From the IMG/VR virus record IMGVR_UViG_3300022916_000894: DNA of 64,000 nucleotides; one strand, given 5' to 3'. The translations under genes and the position numbers were made by a program. Numbering within the stretch: the first letter of the stretch is position 1; each line of letters begins with the position of its first letter. The DNA comes from a virus (lineage: Duplodnaviria; Heunggongvirae; Uroviricota; Caudoviricetes). The notes below the pieces were generated by a model. It did no database searches. It saw only the letters and a list, made by a program, of their open reading frames with translations, and was not told the origin of the DNA. This document shows positions 1 to 64,000 of this stretch, piece after piece.

Positions 1-76
1 CGCGTGGGGAGTACGTCTATACAACAGTGTCTCAGAGGGCACGAGGCCGGTTCACCCCCACACGCGTGGGGAGTAC
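1..76 (-). CRISPR. CRISPR array 1 (partial, runs off the window start). A 14-nt repeat 3' end sits at 1-14, a 33-nt spacer at 15-47, and a full 29-nt repeat CGGTTCACCCCCACACGCGTGGGGAGTAC at 48-76
   Basis: The 48-76 repeat matches the 29-nt repeats at 7568-7841. The palindromic core is CCCCAC-ACGC-GTGGGG. The repeat has the same architecture as the E. coli I-E repeat read as its reverse complement (CGGTT.A.CCCC...GGGGAA..C), so transcription is inferred leftward with the leader to the right. Confidence 0.85.
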
Positions 77-149
77 ACTAACATCCTGTATGACATAATC
101 AACAAAAACACTATATATGGTAGTTTTGCAGATATAAGTGTTGATCACA
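77..149 (-). promoter_or_regulatory. Putative AT-rich leader of CRISPR array 1, lying between the cas5-cas6e stop codon and the first repeat
   Basis: Non-coding AT-rich stretch next to the repeat variant (GAGTAC 3' end) that also ends array 2 on its leader side. No promoter motif was confirmed. Confidence 0.4.
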
Positions 150-1505
150 TTACGACCTAAAAATCATATTTTCGAATAACAATAAACCACATCCTGCATT
201 TTTCTCTCTACCGATACCATTTTTACATGCTTCAACAAACAACTCTTTGTCAACAACTTTAATTTCTAATTCTACATCAGCGACAATAATATTATGCTGT
301 TTACCTTCGACTTTTTCAGTATGTGATATATTACAATTCAAAATCTTCAAACCATAATTTTTACTTCTTTTATTCAACCATTCCAATCGTTCTCGTTCAG
401 TTTTTAATAATACATTTTTTCCGTCTAGTCTTTTAACTGGATTATACCGTAACCAACAACGGAGATGATTTAATTGATCCCATTTGTCATATATTACAGG
501 ATGAATACAACACTTTATAATTCCTTTATTGTATTCGTTTAAAAAAGACCAATCAGGTTTTTTTTCAGTTTTAACTATTATATGAGATTCTTGTACAGAG
601 AATAAACATCTTCCCTTTCCTCCATCATCTATAGACGGGAGAGACTTACAAATTATATGAAAAAAGTCATGAGGATGATTTGCGAATTGATAAACATAAT
701 TTTCATTTTCAAATTTTAAAATAGTAATGTATTCATCTGCATTTTGATCACATTTGTTCTCGAAAATAATTTGGTTTTTTCTTTTTTTGATAGCGGGCAT
801 ATGTCCATGAGATACCGTAAAACTAGGAGTTTCTTTAATCAATTCAGCATTTAATGGCTTTTCAACTGATTTAATTTTTCGATAACTAAAAATTCTATCG
901 GCAGAATTAATCATTACATCCTTGATTAAAATACCATCTTTATCATTGTTTGGTATTTCTTGAATATATTCCAATTTTTCAGGTTTTTTAACATCACCAC
1001 GATAAAACCACGGTTCTTTTTCTAGGATATCCTTTCCGATAGACTTATCAGACCAATGCCTCACATATATAGGTGCAGATGGTTCGTATTCTCTCCTTCC
1101 AAGATATGGATACCATTCTGGACTCTTAACAACACCAGCTACCCACTCTATCAATTCCGAATCAGGTGAATCTAATAACACTAAAAAACTCGCATCGCAT
1201 AAATAGTGTTTATATTGAACTATAGTTTTATTTTTTGATGGTTTTTCTCCTCTTGTTAGGCGATCTTCAAATTGTGCTGTTCTAAAATCTTCTTTATATT
1301 CACCTGGATAATCAATCCTAACCGTCATTTTTGTATCATTCAATTCAATCAATTTCTCATTTGTTCGACCAATACCAGCAGCGGCACGTACCATGTTCAC
1401 AACTGCTGATTTCGTTGGAAATTTTTCGGTGTCACGAACGCTGTAATGACTTTGAATACCATACGATTGTCTTTGTCCTTCCATCTTTAATATAATTCCT
1501 GCCAT
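150..1505 (-). CDS. cas5e-cas6e: Cas5e (CasD)-Cas6e (CasE) fusion protein
   Basis: The N-terminal half carries the CasD signatures YLCDASF and YPYLGRR and an N-terminus that aligns with E. coli CasD (FPTRSGLLGLLGACLGIQR against FPTKSAVVNMVRAAAGIGR). The C-terminal ~200 aa carries Cas6e signatures: LRYNP, EWLNKRS, and the terminal GIGREKNAGCGLL (E. coli CasE ends GIGPAKSMGCGLL). It is one uninterrupted 451-aa frame. An AGGA Shine-Dalgarno lies 9 nt upstream of the ATG. Confidence 0.8.
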   Translation of the reverse strand: MAGIILKMEGQRQSYGIQSHYSVRDTEKFPTKSAVVNMVRAAAGIGRTNEKLIELNDTKMTVRIDYPGEYKEDFRTAQFEDRLTRGEKPSKNKTIVQYKHYLCDASFLVLLDSPDSELIEWVAGVVKSPEWYPYLGRREYEPSAPIYVRHWSDKSIGKDILEKEPWFYRGDVKKPEKLEYIQEIPNNDKDGILIKDVMINSADRIFSYRKIKSVEKPLNAELIKETPSFTVSHGHMPAIKKRKNQIIFENKCDQNADEYITILKFENENYVYQFANHPHDFFHIICKSLPSIDDGGKGRCLFSVQESHIIVKTEKKPDWSFLNEYNKGIIKCCIHPVIYDKWDQLNHLRCWLRYNPVKRLDGKNVLLKTERERLEWLNKRSKNYGLKILNCNISHTEKVEGKQHNIIVADVELEIKVVDKELFVEACKNGIGREKNAGCGLLLFENMIFRS

Positions 1506-1510
1506 TATTA

Positions 1511-2683
1511 TTATCCTAAATGTTTATCAATTGCTTCGATACTTGTTTTCGCTAGTTTTTCCACGAAAGAAGGATGATTTTTACAAGATTCCCAACGATC
1601 TGGATATTGTGTTTTCCAATTCCATAAAGGAACATAAAAACATTCTACATTATTATTCTCATAATCTCCATGATTTGCCAACTGATAATCCAAATATGAG
1701 ATTAGATGATCTACAACCTCTCCTGTAGACTCCGCTCCTTGTGGGGTGGTTTTTCCATAAACTCCACCACACCCATAAGTACGTTGTCCACCATGTCTAA
1801 TTCGTGCCGTTATAAATTCTGTCGTAATCTGATCGTTATTGTAAATTTCGGTCATGCCGTTTGGACGGGAATAAATTATATTCGTAATTAATTCTTTGAA
1901 GTCATCTTCAAAATCTCTTTTGTGCAAACCACTTAATTCAAAAGGACGTACAAGTTCTATACAAGCACTAACATAGTAAAGTGAATCACTGTGTGCGTAA
2001 CGAATGCCCATAAAAGAACCTTTAGACTGAGTAAGGCATAAGTCATCTTTAGCTACAATAAATTCGCTTTTTGCAGTAGGCAACCCAAGTTTATAACCAT
2101 TCATGCGCAGACAACCATCACAGTGTAATTGATTTGTCCCATCAACATTTTCCGTCTTAACTAAAGCCGGGTTGCCTCTCCAAATATCTATAGGAATAAA
2201 TTGAGTCAATTTTTCGTCTTTACCGACATACAACGATGCTATATGATTCCCGATATGTTGCAATTCTTCCTTAAATCCTAAAAATTGTTGATCTTTCTTG
2301 TTATCACTTTTCTTGTTATCACTTTTCTTGTTATTTTTTTCTTCTTTCTTCTTACCTTGAAAATATCTGCCATAGATATCTTCTGTTTTTTCATCTAATG
2401 TTTCTTTATCAATTTCAACACTATCTTTCAGTATTTCACGAACGTGATTCTTAATAAAATCAATAGCTTCAGTTCTGCTGGCAGTAATTCTAACTGGGCT
2501 ACTGGAATTTTCTCGAACTGCACGTAGCAATGCTGCCGAAAATGTGTTTTTGGGGTGATTCATATCGTCACGAACGAAATTAGCACCAGGACTGTTCCAA
2601 ATCATATCTAAGACAAGGTGCGGTGCCCCAAAATTGTTTCCTCTGTTTTTTCTTAATACATCTTTTTCGATTTCCATCGTCAT
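1511..2683 (-). CDS. cas7e: Cas7e (CasC/Cse4) Cascade backbone subunit
   Basis: N-terminal FVRDDMNHPKN matches the CasC LNRDDMNMQKD motif. QRTY is present near the C-terminus. Its size and its position between cse2 and cas5 fit. It contains a K/E/N-rich low-complexity insert. Confidence 0.7.
   Translation of the reverse strand: MTMEIEKDVLRKNRGNNFGAPHLVLDMIWNSPGANFVRDDMNHPKNTFSAALLRAVRENSSSPVRITASRTEAIDFIKNHVREILKDSVEIDKETLDEKTEDIYGRYFQGKKKEEKNNKKSDNKKSDNKKDQQFLGFKEELQHIGNHIASLYVGKDEKLTQFIPIDIWRGNPALVKTENVDGTNQLHCDGCLRMNGYKLGLPTAKSEFIVAKDDLCLTQSKGSFMGIRYAHSDSLYYVSACIELVRPFELSGLHKRDFEDDFKELITNIIYSRPNGMTEIYNNDQITTEFITARIRHGGQRTYGCGGVYGKTTPQGAESTGEVVDHLISYLDYQLANHGDYENNNVECFYVPLWNWKTQYPDRWESCKNHPSFVEKLAKTSIEAIDKHLG
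2296..2336. repeat. 15-bp tandem repeat tcttgttatcacttt, about 2.7 copies, lying inside cas7e and encoding KKSDNKKSDNKK
   Basis: Read directly from the sequence. Confidence 0.8.
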
Positions 2684-2716
2684 AATTTTGTTCTCCTTTA
2701 TTATAATTATGTTATA

Positions 2717-3214
2717 TTAATTCTTCCAAAAAGATAGCGCTAATTTGTCTTGCACAAACTCATCTTTATGATGCCAATTCATTATATCAGATAACATATT
2801 GGAATAATTAATTTTTATAGAATATTCTGTCATTCGACTAATTAATCTTTTGATTTCTATAAGAACTGTATCAATGTTGTCAAGAGTCAATAAATTGCGA
2901 AAATAATTGTTTATCAAATCAGCCTTGTCCATCGCAAAATATAATTCACGACAAGAATCTCCAAAATTCTTATATTCTTTATCTGTATTATTTTTATATT
3001 CCATAAATAACCCACCAATAAAGAAAAATTCTTTCATGAATTTATAAGGGGTACACCCTTTATACTCGCATGTTTGCCGACGAGCATTTTTATCCTCTAA
3101 TTTCAAACAGCGCCTATAGCAATTAATTGCTTCCACATTATCTTTAACAAGCAATTGATTTAAGTGTTTTATGAAATTAACCTTTAAATCATTTTTTTGT
3201 TTTGTTTCGTTCAT
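2717..3214 (-). CDS. cse2: Putative Cse2/Cas11e small subunit
   Basis: 165 aa, sitting between the large subunit and cas7 in canonical I-E gene order. It overlaps the upstream gene by 26 nt. No motif was confirmed. Confidence 0.45.
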   Translation of the reverse strand: MNETKQKNDLKVNFIKHLNQLLVKDNVEAINCYRRCLKLEDKNARRQTCEYKGCTPYKFMKEFFFIGGLFMEYKNNTDKEYKNFGDSCRELYFAMDKADLINNYFRNLLTLDNIDTVLIEIKRLISRMTEYSIKINYSNMLSDIMNWHHKDEFVQDKLALSFWKN

Positions 3215-4793
3215 TTTTTACAACTCCTTTTTTATAATTTCTTTTTTTCTTCAATGAGTTAGAAGCTTTTACCCAATTCTCCAAGTATCTTTTTCCAACA
3301 TCTTTTCTGATAGATTTCAAGATACGATCTGATATACCATGACATATTTTAATGTTCTTTTCTCTACATTCGGTAATCTTTTTTAATAGTATTGATTTTT
3401 CAATATCTTTAACCATTATATTTTTAAATTTCTGGCTGACATTAGACCAATATGAAAACAAATATTTTTCAGTGACTGTACTGTTGCTACTTTTCTTGTC
3501 ATTTTTTTCTTTCTTCTTACCTTGTACAAAATCGAAGTTATCGTTTATGACTTTTTTTAAAGATTTTTCTTCTTTTATAAATTCGTCGCATAAGCATCGA
3601 ATTTCATCAGAAAATATTTCCATATTATCTTCCAAAGAAAAATTTGAAGTTAATTCTATCGGAAGCTTTGACCTGTATATATAGCGAATTGAAGCTGACT
3701 TTACGCCGCTAATTGATACTTCAATAGGATACGAAAAACTACAACTATTTTTAAGTAATTCAGTGGCGTGTTTTATATTTTTTGGACATTTAATATCTTG
3801 GTTTTTATAATTAATTAGTGAATGGCAATTAATCCAAGAAAGTTGTTTTCGATATTTGTTTTTGTCTACGTTAAAAGGAATCCACTTCGATATTTTTTTG
3901 TCGACTTTTTTATCAGTCACTAATTTGCGGCTGTAACAAAATAAAGGTTCTATAATTGTATCTTCATATTGTTTATACCCTATTTCAGTTCTATTCTTTG
4001 CAGAAAAATACATTTTCTTAAATTTCAGCGTGTCACCACCATCAGGGATCAATTTTATTTTTCTATGAGTCGTAGTCATATAATTAATGGGACCGATTTT
4101 TTTTGCAATAGATTTTTCTTCACTTTCCCACGAAGGTAAATCGTCACTTAAATCAACCGTATCCTCTCCAAATGATGCAGCAAATGTTTTATACGGAATA
4201 GTATTTAATGAAATTATTTCAAAAAGATTGTTACCCCCAATTAAATAAATATTTTTACCTGATAATTCCGAAGTGATATATCCCCTACCTCCCGCCGGGA
4301 CTATGAATTGCATAGAGATAAGCTGTACAACAGTATCAATAGCATCAATTGGGCCGCTATTATTAGTCGTATGATTAAAAAATGGCATTGAAGATTCGCC
4401 TTCATATCCCAAACAATAAATGTGAGATATAGTTTTTTCATCCATATCTTCAGAAGTCTGCAAAAAAGGATATTTTGGGTGAATAAGATAAAATTTTTCT
4501 CGACACGATTCTAAATAATTATGAATTTTTTTGACATCTTGATCGTTAAATTTGGTTTGCTTCCACAATGTCTTACAGTCTTTTAATGTCAAAAATAAAG
4601 ATGAGCAATACAATACGGATTGCATCAATCTCAAAAGAGATATTCTTTCCCACTCATTTTTGCAAATGATTTCTATCACAGAATGCGAATCTTCAAAAAT
4701 GCTTTTAAGAGAATGCATTTTAACACCGCCATCATTACAGCAACAACGAATAAATTGTTCATCTAATAAATTGTAAGCTTTATCGCTCATCAT
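3189..4793 (-). CDS. cse1: Putative Cas8e/Cse1 large Cascade subunit
   Basis: 534 aa, lying directly downstream of cas3 in I-E gene order. The call rests on position and size only. Confidence 0.45.
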   Translation of the reverse strand: MMSDKAYNLLDEQFIRCCCNDGGVKMHSLKSIFEDSHSVIEIICKNEWERISLLRLMQSVLYCSSLFLTLKDCKTLWKQTKFNDQDVKKIHNYLESCREKFYLIHPKYPFLQTSEDMDEKTISHIYCLGYEGESSMPFFNHTTNNSGPIDAIDTVVQLISMQFIVPAGGRGYITSELSGKNIYLIGGNNLFEIISLNTIPYKTFAASFGEDTVDLSDDLPSWESEEKSIAKKIGPINYMTTTHRKIKLIPDGGDTLKFKKMYFSAKNRTEIGYKQYEDTIIEPLFCYSRKLVTDKKVDKKISKWIPFNVDKNKYRKQLSWINCHSLINYKNQDIKCPKNIKHATELLKNSCSFSYPIEVSISGVKSASIRYIYRSKLPIELTSNFSLEDNMEIFSDEIRCLCDEFIKEEKSLKKVINDNFDFVQGKKKEKNDKKSSNSTVTEKYLFSYWSNVSQKFKNIMVKDIEKSILLKKITECREKNIKICHGISDRILKSIRKDVGKRYLENWVKASNSLKKKRNYKKGVVKNERNKTKK

Positions 4794-4827
4794 TTTCTCC
4801 TGCTTCGTATACCATTATAGTCATGCA

Positions 4828-7500
4828 TCACTCGATGTCTACTCCAACTTCCGGATCAAAGGTAACTTTTTTTCCGCACCCGATATTAGATTCGTTATTT
4901 TCTAATACAATTAAATGGTAATATTGGAGACAGGTATCGTCCCAAATAGTTTCCCATTTTTTAGAATTACTAATCCTTTTAAAAATTGATTTATTTTCTT
5001 CAAAAATCTTTTCAAAAGCGAAAATAGAACTAATGGAGCATTTTTCTATTAAATTTTTGACCAATTCAGAATCATTAATATCAATTTCTTGTTTTCCTAA
5101 ATTGTCGTAATAACACTTTCCATTGATCTTGAAAATATAAATCAAACTAGCGGAAAAAGATTTTTTTCTAGTAAGTGGTATTTGAGTAATTCCCAACTCT
5201 ATTTCTTTTTCTATGTCTTTTCCGTTTATAGAATATAAATTACGTTCTAAAATAATTTCTTTTGCATCATCTATCAACGATGACGGTTTTCCAATTATTT
5301 GCAATGTAGATTCACGAGAGTCTTTTTTCTCACTTTTTTCTACCTTTTTTTGTAATTTATCTAATTCTAAAATTTGATTTTTGTCATTAGTTATCGTATC
5401 ATGATTCGAAAAATTATAAACTTTATTTATAAGAGATGATACATCGGTGGGAATAATTATTTCATTTTTATCTTTTAAAACTAATTCAGTTTTTATGCAA
5501 AAATATTTTAAATAAACAGGATTTTTTGAAACTAGTATTATGTTCATGCGTGGCTTTTCTTTTCCAAGCGGCCTAATTATATTGAATCGATGCAATCTCC
5601 CACCACGCTGTAATAAGTGATCAATCGGACACAAATCAGTAAATATTTCATCAAAATCCAAATCTAAACTGTGTTCGAGAATTTGAGTAGATATAACAAT
5701 TGCTTTTTTGGGCCGTTGCCCATTTTTTCCAAACTTTTTGTCAATATCATTTTCAATTTCTTGTCTTTTTTGTGGAGAAAATCTATTTCTAATAATATAA
5801 ACCTCTATATCATTAATATTGTTTTTCTTGAGAGTCTTTTTGATTTTTTTGCGTGTTATTATTGCGGTTTTCGCAGTATTTTTATATACACAAACACATC
5901 CTCCGTTGTTTGCAGAAGATATTATTTTATCTATACTTTTTTTTCCTGAAATAAAATCTATTGAAATTTTCTTTTCATCTTTTTTATCGAGCCGTAGAGG
6001 TTTATGAGTAATTTTTCCTGTTATACGGTTAATTACAGTAATACCGTAACCAGTAGAAAATTTATCGATATCATGTTTACCCAAATATGAACTAACAATG
6101 TCATATTGTAATTTATCAGACATAGTAGCAGACAATAGGACTGTAGGACAACCCGTATTCGCAGACCAAGAAATGGATTCTAAATTTAATGCACCAGTAA
6201 AAGAATCATAAGAGTGAATCTCATCATAAGTGATCACTTTGTGGGCGATACCGAAAGTCCTTAAGGAAAAATGTCTTACTGGCAAAATAGAAAACAATAA
6301 CTGATCTACTGTGCCAACACCATGAGGTTGTAACATCGCTACTTTTTTCATGGTTAACCATTGTCTTGCCTCTTTGGGCAACAATGCAACAACTTTTGTA
6401 AAATCGTCTACAAGATAAGCATGACCATGAATTAAATTAGAATCAAGAACACCTATTTTATTCAAAAAAATATTCTCACGCTTATATAACATGTTGCTAG
6501 AAGATTGAGTCGGCATCGCGGTATAACATCCAATCACTTTTCCCGATTTCAAAAAATGATATTTAATCATATGGCTAGTTTCGGTTTTTCCGTAACCTGT
6601 TGGGCCTTTAACCAGCACTGCGCAATCTGCCGTTATTGTCCCATCCTCAAGAAAATCTTTAGTTATTTTTTGCAATTCATTTAACGGATATCCGATGATT
6701 GTTTCCCAATCAACAGTAGAAATTTTATAGTTTGAAATCAAATGATTGGAACATAAAAATGTTGATATTTTTTTACTTCGTTTTGGCACGTCCAGTATAT
6801 ATGACCGATAATCAAACGGCGAATTTGAATTGATATTGATAGAAGCGGATGCTACCCAATCACACACGACCATAAATCCCAATATCCAAATTAAAATTTT
6901 TCTTGGTATTTCATCTGAAAAATTGTCTTTAAAAGTTGAAAAATCGATACAAGAAAAATCTTGAATATAATTAACAAATAATTTTCGTACTTCTTTCCAT
7001 TCTGCACCTGATCCTCTTTGTAATTTTTCAGACTCAAAAGGCGAACTTGATCCATGATGATTTCCGGTTAAAGTGGCAATCATGTTAAAAAAATCATAAA
7101 TATTTTCCCCATACTGATCAAATACGTCGCACATTTCTTCTCTTAATATGTCTTGACTAGAACGAGCATGCCAATAATCCGGCTTACTCCCATCACAAGA
7201 AAAATATTTCTTAATATTTAACGGTATGTCATCTGTTGTTCCAAAAATACGGTGAAGAAAAGAAGGAGTTAATTTTCCGATATCATGTAGTCCAATTATA
7301 AATGATAAAAGCGGAATTAAGTCTTCGATTTTTATGCCAAGCGATTCAGATATCCATAATTTAACATTTTCTGGGTATGAATTGATAATCTCTTTTGCAA
7401 CTAACATAGTATCAAAACAATGAAAAAGTGTTGGATACAAATTTAAACCGCTTTTTTTACCAGGCAATTTTAATAATAAATCTAACTTGTCTTTACTCAT
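4828..7500 (-). CDS. cas3: Cas3, an HD nuclease fused to a superfamily-2 helicase
   Basis: The N-terminal HD domain shows H..LHDIGK (compare HD motif II). Walker A is LVKGPTGYGKTE. A DEAH-like box appears as ITYDEIHSYD. 890 aa. Confidence 0.8.
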   Translation of the reverse strand: MSKDKLDLLLKLPGKKSGLNLYPTLFHCFDTMLVAKEIINSYPENVKLWISESLGIKIEDLIPLLSFIIGLHDIGKLTPSFLHRIFGTTDDIPLNIKKYFSCDGSKPDYWHARSSQDILREEMCDVFDQYGENIYDFFNMIATLTGNHHGSSSPFESEKLQRGSGAEWKEVRKLFVNYIQDFSCIDFSTFKDNFSDEIPRKILIWILGFMVVCDWVASASININSNSPFDYRSYILDVPKRSKKISTFLCSNHLISNYKISTVDWETIIGYPLNELQKITKDFLEDGTITADCAVLVKGPTGYGKTETSHMIKYHFLKSGKVIGCYTAMPTQSSSNMLYKRENIFLNKIGVLDSNLIHGHAYLVDDFTKVVALLPKEARQWLTMKKVAMLQPHGVGTVDQLLFSILPVRHFSLRTFGIAHKVITYDEIHSYDSFTGALNLESISWSANTGCPTVLLSATMSDKLQYDIVSSYLGKHDIDKFSTGYGITVINRITGKITHKPLRLDKKDEKKISIDFISGKKSIDKIISSANNGGCVCVYKNTAKTAIITRKKIKKTLKKNNINDIEVYIIRNRFSPQKRQEIENDIDKKFGKNGQRPKKAIVISTQILEHSLDLDFDEIFTDLCPIDHLLQRGGRLHRFNIIRPLGKEKPRMNIILVSKNPVYLKYFCIKTELVLKDKNEIIIPTDVSSLINKVYNFSNHDTITNDKNQILELDKLQKKVEKSEKKDSRESTLQIIGKPSSLIDDAKEIILERNLYSINGKDIEKEIELGITQIPLTRKKSFSASLIYIFKINGKCYYDNLGKQEIDINDSELVKNLIEKCSISSIFAFEKIFEENKSIFKRISNSKKWETIWDDTCLQYYHLIVLENNESNIGCGKKVTFDPEVGVDIE

Positions 7501-7567
7501 TTTTATTCCTTCAACACATTATAGCAACAATCTACGACAATCACCTTACTTTTATTGAAAAATTCTA

Positions 7568-7841
7568 TTTTTTACCCCCACTTACGTGGGGAATATATTG
7601 CTGCTTATGCTGCTCAAGCTGGCATTGTCGGTTCACCCCCACACGCGTGGGGAATACGTTACTCCCTTCTATTCTGCAAGCTGTCTAAGCGGTTCACCCC
7701 CACATACGTGGGGAATACTCTTCTTTAGATACAGATAATCCCGGCATCGTCGGTTCACCCCCACACGCGTGGGGAATATTTCAAGAGTATGTCGAAATTG
7801 TGGCCATCCGTCCGGTTCACCCCCACACGCGTGGGGAGTAC
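7568..7841 (-). CRISPR. CRISPR array 2, with five 29-nt repeats and four spacers of 32, 32, 32 and 33 nt
   Basis: Repeats lie at 7568-7596 (degenerate: tttacccccacttacgtggggaatat), 7629-7657, 7690-7718, 7751-7779 and 7813-7841. The stem CCCCAC/GTGGGG is conserved in every copy while the loop varies (ACGC, TTAC, ATAC). The degenerate distal repeat faces cas3 and the GAGTAC-ending repeat lies next to the AT-rich region at 7842-7933. Confidence 0.9.
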
Positions 7842-7933
7842 TTATTATTCTTTAACTTATACTACATTATAGGCAACAGTAATTTATTTTTTCGCTTAAA
7901 GCTTTTTTAGAAGAAGGAATTTCCATAGATTAC
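7842..7933 (-). promoter_or_regulatory. Putative leader of CRISPR array 2
   Basis: AT-rich non-coding sequence on the side where I-E-type repeat orientation places the leader. Confidence 0.4.
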
Positions 7934-7975
7934 ATGCTATATAGAAAGAAGCGTTGGATACTTAAAGGAGATAAA

Positions 7976-9106
7976 ATGTACAAATTTACTACAGAACAAG
8001 AGAAACATATAGTCAAAGAATACCAATCTGGCATCGGAACACCCAAATTGGCACAAGAACACGGATGTACCAAAAAGACTATTCAATTCCTATTAAAGAG
8101 ACATAATGCATTTAAAGGCAGAAAGAAATTCACAGAAGAAGAACTCCAAGAAATTAAACAACGCTATCTTAATTACGAAACCGCCAGTCAAATCGCAAAA
8201 GATTTTGAAGTAGGAGAAAGAGCAATCAAAAACAGACTTATTGAAATGGAACTTTATACGATAGGCAAACGTCGCCCAAAGACAAAACATTGGACTGATA
8301 AAAAGAAGAAAAAAGCAGTACAGATGTATAAAAAAGGGAAAAGAGTCAATGATATAGCAAGGCATTTTAACGTTACTCCATCAGGTATAAGATATACATT
8401 GGTTAAAAACAAAGTATGGAAGTTTAAAGGAGTGAGAAAATATACATGCAATTTTGATTTCTTTGAAAAAATAGATACAGAAGAAAAAGCATATTGGTTA
8501 GGATTTATAGGGGCAGATGGTAATGTATTTAAAAATTGTCTCCACATTGGTATACATGAAAACGATGTTAAACACCTTGAAAAATTTAGTAAACATATTA
8601 CTGGTAATTACCCCGTTAGAATCAAAACATATATATCAAGAGGTAAACCATCTAGCATAGCGAGGATAGATATTCATAGCAATAAGATAATAAATGACTT
8701 ATACAGATCAGGAATTACACCTAAGAAATCTCATACTATCTCTTGGCAAAAAACTACTAAAAATATTCCAAAACATCTTATACATCATTTCGTGAGGGGA
8801 TACTTTGATGGAGATGGCAGTTGGAAAAAAAGTGGTAAAAATGGTAACGGAATACATTTTTCTGTAGCGTGTGGAAGTGGTGATTTCATTTTGGGATTAC
8901 AAAAACAATTATGTTCTAGTTGTGGATTGTCAATGGTCAAAATCTACTCTAAAAAAACGAATGACAAAAAAGCTAATAATTATGCATTGGAATATGGTGG
9001 ACGTTTACAGGAAATACGTATCTATAATTGGATGTACAATAATGCTACATTATTTTTAGAGAGAAAAAAAGATAAGGCATATAAGTATTTATTCGAAGTC
9101 TCTTAA
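7976..9106 (+). CDS. Free-standing LAGLIDADG homing endonuclease with three N-terminal helix-turn-helix repeats
   Basis: Two LAGLIDADG motifs are present: YWLGFIGADGNV and YFDGDGSW. The N-terminal ~170 aa hold three ~50-aa helix-turn-helix-like repeats. AAGGAG lies 7 nt upstream of the ATG at 7976. The 7934 ATG given in the ORF track is probably not the true start. Confidence 0.7.
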   Translation: MYKFTTEQEKHIVKEYQSGIGTPKLAQEHGCTKKTIQFLLKRHNAFKGRKKFTEEELQEIKQRYLNYETASQIAKDFEVGERAIKNRLIEMELYTIGKRRPKTKHWTDKKKKKAVQMYKKGKRVNDIARHFNVTPSGIRYTLVKNKVWKFKGVRKYTCNFDFFEKIDTEEKAYWLGFIGADGNVFKNCLHIGIHENDVKHLEKFSKHITGNYPVRIKTYISRGKPSSIARIDIHSNKIINDLYRSGITPKKSHTISWQKTTKNIPKHLIHHFVRGYFDGDGSWKKSGKNGNGIHFSVACGSGDFILGLQKQLCSSCGLSMVKIYSKKTNDKKANNYALEYGGRLQEIRIYNWMYNNATLFLERKKDKAYKYLFEVS

Positions 9107-10510
9107 GTCGTAGACTTGTTTAGCGTCGATACATTCTTTTGGTATGTATTCCATATAATTAGTAGTTAAAAACCAGAACCAATGTTTAGGATATTGAGGG
9201 TTTACATGGTTCCCATACGAATCCGTTAATACCCACACTGCTTTTGGGTATTCGCATTTCTCTTTCTTAATAACTCGTTGTATCGTACTCTCAATACAAT
9301 CAAAAGCCGTACCACCACCGCCAAGGGCTTTCATATTTCCTTTTGTTATAACTACTTCATGCATCATTGTATCAAAACACCATAGACGTACCTCAAACTT
9401 GTCGCTAGGCAATGATGCTGCCGCATGAGCAAAACGATCAAATAGATGAGAGCAACTGCCAGAATTGTCAATCACGAACCATACTTTGATTTTGCCTTCT
9501 TCTTCGTATAAATCTTCTACTTCCATTTCAGTAGGCAAAAAGAAATCATTTGGTAATATGGTGAACCGTCTGTTTATTCGTACCCATTGTTCTAAGTCGC
9601 GTGAAGCAAACTTAACTTCTTTTAGCATCCACTTTTTAATAATGGTTTCCCATTTTTTCTTTGTAGGTACATTATCGACTTTAGAAAATGACCAAAAACC
9701 GCCAGCCCCAACGCCCGCAGTTTGATCGCCTTGACCGCTGCCATCCTTGGGCAATTTTTCTTCTTGAAAATGTTCATCAATCATATCTTCAAGGTCGCTT
9801 TTTTCTTCTTCCGTCATATCTTCGTTTAATTCTTCGATGATTTCTTTTAATGCCTCTGTGTCCTTTAATCCATCATGGTCGTCAAACGAATCACTACCAA
9901 GTCCTTGACCTTCTCCGCTATCGCCTTCTCCACCGCCGCCACCAGGAGTTATAGGAAGAAGATTATAATAGTATTCAAAGCTTTTGTTGTCGGGTGGAAT
10001 TCTGCCCTTTAAAGTCTCCAACATTTCTGGATGTCTTTTTGGATCAAAAACAGTATCTACCCAACAGAAGTCACGATAATCCCCATGAGGTTCAGCACCT
10101 TCTGGCAACATATCCTTTTCGAAGCCTTTAATCTTGTGTCTATTAAAACCGAATTTATTAACAAGCAAATGATTTACTACAATGTCTAGACATACATTAA
10201 CTGCTTGTCTATTGCTTTTTCTGACACCTTTCATCCTAACTCCATGATTCAGAATAAGATGGAGCATTTCGTGGCAGATAACAAAACGGCGGCTATAATC
10301 ATCGAGATAATTCCAAAATTTGGGATTGAATTCGAAAATCATCCCTTCGCCTTCTTTATTGAAGATCACGCCAGCAGTAGGGATTTTATCTGAAAAACCT
10401 GGTTTGCCCATTTCCCAAAATTTGTGGAAAATCACATGCTTATCTTGCAGACTATCAGCGATAGCAAAGAATTCATCATTATCTATTTTGGCTGTGACTG
10501 TTTCCGTCAT
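9089..10510 (-). CDS. Zincin-like metallopeptidase domain (HExxH) fused to a VWA domain (DUF2201-type partner of MoxR ATPases)
   Basis: HEMLH lies in the N-terminal half. A MIDAS-like VIDNSGS sits in the C-terminal VWA-like domain. It overlaps the next gene by 4 nt. Confidence 0.6.
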   Translation of the reverse strand: MTETVTAKIDNDEFFAIADSLQDKHVIFHKFWEMGKPGFSDKIPTAGVIFNKEGEGMIFEFNPKFWNYLDDYSRRFVICHEMLHLILNHGVRMKGVRKSNRQAVNVCLDIVVNHLLVNKFGFNRHKIKGFEKDMLPEGAEPHGDYRDFCWVDTVFDPKRHPEMLETLKGRIPPDNKSFEYYYNLLPITPGGGGGEGDSGEGQGLGSDSFDDHDGLKDTEALKEIIEELNEDMTEEEKSDLEDMIDEHFQEEKLPKDGSGQGDQTAGVGAGGFWSFSKVDNVPTKKKWETIIKKWMLKEVKFASRDLEQWVRINRRFTILPNDFFLPTEMEVEDLYEEEGKIKVWFVIDNSGSCSHLFDRFAHAAASLPSDKFEVRLWCFDTMMHEVVITKGNMKALGGGGTAFDCIESTIQRVIKKEKCEYPKAVWVLTDSYGNHVNPQYPKHWFWFLTTNYMEYIPKECIDAKQVYDLRDFE

Positions 10511-13080
10511 GATGCCTTTCTGCTCTTAAAATAGAATCCGTTCTTTACTGCCGCATATGCCAAAACAGCGGGGAAAGAGTCTTTGAATTTACTGAATTTA
10601 TAGCCATGTGTTTTCAGGTTATCAATGCACGTATTAATCATGGCAGGTAATTCAGTCCATTTCTTTACTGTGTCTCTGTGAGTCATCTTAATCACTTTTT
10701 CCAACACTGTTAATACTTTAATAGACGTATCCTTAGACATAACATTTGGCATTCCATTCTTAATAACATTGAATGCATCGATTCTGAAAAATGTAGAATC
10801 GAAATCGCCATCGATTTTATCGTCAAGTTGTTTGCCAAAAGAGACTGTTTCTTTTTTCTTTACTTGATAATTGTCTATCCTATTATCATTTACGGCAGGC
10901 GAATCCGGCATAGACGAGATTTGTTTCATGCCATCTTCTGAGAAACGCTTTCTGATTTGGCTGACCAAGGCTTTGTTCATGTCTGCTTTTTCAATTTCTT
11001 TCAAAGCTTCTTTGATCGTTTTATGCCTAGAATAGTTTTTCAAGGCCCACATCATTACGCTACTGCTTTGAGAGATAAGCATATTGATTTTTTCAGCAGG
11101 CATAAATGGGACAAAAAGATCGACCTTTACTCTATCTCTTAATATCTCATGTTTTGCCAAATCAAAATTATTCTCATTTTCTAGAAATTCTTTGATTTTA
11201 TCATCATCTTTTCCTACCATCAACGATTCTAGCTTCGCTATGATTGGTCTTTCTTTGATAATTTTGGTCAATTCTGCCGGATTACAACCCTTTGGCAATG
11301 CATAGCCAACATTTCCACCCTTGAAGAAAATCTCAAGAGCATAATCCAAACGACGAGGGGATACCTTAGTGATGATATCAGGATGCTCTTTTTTTAGTTT
11401 CTTCCACCATTCGATAGAACCATTTGCTACGTCTTTTCCATACTTGTGTATGAAATAAGGCATACTTGGTTCAAATTTCAATTCGATGTGGATTTGGAAT
11501 CTATCTTTTTGAGCAGGGTCCAATTTCTCAACGTCGAAATCTAGTTCTTCATCATCATCTGGGTTAATAGCCGCCCAAATTACTTTCAAGTTTTTGAATT
11601 CCCTACCATTAATAGATTTGAATTGAATCAATTCCATCACAGCATTTCTAATTTTTTTTGGGCTATTATGGACGAACACGCCTTGTCCTACTGCGAAGTT
11701 ATTATAATCATCCACAGTGATGTCATAAACATCTTCATAACCAGCATCTTCAATTTTAATCACTCTATGATTTTTGTTTTCTGAATATTCACTTTGAAAA
11801 TGATTTACAAAATTATCAAAAGAACCAAAGTGTTTTTCGAGAGTGCTGATTTTCATGAGGTATTTACCACGACTATTTTTTGCCAAATTTTTTATTCGAC
11901 TACGAATTGTTTCATATAATTCCGGAGTCAACAATACGCCTTCTTCTAATTGTGTTTTTAGAATTTTTATCGTGTATGACAGTCTCGCTTTACGATTAGC
12001 AGTTACTCTATCTATGTTGTCAAATTGCCCATTCGCCCATGCTTTTTTTGCTCGTTGAGACTGTTCGTTTTTCTTTTGTTTGTCCCAGAAATTTAAAGAG
12101 ATTTTCGACCTATTTTTTTTGTACTGCTCGTCTGATTGGCGTGTTTTTATAGATGCTGCGACGGCTTTAGAACGACTATTGGCATTACCTATCGTTCTTA
12201 AATAATGTAGTGGATATTTTTCATGTACAGTTTTTCCTCCATCTGAAGCGTGTTTAAAAATATGTTCTTCTTTTGAAAGCCGCTCGATATTTAACGGAGA
12301 ATTATTAAAACGATTTTTATCTTTATGATGACGATAACCACCAGTGCTTTTTTTGTATATTTTAGTTAAAATATTATATTTATCTGCTAAATGATAAGTA
12401 AATTCCCAACGAGTTGGTCGTACTGAAGAAACTAATTCATAACCATTTTTATTATATTTTTTGTATAATGCCATTAGAGCATCATCAGGTTCGAGATCAC
12501 CCGCTTTGACATATAAACCAGTCGTCAAAAGAAAAGGATGATCACCAGTACATCGTACAGATAACCCATTATCTAATGTGACTTTTATAACTTTTTGTTT
12601 TTTGCCAGTTTTTCTGGCAGAATGACCTCTTCCAACAGCCATACATTTATTTTTAAGATCATAACTATACACAAAAAACTCTTTTTTATCAACTAAATCT
12701 TTAATAGGAATCGAATAACCATCGGCTAATTGAATAGGAGTATCACCAGTTAAACATCTGTTAAATTCATCAAACAAAATTGCTTCTACTTCATCATCTT
12801 CAAATTCTCGTGGCTTAATCAACTTCAAATATGCTTTGCCTGTTTTTTTATCTTCAACCCGTGCTGGCACCCCAAGAAAGTCAACCCACGGGTCCATAGT
12901 GGCGGCAGAAAACATACGATAGTTCAGCCCTTCATTGTCCCATAAACTCTTAATAATGCTGGATTTGCCAACACCGTGTCTACCGATAAACAATACATTC
13001 CAATCGTTCTTAAGGCACAACTGTAATTTTTTGGTTAATGTATCTTCGGCTACAAAAGCACCTGTGTCAAAGTCGGCCAA
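10507..13080 (-). CDS. MoxR-like AAA+ ATPase interrupted by a ~370-aa intein
   Basis: Walker A is GRHGVGKSS. The Walker B region reads ILFDEFNR|C. Intein block A, CLTGDTPIQLADG, begins immediately after the NR. The intein ends in VFVHN|S, after which the ATPase sequence resumes. Confidence 0.7.
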   Translation of the reverse strand: MADFDTGAFVAEDTLTKKLQLCLKNDWNVLFIGRHGVGKSSIIKSLWDNEGLNYRMFSAATMDPWVDFLGVPARVEDKKTGKAYLKLIKPREFEDDEVEAILFDEFNRCLTGDTPIQLADGYSIPIKDLVDKKEFFVYSYDLKNKCMAVGRGHSARKTGKKQKVIKVTLDNGLSVRCTGDHPFLLTTGLYVKAGDLEPDDALMALYKKYNKNGYELVSSVRPTRWEFTYHLADKYNILTKIYKKSTGGYRHHKDKNRFNNSPLNIERLSKEEHIFKHASDGGKTVHEKYPLHYLRTIGNANSRSKAVAASIKTRQSDEQYKKNRSKISLNFWDKQKKNEQSQRAKKAWANGQFDNIDRVTANRKARLSYTIKILKTQLEEGVLLTPELYETIRSRIKNLAKNSRGKYLMKISTLEKHFGSFDNFVNHFQSEYSENKNHRVIKIEDAGYEDVYDITVDDYNNFAVGQGVFVHNSPKKIRNAVMELIQFKSINGREFKNLKVIWAAINPDDDEELDFDVEKLDPAQKDRFQIHIELKFEPSMPYFIHKYGKDVANGSIEWWKKLKKEHPDIITKVSPRRLDYALEIFFKGGNVGYALPKGCNPAELTKIIKERPIIAKLESLMVGKDDDKIKEFLENENNFDLAKHEILRDRVKVDLFVPFMPAEKINMLISQSSSVMMWALKNYSRHKTIKEALKEIEKADMNKALVSQIRKRFSEDGMKQISSMPDSPAVNDNRIDNYQVKKKETVSFGKQLDDKIDGDFDSTFFRIDAFNVIKNGMPNVMSKDTSIKVLTVLEKVIKMTHRDTVKKWTELPAMINTCIDNLKTHGYKFSKFKDSFPAVLAYAAVKNGFYFKSRKAS

Positions 13081-13081
13081 T

Positions 13082-14131
13082 TTATTGCTCCTTTGTTAAC
13101 TGATTCCACCATCCATGAATCTGCAAATTACTTGTCATTTCCTTGGGCAATTCACCAAACTTAGCAGCGAACAGAGGACCAGTTACAGCGGCATAGGTAT
13201 CTGCATCATAACCGATCAAGGAAACCCAACCCAATGTCCATACTCCATTTTTAGCAAATACTTCTTCTGGCAAATTCATTGGGGCTAAGAATTTCTTATC
13301 ATCTAAAGCCCACTGCAATGCCCACAAAGCGATCTGTAGCGTTAGCAAACAATAGCCAGCACAACGACTGAAATTACCGATGTACGGATTGAATTCATAA
13401 TGATGGAATTCTGTTTTTAAGATCGTTTGTTTTTCTTCTTCAATATCTTCTTTTCCTACTGTTTCTTTCCACGTAATTACATCTTCATTTTTGCTGTTAT
13501 TCAGCCATGTCTCCCAATCAGAGAAAAATGTTTTTTGCCACATTAAATCTTCCAATGGATTTACGCCTTCAAACAATTTATGAATAACCCATGTATGAAT
13601 TGCACAACAAATGACAGGCAGCGGAGCATAGTGAGTGATAATGCCATGCAATAACGACATTTCAAACGCTTCGTCCAAATCGTCTGTCAATCCGTTAATG
13701 ACACCATTTCGCATAAGGCTACCGTTGGCAGCACCTTGCTTATTCCCCTCATAAAAGGCTCTGCCAGATTCGTTCCATCTGCTTCCGTTGGCGATTCCGC
13801 TTAAAACTTCATGAGTGGTATTCCCAATATCTTTGGGATTGCTATGAAGCCATTTAACGAAATTGTTAGCGATATCGCTTGGGTCAAACGATTGCTTTTG
13901 GTACGCAGACTTTACGACAGCCCACGCCATATCTGTGTCGTCTGAATGCTCTCCTGCCTTCATGTTCCATTGTTCTCTACCAACAGGGGTAAAGGGCCAT
14001 CCTCGCTTTTTGTACTTTTTGTACAATTTATAGATGTTCCTATCCTTGAAAAACTCAGTAGTAATGCCTTGACAATCGCCAGTCGCTAATCCTACCAATA
14101 GTTTTCTTGTTTTTTCTTTGTCAAATTTCAA
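13082..14131 (-). CDS. ADP-ribosylglycohydrolase (ARH/DraG family)
   Basis: Motifs GLATGDCQG, HSDDTDMAWAV and GAANGSLMR match the ARH family. It is adjacent to the MoxR/VWA pair. Confidence 0.65.
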   Translation of the reverse strand: MKFDKEKTRKLLVGLATGDCQGITTEFFKDRNIYKLYKKYKKRGWPFTPVGREQWNMKAGEHSDDTDMAWAVVKSAYQKQSFDPSDIANNFVKWLHSNPKDIGNTTHEVLSGIANGSRWNESGRAFYEGNKQGAANGSLMRNGVINGLTDDLDEAFEMSLLHGIITHYAPLPVICCAIHTWVIHKLFEGVNPLEDLMWQKTFFSDWETWLNNSKNEDVITWKETVGKEDIEEEKQTILKTEFHHYEFNPYIGNFSRCAGYCLLTLQIALWALQWALDDKKFLAPMNLPEEVFAKNGVWTLGWVSLIGYDADTYAAVTGPLFAAKFGELPKEMTSNLQIHGWWNQLTKEQ

Positions 14132-14526
14132 ATTTATCTCCTATTTCGTTAAGTGCCGTTTAAGCACTCTCATTTCATTTGTATTATTACCGCGACTATG
14201 CATTGATCTCTGTTTTCTAATCTTTTTACCGATCTTGCGAACGGTTTGTTCGGTCTTTTGTTTTAGAAAAGCATTACCCTCTGCTTCTGCTTTTCCGTCG
14301 ATTTCTTCGTCCCATTCTCTATGAGCCATTTTTGTCCTTAAACAATTTGTCAACTTGCCATCTCATATAACTCTCATAACCAGCACGTAGGCAAGTTAAA
14401 ATGCACACGACAAATGCGACTATAATTGTAGCTTTGTTTATTTCTTTTCCGAGACAAAAACCAATGAGTATAATTGCCCAACAAAGTGACCCCACAAAAC
14501 CTAGAATAGTCCAAAATAAATTCATT

Positions 14527-14862
14527 TTATTGACCTTTCTTAAAATCTTCTGCTATCTTAGCGACATCAAGACCTTCTGCGTCTAATCGCTTAAAGGCTT
14601 CATCTACTTCCATGCGTAATTTTGTCAGATATTCTATTGCATCTTTTCCACAAAAACGACATGGTTTTTCCATTCTCCATGATCTTGGCCCATATGCATT
14701 ATAGAGTTGGGTATCTATAGAACTCAACACCACAACCTCACCGATTTTAATAGGTTGTTTGCAAATACAACATTTTGACTGCCGTTTTGCATAGCGTACT
14801 TCAAATTTTCGGCCTTCGTTTTGTAATTTTCTTAATGCTTTATGTTGTGTAGTTGCAGACAT
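14527..14862 (-). CDS. Zinc-ribbon protein (CCIC...CRFC)
   Basis: Two CxxC pairs. Confidence 0.4.
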   Translation of the reverse strand: MSATTQHKALRKLQNEGRKFEVRYAKRQSKCCICKQPIKIGEVVVLSSIDTQLYNAYGPRSWRMEKPCRFCGKDAIEYLTKLRMEVDEAFKRLDAEGLDVAKIAEDFKKGQ

Positions 14863-15642
14863 TTACCGTACCTTATCGTTATACCCAGTAATATGGGAAA
14901 TCACGAAATCTACTCCATCTGCTGTGTGTTTGAAACAAATGGTACTTCCGTCAGCAGAACCTCTATTCTTAGTAAATTTCCAATAAAACATTCCTCTTGT
15001 GCTGAAATCAGGTGCTTCTTTTTGTGCCTCTAAATGTCTCAATTCACAAGTATGGTCAGGATAATAAGTTATATCAGAATTACCCTTTACTGCACCAGCC
15101 TTATTCAAATGAGAAATTAGAACGATATGACAATCATGCTTGATTGCCAAATCTTTATAATCTTTCATAATTTCTCTGATGACGTTTGGAGAGTTCACGC
15201 CTTCCAAACCAGTTAGACTATCGATGAAAACAACATCGGCATGAGTTTTGATAAGAGCCTCTTTGTGGGACTCTCTGTTATCAGACCCCACCACGAAGAA
15301 GTCATAATCGCCTTCTGCTCTTTTAACCCATGTTGCAAGACTGTTAGGGTCATCTTCATTAAGAATATACAGAACAGTCAAAGGAGAACGGTATTGGTCG
15401 CCTTTAGCCATTTGCATACCGATTTGCATACAAAGACGGCTTTTCCCAACACCGCCAGCACCAGCCAAGATGGTCACACGACCTCTAGGCATACCAACTT
15501 CCCATAGTATTTCGTTACCTTGTTCGTCGCAAACGCGATTGATGCCATAAGCGATGTCTAAATCCTTGAAACCAGTAGGCATTCTCTTAGGATCATTTCC
15601 AGATAATTCGGACAGTCGATGTATTTGTAGTGTCTCAGTCAT
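14863..15642 (-). CDS. RecA-superfamily ATPase (Sak4 / DnaB-C-terminal-like)
   Basis: Walker A is GAGGVGKS. Walker B-like VVFIDSL is present. VLISHLNK resembles a RecA/DnaB-type sensor. 259 aa. Confidence 0.55.
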   Translation of the reverse strand: MTETLQIHRLSELSGNDPKRMPTGFKDLDIAYGINRVCDEQGNEILWEVGMPRGRVTILAGAGGVGKSRLCMQIGMQMAKGDQYRSPLTVLYILNEDDPNSLATWVKRAEGDYDFFVVGSDNRESHKEALIKTHADVVFIDSLTGLEGVNSPNVIREIMKDYKDLAIKHDCHIVLISHLNKAGAVKGNSDITYYPDHTCELRHLEAQKEAPDFSTRGMFYWKFTKNRGSADGSTICFKHTADGVDFVISHITGYNDKVR

Positions 15643-16047
15643 GGTACTACATTATAACACAGACTAATTTCGGGATAATAAAAAACTATAAATTTTTATC
15701 TAAAATACCGATTTTCTTTAGAGGCCATATCCATAAACAAAGGAATGCATTTCCAATGAATTTTAGAACTTTTTTAATATGCAGCAATTTTACAAAGGCT
15801 ATAATTGATGCCAAAGCAATAAACAAAGCGAATATGGGCAAGAAAACCCACCAAAGACCTATCGCAATCCATAAATCTTTTCTTTGGTCTTCTTCACCAT
15901 AATCGTTACTACAGGTCTGATCAGGAGGTATATGAGTCCACATCCATTTATCGATTTTGTCAAATAATTCGCTTGACACAAGCATTATGGTAATAAATGC
16001 CCCAATGTAATAACCGCCCAAAATAATTAACATCCATATTCCTAAAC

Positions 16048-16647
16048 TCATTTCTTTCTTCCTCTCTTTTTTAGCCCATTAAAGGGTTCTACTTCATCAT
16101 AAGATTTCCATCTTGTATACAATTCATACATAGGTAGACCATTTTTGTCTACGTATACATTTATGGAAGTTTTCATTTGTCTTAGTTTCTCTCCATACGG
16201 ATTGAAACCACGAATTCTCTGGCACATTCTTGCCGTTTCCATAATACGACCATTAACGTCTCTGGCCACCAGATTATTATCAGCGAGTTTATTTTCAAAG
16301 TTTTTCCATGCATTGCTTTTATTCTTACATGGAAACTTTGACATTTCTATTTCCATCTGTTTTTTTACATTAACAAATGGGTGTTTTTGGTTAATGCCCA
16401 AAGATATAAGCGATTGTATGAGGCCGTAATATACACCACCTTTTCTGTACGGATTTACAAAGATACTACATTGATCATAAACTTGACGTAATTGATTGGC
16501 TTTCGCCCAAGACATATGGTATTTCTTTGGTCTTACAAATCCGTTTTTTGTTTGAATCATTTTGCATCTTTGCTTGTATGGTTTCTCGGCCTCGTCTCGA
16601 ATCAACTCATAGTCACTTTTGGACCCCTTCGATGTGAGTCTGTCCAT
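16048..16647 (-). CDS. Hypothetical basic protein
   Basis: ORF only. Confidence 0.3.
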   Translation of the reverse strand: MDRLTSKGSKSDYELIRDEAEKPYKQRCKMIQTKNGFVRPKKYHMSWAKANQLRQVYDQCSIFVNPYRKGGVYYGLIQSLISLGINQKHPFVNVKKQMEIEMSKFPCKNKSNAWKNFENKLADNNLVARDVNGRIMETARMCQRIRGFNPYGEKLRQMKTSINVYVDKNGLPMYELYTRWKSYDEVEPFNGLKKRGRKK

Positions 16648-17110
16648 GTTTTGTTATCTCCTGGGATTTAAGTTCTTCCACAATTTTCCTAATAGCGATC
16701 ACACCAGTATAGCACTCGTCATTTAACCACATGATCGGAATTGACGATGGCGAATTGCTAATAATCACTGGGATTTCATTCGCCATAGTTGCTAAATCTT
16801 GCATAACTTTTGCCGCTGATAGATTCGCGTCATTAAAAAGAAAGCGAATCTTTTTCTTTTTCGCTTCCTTACTCATTTTAGTTTTTCTCAGTCTTTCTAT
16901 CAGAAGTGTAATGAGGAGACTTCTTTGAAAATGCGTTCTTTACAAGAACTTTATACCCATCGTCTTCGTACATCTTAACACGATTGACAATCCAATCGGT
17001 CTTTCTATCTTCTTTTGCACAAAAAATAATAATCTGTCCTTCGATACGACCTTGCTTCTCACTAAGTAATTCCCAATTCATAATATCTCCTTCTGTTACT
17101 ACATTATAGG

Positions 17111-17542
17111 TCATGGTAATTCATTTTTTTGCTTGCTGCTCTTTTTTGTTTTCGTCGGTTTTTCTTCTTCAATTCCAAGTAAATCCTTTACAGGCTCTAT
17201 AGACTCTTCAATGTATTGTTCTAATTCGCCATCTGGGAACTCAATATCGTTCTCCAAAAATGCCAAACGATTTATCCATCGAATCAACGGTTTGAAATCA
17301 ATCCAATAATCATCATCTTCCATCATTTTGCGTCGATGTGCCCTAAGCACTTGCCCTACAAAGGGATATGCGTTTTTGCATTCGTCACAAGCCTCTGCCA
17401 AATGGCCCATGGCATAGTAGAAATATTCTTCAAAGGCTTCTGTATCGTCAGCGTATTCACTTAAAAGGACATATGCTTGTCCTAAATGTTTTCTTACACA
17501 GTCCAAGCAAGTTGCTCGATTAGCCATGCTATTTTCCTCCAT
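17111..17542 (-). CDS. Hypothetical Cys-rich protein
   Basis: ORF only. Confidence 0.3.
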   Translation of the reverse strand: MEENSMANRATCLDCVRKHLGQAYVLLSEYADDTEAFEEYFYYAMGHLAEACDECKNAYPFVGQVLRAHRRKMMEDDDYWIDFKPLIRWINRLAFLENDIEFPDGELEQYIEESIEPVKDLLGIEEEKPTKTKKSSKQKNELP

Positions 17543-17689
17543 AATAACGGATCATATGTATAATGGCTTCCTCTCTAATTAATCGGCGCATCCAAGGTTC
17601 TTTCGACTGAAAACGCTTGTTGTTTTTGTTTAGATTTGTATATATAAGTCTATACTTCTCTACTATGTTGTCTCTATACATTGCAAACA

Positions 17690-17730
17690 AAAATAAATGG
17701 GGGAGAGAAAATCTCTCCCCCATTTATTTT
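17690..17730. terminator. Perfect 18-bp inverted repeat (aaataaatgggggagag / ctctcccccatttattt) with a 5-nt loop. It is a likely intrinsic terminator downstream of the SPFH gene
   Basis: Read from the sequence. It has a GC core with A/T-rich flanks on both sides. Confidence 0.65.
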
Positions 17731-17735
17731 CTCCA

Positions 17736-18791
17736 TTAGTTAGACAAAGTTTTAGGAACATCCAGCTTCATCATCATCATAGGCAATTTTTCCATTCCAC
17801 CCATAAAGTAAACTGGCAATACGCCATCCCAATTCTCTGCTTGGATTTTGTTGATTTCGATCTGTTGCATCATCAAATACTCTGGAGTTTTGGCCAATTC
17901 CAAACGCATCGTATTGGCTTCCACTTCTGCATTTGCAACCAACAAAAGAGCCGCCGCTTCTCCATTGGCTTCTTTCTTAAAGGCTTCAGCCTTTGCATCT
18001 GCTTCCATGATAATCTTTTCATTCTTATCATTTTGAGCCTCTAATAACGCAGCATTAACGTCTTTCTCGCGTTGAGCCACGAATACTCCATCAATGGCTT
18101 TCTGAATATCACCATTCTTATATTCGAATCCGCCAGTAAGACCAATTGTGGTAATTGTAATTCCTCGTTCTTCAAAAATAGGAATAACTTTTTCACGAAT
18201 TGATATAGCAATCTCAACTTTTTGATTTCTCAATTCGCTCATATCAAATCCCGCTGAAAAGTCAGAAAACTGAGACTGAACATGACTACGAATTTCATTA
18301 TCCATTACGTCTGCCAAACTGCCAGCAGGATAACGATAAAGGAATTTCGAGGTATTTTGCTCTTCGACCATGCCAGAAATGGTAATGCCTGTCGAAAAAC
18401 TTACAGAGTCTTTTGATTCTACCCAAATACCTTCATCTTGTTGCCTAGTTCCTCTATCTTCGTCTACTAGCCATTCACGAGTTACTGGTTTTCTATCTAC
18501 TTTAATAACCTTGACAGTGCGTTTGTACACACCACTTCTAGGAAGATAACCAGTTGAAACCCATTTTTGTGGTACTAGAATTCTTTTAGTAGCCACTTTC
18601 AATGTTTCTAACTGTGCTTCTGAATCGAACTTCACTTGCTTGTCGATATCACCCTCAAGAGGGATAACATATACAGTTTCCGAGTTTTCAATTTCCTCAA
18701 AAATCGGAACCTCATGCGGCTTCAAGCAAGTTGCAAACCACATAATACCACAAAATACCAAAAATCCAATACCGCCTAGCAAATACTTCAT
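17736..18791 (-). CDS. SPFH/Band-7 (prohibitin/HflK-like) membrane protein
   Basis: An N-terminal transmembrane helix is followed by an SPFH-like core and a C-terminal Ala/Glu-rich coiled region (KAEAFKKEANGEAAALLLVANAEVEA). Confidence 0.55.
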   Translation of the reverse strand: MKYLLGGIGFLVFCGIMWFATCLKPHEVPIFEEIENSETVYVIPLEGDIDKQVKFDSEAQLETLKVATKRILVPQKWVSTGYLPRSGVYKRTVKVIKVDRKPVTREWLVDEDRGTRQQDEGIWVESKDSVSFSTGITISGMVEEQNTSKFLYRYPAGSLADVMDNEIRSHVQSQFSDFSAGFDMSELRNQKVEIAISIREKVIPIFEERGITITTIGLTGGFEYKNGDIQKAIDGVFVAQREKDVNAALLEAQNDKNEKIIMEADAKAEAFKKEANGEAAALLLVANAEVEANTMRLELAKTPEYLMMQQIEINKIQAENWDGVLPVYFMGGMEKLPMMMMKLDVPKTLSN

Positions 18792-19466
18792 CGTTTTTCT
18801 CCTTTCGTTATTATATCGATGATTTACGACTGTTCTTTCAACAATTGTTCTTTAGGCTTATACATCGCCCATGCCTTTGCAATAGGGGTTGCCATCAATA
18901 AAACTCCTGCTACAAAGACAATCAAGGCTTCTACATACGTCAATAAATGCCTAACCGATTCGATAGCAACCACTGCTTCATTGCTTCCATTGACTTGTGC
19001 TAATGCAGCATCATTTTGAGCATGTAGTGGATACCACGCCCCATGCAAGTATTCACCAGCAGAAGTTACAACCACCATGATGATCAACAAAATAACTATA
19101 CGCCATAAGATACTCATCTTTATCTCCTTTATTTCTTGGTTATTTTATAACCTAATTTTGTTGCTTCTTTTTTGAAACGTTCTTCACGTTTTTTCTTTGC
19201 GACTTCTATTTGTCTTTGTACTCGTTCTTTAGCTTTTTTAGCTTTTGCTTTTTCTTCTTTAATTTCTTGAGCAGTCATTTCTCGTTCGCCACGCAAAGAA
19301 GCACCGTGTCCTTGTGTCCAATCTCTGCCGGGGCAACTCCTACGAAATTCTGAGTTTTTATGTTTCTTCATCCAATCAATTGCGTCACTAAAATCATCTT
19401 CTGATATTGGAAAGAAAAGTGTTTTTTGAACTGATTTATATTGTTTGGCCATTTAAATATCCTCTT

Positions 19467-19928
19467 TCAAATTTTCATTTCAAAATATCTATACAATTTC
19501 TTACTCAAAACAAATTCATGGGTGATTTTAAACCCCATTTTCAAGTAAAAATCTTTTGCTTTATACCGATCATCTGAAGCAACAGTTATGATTTCTATCC
19601 GGGGGGTTTTCGTTCTAAGACTATTCATCTTTTTTACTACTGAAATCGCTTTAGAGATTAATAATTTTCCTAATCCCTTTTTTTGATAAGATTTACTAAT
19701 GGCGAGTGTTTCTATGTTTATAACACCCGTGCCATCATCTTCCAGGCACATCATCCCAATCAGCCGGTTATTGTTCTTAATGATGTAGTAAAAATGATTT
19801 TTAATTTGATTTAAAATCCATTTTTTATCTTCTAATTCTAAAAAGAAACCACGAAATGCTTTTTTGGCTAAACGTTGGATGGCTAGATGGTCATCAACAG
19901 TAGCTCGTTGTATCTTCAACTTGTCCAT
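19467..19928 (-). CDS. GNAT family N-acetyltransferase
   Basis: Motif A-like QKKGLGKLL is present. 153 aa. Confidence 0.55.
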   Translation of the reverse strand: MDKLKIQRATVDDHLAIQRLAKKAFRGFFLELEDKKWILNQIKNHFYYIIKNNNRLIGMMCLEDDGTGVINIETLAISKSYQKKGLGKLLISKAISVVKKMNSLRTKTPRIEIITVASDDRYKAKDFYLKMGFKITHEFVLSKKLYRYFEMKI

Positions 19929-20336
19929 TTTTAGATATCCTTCGTATATAACCCAAAATCAACGCCACAACACATTCCTACAAAATTGATAAAATCTACG
20001 ACAACAGCTTTATCTTCTTCATCTTTCAATTCTAGCAATACGGCTTGTCGTGACATTTCGCTTAACACATCACCAGAAGTAGACACCTTGCCCTCCCATG
20101 CGTCTACGTTGGCATGACAATGATCAATATAGGATGATAGACTGTCACCAACTTTTGCTGCGGAAGGTTGTACGCCACCCAATTTGTTCATGTGTTGATT
20201 TCTTGCGATTGAATCTAATGAAGTGCGAAGATAATGCAATGCATAGTTATCAAAAACTCCATGCATATCTTCTGTCGTCTCAACTTTTTTGCGTTTTTCT
20301 TGTTCCATCTGTTTATTCTTATTCCAAAAATTTACT

Positions 20337-20409
20337 GGACACAGATGGGAATCGAACCCATATCCTCCACATTGCAAGTGTAGTGCTTTCCCAATTAAGC
20401 TACTGGCCC
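20337..20409 (-). tRNA. tRNA-Ala(UGC)-like gene, or a tRNA-derived fragment
   Basis: The reverse complement folds as D-arm GCTT/AAGC, anticodon arm CTACA-CTTGCAA-TGTGG (anticodon TGC), and T-arm ATGGG-TTCGATT-CCCAT. The acceptor stem has mismatches at pairs 3-70 and 4-69. No CCA is encoded. Confidence 0.55.
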
Positions 20410-20452
20410 ATTTGCCTCTAATGTATTATAGCGTAGAAGTTTTGTTTTTAAA

Positions 20453-20866
20453 TTAAATTGCTCCTAAATCTCGTTCCCAAGGAAACTGAATCCAATCATC
20501 ATTGTATATTTCTTCAACATAGTAATCTGGTTTATACACAGAATTGTAACGATAAAACAACGAAGCCGTTTTAAATGAATTGCTGTATTTCACAATCGTA
20601 TCACCAGAATCAACGATATCATCGAGTATCAATATGTTATCATGCTTTTGATCTGGCGGAATGCTCGGAATTGACATAATGAAAATCGTATCTTTTAATA
20701 TGTAATTTAAGTCCAACGCAATGTGAATACCGCCACGAGGAATTCCATATAATTGTATGCCGGTGGGTAGTTTTTCTAGTTTATGAGATAACTGATACAA
20801 CATACTATCATATTGTTTCCATGTTACATAATGGATATCTTGATTGTCATTTCTCTCTTTAGCCAT
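20453..20866 (-). CDS. Small type-I phosphoribosyltransferase
   Basis: PRPP-binding motif ILILDDIVDSGDT. Confidence 0.6.
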   Translation of the reverse strand: MAKERNDNQDIHYVTWKQYDSMLYQLSHKLEKLPTGIQLYGIPRGGIHIALDLNYILKDTIFIMSIPSIPPDQKHDNILILDDIVDSGDTIVKYSNSFKTASLFYRYNSVYKPDYYVEEIYNDDWIQFPWERDLGAI

Positions 20867-20869
20867 TGT

Positions 20870-21184
20870 TTATTCTGTTTTTGCTTCAACGATTTTCAAC
20901 TTGAATGTTTCTGCTACGCCATCTGCCGTCTTTGACATCATTTGCTTGGAAGAGTATGCTTCGCTGTCGGCAAGGATATTACCATTTTCATGCATTAAAC
21001 GCCAACGCCATCCATCTTTACTTTCCCATGTTTCGATATAGTATTCTTCATTCATTTCATTTTCTCCATTTCCAAATGCTTCTAACGTTTTTCCTGTACA
21101 AGAGCAACTATTTTTTTTGCCCAAAACAACCAACGCGACTAGTGCAACTATAAGAATAATTGCAATTGCTATTGTTTCACCCAT
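20870..21184 (-). CDS. YegP/DUF1508-like domain protein with an N-terminal transmembrane helix
   Basis: WRWRLMHENGNILADSEAYSSKQMMSKTADGV matches the YegP repeat pattern. Confidence 0.45.
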   Translation of the reverse strand: MGETIAIAIILIVALVALVVLGKKNSCSCTGKTLEAFGNGENEMNEEYYIETWESKDGWRWRLMHENGNILADSEAYSSKQMMSKTADGVAETFKLKIVEAKTE

Positions 21185-21498
21185 TTACTTTTCTCCTCGT
21201 AAATACTGTTTGTAAAGTGTTATAACCATATTTTTCATAAAAAATTTAATTTCTTGTGGAAAATACAATGTATCCTCAATGACATCTAGAGCATGTTTTC
21301 TCAATAATACAGACACTAATGCTCTAGTATGATTATCGTCAATATTCTGTATACTCTTCATGTCATATGTATATCTCTGAAAAATAGAAGACACCTTTCT
21401 TCTCATTTTTTTATCGTTAAGTTTGTTTAATATTTTTATTAACTCATTGGCGGCTGGTGAATCGCCTAATAATGATCCTGGAACCATTGTATTACTCC

Positions 21499-22614
21499 TT
21501 ATCTCAACTTGATCTTATAGTCTTTGTAAATCTCTGGCATTGGCCTAGTCACATAATCAATATCTTTCAGCCTCTCTACATCAGAAGAAAGTATTAATGA
21601 GCCATGCCCTTTTAGATTTACTCTAAAGAAATCCAAACCCCAATCCTTAAACACGAAGATAATTTCACCTGTTTCTTCTACTGCACCACAAGGAATTACC
21701 CACTCCGTAAATGGAGCATCTTTGATATATACATGAGAATGCAACATATAATTGATATTCTCATAATAGTCATATAGACGTAATTGCGTTGGCGTATCAA
21801 TTGAAGGCTTATGATCCCCATAATATTCCACTGTGTCTAATGACAATGGATTTACAGCTACAAATCCTTCTGTTCCTATGTGTCTTTTGTCAATGTTTCT
21901 CTTGGATACAAAGATCAAGTCTTTATGGCGAAAAGACGGAAAACCAGCTTCACACCTAAATGATATATTCCCCAAGAATCTATCTTGATCAATAGCATGT
22001 ACTAACTCATGAAATCTATCTGCATATTGTTTGGCAAGTTTAAAGAACTCTTTTTTGTCAGGCACTTCAATTGCATCGCCAAGTCTTGCACTCGGAATAC
22101 GAGTAAATCCTGTTAATTCATCCACTCTATCAAACAGCGTCTTAGCCAAAATGTCTATGTCAGTCGTTTTGCTGACAAATACATTCCCAAGAGGATCAAG
22201 TACAGTTCCCTCAAAAAGACCATTATCATTCTTTGTGAATTCCAATAGCAAGTTACTTTTTACTCTAAGCATTTTGCCAATCAGATACAATGCAGGATAT
22301 TCATCACCAAGATTGTTTTTAGAAGTAATTAGAATGCATTTTTGATGTTTCTTTTTAAGCGAAAGAATTAATTTTTGGTTATCGTTAGGAATATCTGGGA
22401 ACCAAAAAATCACATCATACTGAGTCACTGTCTCGAAAATGTCGAGAAGGTCTTGCCAAGAGCCTCCGTTTGTCATTGTTACATCATCATCTGTATCAAT
22501 ATTTTTACGAAGAGATCGAAAGAGTTTTCCCATATATGAGGAAGAAGTTCTTCCGTCGTCGAATCCAAATCGGCCACCTACTAGCAAATAATTCATTAAG
22601 TCTCCTTGGTCCAA
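21499..22614 (-). CDS. Hypothetical protein
   Basis: ORF only. Confidence 0.3.
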   Translation of the reverse strand: MDQGDLMNYLLVGGRFGFDDGRTSSSYMGKLFRSLRKNIDTDDDVTMTNGGSWQDLLDIFETVTQYDVIFWFPDIPNDNQKLILSLKKKHQKCILITSKNNLGDEYPALYLIGKMLRVKSNLLLEFTKNDNGLFEGTVLDPLGNVFVSKTTDIDILAKTLFDRVDELTGFTRIPSARLGDAIEVPDKKEFFKLAKQYADRFHELVHAIDQDRFLGNISFRCEAGFPSFRHKDLIFVSKRNIDKRHIGTEGFVAVNPLSLDTVEYYGDHKPSIDTPTQLRLYDYYENINYMLHSHVYIKDAPFTEWVIPCGAVEETGEIIFVFKDWGLDFFRVNLKGHGSLILSSDVERLKDIDYVTRPMPEIYKDYKIKLR

Positions 22615-23198
22615 ACTGCTTCTTTTTTCTCGAATATCCCTTCGCCTTTTTTCGTATCCATATACGCTTGAACTTCCTCAAACGACCACGGCTTATAGTT
22701 GTGACCATCCACACCGACATCAAGCATTTTCGCCTCTGGCATACGATTTTCAATCCATTCATTTACGTTGCAATGACAATGCCCAAAAAGGTTCCAAGAA
22801 CCGCGATGGGAATGGTCCCATCTTAGCATAGGATAATGATTTAGAACAATATACTGACCTTCTACTTGAATTAAAACTTGATCAAATGTCTTTGCTACGC
22901 ACGGATGAATATTCGCATATTTGTCATGATTGCCCATCACATAATATATGTTTTTGCAATTTATTTTGTCAATTGTTTTTTGTACTGAATCATGATGCTT
23001 AAAGAATCCCAAATCTCCCAAAATCCACAAAGTTGCATTAGAATATACAACGGCATTAATATTATCAATGATATCCGTATTCATTCGTTCAATAGACTCT
23101 CTAGACATGCGCAGTTGTCTCTTCGCTTGTTCATCGCCTGTTTCGAGGATGTTCTTTTCACGGTCATCCATGTATTTAGTCCTTAGACAATACTTCAT
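22596..23198 (-). CDS. Calcineurin-like metallophosphoesterase
   Basis: Motifs GDLG, GNHD and GHCH are present. Confidence 0.6.
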   Translation of the reverse strand: MKYCLRTKYMDDREKNILETGDEQAKRQLRMSRESIERMNTDIIDNINAVVYSNATLWILGDLGFFKHHDSVQKTIDKINCKNIYYVMGNHDKYANIHPCVAKTFDQVLIQVEGQYIVLNHYPMLRWDHSHRGSWNLFGHCHCNVNEWIENRMPEAKMLDVGVDGHNYKPWSFEEVQAYMDTKKGEGIFEKKEAVWTKET

Positions 23199-23228
23199 AA
23201 TATTGCCGTGATCAAAATGTAGTTATGG

Positions 23229-23261
23229 GTCCGCAGTGAAAAAAGTGTTCTCACTGCGGAC
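23229..23261. terminator. Hairpin gtccgcagtga-(11 nt)-tcactgcggac with a T-rich tail
   Basis: Read from the sequence; it is intergenic. Confidence 0.35.
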
Positions 23262-23394
23262 ATTGATTCCTTTATTCATTATTTACATCTCCTTTTTGAT
23301 ATTATTCCTCTGTATCATCGCATAAACACCAGAATATGACATTCCAGTAATTTCAGATATTGTTTTTATATCAATTCCTTTTTTAAACAATTTT

Positions 23395-23649
23395 CTAATC
23401 TTCATCTTCAAAATCTTCATCTTCTTCCAACTCGTCGTCATCATCGAAACATCTTCCAAAATCATCTTCTTCTAGCCAATAGCCATCATCGATGTATTCA
23501 TCATCCAAATCATCCTCTTCTTCCCAATCTTCTTCCCAATCGTCATCGATTGAAAAATTGTCTTGATCTTCGGGGTATATTTCGTGATCTTGTTGTGAGT
23601 GTCTTTTACGTTTAGGATTCATAGTGTATTCCTCCCATTTAAAAACCAA
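23395..23649 (-). CDS. Highly acidic small protein (D/E-rich C-terminal two-thirds), a DNA-mimic candidate
   Basis: The composition, for example EEDWEEDWEEEDDLDDEYIDDGYW. Confidence 0.4.
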   Translation of the reverse strand: MVFKWEEYTMNPKRKRHSQQDHEIYPEDQDNFSIDDDWEEDWEEEDDLDDEYIDDGYWLEEDDFGRCFDDDDELEEDEDFEDED

Positions 23650-25434
23650 AAATAAGAAAACCTAAGTAAAGCAAGAAAACAAGTACAGCAGGCATTTTTA
23701 ATCTACGTATTAGCAAGCTACTAAACCTAATACATATTAGCATAATGATAAACGCCACTACAGTAGAGATCATCATATCTGCCATCTTAGTATCAGCGAC
23801 CTGTTCGTAACTCAAAATCTCAGGCCACCAATTAAAAAAGAATGCAAATGTGCAGATGAAAACAGTGCCAGCATAAAATCCTGTTTGTGGGTCACCGGCT
23901 TGAATATAACCAAAAAATGCGAAAAATGAAACCAGTCCTATGATTGCCACCAAAACGGGGATTCCAAATAGGAAAACGATATCGATCATCTTGCCAATAA
24001 AATCTAACATCTTTTATCTCCTTGCACTACATTATAGTCAGGAGACATACTTGTACGTCTTAGAAAATATATTTTTATCGATGATCCATACATCATCAGG
24101 ATTATCAATATCTTGTAAAATGTAATCGCCCTTTTTGCCTTTTAAATTTCCCCAAGACGCTTTTACCGTAAACTCTTCCCTGTCATTGACTTGTACGGCT
24201 CTTACCTTATTTTCTTCTTTCTTCGGATTATAGATTCTCCATTTAACATCTTTAACAACATCTTTCCAAAGAAAATTAGATTTGGTATATTTATCTTCTA
24301 GGCGTTTTTCTTCTTGAACCCACAGTTCTCCTTCAATACCCATACAAATCATTGACCCTTTTTTAGCCTTGACTTTTCCTTCTTTGGTATTAACTGTCCC
24401 ATCTTCTTCGATGACACCCTTCTCTTTAGCTTGTTCAAAGGAAATCGCTTTTAAACTAGCAGATTTGGTTGCCTCAAACCATCCTGATAGACTGTCTAAC
24501 AGTTTCTTGTTTTCTGATTCGCCTAATTTGAAAATAGGTTTATAGGTCATTATATTCCCAATTTCTTTCTTAATTTTTTCTCGTCCTCTACCAAGGGAAT
24601 TGATTTCTCTAATTCAAATAACCCTTGTTTTTTGATGATTTCTCTTTCTTTTTTGCCCAATGGGCCTGATGATATAAATTTCACTGCATATCTTGTTTGC
24701 ATACCAGAGCCAGTTCTAGTCATTTTAAGTTCTAATCCATTATTCCAATCACCAGCCGTTACTCCTTTAAGTTGTTCAGCGTCTTTTAACTCTCGATATG
24801 CTGTTTGAGGCAATTCTAATATTTTTAGTTTTTTTACTATTTTCAAACCAGAAGAATTAAAATGGCCAGAAGCATTAGAATAGTTATCTTTTACATTTTG
24901 AACAATAGCATTAACAAAATATCTTTTTGTGGTTTTAACAACTTTAGATTGAATCTCTTTAGATAGACCTGAAAATTTATTAATATCTTTTACAATAACT
25001 CCAACCCATCTGCCTGTTATTGGATTATCACACGAAACCCTATTCACTTCAAGTGGATTACCAACAGGTCTAAATACTATCGATTGATCACTACGTAATG
25101 ATGCTAAATTTTTAGTAAAATCTTTAATAGTCATCATCGTACTATTCTTTTTCATTCCCTTGATATCTGCTTCGCTTAAATCTTTGAAGAATCGTTCATT
25201 CTTTTCTTTAATTTCTTCAATTGAAAATTGAAAATCGACAACATTAGAAAGATATTCATTTAGAACCATATATTGTAAGTCGCCATCAATTGTTTCTGCT
25301 ATTTTTTCGTCTAGAATTTTTTGTAGACATTGAAAACTTTCTAACATATTTTCCGAACTGCTTTGCACTCGTTGAATATAATAGGCAAGTTCTGCTCCGG
25401 CTTTAATATTCTTTTGTTCTAATTTATCATCCAT

Positions 25435-26055
25435 CTATTTTTTATATCCCACTTCTTTCGGTAAAGTTTCTGTCTTTTGAGCAGCACAGAAATCTGCCAT
25501 ATGAACGATATGAGCGACATGGTACGCTAATGGCAATGGAATATTGTCAGGACGATATTCATTCGGCCTTGTCCATACGCCCATATGACTTTGGACAGCG
25601 TAAATGATTAATGATTGTACTTTGTTTGCTTTTTTCTTGAGAACTATATCGAAAATACGATGCCCCAAAGAAACGCCATGAGTCTGTGTAATGCGATAAC
25701 CGCTCTTTTTCTTGTCGTCTAGGCTGTCCCCATTTTTCTTCATATCATGGAGAATTAATGCTGCGATAACAGCATCTTTATTCGTAGTGTCTTTTTCCCC
25801 ATTATCGCTATCAAATGCACAAAGTAGCTTTTCAGCCCACCAGATTGCCGCCTTTACATGCCTTACAAGCCCACCTTTTCCATTAGAATGATCTGGATGA
25901 TAACGTCCACTGGTGGACGCTGGGACAGTCCAAAAATAATCTGGGCACAATTCCTCAAAACATTTAACTACAAAATCCCTTATCTTCTGGTCTTTAATCA
26001 ATGATAATTCTTTTGCGAAAACTTTTTCGCACTTCTTGCCGTAATCTTTACTCAT
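25435..26055 (-). CDS. HD-domain metal-dependent phosphohydrolase
   Basis: H...HD motifs (RYHPDH, LILHDMKK). Confidence 0.5.
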   Translation of the reverse strand: MSKDYGKKCEKVFAKELSLIKDQKIRDFVVKCFEELCPDYFWTVPASTSGRYHPDHSNGKGGLVRHVKAAIWWAEKLLCAFDSDNGEKDTTNKDAVIAALILHDMKKNGDSLDDKKKSGYRITQTHGVSLGHRIFDIVLKKKANKVQSLIIYAVQSHMGVWTRPNEYRPDNIPLPLAYHVAHIVHMADFCAAQKTETLPKEVGYKK

Positions 26056-26620
26056 TTTTTTCCTCTATCAAATCAATACGACTAATTCCAGAGTCGTTAA
26101 TAACTACTATTCCTGTCTCCTGTATTATCTTCCAACCGGTAATTAACCAGTTTTTGGAAGGACGAATTGGCTTGTGTGGATTATAAAATATATAATGATC
26201 ATTAGAACATTTTTCTTCGACTTTACAATCTTCACAAATAAAATAGATATCGTAGTATCTTTCACCGCCTATTTTTTGACTTAAACATTTGGCAGTATTT
26301 CTCGTATCTTTATCAAAAAAATGCCTTTTTACATCCCCTCCACATTCGGAACATGTATATACATAACTCTCAAAGCATGAGGGAATCCCTGCGATAACAT
26401 GGTTGTTACTGTCCACATGCCAAACATTATATCCTTTTAGTTTTTCTTCGCCTTTCCACTCCATAGTCCAACTTTTATGGCATTCTATACAAAGACAACC
26501 ATCCCAATGATGATTGATATCTAATTTGCCAGAATATCCAACCAATGTCATAGGGCCAGTTTGTACTTCGACATGAGGACTTCCGCAAAATGGACAAACG
26601 GGCTTATCTTTATTTGGTCT

Positions 26621-28639
26621 TTAGCCATTAATTATCTCCGCTAGATCATCTTCATCAATAACTTCGATTCCTAACTTCTCTGCTTTTTGAGTTTTTGTAC
26701 TTGTGCTGTTCTTGTCTGCTTGCACAAGATAATCAATATTTTTACTAACACTCTTATGGATTTCTCCACCAGCGTTCTCGATATCAGCGTGAATCAATGC
26801 TTTCTTGCGGCTAAAACTGCCAGTCAAAACAAACGACTTGCCAGACAGAACGCCGTCTTGCTTTTGTTTAGTCTCTGTAATTGTGATCACTGTTACTAGG
26901 TCATCAATCAAGTTGCTATTCGCATCAATCGCCTTTTGGATATTAACAGCGATATTCGGAACACCAACCTTGTCAGCGACTTTAACCAACTGACCAGAAC
27001 GCCACTCATCAAGCGTCTGAGGGGCTACGTCGTTATCCATTACAATCTTAGCCCTTCGTTGTCCAAGACCCTTGATTCCAAGCATTCCCAAAAAGACATC
27101 CAAAGTCATTTTCTTTTTCTTATTGACTTCATCAATCATTTTATCAGTTCTACTTTCACCCCATACACCATTTCCTACTTCTAGCTTAGAAATTTCAGTA
27201 CGATGGTTTTCGATTCTAAACATATCAGCAATTGTTTTAATAATGCCAGCTTCATACATTCCAACGATAATACTCTCACCGATTTCGAGAATTTCCAGCC
27301 TCTTAACCATTCTCTTGAACTTACCGACAGCTTGAGCATCACAATCAGTATTTGTACAGCGAATAACTGCTCCCAAATCGCCAGTGACATTTGTATCTCT
27401 TCCGACAGGACCGCCGCATTCAGGGCACTCTGTCGGAGCAGGAATGACTGTGCGGTTTTTGGGTCTATCTATAACTGATACCAATTTAGGAATGATATCA
27501 CCACCCTTGACGATTTTTACCTTATCGCCAATGGCTACGTCCATCATATTGATGAAATCCCAGTTATTCAGCGTGGCTCTTTTAACTGTGGTTCCACCGA
27601 TTTGTACTGGTTCTATCCACGCCACAGGCGTAATTGCACCAGTATGTCCCACGCCCAATTCAACGTCTTTAATGTATGTAATCGCCCCAGGTGGGGGGAA
27701 CTTCAAAGCAGTAGACCACTTAGGACGACCACTGCTAATCCCCAATTTCTCTTGGGTTGCGACACTATTCAATTTCATTACAATGCCATCAATCCATACA
27801 TGGTAATCATGCAATCTTACTGCACAATTCGTTCGCCCTTTGGCTATTTTTTGATAGAATTCGATAGCCTCATCAACATTCTTACAAATCTTATACCATG
27901 TAACTTCAATTCCTATATGTCTAAGGAATTTCATCTTTTCATGTTCTGTTTTGAATTCTTTCTTCTCACAAACCACATCAAATGCAATAAATCTTAGTTT
28001 GTCAGAGTCTTTTCCATCTTCTCTGCTCATAATGCCTGTTCCTAAGTTGCGAGGATTCAAGGCTTTAGGATCGATTGCTTTCCAATTTTCAGTAGAAAGA
28101 ATGCACTCACCGCGAATGTCCAAACGTTCTTTCATACTAATGGTTGCAGGGATACCGATGAAATTCTTGGCATTAGAAGTGATATTGCGACCTACGACAC
28201 CATTGCCGCGAGTCACAGCCTTTGCGAGTTTACCATCTTCATACACGACATTCAACGATGCTCCATCCAGCTTATATGTCGCCAAAACAGATTCATTTTC
28301 GAGATTATGAAGTCTGTCCCAATCTCTGAATTCATCTTCATTGGCACACTTGCTTTGACTTCCCATAGGAACTTGGTGCTTTTCCTTGGAGAATTTAACG
28401 GAATCATCAGAACCGTCATCTGCTCCAACTTCGTCAAAGACCTTAGAATCTGGTGCTAATTCACGCAATTCATCTTCAAGGGCATCGTATTCGGAGTCCT
28501 CCATAATAGGATTGCCATTATAATAAGGTTTCCTTGCTGCGAAAATGAGTTTTTCAAGCTCTTTGATTCTATCTGCTTGAGAATCTTCTGCTACAGCGAC
28601 TGCATCATCAAACATATCTTCCATCATTAGCCCTTTCAA
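26621..28639 (-). CDS. ligA: NAD-dependent DNA ligase (LigA)
   Basis: The adenylation motif KLDG appears in ATYKLDGASLNV. A CPECGG zinc finger is present. A C-terminal BRCT-like region is present. 672 aa. Confidence 0.85.
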   Translation of the reverse strand: MKGLMMEDMFDDAVAVAEDSQADRIKELEKLIFAARKPYYNGNPIMEDSEYDALEDELRELAPDSKVFDEVGADDGSDDSVKFSKEKHQVPMGSQSKCANEDEFRDWDRLHNLENESVLATYKLDGASLNVVYEDGKLAKAVTRGNGVVGRNITSNAKNFIGIPATISMKERLDIRGECILSTENWKAIDPKALNPRNLGTGIMSREDGKDSDKLRFIAFDVVCEKKEFKTEHEKMKFLRHIGIEVTWYKICKNVDEAIEFYQKIAKGRTNCAVRLHDYHVWIDGIVMKLNSVATQEKLGISSGRPKWSTALKFPPPGAITYIKDVELGVGHTGAITPVAWIEPVQIGGTTVKRATLNNWDFINMMDVAIGDKVKIVKGGDIIPKLVSVIDRPKNRTVIPAPTECPECGGPVGRDTNVTGDLGAVIRCTNTDCDAQAVGKFKRMVKRLEILEIGESIIVGMYEAGIIKTIADMFRIENHRTEISKLEVGNGVWGESRTDKMIDEVNKKKKMTLDVFLGMLGIKGLGQRRAKIVMDNDVAPQTLDEWRSGQLVKVADKVGVPNIAVNIQKAIDANSNLIDDLVTVITITETKQKQDGVLSGKSFVLTGSFSRKKALIHADIENAGGEIHKSVSKNIDYLVQADKNSTSTKTQKAEKLGIEVIDEDDLAEIING

Positions 28640-29054
28640 TGTCTTGGTTTATAGGCCAAGAAAAGTTTTGAATCGATCCCACCAGGTGATGTCTTGGAGG
28701 GGAGGTACGTCATATCCCATATCTCTGAGATATTGGTCATTTCCAGCTATTTGCATTCTACGAATGAATTTAATTCTTTCTTTTTCATTCTTACGAGCAT
28801 CGTTTGCCATCTCTTCGATCAGTTCTCTTTCTATTTTCCCTTGGAACATAGGCATAGAACCATTCTGTTCTGCTTGTTTTTTACACATATACCCATAGAA
28901 CATTCCGCTACCATCTGGAAGTCTACCTTCTCTGGGGGTATATCGCAAAGGTGCATTTTGAGTGTTTTGTCTTTCTTCATTATCCATTTTATTCTTCCTT
29001 CACTTAATTATAGGTAGGTCAAGACAGTTTTGCATTATCTAATTTTTGAAAAAA

Positions 29055-30443
29055 TTAATAACCGGTGCCAGTATTTCTCATATCATATAAACTCTTATTA
29101 ACTTCTTCACTGCCCTGCTGACTGAATAAACCTTGATTGCCTAGATCATACGGATCACCAGTCCCTCTGCCAGTATTCCTGTTTCCGCCCATTCCGGCCC
29201 TTGCTGCATTAGGCCAACTCTTATGACGTATCGGGATGCCCAGATGGTCTAATATGGCTTCTGCGTTATTGCCATATCTATTAATCAAACGAGCTATTCC
29301 ATCTCTAAATGCTTCATTTGCGGCGTGATGTTGTGCTGGTGGCAAATCTTTGGGATATTTTTGACTTTGATTTTCTTCTGTATATTGCGCCCAATCTTCT
29401 GGAACTGTAAGTATTTGTAATATTTCCTTACCTTGTCCTCCGTATTTTTGTAAAAATGAAGCCGCTCTCTGACGAGTCACGTAAAATGTTCGTTTACCAT
29501 ATGCGTCTTGAGGATTCAAAGGACGCTGTTGCTGTTGACCATATCCGCCAATAGGAGTTTGTCCTTGCGGTCCTTGTCCTTGCCCTTGCGGTCTTTGTCC
29601 TTGCGGCATACCGCCTCTTTCTTGTTGAGCCGCTGCATATCCTTGTTGCATTCTTGTATTTTGTAGTTGTTTAATACCGTCAATAACTATATTAAATAAA
29701 TCGTCTGGTGTCTGGGCAGTTCTGCCTAATGATTGTATTTCTTGAATAGTTTCTACAACACCATGACTCAAAAGGAAATTGAATTGATCTTGATCATAAG
29801 AAGAAACAGACGCTTCTCTTGCAAAAAATTGTAATGATTCATTTAGGCTTCCAACAAAATTCTGGAATAATTCCTGAATCTTTTGAGGGTCATCTTGGTT
29901 TGAATGCATTTCCTGAGCAACACCCTGTCCTGCTAATTCCATTTTTTCTACTCTTTTTATATTTCTAAGATATTTTTCTCTACGAATTGGCTTATTTAAA
30001 GGAGAAAGTAAACTGTCTTTTAATCCCCTTCCAACACCCATCATTGTATCTTTTACCTTATCCCATCGTTCACCGCTAGTTTTAACAATTGGTAATAAAT
30101 TTTCTTTCTTAGCATATTTAAGTAAACCATATAAAGCACTACTATAAGCCCATGCTAATTTTAAATCTTTAGAATCCTTAATGGTGCTAGACAGTTTCTC
30201 TAAAGATAGAAATGCACTGATAACATCTTCTGCGTGTTTAACAGTGAGTTTGTCTTGAGTGCCAATACTGGCTATTTTAGTCCATTTTGTGGTAGAACGA
30301 TAGCTTAAAACAAGGTTTGCGTTTATTTTGTCTACAAAATTAGCCTCTTTAACTTGATGGTGTTTATCAAAGTAATTGGCTATTTTTGATATATTTTTGA
30401 TTATGGATTTCATAAAAATAGTCCTCTCTACATACAATTCCAC
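29055..30443 (-). CDS. Hypothetical protein with a Q/G-rich low-complexity linker
   Basis: ORF only. Confidence 0.3.
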   Translation of the reverse strand: MELYVERTIFMKSIIKNISKIANYFDKHHQVKEANFVDKINANLVLSYRSTTKWTKIASIGTQDKLTVKHAEDVISAFLSLEKLSSTIKDSKDLKLAWAYSSALYGLLKYAKKENLLPIVKTSGERWDKVKDTMMGVGRGLKDSLLSPLNKPIRREKYLRNIKRVEKMELAGQGVAQEMHSNQDDPQKIQELFQNFVGSLNESLQFFAREASVSSYDQDQFNFLLSHGVVETIQEIQSLGRTAQTPDDLFNIVIDGIKQLQNTRMQQGYAAAQQERGGMPQGQRPQGQGQGPQGQTPIGGYGQQQQRPLNPQDAYGKRTFYVTRQRAASFLQKYGGQGKEILQILTVPEDWAQYTEENQSQKYPKDLPPAQHHAANEAFRDGIARLINRYGNNAEAILDHLGIPIRHKSWPNAARAGMGGNRNTGRGTGDPYDLGNQGLFSQQGSEEVNKSLYDMRNTGTGY

Positions 30444-30448
30444 TATTT

Positions 30449-30901
30449 TTATTCGGAATCCTTCTCTGATTCATAATTTTTCGACAATATCCAGAATGGA
30501 ATGACCTCAACATTTTTATGTTCATAAGATAAAACTTTTTCCATTTTCTTCCCGGCTTCCTCGTTCATTGTATGAATGACAATAGGAGTATCAATATGAA
30601 GCTTTTCTTCATGCATCACTTTTACCACATCAATTCCATCGCCATTGGGTCCACGGGTGTATGCTCCACCTAAGTCGTGATCTAGAAAGATTTTATCATA
30701 CTTATTAAGACACAATTTTGCGATAGCCCTAATTGGTCCGTGGGCGTAATCCACATTTCTCGCTCCAAAAGTGTTTAAAAACCACCCAATTCGCCAATGG
30801 TCGTCATCTAGTACAAATATTTTCATTACTCTTCCTCCATTGTGTCCCAGTACACTTGGCTTAATAGCCATTTTATTAATATAGGATTGCGAGATTCGCA
30901 T
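30449..30901 (-). CDS. Receiver-like (Rossmann-like) domain protein with LDDD...DHDLGG motifs
   Basis: It shares its motifs with the ORF at 62015..62368. Confidence 0.4.
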   Translation of the reverse strand: MRISQSYINKMAIKPSVLGHNGGRVMKIFVLDDDHWRIGWFLNTFGARNVDYAHGPIRAIAKLCLNKYDKIFLDHDLGGAYTRGPNGDGIDVVKVMHEEKLHIDTPIVIHTMNEEAGKKMEKVLSYEHKNVEVIPFWILSKNYESEKDSE

Positions 30902-31357
30902 TCGTCAGAAATTTTCTTCATAAAATTAGATGCCTCTGTCGCTAAACAATCAGCTTCTTTTTCCCATCCAATGATATAAGAATCTTTTTCGACACTTTCA
31001 AATGTCACCCGTATCAATTCGTTAATTTGCTCTGCTCGTATTGATATGGGTTGAGCCTTTAATATGGACTCTAAACGTAATTTCAAATAGTTATCAAAAG
31101 TATTGATTTTTAAATTCAATTCTTTTTGATAGTGTTCACATTCCAATAGATGGTGTTGGCCGACAAACGGAGGAGGCCAATCCAAATTTACTTTCATAAT
31201 TTCAAAAGCATAAATTAGGTTGCTCAGAACATTCAGTAATTTGAAATATCCTTTTTGGTCGTCATTCGTTTGTTCCAATTCTCTATAAGAGCGCACTAAT
31301 TCCAGTGAGGCTTTATGAATGTCCAGCCCAGTAAAACAAGACCCAAATGTCTTTTCT

Positions 31358-32161
31358 TTACGTACCATTTCCATACACCGTATTATGAGTTCTTGAGACG
31401 CGAATAAATTCACAGCATTTATTAAAATACTTTAACTTACTCGCTCCAACATACGTGCAAGCCGATCTTAAACCACCAAGAATGTCTTGAACAATATCTT
31501 CTGCCTTACCTTTATAGGGAATTGAAACAGTTTTTCCCTCAGAAGTTCTATATTTTTTTACTCCATCATGGTATTTTTCTTGTGCATCCTTAGATGACAT
31601 ACCGTAAAATTTCAAAGTTTTTTTACCAACATTTTTAGCAGTTTTTTCAAGTTCTGTTTCTACATATCTAAGGGCATCTTCCCAAGAATGAAACATTTTA
31701 CCTTCACCACTGTTTTGCTGTTCATACGAAGAAATCGTAATAGGAATATTCTCCTTGTCAACAATTCTTGTTCTCATGCTTTCTCGTACATAATTATTCA
31801 AAGATGAATAATATTCGTGTCGTTTTTGTTCTTCGTCTTGCAATTCGTGATATTCCCATTCGCCCTCACATTCGCTTGTGCCAGCGAAGAATCCACCCAA
31901 CATAACGAAGTCAGCACCAGCGCCAAATGCCTTACAGACATCACCTGTGACGTTACAGCCCCCATCAGAGCAGACATGACCATCCAATCCGTGTGCTGCA
32001 CTTTTTGTCTCTAACACCGCTGACAATTGAGGATATCCACAATTATGAACAACCATGCTCTCGACACAATAAGAATGATTGTTTTCAACTGTTAAATCAT
32101 AAACGTCTTCTAGATTAGATTTTACATTTTTTTTAAATACTTTTTTAAGTTTGAATTTCAT
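31358..32161 (-). CDS. guaC: GMP reductase/IMPDH-family C-terminal half, preceded by a ~40-aa C-intein (split-intein C fragment)
   Basis: It begins MKFKLKK...MVVHN|CGYPQLSAV...DGGC...[14 protein letters not shown]...FYGMSS...[16 protein letters not shown]. This aligns with E. coli GuaC from VGYPQLSAV onward. Confidence 0.8.
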
Positions 32162-32858
32162 GATTATTTTTCCTGTAATCTACTATCAGTTTGCACCAAC
32201 CGATCAATTCATCTTGTGACATTTTTTGTTTCATAAGATTAACATTTTTGTGTAACCACTGGACATTTCCTTTAATATAACCTTTTGAATTATCTATTCT
32301 ATCTAAACTCGCTGTGGTTTCTCCTCTTTGAAATCCACGAGAAGATCGAGAGAATTTTATATCAACTCCACTTAAAGAACATTTTTTTTCTTGTTTTAAA
32401 AATAATTTCCATGCGTACTTTATACTTATATTAAATTGATGGCTCCTTTTCGCTGCCCCTTTTCTTATATTGCCCCACCATTTTCCGTGTATGTCCTCAT
32501 AACCATTCCAAAACTTATTTTTTCGACTTCTTTCTTTTGAATATAAATAACATCCACAAGAAATATTTTCTTTTCGATTAATGGATTTTGTTGGAAATTC
32601 TCTTAATTTGCCACATTCACATTCACAAAGCCAGTAAATAGACCCGTTTTTAGACCCAATTTTTTTAATTACTTTTAGTTTATTAAATTGGTGTCCCACT
32701 AAATCCAACTTGGGTATTTTTATGTTGTTGTTTTTACAAAAAGTATAAATTAGACCCACAGAACAACCGTATTCTTTGGCTATATTTTTGACCTTTTGAC
32801 CTGAATTAATCTTCTTTTTAATATCTTTTTTTTCTAGATTAAATTTGGCTTTAGACAT
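32145..32858 (-). CDS. Free-standing HNH homing endonuclease located between the two halves of the fractured guaC gene
   Basis: A C-terminal HNH-type motif reads [23 protein letters not shown]. An N-terminal helix-turn-helix is present. Confidence 0.6.
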
Positions 32859-32920
32859 AATATTTCTCCATAGTGTATAAAATAGGTAAATCTATACTAT
32901 TTTATACACTATAAAATAAT

Positions 32921-33877
32921 TTATTCCTCTATTTCTATGAGAAAATGATGATCAGTTAAATTAACAGCTTCTACCCAATATGCAAAATTGTGTAAATTGT
33001 TTTCATTAACTAAATCAGCTTTGTTTTTATCGATTACATAAAACTCATGATCTTTTGTGCATATCACACCGTTTATCTCTAATAAATCTTCTTTTTCTTT
33101 TAGTCTATTATTTTTCTTAACTTTTTGATAAGTTCCGTCGTGAGTTAATACATAATTACCCACTTTGATATCTTCAATATTTATTAATCCTTTTTTAGTA
33201 TTAACTTTAGTCCCAGCAACAAAACAACCCGTCTTTATACGAGTCGTACACACACTTCCTGATCCAATCCCGCATTTTACGATATCTACACCGGAAAGGA
33301 TCAATTGTTCTGCCATTTCATAAGTCACTACATTGCCAGCCATTATAGTGCTATTCGGAAATTCTTTTCTTATCTTTTCAACTCGTTCCAAAAAATATTC
33401 CGTATATCCGTTTGCAACATCAATACAAAGCATTCTTGGAAATGTTTTCTTCATTTCTTTATAGCATCTAGTTCTCCACATTGGAGGTTGATTGCTTGTG
33501 TCAAAATCATTTATTTTTACATATAGTGCAACCGCTACTTCTTTCAATTTTTCAAAGTCATCATCGCCAATGCCAACAGTGTAAAAGACATTATCCCATA
33601 TGTTTTGATTGTCGGCAAAAAAATCTGTCAGTTCTTCGATTGAATAATGCTTATGTAATGCCGTGAGCATTTTGTATTCTGCTAATGCTTGAGCCATGGC
33701 AAATGTTCCGGTGGTGTCCATATTCGCGGCAATAATTGGTAAACCAGTCCATTCTTTTCCGCTATTTTTGAAAGTATATGTTCTTTCTAATTCGATATGT
33801 GATCGGGAGGGAACCTTACTACGTTTGGGACGTATTAAAACGTCATCAAAATCTAACTTCAATTCTTCCGTATGCAT
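32921..33877 (-). CDS. guaC: GMP reductase/IMPDH-family N-terminal half fused to a ~105-aa N-intein (split-intein N fragment)
   Basis: Extein motifs [27 protein letters not shown] and [18 protein letters not shown] are followed by |[10 protein letters not shown]... (intein block A). The frame ends in IEIEE-stop. Confidence 0.8.
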
Positions 33878-34320
33878 ATTATTTCCTTACAAGTGATTTC
33901 CTTCTTTCATTAATTTGTCCAAGATACTCACAGTGTTTTTTTCTTTATTAACGAAATCTGATTCTATCCTATTGAAAATACTTTTTATTGTATTCTCTAA
34001 TTCTGAATTTTTTTCTATCCCCAAATGGACAGACACTGTTTTCTTGGCTGATATACTACTGTGCCCGCTGGCATAACAACTAATTTCGTAACGAAATTGC
34101 TTAGACCAGAAACGCTGTTTTCTATAAATGGTTATCGAAAGATAATGTTCAAATCCAAAATCGTTACCATCTTCTGTGGCTATAAATGTTTCATAGGCAT
34201 CCCAATCTGTACATGGTGATGCCACCCACTTGTCTGTCGTATATTCTGTAGCTATTTTATTAAACAATTCAATGAATTTTATTTTTTCTTCGTCAGTAAA
34301 TGATGTTATTCTGTTGTTCA

Positions 34321-35082
34321 TTATTTCTCCAATTTCTCTAACGGATAAACCAATGGTTCCACAACAGCACTGATTTCCTCAAACGATGGTCTAATGTCTG
34401 ATCTTGTTCCTATTCCATCATCTGTTTTCACCAAAAATGTTCCATTCTTCTCTACATTACTCAAATCTGTAGCCCAATTTTTACCCTTTTGGTGCAACAG
34501 TTCGTGCATGTCGTCCTGATTCTTGTTCATTAATGCTTTGTGAGAATAGACAGAACGAGCATACATTTGTAAACTATTACGTTTCCAATCTTGGCAACGC
34601 CACAATAGGTAATTTGAAACATCTTCTCTTGGCACATTAAATGCTCTAGAATCAAAATAACCATTAGGAATAGGTCTTAACCTTGTTACTGCTGATCCAT
34701 TGACCACAATATTCTCGTCTAGATATCTATAATAACTATTAAAATGCAAAGTCATTACAGATGCAGACATAGATATCATTTTACTAAGATTGTAGTTAAA
34801 CCATCCTTGTGTGTTTATTTCATCATAATCTGTGATTACAAACGATGCTTCATCTGATTGGACATATCCAACCTTGAATCCCTGCATATCATCTGCCACC
34901 TGTTTTGCACCGTGAACCATTGCCGATATAATGTTCTTATCGAAAGGCTTTTCACAGTGTTTGGTGAATGTGTGAAATGCTCGTCCATCGACGCGACAGA
35001 TTACTGGCATTCTTCCTACAAGGAAATTACGAGAAACTCCCTCGTATCCTTTTATTCTGTCACCTAAACTTGTCTTATCCAT
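34321..35082 (-). CDS. Thg1-like protein (tRNA-His guanylyltransferase family, 3'-5' nucleotidyltransferase)
   Basis: RVDGRAFHTFTK, KPFD and GYVQSDEASFV match the Thg1 signatures. Confidence 0.65.
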   Translation of the reverse strand: MDKTSLGDRIKGYEGVSRNFLVGRMPVICRVDGRAFHTFTKHCEKPFDKNIISAMVHGAKQVADDMQGFKVGYVQSDEASFVITDYDEINTQGWFNYNLSKMISMSASVMTLHFNSYYRYLDENIVVNGSAVTRLRPIPNGYFDSRAFNVPREDVSNYLLWRCQDWKRNSLQMYARSVYSHKALMNKNQDDMHELLHQKGKNWATDLSNVEKNGTFLVKTDDGIGTRSDIRPSFEEISAVVEPLVYPLEKLEK

Positions 35083-35084
35083 TT

Positions 35085-35555
35085 TTATTCTCTTTCAGAA
35101 AGCCATCCATTTCCGTCATTTACATCAGTAATTTGCCATGTGTCATTTCCAACATAAGCTGGGGCCATAAGCCATATCTTATATTTTATACGCACATTCT
35201 TTCCAATGTTATCTTGTAAGAATTTACCAATCTTATCATCGTTGGTAGAAAAACCATACTTGATAAAATCTCTGTTCTCTTCACCAGCAGTTCCTTTTAT
35301 CTCATATGTTTCCCAAATTATGCCTTCATAATTGCAGTGCATAATATTTACATCAACTTCACCGCTTCCATAATTGGGTCCAAGGCCCGTAGTCATATAT
35401 AGGGTTCCCAAACAAAGTGGAACAACCAATATTCCTGCCAACATGAAATAAATTGCTACATTGCCTAATTTGCCCCAGCCGCTCAATTTCCAAACTGCTA
35501 TAGACGGGAGCAAAAACACGATAATAAAACCAATCAAAATTAATAAACCACCCAT
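35085..35555 (-). CDS. Membrane protein
   Basis: Two N-terminal hydrophobic helices. Confidence 0.35.
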   Translation of the reverse strand: MGGLLILIGFIIVFLLPSIAVWKLSGWGKLGNVAIYFMLAGILVVPLCLGTLYMTTGLGPNYGSGEVDVNIMHCNYEGIIWETYEIKGTAGEENRDFIKYGFSTNDDKIGKFLQDNIGKNVRIKYKIWLMAPAYVGNDTWQITDVNDGNGWLSERE

Positions 35556-35603
35556 AATGCGTCTCCTTTCATTTTCATTATAGTGTCAGTAAAATTAACT
35601 TAA

Positions 35604-37628
35604 TTATTCTTCAAATAAATCTGTTTCTTTTTCGACTTCGTAATTGGTAATTAATAATTCCTTGCCGACTTTTTTCTGTTTATTGTCTTCGCCAGCATCT
35701 TCTGAACTCGACGTTCCACAATATGTCCATTCCTCATCGAAAATATGGAATCCATCTTTTGGCAAATATAATTCTCTTATTAACTTATGATCGTCGTAAC
35801 TAATTAACACATTGTGTTTACATTGTTTAATAATTCCTGCCAACTTAATATGATCTTCTTCTGTGAAATTATTTGCATACAATTGTGAACTCTTAGCTAA
35901 ATCAGAATTTACGACATAAGGCGGATCACAATTATGCGACATAACACCATCCACACATATCAAATTATCTTTATCAACATGTAAATTGTAAACATTGCCT
36001 AAAAAATCAATATTTGAAATTCTTGTAATTCTTGACAAAATATAATCGTTTGTTATTTTACGCTGTGGTCTACTTTTGCCGCTTTCGATGTCATAACCTA
36101 ATTTTTTAATTTCATCGGCAATAGAAAAATAAACATCATAACAGTTTTGACGTTTTTTGAAGCCAGGTCGCAATTTACATTGGAGAGCTATGTCATACAT
36201 TTGTAAAGCTAATTCATAAGAAGCACTAGTGCCAGTTACTTTACCCTTACCGTTACCGGGATTCCAAAATCCCCCATCTCCCAAAAGCCACGATTTTAGA
36301 ATCTGAAATAATATTTTCTGAGGAGCTTCCAATATTTTATTGCTGAATCTTTTATTAGGGATATCACATCTGCGACTTTTTCCTTTAACCCATTTGCGGA
36401 TAAAAGAGCTTATTACAACAGAGTGGATGGCAACAGTTGTTACACTATCGCTAGGTGATTTTTCATAAACAACAGGCTTATAATTAAATACATCTTCTAT
36501 ATCTTGACAAAGCTTTTTGATTATTTCTTTTTCTTTTACACTAAAATAAAAATGCACTATATATTTTGAGGCAGTTCCTTCAGCGGAATAAAGCCCTAAT
36601 ATATTGGCAATTTTAATATCATCTTGAATAAAAGATATTTTATTTATCTTGGTTTTTCTTTTATCGCCGTAATATGGGTCACCTTTGTACGGCTCAAAAC
36701 CCCAGTTCCATTGATTGCCGTTGTCGCAGCCAACAGGGACACATAGATAATCCCCAATTTGTAATTTTCCGGCATCAATAAGTTTTATCGATTTCTCTAA
36801 TTTCTCAACGTTTCTTTTTTCTTGTTTAGAATTTATTTTTTTTATAGCCATCATCGGGTGATCATCAGTAATATTTATCATAAACGGTGAGCCTTGAATT
36901 TTAATATTTACGATTTTGCCATTATAATGATTACAAAAGACTTTTTTGACTGTCCTGCCTCCTAAGACTTTATCTCCAATTTCAATATTTTGTATTTTCT
37001 TAAGAGTTCTGTTGGCCATTTTAACTTTAGAATCTTTTGGAAAACAATATATAAAAACATCCTTACCTGGTTCTTTAAGCAAGATAGAAGCACAATGATT
37101 GGTTATTCTTGCTCCTTTTATATGTTTTGCTGCTTTTTCTAGTGTATCGCCTTTAACGATATTCCATCCTTGAGGATTTGAATAGTATAATCGTGAAGGT
37201 CTGTCATAATCAACTCTACCACCCCAATTAGTCCTATTAAGGAAGAAATAACGCAATGCCCTATCCATGTCTTTATCTGCAACGAATTTATCGAAAACCT
37301 CTTTTAAACGAGCGTTATAAATCTCTTTTCCGCCTGGTTTAGAGGAAGTTAGGGTTTCGCCCGCCTTTTGTGGTTCGATGGCCTTACAGAGCGATATAAA
37401 GGCTTCTGGGCGGTTCCTGAAAGCATCATAGACAGCTATTAGATTGCTGTCTATATCGTTAATCCACCGTTTTTTACATTTGGTGCTAGGGATATCGAAA
37501 AACAGCCCTCCACCGCCTACAAATGGTTCTCTATACTCAGAAAACTCTTTGGGCGCTTTAGCCCAGAGTTTATCCAATATGCTTTTTTTTGATTTTCCGC
37601 CAGGATAGCGAAACAGTGATTTCGGCAT
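35604..37628 (-). CDS. dam: Dam-family N6-adenine DNA methyltransferase interrupted by a ~395-aa LAGLIDADG intein
   Basis: YPGGK and PFVGGGG motifs are present. The intein sits at DVFIY|CFPKDSKV...VMSHN|CDPPY, i.e. at the catalytic DPPY motif. LAGLIDADG-like motifs ILGLYSAEG and WLLGDGGFW lie inside the intein. Confidence 0.75.
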   Translation of the reverse strand: MPKSLFRYPGGKSKKSILDKLWAKAPKEFSEYREPFVGGGGLFFDIPSTKCKKRWINDIDSNLIAVYDAFRNRPEAFISLCKAIEPQKAGETLTSSKPGGKEIYNARLKEVFDKFVADKDMDRALRYFFLNRTNWGGRVDYDRPSRLYYSNPQGWNIVKGDTLEKAAKHIKGARITNHCASILLKEPGKDVFIYCFPKDSKVKMANRTLKKIQNIEIGDKVLGGRTVKKVFCNHYNGKIVNIKIQGSPFMINITDDHPMMAIKKINSKQEKRNVEKLEKSIKLIDAGKLQIGDYLCVPVGCDNGNQWNWGFEPYKGDPYYGDKRKTKINKISFIQDDIKIANILGLYSAEGTASKYIVHFYFSVKEKEIIKKLCQDIEDVFNYKPVVYEKSPSDSVTTVAIHSVVISSFIRKWVKGKSRRCDIPNKRFSNKILEAPQKILFQILKSWLLGDGGFWNPGNGKGKVTGTSASYELALQMYDIALQCKLRPGFKKRQNCYDVYFSIADEIKKLGYDIESGKSRPQRKITNDYILSRITRISNIDFLGNVYNLHVDKDNLICVDGVMSHNCDPPYVVNSDLAKSSQLYANNFTEEDHIKLAGIIKQCKHNVLISYDDHKLIRELYLPKDGFHIFDEEWTYCGTSSSEDAGEDNKQKKVGKELLITNYEVEKETDLFEE

Positions 37629-37641
37629 TTTATTTCCTCTA

Positions 37642-38757
37642 TTATATTATAGAGTCATCTAGTTCAATTTTCATAACAGAATTGGGATATACAATAGACA
37701 TTCCTATTTTCTCCGATGTTGTGCATGTATTATCATCATTATAGTGTGTTTGCAAATCTTTTTCTAGGGGCAATACACCACAACGATCAGGAGAACCCAT
37801 AATATATATGGACTTTTCTGGAACAGCCTCATGAACTAAAATCCTGCAAAGCCACATATAGCCGTATAAAGGATTTATAAAATGCCACGAGTTCCTATAT
37901 TCATTTATCTCAAGTTCATCATCAGTAAATAAGTGCTTTATTTTTTCCATTGTATTTGGATTAATAATCATATTAACCACCAAATCTTCTTGGCACTCTA
38001 TAAACGCGAAAGCATCATTGACGGCATCGTGCAAATCCTCCTTTTTATCACAAACAAATATATGTGTTTGTAAATTACGAGAACGCTTACAATGTTTTAA
38101 TGGATTCATCCAATAATTATCTTCAATCTCTGATAAACAGTTAAAATCCAACAGATAAATCAAATCATTCAGTTCTGTTTTCTCTAAATGCTCCGAAAGT
38201 TTTTTCACCTTTTCGTTGGCACTCTTTGTGAATGTTTTATTTTTGAATCCTTTAATTTCTTTTTCAGTGAATTGCAAAGAAGTACCTTCGATATCATAAG
38301 TGGGAACCGTAATACATTTTCTGTTTTGCCAATAAAAACTTGGATATATATTACTTGATGGCAATCTCCAACGTTGCTGTATTTCCCTTGGCCTAGCTGG
38401 GCATACAGGTGAGAAAAACATAGGGAAATCAGTTCTCATATAAACGGCAAAATCTCCTTTGCTATAAGAGTCTCGTTCATAAATAGGTTTTTTCTTTGGT
38501 GGAATTTCATCTACAAGTAAACACATTCTTGTTATCCAATAATGTTCAGCATGTCTACAAATAAAATGGTGTACTTGATTGGCAACAAATTCTTTTTCTT
38601 CTTGATTTAAATGAAGTGGCTTGTTGTTAGATGCTAATAATTTGATAGGCAATGCCCCACTCGCACTAGCAACTGCTAAAGTTTTTAAGAAATTTCTTCT
38701 ATTCATTTTATTTTCCTTTGCGTGTATATTTTGCTTTTCTAAACAATTTGTCAGCAT
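37642..38757 (-). CDS. Secreted protein with a twin-arginine (Tat) signal peptide
   Basis: N-terminal RRNFLKTLAVASASGA. Confidence 0.5.
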   Translation of the reverse strand: MLTNCLEKQNIHAKENKMNRRNFLKTLAVASASGALPIKLLASNNKPLHLNQEEKEFVANQVHHFICRHAEHYWITRMCLLVDEIPPKKKPIYERDSYSKGDFAVYMRTDFPMFFSPVCPARPREIQQRWRLPSSNIYPSFYWQNRKCITVPTYDIEGTSLQFTEKEIKGFKNKTFTKSANEKVKKLSEHLEKTELNDLIYLLDFNCLSEIEDNYWMNPLKHCKRSRNLQTHIFVCDKKEDLHDAVNDAFAFIECQEDLVVNMIINPNTMEKIKHLFTDDELEINEYRNSWHFINPLYGYMWLCRILVHEAVPEKSIYIMGSPDRCGVLPLEKDLQTHYNDDNTCTTSEKIGMSIVYPNSVMKIELDDSII

Positions 38758-39337
38758 GTTTTTTGATAACTTTTTCAGCGTCTTTATTCCATCGTCTAAT
38801 TTCTATCTTCCCATCTTCTCTTTTGTTAGAAAGCCATCCGGCCAAATCTTTGCCAGGCACTCTAATCGCCTTCTTATTTGGAGAAAAACCGTGATACAGT
38901 TTATGAGGATATACTTCTAACAATTTTTCTAAAACATCTTTACGAAGTATCATCCACCATTCACGATCACAAATTACAACTTTACCGTTTTCTTCCTTAA
39001 TGGCACTTTTCATTGAATTAGTTTTAATTGTGATAAATGGAAGATCAGGATAATCTTTTCCCATATCACATGTTTTGATTTCCACTAAATGAGTTTCGCC
39101 ATCAATAACAAACTTTTTATCTGGACGACTTAAATCTTTTACCGTCGCATTTTCAATCATCTTGCCAGTGCCATCACCTATTCCGTAATGCTCAACTTCT
39201 ACATTGTGGCCGCACTGCTCCATTTCGGCCTTCATTGTTTCTGCCCAAATGTCTTCTCTTGCTTCCCACGCTGAAATGTCTTTTTTAAATTGTTTTTCGG
39301 TACGATTGTCACGACGGTTATCTAAACTTTTACTCAT
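38708..39337 (-). CDS. Hypothetical protein
   Basis: ORF only. Confidence 0.3.
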   Translation of the reverse strand: MSKSLDNRRDNRTEKQFKKDISAWEAREDIWAETMKAEMEQCGHNVEVEHYGIGDGTGKMIENATVKDLSRPDKKFVIDGETHLVEIKTCDMGKDYPDLPFITIKTNSMKSAIKEENGKVVICDREWWMILRKDVLEKLLEVYPHKLYHGFSPNKKAIRVPGKDLAGWLSNKREDGKIEIRRWNKDAEKVIKKHADKLFRKAKYTRKGK

Positions 39338-39866
39338 ATGATTCCTTAGATTGTTTAATACCTTTTGTCGTTAAATATTGTTTCATGATTTCAAACGATT
39401 CCCAAAAATCGCCTTGAAATTCAATAAGTTCTACTCCCTTACAGTAATCGACCATTCTTTGAATGGCCGCAAGTTCTTTTCTTCCTTCTTCTGTTTCTAA
39501 CATATTAGAAGTGATCGGCCCATAGACAATTTTTTTGATTCCACTTTGCACTAACGCCCTAAAGCAATCAGAACATGGGAATCCTGTGATATATGCCGTA
39601 GCCCCTTCCAGTGACCCATTGTAATTGAAAATTGCGTTACGTTCGCTATGTTCCATCTCAAAATATTTTTCAGGGGGTTGTAATGAAACTTTTTTGTCAT
39701 CTGAACCCCTCAATGGCCCATTATATCCAAAACTTAAAGGCTTATTATTCTTATCTATTATATAGCAACCATGTTTCGTTCTCGGATCAATCGACCTTGA
39801 TGTTACCAGCATGGCAATAGCCATGTTGAAATTATCCCATGTTGTTCTTCCAAATTCATCAGCCAT
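39330..39866 (-). CDS. dCMP/cytidine deaminase family zinc enzyme (copy 1)
   Basis: HSERNAI and PCSDC zinc-ligand motifs. Confidence 0.7.
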   Translation of the reverse strand: MADEFGRTTWDNFNMAIAMLVTSRSIDPRTKHGCYIIDKNNKPLSFGYNGPLRGSDDKKVSLQPPEKYFEMEHSERNAIFNYNGSLEGATAYITGFPCSDCFRALVQSGIKKIVYGPITSNMLETEEGRKELAAIQRMVDYCKGVELIEFQGDFWESFEIMKQYLTTKGIKQSKESYE

Positions 39867-39875
39867 TGTTTCTCC

Positions 39876-40433
39876 TTATGGGCGTAGTATCTCTCCATTG
39901 AAACGGATTTCTACGTCACCAAGTTCGCCTTTGACAAAACGATAATTGACACCAGCTTCTGTTAACATAGATAGTGCTAATTCGATTTCACCCATCCATC
40001 GATCAGGTGTATTATCGATTGTTGTCTGGTGACCAACAACTTGACCGATTCCAGCTTGTATAATTGCTCTAGCACAATCGGTGCAAGCGTACCACGGGCA
40101 ATACATAGTTTTACCTAGTGTGGCTATACCCATCTTGGCAGCATAAAGAATAATGCCCCGCTCGGCGTGTTCCACATATTTATATTTAAGAGGTCTTTCC
40201 CATCGTTCATCTTTTTCTGCTACATTATTAGGAAAATGATTAGCCTCTGCTCCCAAAACGTTTCCACTCTTAGAAACAAGGATCGCTCCATTTTGAGTAT
40301 TTGGGTCAGTGGAAAATAATTCTGCTGCTTTATACGCTCTTCGTATTCCGTCCAAATCGCTTGTTACTATTCCATCAAATATTTCAGCAGACTTTGGAAC
40401 CATCACTTCTACATCGGTTTTAATTTCAGTCAT
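39876..40433 (-). CDS. dCMP/cytidine deaminase family zinc enzyme (copy 2)
   Basis: HAERGII and ACTDCARAI motifs. Confidence 0.7.
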   Translation of the reverse strand: MTEIKTDVEVMVPKSAEIFDGIVTSDLDGIRRAYKAAELFSTDPNTQNGAILVSKSGNVLGAEANHFPNNVAEKDERWERPLKYKYVEHAERGIILYAAKMGIATLGKTMYCPWYACTDCARAIIQAGIGQVVGHQTTIDNTPDRWMGEIELALSMLTEAGVNYRFVKGELGDVEIRFNGEILRP

Positions 40434-41103
40434 TCTTCTCTCCTTTTATATTCATTGCAATTTCTAAATCTCGAAATATTTTTCGATCTTCATCAGCTAT
40501 CGCTTCTTTTGCTATTGCTTTTTGTTCTATAGTTATGGCAGACGTAGACATATCCCCACTCTCCCATAGCCTATCCTCTACGAATTCCAGAATCTCATCA
40601 TAATTTCTTGGCAAAATAACAAATCCATCTTCGCCATAAAAATCTGTCATAAACTCTAACATCGCTTTATCTATGCTCACCGCTTCATCAAATGTGTGAA
40701 AACGTCCAGCTTCTTGATAATGCTCACGCACCCTTGGTGCGTCAATAAAGATATGTAAAGACGGATACTGCTTATCATATACTTTAACAATTTCTTTTAG
40801 CCCATCTGCATATGGGTACTTGTAATCATACGCATAAAATAGATTAACTGTTGGTGAACAATCTGTTACAATAAAATCGCATCCTCTTAAATAGATATCT
40901 GCTTGTCGCATTTGTAATGCATGGATATACATCTGATCATATCCTTGTATCTTATAATCCATATACGTAAATGGTTTAATGACTTCAGGGCTTAATTCAA
41001 CACTATGCCCTTGGATTTTCAGGTCAGCAAACAGCTTAGACATGATTGTTGATTTGCCACAGGCTGGTCCACCGTATAGTGATATGGCTCTTATCTTATC
41101 CAT
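40426..41103 (-). CDS. P-loop NTPase, putative (deoxy)nucleotide kinase
   Basis: Walker A is GGPACGKST. It sits inside the nucleotide-metabolism gene cluster. Confidence 0.45.
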   Translation of the reverse strand: MDKIRAISLYGGPACGKSTIMSKLFADLKIQGHSVELSPEVIKPFTYMDYKIQGYDQMYIHALQMRQADIYLRGCDFIVTDCSPTVNLFYAYDYKYPYADGLKEIVKVYDKQYPSLHIFIDAPRVREHYQEAGRFHTFDEAVSIDKAMLEFMTDFYGEDGFVILPRNYDEILEFVEDRLWESGDMSTSAITIEQKAIAKEAIADEDRKIFRDLEIAMNIKGEKND

Positions 41104-41197
41104 TAAATTGATTCGTTAATTTTTTCTAAATCTAGATCAGTATCTAGTGTTCTTTGTTTACACTCCAAACCAGTGGTTGGTGCATTGTTATCTAACA

Positions 41198-41956
41198 TTA
41201 TTCTTTCTCCTTATCTAAAAAATCGTAGTGAAACAAAAATACGAATTTATCTAAAAATCTTCTTTCCGCCTCTTCCGCTGTCATTGGTATAACAAAATAA
41301 CAATCAGGCTCAATACCAATTCCATCGATATCCCATTTCTCAGGCGGATTACTCATATTGTCTCGTCTCTCTGTCATTAACAGAGCATTATCTGCCTCTT
41401 TGATATATTCATCGATTCTTTCAGGAATTGGGTAAGACATTTCAAACGCTTCTGCAATTGCTTCCAGATTTTTCTCTTCCAATTCCTTAAATTCTGGCAT
41501 ACACTTTTTTACTGGTCTTGGCACATCTGCCAAGTAAGCCTCTGCTGCGTCATGCATCAAAACCCATCTTTGAATTTCATGCATATCTTCATGGAATTTG
41601 ACCCAATCAGTATGGATATCTCCCACGTTATATTCACCAGCCCTCAGTATCTTCTCATGATTATGCCTATCAAAATACTCTACGCATCGCACAGAATGCT
41701 CTGCAACCGAATAAAATCGTTTACAGTGCCCACCAAAACGACATTTTAACGCTAGAGCATGAGCGATATCTTTAATGTCAACTTCTTCTGGTCGAGGGTC
41801 TAATGGGAAATATTTCTTACCAACATAAGTCTGAATCCATCTGCCTTTTCTTGGTTTAGATGGAATATCTTTACCATCTTCCATGGTTTTCAGTGGACCA
41901 GATGTTACACTATAATTCTGCAAAAGTTCTGCGGCTTTTTTGGGTCTTTTATTCAT
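41198..41956 (-). CDS. HD-domain 5'-deoxynucleotidase (YfbR-like)
   Basis: YSVAEHS...LMHDAAEAYLADVP. Confidence 0.6.
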   Translation of the reverse strand: MNKRPKKAAELLQNYSVTSGPLKTMEDGKDIPSKPRKGRWIQTYVGKKYFPLDPRPEEVDIKDIAHALALKCRFGGHCKRFYSVAEHSVRCVEYFDRHNHEKILRAGEYNVGDIHTDWVKFHEDMHEIQRWVLMHDAAEAYLADVPRPVKKCMPEFKELEEKNLEAIAEAFEMSYPIPERIDEYIKEADNALLMTERRDNMSNPPEKWDIDGIGIEPDCYFVIPMTAEEAERRFLDKFVFLFHYDFLDKEKE

Positions 41957-42297
41957 CCAACTTGTCTCCTATCGTATCCATGTATCTCAGTTTTGACCCC
42001 AATGAATTTGCATAGCACAAATATTCTATGGCCAAATCTTTTTTACCAAGTTCTAGAAGTGTAGATATGTTTTCTCTCACACCGATAAAATCTATTAATC
42101 TTAATGAATGTCCTTGTATATCTTTTTCAAAGGCTTCTCTGCTTAATAAATTTTTGTCTAACATATTCTTCATGTTAAGACCGCGTTCCAAAAATTCGTC
42201 CATTGTAATTGGAAGTTCTACTCCATATTTTTCCAATTCAATTGATAAAACAGTGATTCCAATTCCAGATTTCGCATTTTCTTGTAGTGTAATCATA

Positions 42298-42642
42298 TTA
42301 TTTCTTTTCTCTTTCTGGTGCCCCAAGGGATTCCATACAAGCGACACCTAAAGCGGCCACTTTTCTGATTTGGTGCAATGCTCGTTCTTTAGTGCAATCA
42401 CCAGTTGCCTCTTCTCTTGCCTTTTTGATATATTCTTCCATCCAAAGAACCCAACATTCAACAGGTTTGTCTTTGTCCATCTGTGTTTCATTATCATTCC
42501 CATTAAGACGTTTGTTGTCCCAATAATTCTGATATTCTCTTTCACTGTCGATTGCTTTGTATACTTGTTCTCTTGTAGGCATTTTATTTCTCCCTATTTG
42601 GCGCCCCGTGGTTTTCCATGGCTCGTGTTGCAATCCCGGCAA
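42298..42642 (-). CDS. Hypothetical protein, paralog A, containing the REQVYKAIDSEREYQ motif
   Basis: It shares a motif block with the ORF at 42584..43033. Confidence 0.35.
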   Translation of the reverse strand: MPGLQHEPWKTTGRQIGRNKMPTREQVYKAIDSEREYQNYWDNKRLNGNDNETQMDKDKPVECWVLWMEEYIKKAREEATGDCTKERALHQIRKVAALGVACMESLGAPEREKK

Positions 42643-43033
42643 TTTTACGAATTACGTTCATTGTGGGTTGCTCTTCAGGATCACCAAAAGTTTCTGTAAA
42701 AGTATTTCTTGCTCGTCCAACATATTCTTCTAACAATATTAATTCAGAAGCAACACTCGGGGCTTCACTTACGCCGTCCATCGAGTCTTGGTATTCCCTT
42801 TCGCTGTCGATTGCTTTGTATACTTGTTCTCTAGCCATTTGTCTCTCCTTTTTATCTATTTGTAATTGTTCATATATTCGTCCCATGTAGTCTTTCCACC
42901 CTTTGGGGTCACATATTGGACAAATATAACCATTATCATTATCAACCTCTATCATGGTATTGTCGCAAATTACACAGATGGGGATATAATCTACCATTGT
43001 TTTCTCCTCAGATGTTACATGACCATTGTACAA
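42584..43033 (-). CDS. Hypothetical protein, paralog B, with a Zn-ribbon N-terminus followed by the REQVYKAIDSEREYQ motif
   Basis: CVIC...CPIC, then the shared block. Confidence 0.35.
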   Translation of the reverse strand: MYNGHVTSEEKTMVDYIPICVICDNTMIEVDNDNGYICPICDPKGWKDYMGRIYEQLQIDKKERQMAREQVYKAIDSEREYQDSMDGVSEAPSVASELILLEEYVGRARNTFTETFGDPEEQPTMNVIRKIAGIATRAMENHGAPNREK

Positions 43034-43055
43034 GATTGTTCAGCACCAACAGAGA

Positions 43056-44159
43056 TTATTTAATCTTGAACTCAGCAGCATTCATGCCAGAAAGCTTGAA
43101 AGATGGAGTGAATTGTTTGGATTGGCTATCAGGATAAATCAATTTTATTCCCATTTTCTTCGCCTCTTTGATTTTATAGTCTTCTACGTCATATAGATAA
43201 CGACTTGGTAAACTGTCTATTAAAATACTACTGTGAGTAGTCATAATAAATTGCTTATCAGGAAATGTATCCAATATCTTTTTAATCATTTGCCTGTGTC
43301 TCTTTGCATAGACATGCATTACAGAATTATCGATAAGAATCAAATCGAATTCTTCCATATAAGTAGGATCACAAAGATGGCGAATCAATGTCGCAATCTT
43401 CTTTTCTCCGTCTGACATACGTTTGAAATGAACTCTATCTCCCCACGGCTTTGTTAAAACGCAATCAGTAAAGAAATATTCATTTACTATATTTCCATTT
43501 TCATCAATTTCCCCATCGATATTATTTACTTTTTTCTCTAAAGAGCATTTGTATCCATAAATAGTTTCAGCCAAATCAATAAACATTTTTTCCTTCTCAA
43601 CTGGCAACTGAAATTTGGCCATATTATTTGGATTGTCTGCGTCTATAAAATAGTCAAAAGAAATAGCACCCATGCCTGCTGACAGTTCATTTTTCTTTAC
43701 GCCTCTTGTAGTAACTATTACTTCTTTGTCCCCGTCGTTAGTGGAGAATACACCAGTTATTTCCATTTCTTCAAGATCACCAATAACTTTTTTCAGAAAT
43801 TCAGGATCGTGTGTTTCCAATCCTGGCATCTTATTCGCCTGATTATTAGTGTTATCAATAACTATTCTACCTTTTTTGTCTTTTTTGATATGGTCAGCAT
43901 AAGCTATCGTATACTCTTGAGTTGTGGGATTGTAATCAGGATCGTATGTATATTTACGCCATGTCAATGACATATCTCTGCGAGAAAATCTTGATGCAGC
44001 AGACAAAAGTTGGATTGCTTCTAATAAATTGGATTTACCAGAACCATTTGGTCCTACAAACATTGCTAATTTGTTTATTTGATTATTTCCAGTAAAATCA
44101 AAAAATATATCTCGATATCCGCAATAGTTTTTTAGATGGATACTCTTAATCTTTGTCAT
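43056..44159 (-). CDS. ABC/AAA_21-like ATPase (RecF/SbcC/OLD-like head)
   Basis: N-terminal Walker A reads VGPNGSGKSNLLEAI. The C-terminal part carries LILIDNSVMH and TTHSS. Confidence 0.55.
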   Translation of the reverse strand: MTKIKSIHLKNYCGYRDIFFDFTGNNQINKLAMFVGPNGSGKSNLLEAIQLLSAASRFSRRDMSLTWRKYTYDPDYNPTTQEYTIAYADHIKKDKKGRIVIDNTNNQANKMPGLETHDPEFLKKVIGDLEEMEITGVFSTNDGDKEVIVTTRGVKKNELSAGMGAISFDYFIDADNPNNMAKFQLPVEKEKMFIDLAETIYGYKCSLEKKVNNIDGEIDENGNIVNEYFFTDCVLTKPWGDRVHFKRMSDGEKKIATLIRHLCDPTYMEEFDLILIDNSVMHVYAKRHRQMIKKILDTFPDKQFIMTTHSSILIDSLPSRYLYDVEDYKIKEAKKMGIKLIYPDSQSKQFTPSFKLSGMNAAEFKIK

Positions 44160-44221
44160 ACGAATCTCCTTGCTCCACTTGTTTAATCGGTATGACGATA
44201 ATATAGGTATGAGGTATCACC

Positions 44222-44509
44222 ATGGGAAGAAAAAGAAAACTTATCAATCGAGAAGTAGATAAATCAGCAGCAAAGAAATGTCCAATCTGTGACGACAAAG
44301 ATATTGATGTATTAGAATATCACCGCATTGTACCCGGCAAGGATGGTGGAACATACATACCGTCTAATGTCGTAATATGTTGTAGTTCATGTCACACGCT
44401 AATCCATAAAGATAGAATCCAAATCAAAGGATGGTTTGAATCAACGGGCGGCAAGGTGTTGATCATTATTAAAGACGGTAAAGAGAAAATTATTCAATCT
44501 TTTTTGTAG
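44222..44509 (+). CDS. Small HNH endonuclease
   Basis: CPICDD...EYHRIVP...CCSSCHTLIH. Confidence 0.6.
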   Translation: MGRKRKLINREVDKSAAKKCPICDDKDIDVLEYHRIVPGKDGGTYIPSNVVICCSSCHTLIHKDRIQIKGWFESTGGKVLIIIKDGKEKIIQSFL

Positions 44510-45120
44510 GATTTTATCTCTTCCACCAACTTGTCAATTGTTTCGTCTACATCAATATCACCATCTTCTAGGGAACAAGGATTCGGCCACAAAAATGCGT
44601 GACCACCAGCTTCTCTAAAAGCATCAATTTTTTTGTAACTATCATCAATCAAAATAGTGTTTTTGGTGGCACAGCGATATTTATCTTTGCAAATGATTAA
44701 TTTCTCGATATCGCCGAAATTGTTTTGTATCCACACCATTTTGCCACTTGGTGCATCAGTGCAAACGCCTGGCGACGTAAGAATATATACATTACCATGC
44801 TTTTGCATTGTGTCAAAAAGCTTCTTAGCCCAAGGATATTGGTCTAGAGATTCCCAAAAGCTTTGTCCTTCTGCCATTACATTGTCCCAAACATCTTCCC
44901 CATATCCTTTGATGTCATCGAGATATGCTCCTTTTTTGAGTTCATCACGAATTTCTGGGATTTTTATATCAAGGCCAGAAATTTCACAAGCTCTTTCTGT
45001 CCATGCAGTTAAGACACCATCCATATCGAGATAGATGATGAATTCTTTTTTCTTTTTGGGTGAAGCTAATTTAATTTCGTTGGGGCATTTGATGTTTACC
45101 ATGTTTTTTATTTTCCTCAA
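44494..45120 (-). CDS. HAD-superfamily 5'(3')-deoxyribonucleotidase-like hydrolase
   Basis: HAD motif I is YLDMDGVLT. Downstream elements read ILIDDSYK. Confidence 0.55.
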   Translation of the reverse strand: MRKIKNMVNIKCPNEIKLASPKKKKEFIIYLDMDGVLTAWTERACEISGLDIKIPEIRDELKKGAYLDDIKGYGEDVWDNVMAEGQSFWESLDQYPWAKKLFDTMQKHGNVYILTSPGVCTDAPSGKMVWIQNNFGDIEKLIICKDKYRCATKNTILIDDSYKKIDAFREAGGHAFLWPNPCSLEDGDIDVDETIDKLVEEIKSYKKD

Positions 45121-45480
45121 CTATTATTTCTTTTACTATCATTTTCTTAATAAACCTTTCAGTGCCCTCTAATGGCTCATATTCTTGAACTCTCGGGTTT
45201 TCTTCAAACATTTTTTTGAATACTTTTAGAGGAAAAGCAATCGTCGCTTTATTTTTTGTAGTATCACACTCTAAAAGCTTAATACTCCATAAATTGCACA
45301 TATCTTGTAGCGTAGATGCACTTTCATCATATGGGTATACTAAGTATACAGTCGTTTTCACAAAAATTTTATCTTTTTTCTTCACGAGTTTCTCATTATA
45401 TTATATCGAGCAATCACCGTAAAGTTTACAAGGAAAAATAAAAAACACATTGAATTAAATTAATAAGGAGTTATACAGAC

Positions 45481-48400
45481 ATGGGTAGAGACAGAAATAG
45501 TAGTAAAAGAGAGTATTGGCGTGTTACTAATACTACTAGCAGTATGATTAGTATAGGCGATTTGCCATATGTTCCGACATTTAATCCAAATGATACTCAT
45601 GATTTATTGAGATATTATACACCATCTGAAATCGGACAGTCAGAAGATTTGCGATCATTATTAAATAGTGGTCAATTCAGATTGGTTAAAAATAAGGATT
45701 CAGATAGAACCAGATTAAGTGTTTCTAAAGCCGAAACAGGCGTTGTGTCTGTTGAAGAAAATGAACTTGATCCATACGCATTAAGCGATAATGTGTATAC
45801 AAAAGATCAAACATATACAAAAACTGAAGTTGATGCAGAAATAGCAGAGATCACTGTAGATGTCGATGGGAAAGCAGATAAAGTATCAGCACCTGTAATC
45901 GGAGATTTTGCGGGTTTAGATGGAACGGGTAATTTGACCAACTCTGGTAATGGACCAGACGATTATTATACTAAGACTGAAATTAATGCATTGACCTACG
46001 ATCATGAATCATTAACAGGATTGCAGGGCGGCGCTGTGGGCGATCATAAGCATTTAACGGCTGCTCAAGAAACTAATTTAACCGGAGGACAGCCCACCTT
46101 TGTTGGTGTCACGATCAGTGGTAGTATTGATGACAATACTGATGCTGCAACAAAAGGATATGTAGACGGGGCCGTGGCTGGTGCTAGTGCGTGGTTAGAA
46201 GCGGTTCTTGATTTCCACGATGCATCAGGTGCGTTGCCGGGTGGCCCCGGTGTCGGAGATAGATATATTTGTTCTGTATCTGGCAACGGTTGGACCGCAG
46301 ACAATGTATATGAATACAATGGAGCGACATGGGATGAAACAGTAGTTGTCTCTGGTAATTCAACTTATATAGATTCCGAAAGTTCTGCTTATATTTTTAA
46401 TGGCACCGATTGGGTAAAAGCTGGTGGTATATCTGACCACAATAGTTTGAGTGGCCTACAAGGTGGAGAAGCTGCTAATTATTGGCATCTAAAAGAAGAC
46501 GCTAAAGATTTTGCAGAATCAGTAAGCATTTCAGGTGTCGCCGCACATGAATTCTTACAATATAATTCAGTAACTGGTAAATGGGAGAATGTAGCTGATG
46601 CTACGGAAGTAACGCTGATAAATGTGAGTACCGATTTAGATGCCGCAGGCACAGTCACTGGCGTGTTCCTTGTTGATACGACTGCTGGTGATATCACAAT
46701 TACTATCTCCAACAGTGCTGCTACGAATAACGGCGATAGGATGTCGTTCTATAAGCACACAGATGACGCAAACCAAGTTATTGTCACAACTGTGGGCGGC
46801 GTGCAAGAAATAGGTGGATACACATCGCAGACAATAAGTAAGAACCATCAAGGCTTCACTATTACCAGCTATTGGTCTGGTGCTACTGGCATATGGGCTA
46901 TGGTCGGTGATAATCGCATGTCCGAACAGATCGTAACAGTATCCACGGTGGATGGAGAGGCCGAATATACAACAATCGCCGATGCGATTGCTCAGATCAA
47001 CGCGTTGGGAGATGCTTCATCTGCCAAGCGGTATGTAATCCAATTAACCCCAGGCACGTTTGTAGAAGCCCCGTTTACCGTCCCTGATTATGTTTCAATT
47101 ATGGGGGTAAACGATGAATGTACATTTATTGAAGCGTCTAATAATAATGCCACGTTTATTACGCTTGGGCATGATGCGGTTCTCTATAATTTAAGAGTAG
47201 ACGGACCTACAGGAGATATCGCCGCTTATTCTGACGATGAAGCTGAAATTGTGCGTTGTGTTTTTCAAAATGCTGAAACTTGTGTTCAGTCGGACACGGC
47301 CAATGGCAATATAACAGTTGAGGAGACAAAATTCAAATCAAGTTGCACCAATGGTTTACATTCTACCAATAGCGGCTGGATTGGTGCATCTAATATATTC
47401 TCAAGTGCTACAGGGAATGCCTTTTTTGCTGATGGCGGCACGTTATTGATTCACAACAGCTTTAGTAGTGGTGCAACTAACCACCTTTATTGCGATAATG
47501 ATGGAACGCTACATCCTCATCTTGTTAATTGTCTAGGCGGAACAAACGTGGCAAGAACTGGGCTTAACGGAACTTTGAACACTATTCACGGAGTAAGTAT
47601 TACAGCAGATGATAATAGCACTTGGCATATTTTGCAAGAAGCAGCATCAGGTGATTTTCACCTAACTTCGTGCATATTCTTGGCCACAAAACTTTCAATG
47701 ACCGATCCAGATAACGTAAAAATAGACTTCAATAGTGATCTAGAAGGAGACGAAGGACATTTATTCCTAGAGGAAGTCCAAGTCGGTACTCCAGAGAAGG
47801 GCAGAGAGACGGTACTCGGTGAGGGCGACAGCTATACAAGAGGAATGCTTGTTTATACTGAAACCGCCGGGAATGTTTTTGTGGACGTAAGTGCAGAAGC
47901 AGCTAGTGCTAGTGGCTCTACTTTTACGTTTACAGGTGTCGCTCAAGATAATGCAATTTATGTGTCATCTGATTTGCAGGATGCCACAGACTACAAACAG
48001 TTTCTTGGTATTAAAGTGTCTATAGCGACTGCCACCGTTCCTGGAGCAGGTGGAATTATAGCTGAATACTGGGATGGAACTGTGGGTGGTGGTTCATGGG
48101 TTGAATTTAATCAAATGAGTGCAGCCTCGAATAGCCCATATACACAATATGGTAATGCAATATTTGAGAGAGTAAGTTCAGAACAAATTCGTTTTGATGA
48201 TCTTACTGATAGTACGCGATTTGATTGGGCAAAAAGTGACCCACCAACAACTGGGACCAGTAGATTTTGGATTAGATTTAGAATTGCTACCGCAATTACT
48301 ACCGCTCCGATTTTTCAACAATTTAAAGTTCATACAAATAGAACTGAAATTAATGCTGATGGTTTTATAGAGCATATGGGAGCCGCAAGAGACACGAGAA

Positions 48401-48909
48401 CCATTGAAGGGATTAATCTAGGAAATACCTATGAAGTTGACGGATTCGCCCCTAAAGACAACAATGTTGATTTTGGGGCAATTATTAATCTTAAGGTGAA
48501 AAAGAATGAATTTCAAGATGGCAGCATAGATGGGTTCGGTCAGGCGATCCCTGTGCTTTCTGGGTTAGATACATCTTTACCGCTAACATATGTCGTGCGA
48601 TGGGCACCAAATTCCGATGAAGCATCTGGGGATGTGGCACTCGACTTCGTGTATGGGCAAGCGGTAGTGGGTACAATTTTGGATGGAACAAATACAGAAA
48701 CAACCATTACGGATGTAACCACTACTGTATTAAATAGTTCTGATGAGATATATGAATCGAGATATGAGTTTTCGGTACCTGATTCATTGCCAGAGCAAGG
48801 TTTATTTTTCGTATTGAGACGAGATGCAAATGGTGGTGCGACTGGCGATAATTATGGTGGTGATATTTACATTGTAAATGTTGAATTGCTTGGCACCTTC
48901 TGGCATTAA
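45481..48909 (+). CDS. Large tail-fibre / receptor-binding-like protein with beta-helix-type repeats
   Basis: 1142 aa, G/T/S/N-rich repetitive segments. It is the only long plus-strand gene in the window. TAAGGAG precedes the ATG. Confidence 0.45.
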   Translation: MGRDRNSSKREYWRVTNTTSSMISIGDLPYVPTFNPNDTHDLLRYYTPSEIGQSEDLRSLLNSGQFRLVKNKDSDRTRLSVSKAETGVVSVEENELDPYALSDNVYTKDQTYTKTEVDAEIAEITVDVDGKADKVSAPVIGDFAGLDGTGNLTNSGNGPDDYYTKTEINALTYDHESLTGLQGGAVGDHKHLTAAQETNLTGGQPTFVGVTISGSIDDNTDAATKGYVDGAVAGASAWLEAVLDFHDASGALPGGPGVGDRYICSVSGNGWTADNVYEYNGATWDETVVVSGNSTYIDSESSAYIFNGTDWVKAGGISDHNSLSGLQGGEAANYWHLKEDAKDFAESVSISGVAAHEFLQYNSVTGKWENVADATEVTLINVSTDLDAAGTVTGVFLVDTTAGDITITISNSAATNNGDRMSFYKHTDDANQVIVTTVGGVQEIGGYTSQTISKNHQGFTITSYWSGATGIWAMVGDNRMSEQIVTVSTVDGEAEYTTIADAIAQINALGDASSAKRYVIQLTPGTFVEAPFTVPDYVSIMGVNDECTFIEASNNNATFITLGHDAVLYNLRVDGPTGDIAAYSDDEAEIVRCVFQNAETCVQSDTANGNITVEETKFKSSCTNGLHSTNSGWIGASNIFSSATGNAFFADGGTLLIHNSFSSGATNHLYCDNDGTLHPHLVNCLGGTNVARTGLNGTLNTIHGVSITADDNSTWHILQEAASGDFHLTSCIFLATKLSMTDPDNVKIDFNSDLEGDEGHLFLEEVQVGTPEKGRETVLGEGDSYTRGMLVYTETAGNVFVDVSAEAASASGSTFTFTGVAQDNAIYVSSDLQDATDYKQFLGIKVSIATATVPGAGGIIAEYWDGTVGGGSWVEFNQMSAASNSPYTQYGNAIFERVSSEQIRFDDLTDSTRFDWAKSDPPTTGTSRFWIRFRIATAITTAPIFQQFKVHTNRTEINADGFIEHMGAARDTRTIEGINLGNTYEVDGFAPKDNNVDFGAIINLKVKKNEFQDGSIDGFGQAIPVLSGLDTSLPLTYVVRWAPNSDEASGDVALDFVYGQAVVGTILDGTNTETTITDVTTTVLNSSDEIYESRYEFSVPDSLPEQGLFFVLRRDANGGATGDNYGGDIYIVNVELLGTFWH

Positions 48910-48918
48910 GGAGGAATA

Positions 48919-49323
48919 TTGAAAAATCTAATCCCAAATTTATGTCGGGGGTGTGCAGCATGCTGTAAATGTCGGGTGACATTAACTGATATTGATATTG
49001 AACGAATAGAAGCTGCTGATATTAATGTAAATGAAGTCTCACAACGACATGACGTACTGCAAATCCGTGGGACTAACGAAGATTTAATTAATGTTTTAAT
49101 GCTCAATACATGCGATGATGGATATTGTGTATTATGTGAGGCTGAAACACATGATTGTACAATTTATAAAAATAGACCTCAAGAATGTCGTGATTTCGAA
49201 TATCGTGGAGATAGGTGTCGTGGTGCATGCGATGGCAGTATACATACCACTGTCACATCTGAAGAAATGTCACATAACATTTTAAAGGCAATGTCTTTAA
49301 TGTATAATAAGAATATGGTTTAA
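48919..49323 (+). CDS. YkgJ-like Cys-rich (CxxCxxCC) putative metal-binding protein
   Basis: CRGCAACCKC plus further Cys clusters. Confidence 0.4.
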   Translation: MKNLIPNLCRGCAACCKCRVTLTDIDIERIEAADINVNEVSQRHDVLQIRGTNEDLINVLMLNTCDDGYCVLCEAETHDCTIYKNRPQECRDFEYRGDRCRGACDGSIHTTVTSEEMSHNILKAMSLMYNKNMV

Positions 49324-50192
49324 GATAAACTTTCTAGCTTTGCTTTTCTCGCCAAAACCAATTTCCTCTTATCTTCTGGCATATCATCTTCTGCCAAAAG
49401 CGTGTCACAACCATCAATGAAGAATGGAATTGCGAATTTTTCTGTATATATTCTATCTTCTTCTTTTCTATCTTTAACTGTTTTCAGGAAACCTTTAAAT
49501 TCATCAAAGTAACTTCCATAGATATGGAATGAATCAGCGATATGCACATATTCACCTGGTTCTACTCCGACTTGTTCGGCAACATATTTTTGCAATTCAA
49601 TAAATGCATACATATTCATAAATCCAGCTTTATATGCGTCATTGCTACGAATGTGAATATTCATGTTCAGTTTTCCATCTTGTACTCTGAACCACAATCT
49701 CTGTAAACAAGCAGGATCATGAATGCCTAAATCTTCCCATGCTTTCCACGTAACTGCTTGTGCCCTTCTGGTATATCCACATTTCTTTAGCATTTCTATG
49801 CATCTACCTACTTGATTAATGATAGAGTCTGGCATAGGCAATTGTCCAGTGAAGCCATCTGCAATATTTCGTGGAACATTGTATTCAAATAATCTCTGAT
49901 GATATGTATATTCCCATTTACCGGCAACAGGGTCTACCCAATGATTGTGAACACCGTATAAGACTTCTGCTCTATATTTCTCTAAATCATCTAACCCGCC
50001 TGGAAATGCCCTATGAATTCTAGGCTCAGAAAATGGCTCTGTAACATGAATAAGGGCGACAACGTCTCTGCTGTTTGGATCATTAGGCTTGTCATATTCA
50101 GTGGGAAAACTTTCCCCTTGTTTCCAACATGCTAAAACTGCCTTTTCCCATGCCATCGGAAGTGTTTTTTCTACGATATGAATACTTTTCAT
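49320..50192 (-). CDS. Thymidylate synthase (ThyA) family enzyme, either a thymidylate synthase or a pyrimidine hydroxymethylase
   Basis: The active-site region PACLQRLWFRV is ThyA-like (compare PCH..FQFYV). IRSNDAYKAGFMNMYAFIEL resembles RS(A/G)D.FLG.PFNIASY. Confidence 0.6.
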   Translation of the reverse strand: MKSIHIVEKTLPMAWEKAVLACWKQGESFPTEYDKPNDPNSRDVVALIHVTEPFSEPRIHRAFPGGLDDLEKYRAEVLYGVHNHWVDPVAGKWEYTYHQRLFEYNVPRNIADGFTGQLPMPDSIINQVGRCIEMLKKCGYTRRAQAVTWKAWEDLGIHDPACLQRLWFRVQDGKLNMNIHIRSNDAYKAGFMNMYAFIELQKYVAEQVGVEPGEYVHIADSFHIYGSYFDEFKGFLKTVKDRKEEDRIYTEKFAIPFFIDGCDTLLAEDDMPEDKRKLVLARKAKLESLS

Positions 50193-50886
50193 TGTCTTGA
50201 ACCTTTCATTATTTTAATTTAACTACAAATAATTGACCAATTTCGGAATAATCTGGCGGATTAAAATCTTTCAGATTCATACATGTTCCACCCCTAATAT
50301 ACATCTTTAATTGATCTTTAAAATTTTTTGTGTCAACACTACCGTTCGCCAAACACCAATGAATCTGTAAAAGATATTTCTTCCAGTTATCATAATTCCA
50401 ATTGGTGTAATGTATTTTTGGTATTTCAAAATCATCAATATATTTTTCGATGTAATCAAATCTCTTCTTCCACTCTGCATCTCGTTTATCAGTCATGGAC
50501 TTGATAATCTTATTGCATTCTTTCTTGGTATCAAATGAATCAATGCATTCCACTCCTTCTATATCATCATAACATTGCCACACTTGAATTACAGCATATT
50601 TTTTCATTTCTTTGGACAACATGCTTTTGCTTCTTTCATGATTGTAACTATATTATTTTCTATCATATCCAATTTGATTACTGCTACGGAAATTCCTACG
50701 TTCATGTTTTCAATTTGCTTGTCTCTTTTCTCAATCTCTTTTTCTAAGTACAATGCTCTACGAAACCAATAATTCTCACAAGGATGTTTATTTGCTTTTT
50801 CCTCTGCTATTGCTCTAGCGGCTTCGTTCTCTTTTATGAGTCTTTTGTTCTCTTTGAGAAGTTCTTTGTTTTCTTTTTTTAATTGT

Positions 50887-51663
50887 TTATCTGTTTTTTC
50901 TTCGTTTTGCATTTCTTTTGGCCTTTTTTATGTTATTTTTACGAGTTACCCAACCTTTTTTGGCGGCTTCTGAACGGTTAGCGAAAATTTGCTTATTATA
51001 TTTCTCTACATAATCATCGAGAAGAGAAGAGGCTTCTGTAGACATCTGATTTTCATTGTTCTTGTTTTTGGGAAGCTTTTTATTTTCCGCTTCATCCATA
51101 TCGATTCTTATTGGCCCTTGTGCTTTTTTAGGATCATCTATGGTGTTCAATTTACTTTTTAATCTATGTAACATTTCACTGGTAATAGGAGTATTGCTCC
51201 TCTCAACCAAATTGTGTTCCAAAAGCGAATGCCTATCTAAAACAATTACATTCGGAGTATTAGCTGGCTTATAGCTCAATGGAGACAAACCGGAATCACG
51301 CATCTTTTCTGTGTCTAGAATTGAATCTGGTGTTTCGCAAAATGGAATTTCCCTATTAGTATTTATAACAATTGTACCGTCCTCTAGCGTCATATTATTA
51401 ACAACGGCCATAATGATATCAGACGATCTCTCAATAACACTAGTAAACATAGCTTTTTGCATTTCTTTATATTCTCCGTCTAAATCGGCTGAACAAATTC
51501 CTGCTACCAAGTTACCGACTTGATATAAATGATTAGTAATCACTTGCTGTTTCATATCAATATCTTCTTGGGTAACTATTTTTGTGCCTTTAGGGGCAAT
51601 AATATTTTCTCTAGGAATTGATGCTGTTGCTACTTTTTGTTCTTTTGTGGTTTTCCTTTTCAT
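50887..51663 (-). CDS. Hypothetical protein
   Basis: ORF only. Confidence 0.3.
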   Translation of the reverse strand: MKRKTTKEQKVATASIPRENIIAPKGTKIVTQEDIDMKQQVITNHLYQVGNLVAGICSADLDGEYKEMQKAMFTSVIERSSDIIMAVVNNMTLEDGTIVINTNREIPFCETPDSILDTEKMRDSGLSPLSYKPANTPNVIVLDRHSLLEHNLVERSNTPITSEMLHRLKSKLNTIDDPKKAQGPIRIDMDEAENKKLPKNKNNENQMSTEASSLLDDYVEKYNKQIFANRSEAAKKGWVTRKNNIKKAKRNAKRRKNR

Positions 51664-51752
51664 TAGAATTCTCCTTATCTATAGAAGGGTTTTATATACT
51701 TTCACTGAATACAGGACTAGTATAAGTGTAAATTTATCACCAACAGAGAAAT

Positions 51753-52337
51753 ATGAACTGGTTTATAAAAGCACAACAAAATATAGGGCTTGAATATCAA
51801 CAATTGATGGAACAAGCCAAAGCAATCGAGATCACTGGCACCGGTCAAAGTGAGAATATCGCAATACCAGGTTCAGGAGTCACGATTTCTGCCTATCAAC
51901 TACTAGATGAAGTAAAAACTCGTATAGCACCTATTCTTATAGAAAATAATGTCAAAAAAATAGACACTAGCCCAATTGCCGATGCTTCTGCTCAAGGGTT
52001 AGCAATCAGCCATGAACCTGGCGTAATCCATGTCGATGTCAAAAAGGTATTTGATAATGCCAAACATTCACTACCTCCTACAGCACAAATGGACGGAATA
52101 GAAACTGACCCAGATATCGTCAACAGCCTTATCCAACAAGTAGGCTCTTGGATATTGGGAGAATTGCTAGAAACAGCCGCACATGAAAGCGCCCATGTCA
52201 GAGACTATGGTAGTGCCATCCAGTCTGGACAACCGTTTACAAGCGTACAGGAAGGCCCAGCAGAACAGTTCGGACAACAAACTAGACAACAGCAAGATTC
52301 TGCTGTACAACCTTTCTTAAGAAGTTTACCATACTAA
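51753..52337 (+). CDS. Hypothetical protein with an MNWF N-terminus
   Basis: ORF. It shares an N-terminal motif with four other proteins in the window. Confidence 0.35.
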   Translation: MNWFIKAQQNIGLEYQQLMEQAKAIEITGTGQSENIAIPGSGVTISAYQLLDEVKTRIAPILIENNVKKIDTSPIADASAQGLAISHEPGVIHVDVKKVFDNAKHSLPPTAQMDGIETDPDIVNSLIQQVGSWILGELLETAAHESAHVRDYGSAIQSGQPFTSVQEGPAEQFGQQTRQQQDSAVQPFLRSLPY

Positions 52338-52352
52338 TCCGATCTTAAATGT

Positions 52353-53507
52353 ATGAACAAAAAGGTATTTGTCAGCGGATGTTTCGATCTATTTCATAGC
52401 GGCCACCTTTCTTTCTTTGAGGAAGCCTCAAAATATGGTGATCTAATTGTAGCCATAGGTTCAGATAAAACAATTGAAGAATTAAAAGGAAGACGACCTG
52501 TAGTTGATGAAAAAGAGCGTCTTTATCTAATCAAAGCAATTCGTTACGTTTCGGATGCATTCATTTCTTCTGGTTCAGGAGTGTTAGATTTCGATAAAGA
52601 AATTAGAGAAATTAAACCTGACATATTCATAACCAATGAAGATGGAAACTATAAAGAAAAAGAAAACCTTTGTGGAGCGTTGGGCATCCAATATAAAATT
52701 TTGCGGCGAAAACCACATGAGGGGCTTACCCCTCGTAGCAGTACAGCGATCAAACAGCATAGCAATATTCCATATAGAATTGATTTGGCTGGTTCATGGC
52801 TTGATCAACCATATGTGTCTAAATATCATCCTGGCAATGTGTTAACGATCAGCATTGAACCAACGATTGAATTTAACGACAGAAGTGGTATGGCATCAAG
52901 CACGAGACAGAAAGCAATTGAATTGTGGCAGAATGATATTCCATCTGGCAATTTTGAGAAATTAGCAAAAACATTGTTTTGTTTTGATAACCCACCGGGG
53001 ACTACTTGCGTTTCTGGTGCCCAAGACTCCATGGGGATTGTGATGCCGGGACTGAATAAGGCTTATTATGATAATCATTATTGGCCCACAGATATTGTTA
53101 GTATAACAAATGGTCCGACATTGGATTGGCTGGAAGAATGCATTTATTTGGTTCCATTGTTTCCTAGACACAATGATTATGATGTATTAAGCGATACTTA
53201 TTTGGATGTACACAATGCAAAAGCATTAGCATATGCGGCTGATGGTTGTTGGGATGCTATATTGTCTCAGGATATAAAAAAATTCGGAGCATTCTTCAAG
53301 AAATCATTTGAGGCACAAATAGCACTATTCCCAAGAATGGTGGATAGTGCTATAATGCAAAGAATTCACGAGTTTGCAGACACCGCCCTTGGATGGAAGG
53401 TGTCTGGTGCGGGAGGGGGAGGGTATTTGATTTTGATCTCCGAAGCGGAAGTTAAGTCAGCCATCCGGATAAAGATACGTCGTAAGTCACATTACGAATT
53501 ATCATAA
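52353..53507 (+). CDS. Bifunctional nucleotidyltransferase (HxGH cytidylyl/adenylyl-transferase fold) fused to a GHMP-family sugar kinase
   Basis: The N-terminus reads GCFDLFHSGH (compare HldE domain II). The C-terminus carries GHMP motifs RSGMASSTR and VSGAGGGGYLIL. Confidence 0.6.
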   Translation: MNKKVFVSGCFDLFHSGHLSFFEEASKYGDLIVAIGSDKTIEELKGRRPVVDEKERLYLIKAIRYVSDAFISSGSGVLDFDKEIREIKPDIFITNEDGNYKEKENLCGALGIQYKILRRKPHEGLTPRSSTAIKQHSNIPYRIDLAGSWLDQPYVSKYHPGNVLTISIEPTIEFNDRSGMASSTRQKAIELWQNDIPSGNFEKLAKTLFCFDNPPGTTCVSGAQDSMGIVMPGLNKAYYDNHYWPTDIVSITNGPTLDWLEECIYLVPLFPRHNDYDVLSDTYLDVHNAKALAYAADGCWDAILSQDIKKFGAFFKKSFEAQIALFPRMVDSAIMQRIHEFADTALGWKVSGAGGGGYLILISEAEVKSAIRIKIRRKSHYELS

Positions 53508-54112
53508 TGAAATTTCTCTAGTTCTTCATAGTAAACCCAAAAAGAGAAAACATTATGGTCTTCCGGATGTTTTGTAGGCAAATAATTAAACATTATTTTC
53601 GTACTATCCAGATAAGACGCCTGTATCCTTGAACCTGCTGGCAAAATAACTTCTTGTTTGTCACTGCTAAAAACACCCTCCCCAATCCCATCATTCAGAA
53701 AATAGTCACAAAATTGACCATTGATGTGATCGATATCGACATGAAATGTCCAATTCTCGGACAAAACATATATAACTTCTTGTTTAGGAATATTAAACTG
53801 CATTGTTATAAACTAGATTCTCACTTTCTGTATCCAAAGATACCCACGGGTATTCTACAACTTCATAGTCTTTATTCTTGAAATTGCCATCTGCCGCGTG
53901 GAAGATAGCAAAATCTTTGCCATCTTCAAGACCTTTGGTTTCCAATTCTTTTACTTCCTTTTTGACATCTGCCCAATTTACATAATTAATGCCCACTATA
54001 TTTTCATCAGCATCACAAGTAAGAACAGGTGATCCTTTTGTTTCAATGGATTTGAACGATGCCAATTTCACTACAACTGTGTAAAACGCATGACTGATCA
54101 TTATAAATCTCC

Positions 54113-54529
54113 TTATGCAAACGCAGACATTTCTTTCTGCATCTTTTTCAAGTCCTTGACAATCTGTTGCCATGTTTCTTTTGTATACTGTTTTCCACCC
54201 CAAGGCCATGCTCTATCATCTAAATATACAGTAGCAATAGGCTTATGCGACGTATTGGGAGGATTGTGATCTGTAGAATTCAATGCATTATATGGAATCT
54301 TTTTATCTTTGAGCCATTCCACCAATGCTGGTGAAGCAAACCGTGTGGTGAAAATAACGATATGCCAATTTGCATCTTGCAATTCTTGTAATGCTTCGCC
54401 TGCTCCATCAACGGCTTCATCGAAAACATCAACCCCTCGAAATCCCTTGGTGTAATCCATAATAACGCCATCGAAATCAACTACTACAACTGGTTTGCCT
54501 AATTTTTTCCATGCACTACTTTGTTTCAT
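54113..54529 (-). CDS. HAD-like phosphatase
   Basis: VVVDFDGVIMD is a DxDGV motif. Confidence 0.4.
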   Translation of the reverse strand: MKQSSAWKKLGKPVVVVDFDGVIMDYTKGFRGVDVFDEAVDGAGEALQELQDANWHIVIFTTRFASPALVEWLKDKKIPYNALNSTDHNPPNTSHKPIATVYLDDRAWPWGGKQYTKETWQQIVKDLKKMQKEMSAFA

Positions 54530-54589
54530 AATAATAACTCTTCATAATAATAACTCCTTGTTAAGTTTACTCTGTTTACTGTCACCGCT

Positions 54590-55498
54590 TTAAAAATCTG
54601 TGCCATCGCCGACATCGATTACTGGTAATCTATTCGACCTCCACATATCCAAAACACATTTCCTATCGTCCACGATCATCTCAATTTTGTCTTTTGGCAA
54701 GAATTTATCGAGGATTTCTTGTTTGACAATATAATCAGGTCTAAAATCACCAGCTTTCCTCATATACAGAGCCTTATATGGTATGTTATGTTTTTTAAGC
54801 CATTTCTCTGTTTTAGTGCGGTAATTTGAAGGACGCCCTGTTACTATAATAGTTATGTGATCTTTATAGCAATCTGTAATTAGACTGGCAACCCCTTCTC
54901 TAAGAGGGTCTTTACTCATTCCGTCGAAAAATCCAGCCCAATCTTTTCGAACTCCACCATTAATGAAATGCAATCTATGTTCAACATCAGCAAGTGTACC
55001 GTCTAAGTCATAAATGACAATTTTCTTATCATCAGGACAGTCAAAAGCCTTCTGGTCGTCTGCTTTGTTATTACCAATATGATGAACAGAAGCGAATTTT
55101 CGGATAACTTCTTCACCAACAGTAATATCACGCAGAGCATCACGCTTGATGCATTCCTCTACATCAGTATCAATGGTAATAATTTGGAATTTGTGATTGC
55201 CTTGCAATGCTACATCTTCCCATCTTCGGACGGTGTTCTGATTTAAATTAGTATCATCTATAATAACCGTTTTATGTTTGGCAAGTAAAGTTCTCACAAG
55301 TTCAAGTTGTGCCTTTTTAACAATATTTTCTCTCTTATTTGACCATTCCGAATGATCACTTTTTGAGATGAAGAAAAGCATATCTCTAAGCGCATCTTTA
55401 TTGACTCGTACAGCGTTATGGTCTTGCTGTACAATTTCTTTCGCCTTGGTCGATTTGCCAGAACCTGGCAGACCACGTAATACAATCAGCTTACTCAT
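54590..55498 (-). CDS. pnk: Polynucleotide kinase-phosphatase (T4 Pnk-like)
   Basis: An N-terminal P-loop kinase reads GLPGSGKST...IIDDTNL. A C-terminal HAD phosphatase reads IYDLDGTLAD...VTGRP...VDDRKCVLDMWR. It is collinear with T4 Pnk motifs. Confidence 0.8.
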   Translation of the reverse strand: MSKLIVLRGLPGSGKSTKAKEIVQQDHNAVRVNKDALRDMLFFISKSDHSEWSNKRENIVKKAQLELVRTLLAKHKTVIIDDTNLNQNTVRRWEDVALQGNHKFQIITIDTDVEECIKRDALRDITVGEEVIRKFASVHHIGNNKADDQKAFDCPDDKKIVIYDLDGTLADVEHRLHFINGGVRKDWAGFFDGMSKDPLREGVASLITDCYKDHITIIVTGRPSNYRTKTEKWLKKHNIPYKALYMRKAGDFRPDYIVKQEILDKFLPKDKIEMIVDDRKCVLDMWRSNRLPVIDVGDGTDF

Positions 55499-56056
55499 TA
55501 TCTTTCCTTACTTCGTCTTTTTGCTGCACGACGCTTATGAGAACCTATTTTGCGTCTACGACGACTTTTACTATGCTTTTTCTTTCTTGACATTATTTAC
55601 CTTTCTTAAACGAAATCCATCTGCCTTTTTCGTCTCTAGGCCAATCACGCGACTCTCTACTTAACATACTTCTATATTCTTTTGTACATCTTAATGGATT
55701 AGTCCACATCCACGGTAACTGTTCTTCTGGTGTAGTTATTTCTAGTCCCTGTGATGAAACTTCTACAGGTAGATTTATCATGCCTCTGCGAACCAGCCAA
55801 ACACGAACCGTTTTTTCCCAAGTGAGATAAGCAGGCTCATATTCTCCGTAGTCAGTCATCGAATCATAACTGGGGCTATATGATGTCTCAGGGGGATAAT
55901 ATTGTCCTAACATTCTCGTAGCGACACCAACCACTTGCCCTTTCCACGGCTCATCATAGGGTGCTTCTCGTGTTTTACGCATCCTATCTTTGTCGTAATA
56001 GAACTCAACACGAGACTTCACTTCTACCCAATCACCTATTTGATACATCGTGTCCA

Positions 56057-56620
56057 TTATATCTCCTTACCGCAATGAGGACACATCTGCGGATTAACTT
56101 TAATACGTTTTCTTGGTGGAGAAGGAGGAATGATCTCTTGAGAAGCGGAAGCTTTTGGCTGGTAACCCTCTGTAAGTGGCTTTTCATTAATGCCGGGTTT
56201 ATATCCGCCTACTTTAACCGCTTTTTCAGTATTTCCCTCTTTACGTTCTTTTTCCTTCTTTTTCCACAAAAATATTACTTCATCTACGATATCTTCTGCT
56301 CTTTTTCGAAGTTCCCTAAATTTTTCTTTTGTATTGTGGAATCTCAACCTAAGAACAATATATTTGACAAAGCTTTCTCTATCATTACAAAAACATTTTT
56401 CTCCAATAGAAATTTCTCCTTGGTCTGTTGATATCAAAACATTTTCGTCAAGGCACTCACCATCCATTTTTTCCGTGATAACGATTTCTTTACCTATAAA
56501 ATCATCCATCGACGGAAGCAGACGATCATCATTCTGAAGATTCTCACTCCAAAGGAAATGAAAAGTTCGTGGATATTTGTAGTATTTCTGCGTCATGATA
56601 TATCTCCTGCGTCTATTCAT
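56057..56620 (-). CDS. RNA-ligase-like nucleotidyltransferase N-terminal fragment (KxDG motif I) followed by intein block-A-like sequence and a Zn-ribbon tail
   Basis: KYPRTFHF...ITEKMDGE|CLDENVLISTDQGEISIGEK. The rest of an RNA ligase is absent downstream. Confidence 0.4.
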   Translation of the reverse strand: MNRRRRYIMTQKYYKYPRTFHFLWSENLQNDDRLLPSMDDFIGKEIVITEKMDGECLDENVLISTDQGEISIGEKCFCNDRESFVKYIVLRLRFHNTKEKFRELRKRAEDIVDEVIFLWKKKEKERKEGNTEKAVKVGGYKPGINEKPLTEGYQPKASASQEIIPPSPPRKRIKVNPQMCPHCGKEI

Positions 56621-56636
56621 TATAGAAGGTTAGAGA

Positions 56637-59600
56637 CTATTCGACTGGTTGTTCTTGAGGAATTTCTGAAATGTTTTCTTTGGTTTCTGGTTCGATATGA
56701 TAATCGCTATTTTCATTCATTTCTTGACGCTTTCCCAAAAATGCTTGCATTAATTGCTGGATGGTTTCTTGCTGTTTAGGACTCAATGCATATTTCTGAG
56801 ACATTTGAGCCATTTGAGAACCCTTAGACACAGCCTGTCTTAGAGTAAATTCATCGGCAAAATACGATGATACATTTTGTAATCTTTCTGGTGCGACATA
56901 TCCTTTTTCTGCCTCTAATAAAAGTCTTGCTATTTCATTAGGTAGATTCTGAGCATACTTATACCAATGGTTAGCAGAAGCTTTAGGTTCTACCCGCTCT
57001 ATAAATGGAACAATATCTTTTGGAATAAGAGCATTTCTTCCATAAGCATCATAACGCCTTTGATAAAAAGGAATTATTATATCTTTTTTTACTTTTTCTG
57101 GAACAGCATTTCTAACTATATCAGGCATCTTGGCGTAATATTCGGTGTAAGTTCTATATTCATAAAAAGCTTTTGCAAGTGCTTCACCCAAATCCGGCAG
57201 TCGCTCTTTTAATAAATGTTCATAAACATATGGCGGTATCATTCCCCTAAGAGGTTCATGCATCCAGCTAGTCTGTAAAATAATATACGGCCTCATTGTT
57301 ACTACTCTTAAAGAAGATGCGACCACATCGTTATAGAATTGCCCCTTTTCTTCAAAAAGTTGTTTTTGGACTTCAAGAGGACACTGAGTAAAAGCGTGTG
57401 TAATATTGCTGGTTGAATTTCTCCAATATTCTTTAATTCTTTCCATAGTTTCAGGCGTAATAACTTCCTTATGTGCTGCTGAAAGAGATTTATATGAATA
57501 TGGGTCTGCTGCCAATTCGCTGTTTATGGCAAAATGTAACAATTCTATAACTTCTTTAGGTACTTTTTCTTTAACTTTATCAGGTATATCACGATAATCA
57601 CGTTTGATATAACGCACAAAATTACTTATATTCTGATCCCCCTCTAATGCTTTCATTAAAGAATCTTTATGCCTCAAAACCGTTTCGGAAAATGAATCAA
57701 TCAAAACATCTTCTGGAACATATTCTCTATAATGATCTGGTATTTTGTTATAACTACTTGGATTCTTTTTGAAGAAATGTGTATACATTTTTCCTATAAA
57801 CTCTTTTGGGAAAAATTTCTCCATCATTTCTAAAGCGCTAACACTTTGGTTGCGGAAAATAGAGAAAATATTGATTTTGAAATATCGATAAACTGCTCTA
57901 CGAAGCCATCCTTGATCAATCATGGGTTGTAGTTTTTGTGGCACTTGAAGATAAATTCCAGGATTATATTTTATCATATCTTTATATCCACTAACAACCT
58001 CGTCAATTGGTATTTGTGATTTAATATGTTCTGGTATCGAGGCTTCTACATATCGAACAGCATAATCCCTAACGAATTTTGTCCATGCTTCTACAATTTT
58101 TTCGAATGGTATATATTGTTCTAAATCTTCTGGAATCAAAGGAGCAGTACCAGTGGTGCTATAAGTTTTTTCAATTTGTGTCTTTATCAATTCGTCAGCA
58201 ATGACTTTTCTCTCTTGATCTCCCATCATATCAATCCATTGTTGTTGAGCATGTTCCCAAACTGTTGGGTCTTTAAGAAATAAACGTAATACTATATTTC
58301 TCAGTTTTCTGGAATCAACTATATTCATAACATTTTCTGGAATATGAAATTCTAAAGCATATACCCCAGAGTCTTTAAAAAGTCTGTAAATGGCATTTAC
58401 CCACTCTTTTTTGCTAATTTTTGCTGCAATTTCTTTAGGTACATCGCAAATCGAAGAAGGATCATCTACTGTCAGACAATATGCATAAACATCCTTTATG
58501 CCTTCTATAATTATATCAGATAATCTTTCCCGCATATCTACAGGCATTCTTCTATACCGATAAATCACTTCTGACTTATAATCATCTAATCTGCTTAGTG
58601 TGCGTGTATCAACAGGCAGATTTTGTTTTTCCTTTTCTCTTTTGTCTTTAAGAGTGGTTCTAAAATTCTGTATATCTAATGCGAGTGGATTTGTCCATCC
58701 CTTGATGGCAGCTTCTAATAATACTGGAAAATTCTTTTTGTTTTCTGCACTTAATTTTTCATAAGTGAGAGGTTTAGATTCAATAGTGTCGATCAAATTT
58801 ACAAATCCTGTTTCATCCATCTCTCTTAAATCTTGGTTGAACCCATAAGTCTCTAATAATTTTTTATAGGAGATATTATGCTGATATTCAAAATTGCTTT
58901 TGTGCAAAAACGAAATAACTTCTTCCCAATAGTCTTTAGGAATTTGATTGTTTTTACCTCGAATTTCTATCACAGAATTGTTCCCGGTCAATCTAATTGC
59001 TACTTTAGCTGTTCCGTCCACCATATATAACCAAAAATCGCCTTCTGATAGATAACTATTTGCAACATTTCTTGCGGTACACCAGTTATTTTCCCTACTT
59101 AAAGATTTAAGAATTTCTAAGTTATATTCAAAATGATCAGGATCATTTGTTTTGCTTTTAACGCGTAACCATCCAGTCATTGACTCTTCAAAGCCTATAT
59201 GATCTAAAAATTCTTTTTTCCTCAATGTGGCATTTTTCAAATCCTTCATATAAATTTTGAATGTATTCATTTGAGGATTTTGAATTAATTCTTTATAAGT
59301 ACGATTGACAACCTCTGCATCCACTTCTGGAGGCGGGGCTTTTTTGTTCGGACCAGAAGAATCAAAAATTGGCTTTAACATCAAAAATGCGAATGCAGGG
59401 TTACTCCACTTATGAGTCATCAAGTCCCACCATAACTGGAAAACTCTAAGTTTTTCTTTATTGATCTCAATCGTTTCTTCACTTTCAGGATCAACTTGAT
59501 AATAATTACTTCCCTTTAGAGCAATTGACTCAGGCCCAAATCTAATTTTGTTAAATAATGCTGTAAGAGGTTTAGAATTAATTGCTTTATTAATGTGAAA

Positions 59601-59768
59601 TTCTGCATCTTTATCCGTTAGAGCAAGATGAGAATCAATCATATTCCAATCGATAAGATTCTCATACTTATGGATGAAAGCGATAATAGCGGAGTCTATA
59701 ATACGGTACTTCTGTATTTTTTCTTTAGCACCAGCTATCTTAATATTTTTTGATTTATACCAATTCAT
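56637..59768 (-). CDS. Large (1043 aa) hypothetical protein with an MNWYK N-terminus
   Basis: ORF only. Confidence 0.35.
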   Translation of the reverse strand: MNWYKSKNIKIAGAKEKIQKYRIIDSAIIAFIHKYENLIDWNMIDSHLALTDKDAEFHINKAINSKPLTALFNKIRFGPESIALKGSNYYQVDPESEETIEINKEKLRVFQLWWDLMTHKWSNPAFAFLMLKPIFDSSGPNKKAPPPEVDAEVVNRTYKELIQNPQMNTFKIYMKDLKNATLRKKEFLDHIGFEESMTGWLRVKSKTNDPDHFEYNLEILKSLSRENNWCTARNVANSYLSEGDFWLYMVDGTAKVAIRLTGNNSVIEIRGKNNQIPKDYWEEVISFLHKSNFEYQHNISYKKLLETYGFNQDLREMDETGFVNLIDTIESKPLTYEKLSAENKKNFPVLLEAAIKGWTNPLALDIQNFRTTLKDKREKEKQNLPVDTRTLSRLDDYKSEVIYRYRRMPVDMRERLSDIIIEGIKDVYAYCLTVDDPSSICDVPKEIAAKISKKEWVNAIYRLFKDSGVYALEFHIPENVMNIVDSRKLRNIVLRLFLKDPTVWEHAQQQWIDMMGDQERKVIADELIKTQIEKTYSTTGTAPLIPEDLEQYIPFEKIVEAWTKFVRDYAVRYVEASIPEHIKSQIPIDEVVSGYKDMIKYNPGIYLQVPQKLQPMIDQGWLRRAVYRYFKINIFSIFRNQSVSALEMMEKFFPKEFIGKMYTHFFKKNPSSYNKIPDHYREYVPEDVLIDSFSETVLRHKDSLMKALEGDQNISNFVRYIKRDYRDIPDKVKEKVPKEVIELLHFAINSELAADPYSYKSLSAAHKEVITPETMERIKEYWRNSTSNITHAFTQCPLEVQKQLFEEKGQFYNDVVASSLRVVTMRPYIILQTSWMHEPLRGMIPPYVYEHLLKERLPDLGEALAKAFYEYRTYTEYYAKMPDIVRNAVPEKVKKDIIIPFYQRRYDAYGRNALIPKDIVPFIERVEPKASANHWYKYAQNLPNEIARLLLEAEKGYVAPERLQNVSSYFADEFTLRQAVSKGSQMAQMSQKYALSPKQQETIQQLMQAFLGKRQEMNENSDYHIEPETKENISEIPQEQPVE

Positions 59769-60694
59769 ACTTTAGCATTTTCAGTCACAAACGGGTCTTT
59801 CAATTTGTCCCTAGACTGATATCCTCCATATCGGCTTCTAAAAAAGGAAGCTCTTCTTATATAGTTCTTGGTTTTTTCTTCTATTTCCTTTTGTTTTTCT
59901 TCGTTCAGAGGACTAAAGTTCTTTGCAATAGCAACATTTTCTTCAAGTTGAGCCACATTATCATGACCTACAATCAAAGTGCTGACAGGTTGAGAAAGTG
60001 AATAAGCCAATGGTTCCCAAGAGGTTGTGATTCCTTTTGGATGGAATATGAAGCCTTGTGAAAATACTTTCATTCCAATAACACCAATGTTCTTGCTATT
60101 TGCAGCCTTAACAACAGTATCTATGAATGGAGGTTTCATATGGCAATCTGCTGCATTCACGGGGCATAATACGGTATCAAAATCATGGCGTTTATTCATC
60201 TCTATAAGTATCTTTGGGTCTTGATGACCAGTAAATCCACAATACTTAACTACACCCTGTTCTTTCATCTCTAACAGTGCTTGTAATGCTCCGTCCTTTG
60301 CTGTAACTTCGTTTACCTCTTCCATTGTGTCTAAATGGTGTATTTGCCACAAATCGACATGATCCGTTTTAAGCCTCTTCAGCGACTTCTCTATCTCTTT
60401 GAGTGATCCATCTCTATCTCTTTTATCTGTCTTTGTAGCCAAAAATATATCATTACGAATCCCATCTAGTGCTTTACCATAGAAATCTTCTGATGGGCCA
60501 TAGATAGGAGAAGTGTCAAAGTAATTAATGCCTAATTCGTAGGCTCTTCGTATGATGTCTATACAGTTATCATCATCGCCTTGAGTTTCAAGAGAGCCTT
60601 GACCACCTAAAGATATAATGCTTACCTTATAGCCAGTTTTGCCCAGTGATCGCTTGGGCATTATATCGCTTTGTGAGGTTTTGTACCAGTTCAT
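59765..60694 (-). CDS. Aldo/keto reductase family oxidoreductase with an MNWYK N-terminus
   Basis: GKTGYKVSIISLGG...INYFDTSPIYG is an AKR signature. Confidence 0.6.
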   Translation of the reverse strand: MNWYKTSQSDIMPKRSLGKTGYKVSIISLGGQGSLETQGDDDNCIDIIRRAYELGINYFDTSPIYGPSEDFYGKALDGIRNDIFLATKTDKRDRDGSLKEIEKSLKRLKTDHVDLWQIHHLDTMEEVNEVTAKDGALQALLEMKEQGVVKYCGFTGHQDPKILIEMNKRHDFDTVLCPVNAADCHMKPPFIDTVVKAANSKNIGVIGMKVFSQGFIFHPKGITTSWEPLAYSLSQPVSTLIVGHDNVAQLEENVAIAKNFSPLNEEKQKEIEEKTKNYIRRASFFRSRYGGYQSRDKLKDPFVTENAKV

Positions 60695-60696
60695 AT

Positions 60697-61425
60697 TTAA
60701 AATTCATATTTTAATAAGTCTTCTTGGTAATTAGACGGTATAACAACATCGCTAATCACATACATTAAATCTTCCCATAAAATGTGGTATCTTCCTTTGC
60801 GATATTTCTTTAATCTGTATTTGTAAAATTTGTTATGAGAGTCTACAACATGTACACCCTTATCATCATAGCCAACTATAACGACGGCATGTTCTTCGTC
60901 ATCTCCCTTAAATGCATCAGGTTTTCCCTTATCATTGTACTTTTCAAACCTCAAAAATACTGTCCATTTGAATGAAATAGATACAGGGATGCCTTTGTCA
61001 ATGCTTTTTCTAATATAATCACCAAATTTATAGTCAATAATAAGCTGATTATTGTATCCAGATTCTTCAAGAAATCTTACCATCGATTTAGCATTTTCTT
61101 TCATGTCTTTTCTGATTCTAGACATTTTTTTAAGATTCTTTATCAACGCTGATTTGGAAAGTTTGGCCCAACTATAATCTAAGTAGTCTATACATGAACT
61201 CACTACCGTTACGTCCTTAAAACCCAATAGATTGAATAATTGGGCTATTTCGCCAGTATACATCCCTTCTGACATTACTTCCTCACCGCCAACAAAATCT
61301 TCTGCTATAGTTTTTGTATTTTCATAATTCAGCTTAGAATTGTAATAATTAACTATCGAAGCTGAAGAGGCAACAGCACAGTACGATGGGTCTTGAAGAT
61401 AGCGTTTTAGTTTCAATTTGGCCAT
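60697..61425 (-). CDS. Papain-like (C39-like) cysteine peptidase
   Basis: A Cys in YCAVASSAS is paired with a His in HAVVIVGYD. Confidence 0.45.
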   Translation of the reverse strand: MAKLKLKRYLQDPSYCAVASSASIVNYYNSKLNYENTKTIAEDFVGGEEVMSEGMYTGEIAQLFNLLGFKDVTVVSSCIDYLDYSWAKLSKSALIKNLKKMSRIRKDMKENAKSMVRFLEESGYNNQLIIDYKFGDYIRKSIDKGIPVSISFKWTVFLRFEKYNDKGKPDAFKGDDEEHAVVIVGYDDKGVHVVDSHNKFYKYRLKKYRKGRYHILWEDLMYVISDVVIPSNYQEDLLKYEF

Positions 61426-61506
61426 AATATTTACCCCACATAATTAAGGGACTTACCTTATAATCTTACTATTTTACAGTTTTGATTTTTCCGGCTAATA
61501 TCCTTT

Positions 61507-62067
61507 TTAAGATAAATTATTCTTCATTTTCGATTGTTTTCGCAACGCCAGCTTGAAAATTAGATTAAATATTTTTGTTGCATTTTTCTTTTTCTTGAAA
61601 TGGGCTTTAATAATTGGATAAAAAACTCTTTCGATATGTTCTTTTCCTTTCCCTTTCTGCATTTCGTGAGCCATCCCGTAAGCGAATGCATCTATTTCTT
61701 CTGGATCAGTGAAATAAAAGTCTTTCTCTCGTTGTCTTGTTAACCAGTGCAATAACTCATGTACCACAAAATGTATACCATTTGCAAAGAAATTATCTTT
61801 TTCAAACAATTTTTCATTCAAAAAAATGAATTTGCCATTACTTTCAGCAAATTTTCCGTTTAATTTCTTAGCCATAAAAGTTAAACCGCCGTTATCCATT
61901 GCTTCAAAAGGAACTTCAAATTCTTTAAACATAAATTTAAAGAAAGAATCTTTACGTACTAATTCTTTTAGTTTACGATTCAACTGCTCTTTTGTAAACC
62001 CAATTTTAGCTGTTTTATACCACATCTTGTTCCTTTTCTTGATGTTCTCGCCAAAATCTATTGGCAT
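61507..62067 (-). CDS. HExxH zinc metallopeptidase-like protein
   Basis: VVHELLHWL. Confidence 0.45.
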   Translation of the reverse strand: MPIDFGENIKKRNKMWYKTAKIGFTKEQLNRKLKELVRKDSFFKFMFKEFEVPFEAMDNGGLTFMAKKLNGKFAESNGKFIFLNEKLFEKDNFFANGIHFVVHELLHWLTRQREKDFYFTDPEEIDAFAYGMAHEMQKGKGKEHIERVFYPIIKAHFKKKKNATKIFNLIFKLALRKQSKMKNNLS

Positions 62068-62368
62068 TTAATAACGCGGCACTCATATTTTCCATTCCAA
62101 CAGTATTCTGTGTATGTAAAGAAAACTTTATAGGCTGTATGCTATTATCATAAGCGGCTCTTTCAATCCAACTTGCTACATCATACCCGCTTCCATTACC
62201 TTCTCCCAAATCGTGATCGAAGGACATATGTGTTACTTTACCAGTTTTTAACACTTCAATAGCTTCAGATGCGGTTTTTACGTGAATATCGTATTCTGGC
62301 GGCATTTCTCTCAAGTCATCTAACCACACTTTATATTCACCATCAGCCTTTTTAAACCAATTCATCAT
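62015..62368 (-). CDS. Receiver-like domain protein (LDDL...DHDLGEG), paralog of 30449..30901, with an MMNWFK N-terminus
   Basis: The motifs are shared with the ORF at 30449..30901. Confidence 0.4.
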   Translation of the reverse strand: MMNWFKKADGEYKVWLDDLREMPPEYDIHVKTASEAIEVLKTGKVTHMSFDHDLGEGNGSGYDVASWIERAAYDNSIQPIKFSLHTQNTVGMENMSAALLNANRFWREHQEKEQDVV

Positions 62369-63987
62369 TTGATAACATCCAACTTTATAGTTGCCTTATC
62401 CATAGTCATCTTCTCAGTTTTTCCTGCGTACCTACCAGTCTGCCAATCTATAACAATCAAATTCTCCTGAGCGTCTACAACACGACCTTCTATTTGCTCA
62501 TAAATCATTCCGACTTGCCTTACTCTCACCTTGTCTCCAACCTGGAAAGGAAGAGGAGAACTTCTATCTTCCATTGTATATGGCATATCGACTCTTTCTA
62601 ATGGGCTTTGCCCTTCGTAGCCATCAAACCCTGATGGTTCAGACGCAGATGAAGCATCCGCTTTCTTTTGCATTTTGTACCAATTATTAGCAAGATTCGT
62701 TTCATGATATTCTGACATTTGCTGTCTCCGTATTTGCTGTTTCCATATATTACCCCAGTTACGACCACTTTTACGAATAAATTCTTTAGCATCGTCTAGC
62801 GTCTTTATATAGCCCAACTGCTGCTGTTCAATCACTTTCATCATAATAAACTTGATATAGTGCGTTGGACGCTTAATCCTTGAATCGCTCAACATAGCGT
62901 CCCTTGGCAAGTCTGGTACAAGTTCTTGCATCATTTCTCGAATTACATTACCAAACTTATCTCCAACAGGCGTTCTGGTAAGCGTTCCCAGCGTATCTCT
63001 ATAGTTTTTTACTACATTTATAAGTTTCTGATTAATCGCCTTAGTTTCCTCTATTTCACGCTCAGTCATATCACTTTTGCCCATTGAATCAGCACGATGA
63101 TGATACATAATCCATTGCCACAAACGACCATATGGTGTAATCCATTTTTCTAAGTCTTTTATTCTATTGGCTTTATCTTCATCACTGATTCTGGTATCTT
63201 TTTTAACATTTTCTATAGCCATCATCAATGTATCAAGCCTTTGGTCTACACTCTGTAAAAATTGTCCCAAATGACGATTCATCGTATCTTTTGCTTTTCT
63301 AGAATTACCTGATTTTGATTTCTCTTCATACATTTCTACAAATTTCTTCAAATTAGTAGGTGTCATATGACCTCTAACAATCAATTCAACAAAATCTCGT
63401 TCCTCTTCATTGAAATTCATGTCTTTGAGTGTCTGAGACAAGAATGTAGCTGATTCCACTTCGTGACGTATATAACGCATACGTTCTACAGTTTCTTCTC
63501 CCCTTTGGAATGTAACTGGCTTACCAGTTTTCTTATCAATCTTAGGGGCACGAATATCAGGTGACATTTTTCCAAAATCGTGCAACAGACCAGCCAAAAG
63601 AACCAATCCTCTTTCATCACTGTTGTCTTCTAATCCGATTTCGTTTGCTATGTTTTTTAACTCTTCCATTACGCGAAGAGTATGCCCTTTCAATGTAAGA
63701 TTATGAAAAGGACTTTGTTGATCCATGTCCATGTTATACCATTCAGGACTTACATTGAATACTAATTTATAGAAGTTAGAATCCAATAACAGTCTACTTG
63801 CTGGAATTGGGTCTTTAGATTGCATCATTTTTCTGAGTTCTTTAGAAGACCTACTTGGTGCAACTTTCGCCTTATACGCTTTCGAGAATTCAGAATTAGG
63901 GTCTTTAGATTGCTCCATAACCTTGATAATGTTACTATCTATTTTTGCGTTAGGATAACGAGTATAGAAACGCAATACTCTCAACAT
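62365..63987 (-). CDS. tRNA nucleotidyltransferase (CCA-adding/poly(A) polymerase family) body and HD domain. The gene is probably 5'-truncated by the window end
   Basis: LRVLRFYTRYPNAKID matches the RxxRxxRF neck motif. A C-terminal HD domain reads LLAGLLHDFGK. The ORF reaches the window edge with no head domain. Confidence 0.5.
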   Translation of the reverse strand: MLRVLRFYTRYPNAKIDSNIIKVMEQSKDPNSEFSKAYKAKVAPSRSSKELRKMMQSKDPIPASRLLLDSNFYKLVFNVSPEWYNMDMDQQSPFHNLTLKGHTLRVMEELKNIANEIGLEDNSDERGLVLLAGLLHDFGKMSPDIRAPKIDKKTGKPVTFQRGEETVERMRYIRHEVESATFLSQTLKDMNFNEEERDFVELIVRGHMTPTNLKKFVEMYEEKSKSGNSRKAKDTMNRHLGQFLQSVDQRLDTLMMAIENVKKDTRISDEDKANRIKDLEKWITPYGRLWQWIMYHHRADSMGKSDMTEREIEETKAINQKLINVVKNYRDTLGTLTRTPVGDKFGNVIREMMQELVPDLPRDAMLSDSRIKRPTHYIKFIMMKVIEQQQLGYIKTLDDAKEFIRKSGRNWGNIWKQQIRRQQMSEYHETNLANNWYKMQKKADASSASEPSGFDGYEGQSPLERVDMPYTMEDRSSPLPFQVGDKVRVRQVGMIYEQIEGRVVDAQENLIVIDWQTGRYAGKTEKMTMDKATIKLDVIK

Positions 63988-64000
63988 CCTAAGAGGGTCT

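What the first reader, a model, noticed from the sequence alone, without database searches (positions are those of the whole stretch)
1..7933. Compact type I-E-like CRISPR-Cas interference module with no adaptation genes, bracketed by two arrays, on a phage-like element
Cas3, Cse1-like, Cse2-like, Cas7e and the Cas5e-Cas6e fusion lie in canonical I-E order on the minus strand. The Cas6e stop is followed directly by a leader and an array at 1-76, and Cas3 is preceded directly by a second array at 7568-7841. Both arrays are oriented so they are co-transcribed with the cas genes. No cas1 or cas2 exists anywhere in the 64 kb. The rest of the window is phage-like (ligase, tail fibre, nucleotide metabolism, homing endonucleases, inteins). 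A carrier-encoded, adaptation-less I-E system would be a weapon against competing elements or the host rather than host immunity
Basis: partly seen in the sequence, partly recalled or inferred. Interest (0 to 1): 0.85.

Follow-up and report, generated by a model that had tools for sequence, protein, structure and literature searches.

The report
Adaptation-less type I-E CRISPR on jumbo-phage-like element
A large, phage-like mobile element carries a complete DNA-cutting type I-E CRISPR-Cas machine with two small spacer arrays but no genes for acquiring spacers, a situation already known from huge phages, and here two of the Cascade proteins (Cas5e and Cas6e) are fused.

Summary
Window 1-7933 holds a minus-strand operon of cas3, cse1/cas8e, cse2/cas11e, a very divergent cas7e and a cas5e-cas6e fusion. 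Two co-oriented arrays of a canonical 29-nt I-E repeat flank it: 4 spacers upstream, and 8 downstream once the contig is extended. Cas3 nuclease and helicase motifs and the candidate Cas6e catalytic histidine are intact.

No cas1, cas2 or cas4 was found in the 64 kb or in about 70 kb of flanks.

The carrier is at least about 200 kb. It is rich in homing endonucleases, inteins, nucleotide-metabolism, replication and RNA-repair genes. No capsid, terminase, portal or tail gene was recognised in about 135 kb, so "phage" is likely but unproven.

No target was found for any of the 12 spacers, so the "weapon" reading is untested.

Adaptation-less CRISPR-Cas on huge phages is already published (Al-Shayeb 2020). 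What looks new:
- the I-E subtype in this setting;
- the near-unrecognisable Cas7e;
- the Cas5e-Cas6e fusion. It is rare (4 other clusters among the top 150 homologues, one beside TniQ), and no paper describing it was found.

Verdict: a new variant of a known kind, of moderate interest.

The parts
1..76 (-). Start of CRISPR array 1, downstream of cas6e: first repeat 48-76, spacer 16-47, partial second repeat 1-15. It continues off the window to 9 repeats and 8 spacers (L001 11430-11952).
77..149 (-). AT-rich 73-nt leader-like stretch between the cas5e-cas6e stop codon and the first repeat of array 1.
   Evidence: A promoter here is inferred, not shown.
150..1505 (-). cas5e-cas6e fusion gene (451 aa): Cas5e domain about residues 1-215, linker about 215-275, Cas6e domain about 275-445.
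   Evidence: The ORF is identical on at least 12 contigs. H279 and the C-terminal G-rich loop are conserved in 5 fusions.
1511..2683 (-). Highly divergent cas7e (390 aa).
   Evidence: Own Cas7e HMM: the only hit among all window ORFs, E 2.7e-5. Non-circular hhalign: 84% probability, E 7.5e-6, 297 columns. Conserved N..RDD...PK, DD and P.G motifs. Weak, collinear PF09344 hit. Foldseek: the top 47 PDB hits are all chains of type I-E Cascade entries, taken to be Cas7e (partly circular).
2717..3214 (-). cse2/cas11e small subunit (165 aa). Its start overlaps the cse1 3' end by 26 nt.
3189..4793 (-). cse1/cas8e large subunit (534 aa).
4828..7500 (-). cas3 (890 aa), HD nuclease plus SF2 helicase. HD motifs (LHDIGK, NHHG, CDW), Walker A GPTGYGKTE, DEIH, SAT and QRGGRLHR are all present.
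7568..7841 (-). CRISPR array 2, directly upstream of cas3: 5 repeats (the last, 7568-7596, is degenerate) and 4 spacers of 32-33 nt.
7842..7933 (-). AT-rich leader-like region of array 2. It contains a TATAAT hexamer about 25 nt upstream of the first repeat.
   Evidence: Promoter function is inferred.

Best explanation
This is an intact type I-E interference module: Cas3 plus a four-gene Cascade in which Cas5e and Cas6e are one polypeptide. It has two short arrays and sits on a large (at least about 200 kb) mobile element that is most probably a jumbo phage. The module has no spacer-acquisition genes of its own.

Proposed working:
1. Each array is transcribed from its AT-rich leader in the same direction as the cas operon. 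Array 2 may read through into cas3.
2. The Cas6e domain recognises the 6-bp GC stem and GCGU loop of the repeat and cuts at its 3' base. This gives crRNAs of about 61 nt with an 8-nt 5' handle (GUGAACCG) and a 3' hairpin.
3. Cas5e caps the handle, Cas7e coats the 32-33 nt spacer, and Cse1 and Cse2 complete Cascade.
4. Cascade binds a matching, PAM-flanked double-stranded DNA and recruits Cas3, which degrades it.

The hairpin and the handle lie side by side in one repeat. The fusion therefore probably binds one whole repeat of the precursor and couples cutting to nucleation of the next Cascade (inference).

The fixed set of 12 spacers would direct destruction of specific DNA of the host or of competing elements. 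New spacers, if any, would need a host I-E Cas1-Cas2, because the repeat is identical to chromosomal I-E repeats.

Shown: gene identities, intact motifs, array anatomy, and absence of cas1/cas2 nearby. Inferred: expression, crRNA ends, the role of the fusion, target class, and spacer acquisition in trans.
For: - Profile hits for Cas3e, Cas8e, Cas11e, Cas5e and Cas6e.
- Cas7e by custom HMM and hhalign.
- Cas3 aligns with T. terrenum and T. fusca I-E Cas3, with HD and helicase motifs conserved.
- The Cas6e domain aligns with T. thermophilus Cse3 from residue 22 onward. It has a histidine invariant among five fusions and the GxGxxKxxGCGLL loop.
- The repeat folds into the I-E hairpin at -13.1 kcal/mol.
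- Its 24-nt core is identical to I-E arrays in 85 genome stretches across many phyla. The 29-mer of array 2 is identical to that of six lineages.
- The arrays are co-oriented with the cas genes, with degenerate distal repeats.
- The locus is 100% identical over 7.8-11.5 kb in four contigs from four samples.
- No Cas1, Cas2 or Cas4 in the window or in the flanks.
- Element size comes from the contig map: a 150,434-bp contig covers window 38260 to 188693, a 42-kb contig covers -3870 to 38200, and L001 and L106 extend further left.
- Phage-like content: 3 inteins, LAGLIDADG and HNH endonucleases, NAD ligase, Pnkp, Thg1, Rnl2, CCA-adding enzyme, Ro60, dCMP deaminases, a ThyA-like gene, clamp loader, one tRNA.
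- Precedent: almost all huge-phage CRISPR systems lack Cas1, Cas2 and Cas4 (PMC7162821).
Against: - No capsid, portal, terminase or tail family was found in about 135 kb (and the Pfam columns).
- The element is absent from IMG/VR. It has only single-gene matches of about 30-39% to INPHARED phages.
- No protospacer was found for any spacer in the window and flanks, INPHARED, PLSDB or IMG/VR (exact matches, 11 of 12 spacers), or in JGI metagenomes (2 spacers).
- The arrays are identical in all samples, so nothing points to ongoing acquisition.
- Cas7e fails all curated models.
- The cas operon has lower GC (31%) than the rest of the window (36%).
- About 90 kb of the 150-kb contig was not seen. 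cas1 and cas2 could lie there.
Confidence: 0.7

Rival explanations
1. The carrier is not a virus but a megaplasmid, another extrachromosomal element or a genomic island. The I-E module then serves inter-element competition or defence of that element.
For: No virion or packaging gene was recognised in about 135 kb. A PcfJ-like gene, metabolic clusters (nonulosonic acid, Fe-S assembly), DnaJ, ClpP and clamp-loader genes are present. The element is absent from IMG/VR. Al-Shayeb 2020 notes large plasmid-like elements with similar gene suites.
Against: No plasmid replication, partition, relaxase or type IV secretion families were seen. The region has dense one-strand gene packing, three inteins, many free-standing homing endonucleases, T4-type RNA repair and dNTP-pool genes, a tRNA, and PHROG matches throughout. 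No housekeeping genes were seen.
Confidence: 0.2
2. The system is adaptive after all, because cas1-cas2 (and possibly cas4) sit elsewhere in the unexamined part of the genome.
For: At least about 90 kb of the 150-kb contig, plus any unassembled remainder, were not inspected. Some phage systems, such as ICP1, are complete.
Against: In I-E loci cas1-cas2 normally follow cas6e directly. Here an array follows instead. About 135 kb around the locus has none. All four contigs inspected, from four samples, carry the same spacers.
Confidence: 0.1
3. The locus is a decaying or repurposed remnant that no longer cuts DNA. For example, it could only bind or regulate, or its arrays could act as decoys for a host I-E system.
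For: Cas7e is extremely divergent. No targets were found. The arrays are static and short, with some mutated repeats (one repeat has a 1-nt insertion, L001 11801-11830). The repeat is identical to host-type repeats, so the crRNAs could also load host Cascade.
Against: All five ORFs are intact and overlapping or tightly spaced. The Cas3 HD and helicase motifs and the candidate Cas6e catalytic histidine are conserved. The locus is conserved at 100% across samples.
Confidence: 0.08

Closest known systems
Canonical chromosomal type I-E CRISPR-Cas (E. coli K-12, Thermobifida fusca Cascade/Cas3)
   Same: The same gene order, cas3-cse1-cse2-cas7-cas5-cas6e. A 29-nt hairpin repeat and 32-33 nt spacers. 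Cas3 with an HD nuclease plus a helicase. The repeat core is identical to many chromosomal I-E arrays.
   Different: No cas1-cas2. Cas5e and Cas6e are fused. Cas7e is barely recognisable. There is one array on each side of the operon. The carrier is an AT-rich mobile element.
CRISPR-Cas systems of huge phages (Al-Shayeb et al. 2020, PMC7162821; 2022 Cell paper not readable here)
   Same: A large phage-like genome, an interference module with small arrays, and no Cas1, Cas2 or Cas4. The proposed role is against the host or competing phages.
   Different: The type I example described in that paper is an I-C variant, with Cas5 as the likely processing enzyme and a non-Cas3 helicase. Here a full I-E set with a bona fide Cas3 is present. 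Virus identity is not proven here and no targets were found.
Vibrio phage ICP1 type I-F system
   Same: A phage-borne class 1 system with a Cas3-type nuclease, used offensively (against the PLE element in ICP1).
   Different: ICP1 is I-F, keeps Cas1 and Cas2/3, acquires spacers, and has known targets. The present system is I-E, lacks adaptation genes, and has unknown targets.
Type I-C Cascade, where Cas5c both processes pre-crRNA and caps the 5' handle
   Same: One polypeptide would both cut the repeat and hold the 5' handle (own knowledge of I-C; the analogy is an inference).
   Different: Here that is achieved by fusing two separate I-E proteins, with the Cas6e fold retained. In I-C, Cas6 was lost.
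Type I-E HNH-Cascade (Cas5-HNH fusion; PDB 8yb6, 8zol)
   Same: Another I-E variant built by fusing a domain to the C-terminus of Cas5e. It turned up among the homologues.
   Different: That variant replaces Cas3 with an HNH nuclease. Here Cas3 is kept and the fused partner is Cas6e.
Plasmid type IV-A3 systems that acquire spacers in trans from host I-E Cas1-Cas2 (cited in PMC11656645; bioRxiv 10.1101/2023.06.23.546257)
   Same: An adaptation-less system on a mobile element that could depend on a host I-E adaptation module.
   Different: Type IV uses DinG and represses transcription. Acquisition in trans is only a hypothesis here.

Membership tests
Type I-E CRISPR-Cas | Cas3 with an N-terminal HD nuclease and an SF2 helicase (Cas3e) | tested here: met
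   PADLOC Cas3e 6.8e-124; cas3_core 2.3e-50; PDB 4q2c 3.6e-56. Motifs are intact.
Type I-E CRISPR-Cas | Large subunit Cse1/Cas8e | tested here: met
   PF09481 2.4e-38, above cutoff; PADLOC Cas8e 1.6e-37. NCBIfam TIGR02547 2.1e-12, below its cutoff.
Type I-E CRISPR-Cas | Separate small subunit Cse2/Cas11e | tested here: met
   PF09485 1.8e-10; TIGR02548 32.5 bits against a cutoff of 28.5; PADLOC Cas11e 1.1e-11.
Type I-E CRISPR-Cas | Backbone subunit Cas7e/CasC | tested here: met
   Curated models fail: PF09344 18.9 bits against a cutoff of 26; none in NCBIfam or PADLOC. Custom evidence: own HMM E 2.7e-5, the unique hit in the window. hhalign against 49 Cas7e sequences gives 84% probability, E 7.5e-6, 297 columns. 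Motifs are conserved. Position and size are right. Met only by custom profiles, so treat as weak.
Type I-E CRISPR-Cas | Cas5e and Cas6e (crRNA 5'-handle cap and repeat endonuclease) | tested here: met
   Both are present, but as one 451-aa protein. TIGR01868 105.6 bits against a cutoff of 69. PF08798 67.7 bits against a cutoff of 25. PDB hits to Cas5e 5u07_N and Cse3 1wj9.
Type I-E CRISPR-Cas | 29-nt repeat with a GC hairpin and ...AACCG 3' end, 32-33 nt spacers | tested here: met
   The 24-nt core is identical to I-E arrays of many genomes. No Rfam family reached its gathering score.
Type I-E CRISPR-Cas | Cas1e-Cas2e adaptation module next to cas6e | tested here: not met
   No Cas1 or Cas2 family in any window ORF or in about 70 kb of flanks. 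This makes it an interference-only I-E variant.
Type I-E CRISPR-Cas | PAM-dependent crRNA-guided DNA degradation | not testable with these tools
   No protospacers were found, so not even a PAM could be derived.
Virus-encoded (huge-phage) CRISPR-Cas | The carrier genome encodes virion and packaging proteins (major capsid, portal, terminase) | tested here: inconclusive
   None were recognised by Pfam or PHROGs in about 135 kb (and the precomputed Pfam columns). At least about 90 kb were not inspected. The accessory gene content is phage-like.
Virus-encoded (huge-phage) CRISPR-Cas | Spacers match the host or competing mobile elements | tested here: inconclusive
   No match in the window and flanks, INPHARED, PLSDB, IMG/VR (exact) or JGI contigs (2 spacers). 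The metagenome collection does not even hold this element.
CRISPR-associated transposon (type I CAST) | TniQ and TnsABC beside a Cas3-less Cascade | tested here: not met
   No transposase or TniQ in the window, and Cas3 is present and intact. One other Cas5e-Cas6e fusion (P0067) does sit beside TniQ.

The most novel reading that the evidence does not exclude
The Cas5e-Cas6e fusion marks a streamlined, interference-only form of type I-E that recurs on mobile elements: this jumbo-phage-like element, a TniQ-linked locus, and at least one further cas3-to-fusion operon with no cas1/cas2 following. In it, a single polypeptide binds both halves of one repeat (hairpin and 5' handle). That would couple pre-crRNA cutting to Cascade nucleation and give a four-protein Cascade of unusual stoichiometry or head-to-tail linkage.
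Probability: 0.3. Interest if true: 0.6.

Novelty: new variant of a known kind. Interest (0 to 1): 0.5.

Why it matters
If the carrier is a jumbo phage, this adds a full Cas3-containing I-E system to the offensive CRISPR toolkits of viruses. It would also provide a natural four-gene Cascade.

The fusion raises a structural question. In known Cascade structures Cas5e and Cas6e sit at opposite ends of the complex, so how can one chain serve both? A smaller I-E effector set could also be useful for long-range genome deletion tools.

The exact identity of the repeat with chromosomal I-E repeats makes cross-talk with a host I-E system directly testable. That cross-talk could run through borrowed Cas1-Cas2, or through phage crRNAs loading host Cascade.

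Tried and rejected
- Megablast of 1-9200 against INPHARED: no match.
- Close relatives of the fusion and of the 1043-aa ORF in IMG/VR: none.
- Word-indexed homologue search for Cas7: only itself.
- PDB phmmer for Cas7: nothing.
- Single-sequence AlphaFold model of Cas7: unusable, pLDDT 33.
- hhalign against an alignment that contained the query: discarded as circular and redone without it.
- Host inference from the repeat: rejected. The same repeat occurs in Chloroflexota, Nitrospinota, Planctomycetota, Bacillota, Acidobacteriota, Cloacimonadota and others. None of 821 spacers from those arrays matches the element.
- Spacer targets:
  - pairs of spacers were merged into IUPAC patterns to cover 10 spacers in 5 IMG/VR scans, and one more was scanned singly: no hit.
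  - BLAST of all 12 spacers against phages and plasmids: no hit;
  - the JGI scan with the exact repeat found nothing, so that collection lacks this element; a spacer-pair scan there also found nothing.
- PHROG scans of all remaining window ORFs and 10 flank ORFs: no structural family.
- The 1142-aa "tail fibre" candidate: no Pfam or PDB support, only short matches to phage hypothetical proteins. It cannot be called a tail fibre.
- The Cbp1-like hit of the HTH-LAGLIDADG gene beside array 2: rejected as CRISPR-related, because a paralogue lies elsewhere in the genome.
- Literature searches for a natural Cas5e-Cas6e fusion, for I-E CASTs and for the sample accessions: nothing relevant.
- Al-Shayeb 2022 and Faure 2019 are not held in the library.
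Full report
**1. What is at 1-7933**

ORF listing shows five tightly packed minus-strand genes.

- 4828-7500 (890 aa) is Cas3: Pfam Cas3_HD 5.9e-27 and Cas3-like_C 1.9e-28, NCBIfam cas3_core 2.3e-50, PADLOC Cas3e 6.8e-124.
- phmmer against the PDB aligns it with the type I-E Cas3 of Thermobaculum terrenum (4q2c, 3.6e-56) and Thermobifida fusca (4qqw and 6c66, about 5e-36). The alignment shows conserved HD residues (LHDIGK, NHHG, CDW), Walker A GPTGYGKTE, the DEIH box, SAT and QRGGRLHR. By sequence, the nuclease-helicase looks active.
- 3189-4793 is Cse1/Cas8e (PF09481 2.4e-38; PADLOC 1.6e-37).
- 2717-3214 is Cse2/Cas11e (PF09485 1.8e-10; TIGR02548 above its cutoff).
- 150-1505 is a single 451-aa protein. 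Residues 3-150 and beyond match Cas5e (TIGR01868 3e-30; PDB 5u07_N 3.4e-20). Residues 275-443 match Cas6e (PF08798 2.3e-18; T. thermophilus Cse3 1wj9 and 2y8w, about 1e-8 to 4e-10).
- The fusion ORF is found unchanged on at least 12 contigs, so it is not an assembly accident.

**2. The fifth gene, cas7**

The 390-aa ORF 1511-2683 sits where cas7e belongs but fails every curated model. Pfam PF09344 scores 18.9 bits against a cutoff of 26. NCBIfam and PADLOC give nothing. The PDB gives no sequence hit. A word-indexed search of 5.8 billion proteins finds only the protein itself.

I therefore built profiles from canonical Cas7e proteins.

- An HMM of 18 Cas7e sequences, taken from genome loci that carry the same repeat, hits this ORF alone among all six-frame window ORFs of 40 aa or more (E 2.7e-5).
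- A non-circular hhalign against 49 Cas7e sequences gives 84% probability, E 7.5e-6, over 297 columns (query residues 24-337).
- A MAFFT alignment shows the N-terminal N..RDD...PK motif, the central DD and the P.G motif in register.
- An AlphaFold model built on that alignment is mediocre (pLDDT 58.6). Its 47 best Foldseek matches in the whole PDB are all chains of type I-E Cascade entries, which I take to be Cas7e. The best is 5u07_E, E 0.014, TM 0.33. This last test is partly circular, because the alignment consisted of Cas7e sequences.

I accept the gene as a very divergent cas7e.

**3. The arrays**

The repeat, read on the minus strand, is GTAYTCCCCACGCGTGTGGGGGTGAACCG (29 nt). It folds into a 6-bp GC stem with a GCGU loop (-13.1 kcal/mol), leaving an 8-nt 3' tail. 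This is the I-E layout.

- Array 2 (7568-7841) has four good repeats, one degenerate distal repeat that abuts the cas3 upstream region, and four spacers of 32-33 nt.
- Array 1 begins 73 nt after the cas5e-cas6e stop codon (repeat 48-76) and leaves the window.
- On contigs 100% identical to the window it has 9 repeats. One carries a 1-nt insertion and the last is degenerate. There are 8 spacers.
- Both arrays point the same way as the cas genes. The two leader-like stretches are AT-rich and show no convincing similarity to each other.
- The simple promoter scan gives no more sites than shuffled sequence (48 against 40.6 ± 5.3). Promoters are therefore inferred only.

**4. No adaptation genes nearby**

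I concatenated every predicted ORF of 60 aa or more outside the cas operon into pseudo-proteins and scanned them against Pfam. No Cas1, Cas2 or Cas4 family appeared.

The contig was then extended through exact-protein look-ups.

- About 30 kb beyond the window start hold small ORFs, T4-type Rnl2, a nucleoside deoxyribosyltransferase, SSB, PARP, a LAGLIDADG gene, PcfJ, NifU, NUDIX and an AAA ATPase.
- About 36 kb beyond the window end hold a 1005-aa CCA-adding/HD enzyme, NIF3, Ro60/TROVE, DnaJ, pol III delta and gamma/tau, ClpP, topoisomerase IA, HNH genes and a nonulosonic-acid synthesis cluster.

No cas gene occurs in any of this. About 90 kb of the 150-kb contig remain unseen.

**5. What carries it**

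Mapping the contigs of one sample onto the window gives two pieces. A 42-kb contig covers window -3870 to 38200. A 150,434-bp contig covers 38260 to 188693. Other samples hold contigs of 93.5 kb and 188 kb. The element is thus at least about 200 kb.

Its content is what jumbo phages typically carry:
- genes almost all on one strand;
- three intein-containing genes;
- several free-standing LAGLIDADG and HNH endonucleases;
- NAD-dependent ligase, Pnkp, Thg1-like, Rnl2, CCA-adding enzyme and Ro60;
- two dCMP deaminases, a thymidylate-synthase-like enzyme and dNMP phosphatases;
- an adenine methyltransferase, an ADP-ribosylglycohydrolase, clamp-loader subunits and one tRNA-Cys.

No plasmid replication, partition or conjugation machinery and no housekeeping operon was seen.

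Against this, neither Pfam nor PHROGs recognised any capsid, portal, terminase, sheath, tube or baseplate protein in about 135 kb. The 1142-aa "tail fibre" candidate has no family or structure support. The element is absent from IMG/VR. Eight of its proteins find only scattered matches of 30-39% in INPHARED.

I put "phage" at roughly 0.75-0.8 and say so plainly.

**6. What the spacers hit**

Nothing was found.
- There is no self-match in the window or flanks.
- BLAST of all 12 spacers against 50,697 phage records and 72,556 plasmids returned nothing at E up to 1.
- Exact-pattern scans of IMG/VR covered 11 of the 12 spacers, ten of them as IUPAC-merged pairs, without a match.
- The JGI contig collection lacks even the element's own array. 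It gave nothing for one spacer pair.

The idea that the system attacks the host or rival elements rests on analogy with published huge-phage systems, not on data from this locus. The spacer sets are identical in the four contigs inspected, from four samples, so there is also no sign of ongoing acquisition.

**7. The repeat and the host**

The 24-nt repeat core occurs exactly in I-E arrays of 85 genome stretches. These span Chloroflexota, Nitrospinota, Planctomycetota, Bacillota, Acidobacteriota, Ignavibacteria, Cloacimonadaceae and others.

The 29-mer of array 2 (GTATTCC...) is identical to the dominant repeat of Cloacimonadaceae, Dehalococcoidales, Ardenticatenia, Gemmataceae, Syntrophomonadaceae and Acidobacteriota loci. 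The repeat therefore gives no host assignment. None of 821 spacers from those arrays matches the element.

It does show that a GC-rich, fully canonical repeat is maintained on a 31-36% GC element whose Cas proteins have drifted far. That fits selection on repeat function. It also leaves open cross-talk with a host I-E system, such as Cas1-Cas2 acting in trans, as reported for plasmid type IV-A3 systems.

**8. The fusion**

An exhaustive HMMER search of 1.84 billion representative proteins gave 2288 hits. Nearly all are free-standing Cas5e of about 220-250 aa at 30-40% identity.

- Of the top 150, four are Cas5e-Cas6e fusions (P0056, P0067, P0081, P0128), confirmed by Pfam. Three more are the known Cas5-HNH fusions.
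- The five fusions are only about 25% identical to one another. They share a histidine at the start of the Cas6e domain (H279 here) and the C-terminal glycine-rich loop.
- Contexts:
  - P0056 lies in cas3-cse1-cse2-cas7-fusion with no cas1/cas2 after it and a mini-array upstream of cas3.
  - P0128 follows a cas7 and is followed by unrelated genes.
  - P0067 is followed by TniQ.
- I found no paper describing a natural Cas5e-Cas6e fusion. Two key surveys could not be read.

Mechanistic inference: in solved I-E Cascade structures Cas5e and Cas6e sit at opposite ends of the crRNA (own knowledge of structures such as 4tvx and 5u07). In the precursor, however, the hairpin and the 8-nt handle are adjacent within one repeat. 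A fusion with a linker of about 60 residues fits binding to one whole repeat, cutting it, and staying on the handle of the downstream crRNA to seed Cas7 assembly. This is functionally like Cas5c of type I-C. Whether the Cas6e domain then keeps the upstream hairpin, linking complexes or adding a second copy per complex, is open.

**9. Comparison with what is known, and verdict**

Al-Shayeb et al. 2020 state that almost all huge-phage CRISPR systems lack Cas1, Cas2 and Cas4. They describe a type I-C variant and propose host or competitor targeting and host complementation. A 2024 review repeats this. The general phenomenon is therefore known.

This locus passes the tests for every type I-E interference component and for the repeat. 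It fails only the adaptation-module test. It is not a CAST, because Cas3 is present and there is no transposase.

I file it as a new variant of a known kind: an interference-only I-E system with a Cas5e-Cas6e fusion and a highly diverged Cas7e, on a jumbo-phage-like element of at least 200 kb. Interest is moderate (0.5). It is a clean, probably functional example with an unusual subunit architecture. Its carrier type and its targets remain unproven, and the headline idea is not new.

Noticed in passing
window 10507-13080, 31358-33877, 35604-37628: Three intein-containing genes. These are a MoxR-like AAA ATPase, an IMPDH/GMP-reductase-like gene, and a D12 adenine methyltransferase. The IMPDH-like gene is split into two ORFs with an HNH endonuclease ORF (32145-32858) between the halves.
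   Followed up: no
window 54590-55498, 34321-35082, 62365-63987, 30449-30901, 62015-62368; L001 15927-16973; L009 303-1952: A large RNA/tRNA-repair set: Pnkp, Thg1-like guanylyltransferase, a 1005-aa CCA-adding/HD enzyme (cut by the window end), Rnl2, Ro60/TROVE with vWA, and two cREC_REC receiver-domain proteins.
   Followed up: partly
window 43056-44159 (-) and 44222-44509 (+): An ABC/OLD-type ATPase matching the PtuA, AriA and GajA defence models (best 3.9e-20). It lies divergently beside a small HNH ORF. This could be a defence-like or homing module on the element.
   Followed up: no
window 45481-48909 (+): A 1142-aa ORF on the opposite strand with 44% GC in a region of about 36% GC. It has no Pfam or PDB match, only short matches to phage hypothetical proteins and to a 462-kb uncultured phage.
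   Followed up: partly
window 7934-9106 (+); L104 665-1627: The HTH-LAGLIDADG gene next to array 2 gives a sub-threshold hit to the CRISPR repeat-binding protein Cbp1 family. It has a paralogue about 90 kb away (27% identity, E 3e-18), so it is more likely a free-standing homing endonuclease.
   Followed up: yes
window 39330-40433, 41198-41956, 44494-45120, 49320-50192; L104 9124-9528: A cluster of dNTP-pool enzymes: two dCMP deaminases, a dNMP phosphatase, NT5C, a thymidylate-synthase-like enzyme, and a dGTP diphosphohydrolase-like domain. This hints at modified DNA bases in the element.
   Followed up: no
L107 1-7776; L098 and L104: The flanks carry a nonulosonic-acid (NeuB, CMP-transferase, PIG-L, formyltransferase, sulfotransferase) biosynthesis cluster, plus DnaJ, ClpP, pol III delta and gamma/tau, and topoisomerase IA.
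   Followed up: no
L005 250-3419; P0050, P0061, P0112: Among the Cas5e homologues, one Cas5e-Cas6e fusion is followed directly by a TniQ gene, which may mark an I-E transposon-associated system. Several others are Cas5-HNH fusions.
   Followed up: partly
window 37642-38757 (-): A 371-aa ORF of unknown function with a twin-arginine (TAT) signal peptide, which is unusual on a phage-like element.
   Followed up: no
window about 38200-38260: The assembly of sample ERZ27245997 breaks here into a 42-kb and a 150-kb contig. Other assemblies run through the same position.
   Followed up: no

What the first reader, a model, noticed from the sequence alone, without database searches (positions are those of the whole stretch)
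150..1505. Single-polypeptide Cas5e-Cas6e fusion
In canonical I-E systems CasD (about 224 aa) and CasE (about 199 aa) are separate genes. Here one 451-aa frame carries CasD signatures (YLCDASF, YPYLGRR) in its first half and Cas6e signatures (LRYNP, EWLNKRS, GIGxxKxxGCGLL at the extreme C-terminus) in its second half. The pre-crRNA endonuclease would then be tethered covalently to the Cas5 subunit that caps the crRNA 5' handle. That would change Cascade assembly and stoichiometry
Basis: seen in the sequence. Interest (0 to 1): 0.8.

Follow-up and report, generated by a model that had tools for sequence, protein, structure and literature searches.

The report
Fused Cas5e–Cas6e gene, phage-borne I-E
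A large phage-like element carries a type I-E CRISPR–Cas3 system, without spacer-acquisition genes, in which two normally separate Cascade subunits (Cas5e and the RNA-cutting Cas6e) are one protein; this fusion is real and rare, and a similar one is already known in type I-G.

Summary
Window 150..1505 (minus strand) is one uninterrupted 451-aa ORF. Residues 4-209 match Cas5 (Pfam 3e-29; NCBIfam casD above cutoff). Residues 275-443 match Cas6e (Pfam 2.3e-18). The C-terminal half models confidently (pLDDT 84) and superposes on T. thermophilus Cse3 (TM about 0.8).

It is not an assembly artefact. The identical gene lies on 12 contigs from at least six samples, and both other frames are full of stops. 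At least four unrelated metagenomic I-E loci carry their own Cas5e-Cas6e fusions, which appear to have arisen independently.

The gene ends a cas3-cse1-cse2-cas7 operon flanked by two small CRISPR arrays (4 and 8 spacers). There is no cas1/cas2. The host element is AT-rich and looks like a large phage.

The idea is not new: type I-G Csb2 is a Cas5-Cas6 fusion. I found no description of a type I-E version, including in the 2025 classification, so I file it as a new variant of a known kind.

How one polypeptide serves both ends of the crRNA is inferred, not shown. The catalytic histidine alignment is ambiguous (H279 or H283).

The parts
150..1505 (-). cas5e-cas6e fusion gene, 451 aa (stop codon at 150-152)
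   Evidence: ORF listing. Pfam Cas5 and Cas6e hits on one protein. Identical gene on 12 contigs.
861..1505 (-). Cas5e (CasD) domain, about residues 1-215
   Evidence: Pfam PF09704 covers residues 4-209, profile positions 2-214 of 217. NCBIfam TIGR01868 scores 105.6 bits, above cutoff. A PDB profile search matches Cas5e chains 4n77, 5u07_N and 4qyz_J.
732..860 (-). Interdomain linker, about residues 216-258, Lys-rich; contains A7 and A6 runs (T runs at + strand 775-788)
   Evidence: No family match here. pLDDT is below 50 over residues 184-255 of the full-length model. Linker length and sequence are not conserved among the fusions. Both other frames have stops inside the linker.
153..731 (-). 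Cas6e (Cse3/CasE) domain, residues 259-451, two RRM folds
   Evidence: Pfam PF08798 covers residues 275-443. The AF2 model has pLDDT 84.2 and pTM 0.81. Foldseek top hits are T. thermophilus Cse3 (2y9h, 2y8y, 3qrq) with TM 0.77-0.83 and E about 1e-15.
657..677 (-). HPHDFFH segment (residues 277-283) on helix alpha1; candidate catalytic histidines H279 and H283
   Evidence: Alignment A1 puts H279 in an invariant His column of the five fusions. Alignment A4 and phmmer put F282 in the catalytic His column, with H283 next to it. The assignment is unresolved.
180..218 (-). Glycine-rich loop GIGREKNAGCGLL (residues 430-442), a Cas6 hallmark
   Evidence: Conserved across the fusions and stand-alone Cas6e proteins in alignments A1 and A4.
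1511..2683 (-). Putative, highly diverged cas7e (390 aa)
   Evidence: Assigned by position between cse2 and cas5. Only a sub-threshold Pfam CT1975 hit (E 1.2e-3, 18.9 bits against cutoff 26). No PDB sequence hit.
2717..3214 (-). cse2 / cas11e (165 aa)
   Evidence: Pfam PF09485 at 1.8e-10. NCBIfam TIGR02548 scores 32.5 bits, above cutoff 28.5.
3189..4793 (-). cse1 / cas8e (534 aa)
   Evidence: Pfam PF09481 at 2.4e-38.
4828..7500 (-). cas3 (HD nuclease plus helicase, 890 aa)
   Evidence: Pfam Cas3_HD at 5.9e-27 and Cas3-like_C_2 at 1.9e-28. NCBIfam cas3_core at 2.3e-50.
7567..7841 (-). CRISPR array A: 5 repeats and 4 spacers upstream of cas3; the last repeat is degenerate
   Evidence: Repeat family D2, read on the minus strand. 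The repeat GTACTCCCCACGCGTGTGGGGGTGAACCG folds into a 6-7 bp stem with a tetraloop.
1..76 (-). CRISPR array B, first repeat, first spacer and start of the second repeat; the window ends inside it. The full array has 9 repeats and 8 spacers.
   Evidence: for the window part. The complete array was read from L127 12608-13100.
7861..7871 (-). TATAATGTAGT, a promoter-like motif just upstream of array A
   Evidence: Four copies on the minus strand against 0.13 expected. The others lie at 15646, 17098 and 24026.

Best explanation
This is a genuine, expressed-as-one-ORF fusion of cas5e and cas6e. It is the last gene of an interference-only type I-E CRISPR-Cas3 module (cas3, cse1, cse2, cas7, cas5e-cas6e). 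The module is flanked by two small CRISPR arrays and carried by a large AT-rich phage-like element.

Shown: both domains are complete and homologous to Cas5e and Cas6e. The repeat is a standard I-E hairpin repeat. The gene is identical in many samples.

Inferred: the C-terminal Cas6e domain binds the repeat hairpin. It would cut at the hairpin's 3' base, leaving an 8-nt 5' handle (GUGAACCG), and stay on the hairpin. The N-terminal Cas5e domain would cap a 5' handle and nucleate the Cas7 backbone.

The hairpin and the 8-nt handle are contiguous within one repeat, but they end up at opposite ends of a mature crRNA. The most economical model is therefore that one fusion molecule docks on one whole repeat of the pre-crRNA. 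After cleavage it would hold the 3' hairpin of the upstream crRNA and the 5' handle of the downstream one. That would give either tethered neighbouring Cascades or complexes with two fusion copies, each with one idle domain. Alternatively, the roughly 43-residue disordered linker could stretch along a single complex.

With no cas1/cas2 and static arrays, the system works from a fixed spacer set, presumably against competitors of the element. The targets are unknown.
For: - Single ORF with both Pfam domains.
- Cas5e and Cas6e PDB relatives match the two halves.
- The Cas6e half models at pLDDT 84 and superposes on Cse3 at TM about 0.8.
- The glycine-rich loop and nearby histidines are conserved.
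- The identical gene lies on 12 contigs from at least six samples.
- The alternative frames are full of stops.
- All five operon genes have an AGGA/GGAG motif 6-10 nt upstream of the start codon, whereas the only internal ATG near the domain boundary (M236) has none.
- Four other I-E loci carry Cas5e-Cas6e fusions. Each fusion's Cas5 domain is closer to unfused Cas5e proteins than to the other fusions.
- Linkers range from about 10 to about 65 aa. The shortest appears too short to span a canonical Cascade (from general knowledge of Cascade dimensions; not measured here), which favours the one-repeat docking model.
- The repeat hairpin is a standard I-E type.
- cas1/cas2 are absent from the window and from 10 kb beyond array B, and the arrays are identical across samples.
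- Precedent: the Cas6 domain of I-G Csb2 cleaves with a histidine and stays on the hairpin (PMC9638904).
Against: - There are no expression, protein or RNA data.
- All contigs are nucleotide-identical, so purifying selection on the fusion cannot be measured.
- In the alignment with stand-alone Cas6e proteins, the catalytic His column holds Phe282.
- NCBIfam casE is below its cutoff.
- Cas7 is barely recognisable.
- The full-length model is poor (pLDDT 56), so it says nothing about how the domains sit relative to each other.
- One short contig (L001) diverges inside the Cas6e half and encodes a truncated 325-aa product.
- No spacer target was found.
- Phage identity rests on DNA-metabolism genes only; no structural genes were seen.
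Confidence: 0.75

Rival explanations
1. Sequencing or assembly artefact: two adjacent genes, cas5e and cas6e, were merged by an indel or a lost stop codon in the assembly.
For: cas5e and cas6e can abut in the same frame with only a stop codon between them, as in Finegoldia pFMC. The linker contains A7 and A6 homopolymers. One contig, L001, differs downstream.
Against: The identical 1,356-nt ORF was recovered from at least six samples and several assemblers. L001 itself is 100% identical across the whole junction, residues 1-321. The roughly 43-aa linker is extra sequence that canonical loci lack. Stops fill both other frames of the linker.
Confidence: 0.02
2. One ORF but two proteins: internal translation initiation, ribosomal slippage on the A-runs, or proteolysis in the disordered linker yields free Cas5e and/or free Cas6e. 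Cascade would then assemble canonically.
For: The linker is predicted disordered and is Lys-rich. It holds an internal ATG at M236 and an A7 run where a -1 shift would terminate 9 codons later. Internal initiation is known for Cas11 in other type I subtypes (own knowledge, not checked here).
Against: M236 has no Shine-Dalgarno-like motif, whereas all five annotated starts have one. Fusions with about 10-aa linkers exist elsewhere, such as P0081. Csb2 works as an intact fusion (PMC9638904).
Confidence: 0.13
3. A decaying or partly inactive system: the Cas6e domain only binds the hairpin, or does nothing. crRNA processing is then done by a host Cas6e or another RNase, or the locus is a remnant.
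For: Phe282 sits in the catalytic His column of alignment A4. NCBIfam casE is below cutoff. There is no cas1/cas2 and the arrays are static. Cas7 is strongly diverged. The same repeat type is widespread in bacterial I-E arrays, so a host enzyme could recognise it.
Against: All five genes are intact in a 30-34% GC region where random ORFs reach at most 165 codons. Histidines lie at i-3 and i+1 of the catalytic column on the same helix. The G-rich loop is intact. Repeats are well conserved, and array A sits behind a phage-type promoter motif. The fold is complete.
Confidence: 0.1

Closest known systems
Canonical type I-E Cascade-Cas3 (E. coli K-12, T. thermophilus, T. fusca; PDB 4qyz, 4tvx, 5u07)
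   Same: Same gene set and order (cas3, cse1, cse2, cas7, cas5e, cas6e). Same 29-nt hairpin repeat with 32-34-nt spacers. Both halves of the fusion match the I-E-specific Cas5e and Cas6e families and structures.
   Different: Here cas5e and cas6e are one gene joined by a linker of about 43 aa. There is no cas1-cas2. Two arrays flank the operon. Cas7 is highly diverged. The system sits on a phage-like element.
Csb2 (GSU0054 family), the Cas5-Cas6 fusion of type I-G (PMC3150331, PMC9638904)
   Same: Same domain order, Cas5-like at the N-terminus and Cas6 at the C-terminus, in one polypeptide. In Csb2 the Cas6 domain cleaves with a histidine and stays on the hairpin, and the role and placement of the Cas5 domain are unresolved. 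The same topological puzzle applies here.
   Different: This is an independent fusion. The halves here are I-E families (casD, casE), not the Csb2 family. The partners are Cse1, Cse2 and Cas7e rather than Cas8g and Csb1. The Cas5 half here is a full, conventional Cas5e.
Type I-E2 Cas5-HNH Cascade (PMC10910872, PMC12669027; PDB 8yb6, 8zol)
   Same: A type I-E variant in which Cas5e carries an extra C-terminal domain. Cas5-HNH proteins were among the closest relatives of the query's Cas5 half.
   Different: The added domain there is an HNH nuclease that replaces Cas3, and Cas6e stays separate. Here the added domain is Cas6e itself and Cas3 is present.
Type I-C Cas5d
   Same: One Cas5-family subunit supplies both pre-crRNA cleavage and 5'-handle capping, as summarised in PMC9638904.
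   Different: In I-C the Cas5 fold itself is catalytic and Cas6 is absent. Here a bona fide Cas6e domain is appended.
Adaptation-less CRISPR-Cas on phages and plasmids (for example the reduced I-E of Finegoldia magna pFMC; phage-encoded systems, from own knowledge)
   Same: An interference module with arrays but without cas1/cas2, carried on a mobile element.
   Different: In pFMC, cas5e and cas6e are still separate, with a stop codon between two in-frame genes.

Membership tests
Type I-E CRISPR-Cas | Signature large subunit cse1/cas8e | tested here: met
   Pfam PF09481 at 2.4e-38, 132.9 bits against cutoff 24.7. The NCBIfam equivalog TIGR02547 is below its cutoff, 46.8 against 70.
Type I-E CRISPR-Cas | Small subunit cse2/cas11e | tested here: met
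   PF09485 scores 41.9 bits against cutoff 24.6. TIGR02548 scores 32.5 bits against cutoff 28.5.
Type I-E CRISPR-Cas | Cas7e backbone subunit | tested here: inconclusive
   PF09344 scores 18.9 bits against cutoff 26 (E 1.2e-3). No PDB sequence hit. Assigned by position and size only.
Type I-E CRISPR-Cas | Cas3 with HD nuclease and SF2 helicase | tested here: met
   Cas3_HD at 5.9e-27. cas3_core scores 171.7 bits against cutoff 102.
Type I-E CRISPR-Cas | Separate cas5e and cas6e genes (canonical architecture) | tested here: not met
   A single 451-aa ORF. This is the variant feature.
Type I-E CRISPR-Cas | Adjacent cas1-cas2 adaptation module | tested here: not met
   Array B follows the fusion gene directly. 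No Cas1/Cas2 Pfam family was recorded for any gene called in the roughly 10 kb beyond array B. phmmer with an I-E Cas1 and the ORF downstream of it (from L006) found nothing in any window ORF (limited sensitivity).
Type I-E CRISPR-Cas | 29-nt palindromic repeat with spacers of about 32 nt | tested here: met
   Repeats of 29 nt with spacers of 32-34 nt. The repeat folds into a 6-7 bp stem with a tetraloop. The same repeat core occurs in many bacterial I-E arrays.
Cas6e (Cse3/CasE) endoribonuclease | Two tandem RRM/ferredoxin folds | tested here: met
   The AF2 model has pLDDT 84.2 and pTM 0.81. Foldseek gives TM 0.77-0.83 to Cse3 over about 200 columns.
Cas6e (Cse3/CasE) endoribonuclease | C-terminal glycine-rich loop | tested here: met
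   GIGREKNAGCGLL at residues 430-442 aligns with GIGRGKxxGxGLL of stand-alone Cas6e proteins.
Cas6e (Cse3/CasE) endoribonuclease | Catalytic histidine on helix alpha1 (His26 in T. thermophilus, His20 in E. coli; residue numbers from own knowledge) | tested here: inconclusive
   Alignment A1 aligns H279 with the His column. Alignment A4 and phmmer align F282 there, with H283 adjacent.
Cas6e (Cse3/CasE) endoribonuclease | Sequence-specific cleavage of the repeat at the 3' base of the hairpin | not testable with these tools
   Needs an RNA cleavage assay or small-RNA sequencing.
Cas5e (CasD) | Full-length match to the Cas5e equivalog model | tested here: met
   TIGR01868 scores 105.6 bits against cutoff 68.95. 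The Pfam profile is covered at positions 2-214 of 217.
Csb2 / GSU0054 (type I-G Cas5-Cas6 fusion) | Cas5-like N-terminal domain plus Cas6 C-terminal domain in one protein | tested here: met
   Domain order seen. Definition taken from PMC3150331 and PMC9638904.
Csb2 / GSU0054 (type I-G Cas5-Cas6 fusion) | Sequence membership in the Csb2 family, with I-G partners (Csb1, Cas8g/Csx17) | tested here: not met
   Among Cas families, only the generic Cas5 and I-E casD and casE models hit at E <= 0.1. The neighbouring genes are cse1, cse2 and cas3. It works like Csb2 but is not a member.

The most novel reading that the evidence does not exclude
The covalent link forces a non-canonical assembly. Each fusion protein reads one entire repeat, taking the hairpin with its Cas6e domain and the following 8-nt handle with its Cas5e domain. 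After cleavage it physically couples the head of one Cascade to the tail of the next, or else every complex carries two copies. That would be a new Cascade architecture. Because canonical I-E is the best-understood Cascade, it would also give a tractable model for the unresolved placement of the Cas5 domain in type I-G Csb2. The recurrence of such fusions on adaptation-less mobile I-E modules (phage here, a TniQ-linked locus in L002) would then mark a distinct streamlined I-E lineage type.
Probability: 0.25. Interest if true: 0.7.

Novelty: new variant of a known kind. Interest (0 to 1): 0.52.

Why it matters
In Cascade, Cas5 and Cas6 sit at opposite ends of the crRNA, so fusing them poses a real topological problem. 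The same problem is still open for type I-G Csb2, where the Cas5-like domain's place and role are described as elusive (PMC9638904).

A type I-E version can be compared directly with high-resolution canonical structures, so it could settle how such fusions assemble. It also reduces a Cas3-based effector by one gene, which is useful for compact multi-subunit editing tools.

The finding adds a case of a phage-like element carrying a complete interference-only type I-E system. JGI/IMG annotates this protein only as CasD, so fusions of this kind are probably under-counted.

Tried and rejected
- **Close relatives of the fusion:** The search for related loci found none in viral contigs or metagenome contigs. 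Alignment A1 had no stretch conserved enough to scan with.
- **Word-indexed homology searches:** these returned few fusions. The exhaustive representative search was the useful one.
- **Spacer targets:** six of the 12 spacers, with every sixth base degenerate, gave no hit in viral contigs. No spacer matched the window or any fetched locus.
- **Host inference from the repeat:** this failed. The repeat core occurs in I-E arrays of many phyla, and none of those arrays holds a spacer matching the window.
- **Combined alignment A3:** MAFFT placed the stand-alone Cas6e sequences on the Cas5 half, so I did not use it for modelling.
- **Full-length AF2 model:** too poor (pLDDT 56) to say anything about domain arrangement.
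- **Promoter scan:** uninformative in this AT-rich DNA, with 47 sites found against 41 expected.
- **Viral structure library:** no fusion-like relative.
- **Phage identity:** tblastn of the two largest orphan proteins against known phages gave nothing useful.
Full report
**Observation**

Window 150..1505 on the minus strand is a single 451-aa ORF with an ATG start. It is preceded by an AGGA motif, like the other four genes of the operon.

Pfam places a complete Cas5 domain at residues 4-209 (3e-29) and a Cas6e domain at residues 275-443 (2.3e-18). NCBIfam casD is above its equivalog cutoff. NCBIfam casE is detected but below cutoff.

A profile built from five fusion proteins matches solved Cas5e chains (4n77, 5u07_N, 4qyz_J) with its first half. 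It matches solved Cse3/CasE chains (1wj9, 2y8w, 3qrp, 4qyz_K) with its second half.

**Is the fusion real?**

Four observations argue against it.
- The exact 451-aa protein is on record on 12 contigs from JGI, ENA and Logan assemblies of at least six samples. The 1,356-nt gene is nucleotide-identical in every one I could read.
- The other two frames of the gene contain 36 and 57 stops, several of them inside the linker.
- Shuffled sequence of this composition never gave an open stretch above 165 codons.
- A short ENA contig (L001) is identical across the whole junction, residues 1-321. It then diverges into unrelated sequence for its last 108 nt. This is a chimeric end or an insertion variant, and it is unresolved.

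Because all copies are identical, they exclude error but give no measure of selection.

**Is the C-terminal half a Cas6e fold?**

With an alignment of 17 sequences, the C-terminal 204 residues model at mean pLDDT 84.2 and pTM 0.81, showing two beta-alpha-beta-beta-alpha-beta units. Foldseek against the PDB returns T. thermophilus Cse3 as the top hits (E about 1e-15, TM 0.77-0.83, rmsd 2.6-3.1 Å over about 200 columns). E. coli CasE chains follow. Even the poor full-length model (pLDDT 56) finds both Cse3 and Cas5e chains.

The glycine-rich loop is intact. The catalytic histidine is ambiguous. The segment reads H277-P-H279-D-F-F-H283. The alignment of fusions puts H279 in an invariant His column. 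The alignment with stand-alone Cas6e proteins, and phmmer against Cse3, put F282 there with H283 adjacent. Both histidines lie on the same modelled helix.

**Anatomy of the protein**

| Part | Residues | Note |
|---|---|---|
| Cas5e domain | about 1-215 | complete |
| Linker | about 216-258 | Lys-rich, no family match, predicted disordered |
| Cas6e domain | 259-451 | complete |

The only internal ATG near the boundary (M236) has no Shine-Dalgarno-like motif. The linker contains A7 and A6 runs. A -1 slip there would terminate nine codons later. I note this as a possibility with no supporting evidence.

**Context**

The gene closes an operon of cas3 (4828-7500), cse1 (3189-4793), cse2 (2717-3214), a very diverged putative cas7 (1511-2683) and the fusion.

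Two arrays in the same orientation flank the operon.
- Array A (7841-7567) has 5 repeats and 4 spacers, with a degenerate terminal repeat.
- Array B starts 73 nt after the fusion's stop codon and runs off the window. Read in full from L127, it has 9 repeats and 8 spacers.

The repeat GTACTCCCCACGCGTGTGGGGGTGAACCG folds into the usual I-E hairpin. By analogy with E. coli, where cleavage falls at the 3' base of the stem, it would leave an 8-nt GUGAACCG handle (inference from own knowledge of E. coli Cas6e).

No cas1 or cas2 lies between the fusion gene and array B, in the 10 kb beyond it, or elsewhere in the window at the sensitivity available. The arrays are identical in all samples.

Array A sits 20 nt downstream of TATAATGTAGT. 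This motif occurs four times on the gene strand in the window, against 0.13 expected, which suggests the array is read from a promoter class of the element itself.

The rest of the window is 30-40% GC and almost all on one strand. It encodes phage-type functions: NAD-dependent ligase, polynucleotide kinase, a thymidylate-synthase-like protein, a DNA methyltransferase, HNH and LAGLIDADG endonucleases, inteins, Thg1-like and CCA-type tRNA enzymes, and one tRNA-Cys. No structural gene was seen and no known phage is close. 'Large phage-like element' is therefore an inference.

**Relatives**

An exhaustive HMMER search of 1.84 billion representatives gave 2,288 hits. Almost all of the best 150 are ordinary Cas5e proteins of 210-250 aa. 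Four others are Cas5e-Cas6e fusions by Pfam: P0056, P0067, P0081 and P0128.

Their contexts differ.

| Locus | Context |
|---|---|
| L003 | array, then cas3-cse1-cse2-cas7-fusion |
| L004 | fusion followed by a Cas3 HD domain |
| L005 | cas7, fusion, then unrelated genes |
| L002 | fusion followed by a TniQ protein |

Each fusion's Cas5 half is more similar to unfused Cas5e proteins than to any other fusion. The linkers range from about 10 to about 65 residues with no conservation. The fusion therefore seems to have arisen repeatedly.

The route is short. In Finegoldia magna plasmid pFMC the annotated cas5e and cas6e genes abut in the same frame, separated only by a stop codon. Each of the four other fusions is a singleton contig. 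The short-linker one (P0081) could itself be an error.

**Mechanism**

What is shown: two complete domains of the right families in one ORF, a standard I-E repeat, and a full interference gene set.

What is inferred is the mode of action. In canonical Cascade, Cas6e stays on the 3' hairpin and Cas5e holds the 5' handle at the other end of the complex (established knowledge of PDB 4QYZ/4TVX-type structures). In the uncleaved precursor, however, the hairpin and the next 8 nt are contiguous. A fusion, especially one with a short linker, therefore fits best as a reader of one whole repeat.

After cleavage, such a protein would join the head of one complex to the tail of the next, or two copies per complex would each leave one domain idle. 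A 43-residue linker, fully stretched, might alternatively span a single complex. None of this could be computed here.

The closest precedent is Csb2 of type I-G. Its Cas6 domain cleaves with a histidine and stays on the hairpin. Its Cas5-like domain has not been placed, and its role is called elusive (PMC9638904; bioRxiv 10.1101/2022.08.19.504415).

**Novelty**

A Cas5-Cas6 fusion as such has been known since 2011 (GSU0054; PMC3150331). The protein here is not a Csb2 family member. Its halves are I-E families and its partners are Cse1 and Cse2.

Full-text searches for Cas5-Cas6 fusion phrases returned only gene-order strings or type I-G papers. The 2025 classification names I-E2 (Cas5-HNH), I-E3 (Cas11-nuclease) and I-E5 (a CAST), but no Cas5-Cas6e variant. 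The terascale survey lists Cas5-HNH, Cas5-Cas3 and Cas8-Cas5 fusions, but not this one. JGI/IMG names the protein simply CasD.

The literature library is incomplete, and the supplementary tables of those papers were not examined, so a prior mention cannot be excluded.

**Verdict**

The feature is real. I classify it as a new variant of a known kind. Interest is moderate: the topological question is genuine and testable. Against that, the concept has a precedent, the mutational route is trivial, and function remains unproven.

Noticed in passing
window 1-76 and 7567-7841; L127 12608-13100: Two CRISPR arrays (8 and 4 spacers) flank the cas operon. There is no cas1/cas2, and the arrays are identical in all samples. 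Spacer GC content ranges from 28% to 55%. No targets were found for the six spacers searched.
   Followed up: partly
window 7861-7871, 15646-15656, 17098-17108, 24026-24036 (minus strand): TATAATGTAGT occurs four times against 0.13 expected. Three of the copies sit within longer repeats conserved between these sites (repeat finder D4 and D20). It is probably a promoter class of the element, and one copy drives array A.
   Followed up: partly
L001 2834-2941 (corresponds to window about 541): ENA contig k141_1770489 is identical to the window up to residue 321 of the fusion. It then switches to unrelated sequence, giving a 325-aa truncated product. This is either a chimeric contig end or an insertion variant inside the Cas6e half.
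   Followed up: partly
L002 250-3419: An unrelated Cas5e-Cas6e fusion (P0067, 460 aa) is followed directly by a 561-aa TniQ-domain protein (Pfam 4e-15). This could be a type I-E-derived CRISPR-associated transposon that has TniQ, whereas the published I-E5 CAST is described as lacking it. The contig is only 3.5 kb.
   Followed up: partly
L136 3346-7314 (Finegoldia magna plasmid pFMC, NC_010371.1): A reduced plasmid-borne I-E module, annotated as cse1, cas7e, cas5e and cas6e, with no annotated cas3, cse2, cas1 or cas2 nearby. Its cas5e and cas6e abut in the same frame with only a stop codon between them.
   Followed up: no
window 10507-13080 and 31358-33877: There is an intein splicing domain inside an 857-aa ATPase-like protein. 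An intein fragment also sits at the start of an IMPDH/GMP-reductase-like ORF next to two further ORFs, which may be a split or intein-interrupted gene. Several HNH and LAGLIDADG homing-endonuclease genes lie nearby (7934-10510).
   Followed up: no
window 20337-20409, 34321-35082, 54590-55498, 62365-63987; L127 17105-18151: A set of tRNA-related genes: tRNA-Cys, a Thg1-like guanylyltransferase, polynucleotide kinase, an HD / tRNA-nucleotidyltransferase-like protein, and a T4 Rnl2-type RNA ligase just outside the window. Together they suggest a tRNA repair or maturation toolkit.
   Followed up: no
window 2328-2359 and 3493-3524: The same Lys-rich low-complexity coding stretch appears as an insertion in both the putative Cas7 and Cse1 (repeat families D5 and D10). 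In Cas7 it reads KKKEEKNNKKSDNKKSDNKK.
   Followed up: no
window 45481-48909 (+): A 1,142-aa ORF lies on the opposite strand at 44% GC, well above its surroundings. It has no Pfam family and almost no phage relatives. A second orphan of 1,043 aa lies at 56637-59768.
   Followed up: partly
window 775-788: A6 and A7 homopolymer runs (T runs on the + strand) lie inside the interdomain linker. A -1 slip there would end translation nine codons later and yield a Cas5e-only product. There is no evidence that this happens.
   Followed up: no

Follow-up and report, generated by a model that had tools for sequence, protein, structure and literature searches.

A phage GMP reductase gene (guaC) is interrupted within its coding region, and the question is whether one enzyme could still be made from it and what interrupted it. 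The gene lies on the minus strand between positions 31,358 and 33,877 of the window, by which we mean the whole 64,000-nt stretch of virus DNA that was analysed. The original prediction was that guaC is split by a split intein with an endonuclease gene between the halves, and all three ORFs were found in the predicted places. Our reading, to which we give a probability of just over 90%, is that a mobile 1185-bp cassette (33226..32042) sits between codons Gly217 and 218 of phage guaC. Its make-up, as read from sequence, homology or structure prediction, is a pair of split-intein halves of the IMPDH-1 lineage flanking a free-standing endonuclease gene. The ORFs would be co-transcribed, the protein halves trans-spliced, and the cassette spread by homing through the endonuclease.

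The interrupted guaC gene

The three ORFs are closely packed on one strand. Both half genes carry IMPDH/GMP-reductase signatures together with a Hint or intein C-terminal signature (Pfam and NCBIfam). The N half (33877..32921, minus strand, 318 aa) consists of 217 extein and 101 intein residues and ends with FLIEIEE and a stop. Its extein (residues 1-217, 33227..33877) matches Pfam IMPDH (7.9e-31) and NCBIfam NF003470 (2.6e-76) and is colinear with human GMPR1 and with an intein-free allele, P0002, from a syntenic phage contig (L001). The C half (32161..31358, minus strand, 267 aa) starts with MKFKLKK and consists of 40 intein and 227 extein residues. Its extein (residues 218-444, 31358..32041, from Cys+1 GYPQLSAV to NTVYGNGT, stop codon 31360..31358) matches Pfam IMPDH (1.4e-31) and NCBIfam GMP reductase (3.6e-63) and aligns with P0002 and human GMPR1 (2BLE). 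Between the two lies the endonuclease ORF (32858..32145, minus strand, 237 aa). By ORF coordinates and sequence, its 3' end overlaps the start of the C half by 17 nt (32145..32161), and the AGGA ribosome-binding site of the C half sits within the endonuclease gene. At the equivalent place in three related loci (L082, L084, and L086) the overlap is 11 nt.

What comes back when the cassette is removed in silico appears by its sequence to be a bona fide GMP reductase. The spliced product of 444 aa scores 482.6 bits against the NF003470 GMP reductase model (cut-off 397), with one aligned stretch spanning the junction. Against TIGR01305 it scores 454.6 bits, below the cut-off of 492.15, the match being split into three stretches by two insertions. 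Its top PDB match is human GMPR1 (E 1.5e-116), and the leading PDB matches are GMP reductases 1 and 2. The catalytic Cys of the GSVCTTR type is present as Cys210 (codon at 33250..33248). Pfam shows IMPDH and Hint domains only, without a CBS subdomain, and it is the absence of this subdomain that separates GMP reductase from IMP dehydrogenase.

Aligned, the two halves are colinear with GMP reductases, and the spliced product is colinear with P0002 at 83% amino acid identity. Relative to the L001 allele the insertion is exact, and the +1 codon is changed from GTA (Val) to TGT (Cys). The junction had been equated with E. coli GuaC VKTG/VGYPQLSAV (the slash marks the insertion point) with Cys at +1. 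In a comparison set made up of bacterial GuaC-type proteins, human GMPR1 (2BLE), and the intein-free phage allele, the region reads CTTR(V/I/L)KTG/VGYPQLSAV, and the change of Val to Cys stands. This change beside the conserved GYPQ motif might alter the enzyme.

The C half had also been credited with an insertion of about 70 aa. It is real and covers about 72-76 aa (spliced residues about 279-354). A smaller insertion in the N half, about 25-30 aa long (residues about 118-147), was overlooked at that time, as were the shifted insertion site of the intein and the nuclease type. Because the intein-free P0002 carries both insertions, they are independent of the intein, and on this sequence comparison they are traits of the phage GuaC clade. 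The implied tie between the C-half insertion and the fractured state is thus rejected.

The split intein and the rival explanations

The N-intein (32924..33226, minus strand) ends with HHFLIEIEE, is followed by the stop codon TAA (32923..32921), and matches Pfam Hint_2 (6.3e-08). It is present as predicted, at 101 aa rather than about 105 aa. The C-intein (32042..32161, minus strand) has the expected 40 aa, from MKFKLKK to SMVVHN followed by CGYPQLSAV. It holds blocks F and G, ends with His140-Asn141, and matches the NCBIfam intein_Cterm model TIGR01443 at 23.7 bits (cut-off 15.6). [quoted passage not shown]

The residues needed for splicing were followed in alignment A3, which takes in loci 35-62% identical to the window intein. 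Cys1, directly after the N-extein (IKTG/CFVAG), is invariant, as are T57 and H60 of the block B motif TxxH (T57-K-D-H60 in CTKDHEF) and D123, H130, and H140-N141 of blocks F and G. Cys+1 comes next (VVHN/CGYPQ). An AlphaFold2 model of the joined halves, built from a 3-row alignment, has the HINT fold with pLDDT 92.1 and pTM 0.86. All 50 matches listed by Foldseek in the PDB are inteins, BIL or hedgehog HINT domains (TM about 0.7), and a profile search of PDB sequences returns inteins and related HINT-type domains. The sequence is thus a class-1 intein with complete splicing residues, and splicing activity is predicted from the 51% identity to IMPDH-1.

How the two polypeptides could find each other is suggested by their net charge, which is +7 over the first 16 residues of the C-intein and -7 over the last 45 residues of the N-intein. 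Made separately, the N and C polypeptides would meet through these oppositely charged intein halves, which would then fold into the HINT domain and trans-splice to give the 444-aa GuaC with Cys for Val at residue 218. The same complementarity would also fit simple association. The intein halves would then be dimerisation domains only, and GuaC would work as an unspliced, non-covalent heterodimer, on the model of fragmented phage ribonucleotide reductases held together by mobile-element remnants. There are precedents for such a two-subunit enzyme, in PMC2677866 (Aeh1 nrdA, split by mobE) and PMC3045599. We consider it very unlikely here. All the splicing residues (C1, TxxH, D123, H130, HN, and Cys+1) are invariant across loci of such divergence, and the nearest characterised relative splices efficiently. 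In addition, the junction lies 7 residues past the catalytic Cys in a conserved loop, and this loop could hardly accommodate some 140 additional residues. Trans-splicing is the reading that we prefer.

An endonuclease-bearing element may also have simply broken guaC and left decaying pieces of a pseudogene. guaC is an auxiliary gene that is absent from many phages, and it was found in only a minority of phage records, which would be compatible with such a loss. However, comparison with the intact allele gives dN/dS values of 0.05 (N half) and 0.07 (C half). The two halves, the intein, and the nuclease are all intact across loci that are only 52-64% identical, and the spliced product scores above the curated GMP-reductase threshold (NF003470), so that a dead gene is still less probable than a two-subunit enzyme. 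When the 20 kb surrounding the locus were compared with 50,697 phage records by megablast, nothing matched. tblastn of the N half against phage records does find phage guaC genes, and because none of these records covers 80% of the N half at one place, none of them is taken to show this intein in a cultured phage.

The least probable explanation is that the three ORFs are a frameshifted form of a single intein-endonuclease ORF, since frameshifts do occur in metagenomic assemblies, or that the halves are joined at the RNA level by a group I intron, within which phage homing-endonuclease genes often lie. An identical N-half protein is present on 13 contigs. The five places listed for it come from five samples (ENA, JGI, and Logan), and all contigs among these that are long enough have the 318-, 237-, and 267-aa ORFs; four retrieved contigs from different samples, like one JGI record, have this ORF layout over the length that they cover. 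Because this layout recurs in at least five different samples, it is not a frameshift artefact. The IEIEE end of the N-intein with its stop and the MKFKLK start of the C-intein are also kept in divergent loci and in IMPDH-1, and the nuclease has its own start codon, its own Shine-Dalgarno sequence, and a 62-nt untranslated spacer. RNA-level joining is rejected since Rfam, searched at a permissive threshold over 30800-34400, finds no intron family there (a single sRNA match is at chance level).

The endonuclease gene and its expression signals

The 237-aa endonuclease has three parts, all on the minus strand. First comes a helix-turn-helix at the N terminus (residues about 9-43, 32834..32730), followed by a Cys4 beta domain (residues about 57-103, 32690..32550) with C80, C82, C101, and C103. 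The nuclease domain, of the beta-beta-alpha-metal type, spans residues about 120-210 (32501..32229) and has the motif ASLDRID..GY..GN.QW.HK.VN..K. The original prediction called it an HNH endonuclease. Its nuclease domain does have the beta-beta-alpha-metal fold of the HNH superfamily and is PacI-like, and PHROG families annotated HNH match it at 3.4e-18. However, no curated HNH model of Pfam or NCBIfam matches this protein or 41 relatives. At the end of strand 1, where HNH enzymes have the canonical first His (the general base), there is an invariant D186-R187; N198, H203, and N207 are conserved. The nuclease chemistry, and even the activity, are therefore putative. PacI itself (PDB 3M7K) is a restriction enzyme that has neither a helix-turn-helix domain nor a homing role, and in a profile search the sequence similarity between it and the window endonuclease was too low for any match. 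The family with helix-turn-helix, Cys4, and PacI-like domains is uncharacterised, widespread in phages, and without a Pfam model.

We refer to the published insertion point GxG/S as site A and to that of the window, KTG/C, as site B. A homologous nuclease with 52-64% identity lies between the site-B intein halves in L082/83, L084/85, and L086, and L095 has the same nuclease family (hmmsearch E 4e-84). The family is conserved in at least five site-B loci. From this position, conservation, and co-occurrence with the site we infer that the endonuclease cleaves the intein-free allele in homing. In co-infecting phages with an intein-free guaC it would cut near ...AAAACTGGT/GTAGGATACCC..., and repair after the cut would copy the whole cassette into that allele. 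The intein-free L001 allele reads ...GGCAGTGTGTGTACTACCAGATTGAAAACTGGT/GTAGGATACCCTCAACTGTCAGCGGTA... around the insertion point.

The 62-nt spacer 5' of the endonuclease gene holds a hairpin (32857..32924, minus strand, RNAfold) with perfect 15-bp arms (32911..32897 and 32885..32871). Its extended stem takes in the GGAG Shine-Dalgarno sequence (32869..32866) as well as bases 1 and 2 of the start codon ATG (32858..32856). The folding energy is -21.9 kcal/mol (z = -5.6), and none of 200 shuffled sequences folds as well. The 5' arm holds TATAAAATA, which resembles a T4-type late promoter and is one base off the T4 late-promoter consensus; it is not conserved in L082 or L086. L086 and L084 have the motif CTATTTTATACAC(TA) again 5' of their endonuclease gene. 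A sigma-70 promoter scan gave matches at chance level (22 found versus 22.3 expected), and a terminator-like hairpin at 33247..33224, which crosses the extein/intein junction, was attributed to chance.

The three ORFs are presumed to be co-transcribed. The hairpin over the endonuclease ribosome-binding site may limit translation of the endonuclease, possibly to late transcripts that begin within the hairpin itself, as with mobE of phage Aeh1. In the Aeh1 arrangement nrdA-a / mobE / nrdA-b, as outlined in PMC2677866, a free-standing HNH homing endonuclease likewise splits a nucleotide-metabolism gene, and a hairpin with a late promoter hides the ribosome-binding site and restrains translation. 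Aeh1 differs in that two NrdA chains and NrdB form the active reductase, and that outline describes no splicing. PMC3653736 refers to the Aeh1 nrdA split as made 'by an intein'.

Insertion sites and probable mobility

The locus had been likened to the 'fractured gene' arrangement, and the likeness is complete. All the diagnostic features of Dassa et al. 2009 (PMC2677866) are present: a conserved nucleotide-metabolism enzyme cut by a split intein, an internal endonuclease gene, a hairpin over its ribosome-binding site, and an ORF overlap. The two half-ORFs, each with one intein half, are on the same strand with the endonuclease ORF between them. A hairpin in the endonuclease 5' UTR and the ORF overlap are both described for fractured genes in that paper (PMC2677866). 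The layout has thus been known since 2009, and what is new here is the insertion position and the nuclease partner.

The closest known systems are the fractured genes IMPDH-1, -2, and -3 of the GOS metagenome (PMC2677866; IMPDH-1 sequence in the supplement of PMC7090010), which interrupt the same host enzyme family. The published 'IMPDH' is evidently this phage type of GuaC/GMP reductase. IMPDH-1 has an intein of the same lineage, split at the same point (101/40 aa) and with a C-intein that likewise starts MKFKLK, and the IMPDH loci share the order of N half, endonuclease, and C half, the hairpin 5' of the endonuclease, the overlap of ORF ends, and a negative N-intein with a positive C-intein. 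They differ in the insertion point, GGG/SIC with Ser at +1 there and KTG/C with Cys at +1 in the window. The window intein (after CTTRIKTG) lies further downstream than the published IMPDH-1 site (GxG/S(I/V)CTTR, native exteins GGG/SIC), by 10 codons, so it is not an allele of IMPDH-1 at the same point. They also differ in the endonuclease, which is Vsr-like/NUMOD3 in the IMPDH loci, as L002, L004, and L019 bear out for the published site, and PacI-like beta-beta-alpha-metal with helix-turn-helix and Cys4 domains in the window. A Vsr-like (PD-(D/E)xK) fractured-gene endonuclease is rejected for the window, as a profile search of its endonuclease ORF found neither Vsr nor NUMOD3 signatures.

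Fractured genes with an HNH nuclease are not in themselves a novelty, since the MIJ3 PolB fractured gene with an HNH-type intervening nuclease was reported in 2019. There the host gene is DNA polymerase B and the intein is of a Ser1 lineage. Split inteins of the gp41-7 type have no endonuclease gene (Dassa et al. 2009). They resemble relatives of the window intein in L087/L088, at site B, the halves being only 20 nt apart, and in L093/L094, at a third site with a 70-nt spacer; neither has an endonuclease gene, whereas the window keeps an intact one.

The site-B N-inteins form one clade (82/100 bootstrap), while the guaC genes that carry them are dispersed among those with a site-A intein and those with none, which speaks for mobility. 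One tentative interpretation, which we hold at somewhat less than even odds, is that a single split-intein lineage has moved among several positions in a stretch of phage guaC about 60 codons long: GxG/S, apparently GxGxx/C just before the catalytic Cys, KTG/C, and GAG/S. The move to the window site would have coincided with the capture of a PacI-like nuclease of new target specificity. In that case, phage guaC would offer a natural setting in which to study intein site switching through endonuclease exchange, and would be a source of a Cys+1 split intein, maybe orthogonal to IMPDH-1.

Two further observations concern these sites. The published site and site B are occupied simultaneously in P0241/L095, where two of these guaC inteins are only 10 residues apart. 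In other guaC genes the vacated +1 position still has a lone Cys, which may be the scar of precise intein loss.

The locus mainly confirms known biology, as descriptions of fractured genes date from 2009 and the sister intein, IMPDH-1, already serves as a laboratory tool. It provides a naturally split intein near IMPDH-1, one of the fastest known, with Cys+1 and KTG/CGY native junctions, which is worth testing as an orthogonal ligation tool. It also points to an uncharacterised phage nuclease family whose target can be guessed from the empty allele. The non-allelic site and the different nuclease partner in the same enzyme loop give a tangible example of the way in which inteins get to new sites.

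Layout of guaC and its split intein

The guaC gene of the window is divided into two ORFs on the minus strand with a third ORF between them. The N half (33877..32921, 318 aa) consists of a 217-aa N-extein and a 101-aa N-intein, and stops after HHFLIEIEE. After a spacer of 62 nt comes the endonuclease ORF (32858..32145, 237 aa), whose 3' end shares a 17-nt overlap with the C half (32161..31358, 267 aa). There, a 40-aa C-intein (MKFKLKK...SMVVHN) is followed by a 227-aa C-extein (CGYPQLSAV...) that extends to the normal GuaC C-terminus. In Pfam, the IMPDH/GMP-reductase domain covers profile positions 2-190 in the N half and 182-321 in the C half, with Hint signatures at the inner ends of both. 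The top NCBIfam model for each half is type-1 GMP reductase, and the intein C-terminal motif exceeds its NCBIfam cut-off. ORFs, Pfam, and NCBIfam thus agree with the split guaC and intervening ORF of the original prediction; the sole numerical correction is to the N-intein, which is present but shorter than the predicted size of about 105 aa.

The predicted likeness to known split inteins also holds. IMPDH-1, a published split intein (sequence from the supplement of PMC7090010), is the closest characterised relative; the joined window halves are 51% identical to it (E 4e-43), the splicing residues are kept, and the split point is the sole internal gap position in the alignment. Both have the CF(V)xGT start, the HEFYVIDK block, an N part ending in ...LIE(I/L)E, and a C part starting with MKFKLK. 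The 11 aligned joined inteins of the lineage all share C1, the block B residues T57 and H60, the block F residues D123 and H130, and H140-N141 of block G. A PDB search with the profile of this alignment finds inteins and related HINT-type domains. The predicted structure of the joined halves has a pLDDT of 92 and a pTM of 0.86, and the Foldseek matches listed for it are HINT domains throughout. The final 45 N-intein residues carry a net charge of -7 and the initial 16 C-intein residues one of +7; Dassa et al. (PMC2677866) describe the same polarity for the IMPDH-1 halves. [quoted passage not shown] Judged by sequence and structural model, the window halves are a real, intact split intein.

An artefact is rejected as the origin of the locus. 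An N-half protein of identical sequence is recorded on 13 contigs (five of these places are listed, from ENA, JGI, and Logan samples), the listed contigs that reach far enough have ORFs of 318, 237, and 267 aa in unchanged order, and the termini at the split point are kept in loci just ~50-60% identical. Over the locus, no Rfam family is matched, group I and group II introns included.

Restored GMP reductase and the empty allele

The assignment of the halves to the GuaC/IMPDH family extends over the junction itself. When spliced in silico, they give a 444-aa protein that scores 482.6 bits against the NCBIfam GMP reductase model NF003470 (cut-off 397), with a single alignment stretch spanning the junction. 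The score against the second type-1 model, TIGR01305, is 454.6 bits, below the cut-off of 492.15, because two insertions split the match into three stretches. Among solved structures, human GMP reductases 1 and 2 come closest (E 1.5e-116), and this alignment is also continuous over the junction.

An intein-free phage allele, P0002 (442 aa), is 83% identical to the spliced protein. It is encoded on contig L001, where the neighbourhood is that of the window (Thg1-like gene, small ORF, guaC). The DNA alignment of the two is interrupted precisely at the intein boundaries, leaving an inserted block of 1185 bp (33226..32042, minus strand), and the +1 codon is TGT (Cys) in the window versus GTA (Val) in L001. 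Relative to bacterial and human enzymes, the N half has an insertion of about 25-30 aa and the C half one of about 72-76 aa, the latter anticipated as ~70 aa. Both are found in P0002 as well and are therefore a trait of the phage GuaC clade; a tie between these insertions and the fracture is rejected. Compared with the intact allele, the N half has a dN/dS of 0.05 and the C half one of 0.07, which speaks against a decaying gene.

The endonuclease, its leader, and neighbouring elements

The original prediction called the middle ORF HNH. In PHROG it matches 'endonuclease', 'HNH endonuclease', and 'endonuclease VII' families (1e-14 to 1e-22). Pfam and NCBIfam assign the ORF to no family, and 41 relatives to none beyond weak N-terminal HTH matches. 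In cultured phages, distant relatives bear the annotations HNH endonuclease, endonuclease, or hypothetical protein. The family alignment yields a confident AlphaFold2 model (pLDDT 93.2) with three parts: a three-helix HTH at the N-terminus (residues about 9-43), a beta domain with four conserved cysteines (C80, C82, C101, C103), and a C-terminal strand-strand-helix unit (183-187, 199-203, 204-210). In this last unit A183, S184, D186, R187, G193, Y194, and N198 are invariant in the family and H203, K204, N207, and K210 nearly so. An HNH-type nuclease within a split intein is known from PolB of jumbo phage MIJ3 (PMC6892783).

A strong hairpin is predicted in the 62-nt spacer (-21.9 kcal/mol, z = -5.6; equally good folds in 0/200 shuffles). 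It has perfect 15-bp arms, and the GGAG Shine-Dalgarno and the opening bases of the endonuclease ATG are paired within its extended stem. The 5' arm includes TATAAAATA, a motif found again in part in the related loci L086 and L084. Dassa et al. (PMC2677866) described hairpins in 15/16 fractured-gene endonuclease leaders, often with the late-promoter box TATAAATA, tied such hairpins to the control of translation demonstrated in Aeh1 mobE, and noted that the 3' end of the endonuclease gene overlaps the next ORF. In the window, the long transcript would allow only poor translation of the endonuclease, and the C half may be translated from its own AGGA ribosome-binding site within the endonuclease gene. 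A terminator-like stem with a T-run (33224-33247, minus strand) spans the N-extein/N-intein junction and is probably a chance match, the region having 5 such sites versus 1.8 +/- 1.4 expected.

The window has a G+C content of 35.7%, with nearly all genes on one strand, among them an NAD-dependent DNA ligase and a tRNA nucleotidyltransferase-like protein. The Thg1-like tRNA-His guanylyltransferase (34321-35082, minus strand; Pfam 2.4e-26) is also found beside guaC in L001, L086, L093, and L094, and downstream of guaC lies a cREC_REC cyclic-phosphate-processing receiver domain protein (30449-30901, minus strand; Pfam 1.8e-12). Three inteins exist in these 64 kb. One is a full-size intein with LAGLIDADG-like motifs, placed at the catalytic DPPY motif (...FIY/CFPKDS...MSHN/CDPPY) of a D12-class (Dam-type) adenine methyltransferase (35604-37628, minus strand; MethyltransfD12 6.5e-25, Intein_splicing 1e-08). 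Another occupies residues about 122-477 of an 862-aa P-loop ATPase (10510-13095, minus strand; Pfam Intein_splicing 7.1e-23). A free-standing LAGLIDADG_3 ORF with several HTH motifs (7883-9103, plus strand; PHROG endonuclease 1.1e-57), on the strand opposite to its neighbours, is probably another homing-endonuclease gene. The ORF beside it (9092-10525, minus strand) matches a PHROG HNH endonuclease family and a metallopeptidase-like Pfam domain. Related contigs are classed as viral in IMG/VR, the longest contig is 188 kb, and an rIIB homologue is found on the contig of the related locus L082. The most likely source is a large phage, about 190 kb in size and rich in selfish elements.

Insertion sites of the intein lineage

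The fractured arrangement named in the original prediction has been published (PMC2677866), and so have this host enzyme and intein lineage. In the open-access literature, no description was found of an intein at KTG/C of GuaC/IMPDH, or of the window nuclease family as the partner of such an intein. In the GenBank set of August 2025, no cultured phage has a split guaC.

IMPDH-1 has GGG/SIC as its native exteins (PMC7090010), which places it at the catalytic-loop position GxG/S(I/V)CTTR (site A). The window intein, with Cys at +1, instead lies after CTTRIKTG, 10 residues downstream (site B). Of the N half's 66 closest relatives in the database, 10 have the intein at site B and at least 28 at site A. 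When the N-intein alone is searched exhaustively, site B accounts for 2 of the top 150 cluster representatives, ranked first and second, and site A apparently for 89. Another 35 apparently lie directly before the catalytic Cys, two residues past site A, a class deduced from N halves only. Apparent examples of GxGxx/C are P0256, P0260, P0262, P0286, and about 30 other cluster representatives, all IMPDH/GMPR-superfamily N halves. If this position is true, the catalytic Cys itself would be the +1 nucleophile. A third guaC position, site C (KAVGVG/.../SDFVMLGG, Ser at +1), is found in P0005 (L093:4001-5560) and L094; the intein is split, with a 70-nt spacer and no endonuclease gene, and the Thg1-like gene is syntenic.

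Nuclease partners differ as well. In complete site-A loci of IMG/VR (L002, L004, L019) the endonuclease bears NUMOD3, and one of the three also gives a Vsr signal, as in published site-A loci; the window nuclease is different, and its homologues (52-64% identical) are found at site-B loci L082/83, L084/85, and L086. Site-B locus L087/88 has no endonuclease and a spacer of just 20 nt. In a neighbour-joining tree, site-B N-inteins form one clade (82/100 bootstrap) among site-A inteins, and their host guaC sequences are dispersed among site-A and intein-free genes. This discordance is as predicted by horizontal spread via homing.

Contiguous mini-inteins of the lineage are found at site A in P0018 and P0029. 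The phage guaC P0241 (L095:3001-5231) has two inteins of this lineage, a contiguous mini-intein at site A (GIGGG/.../SACTTRFLAG) and a split one at site B (...FLAG/C), kept apart solely by the 10-residue extein SACTTRFLAG. Between its site-B halves lies a nuclease of the window family (hmmsearch E 4e-84). At the position equivalent to the window's +1, Val is found in 74/76 and 67/81 sequences. Some guaC genes intein-free there (P0112, L019, L053, L055, L069) have Cys, within CTTR.KTG-C-G(Y/I)PQ. This lone Cys may be the scar of precise intein loss from KTG/C, or a nuclease-resistant allele.

On sequence comparison, the window locus differs from the published ones in its non-allelic insertion site, its endonuclease, and its +1 residue. 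More interesting is that the intein lineage uses several sites, though this is still partly inferential.
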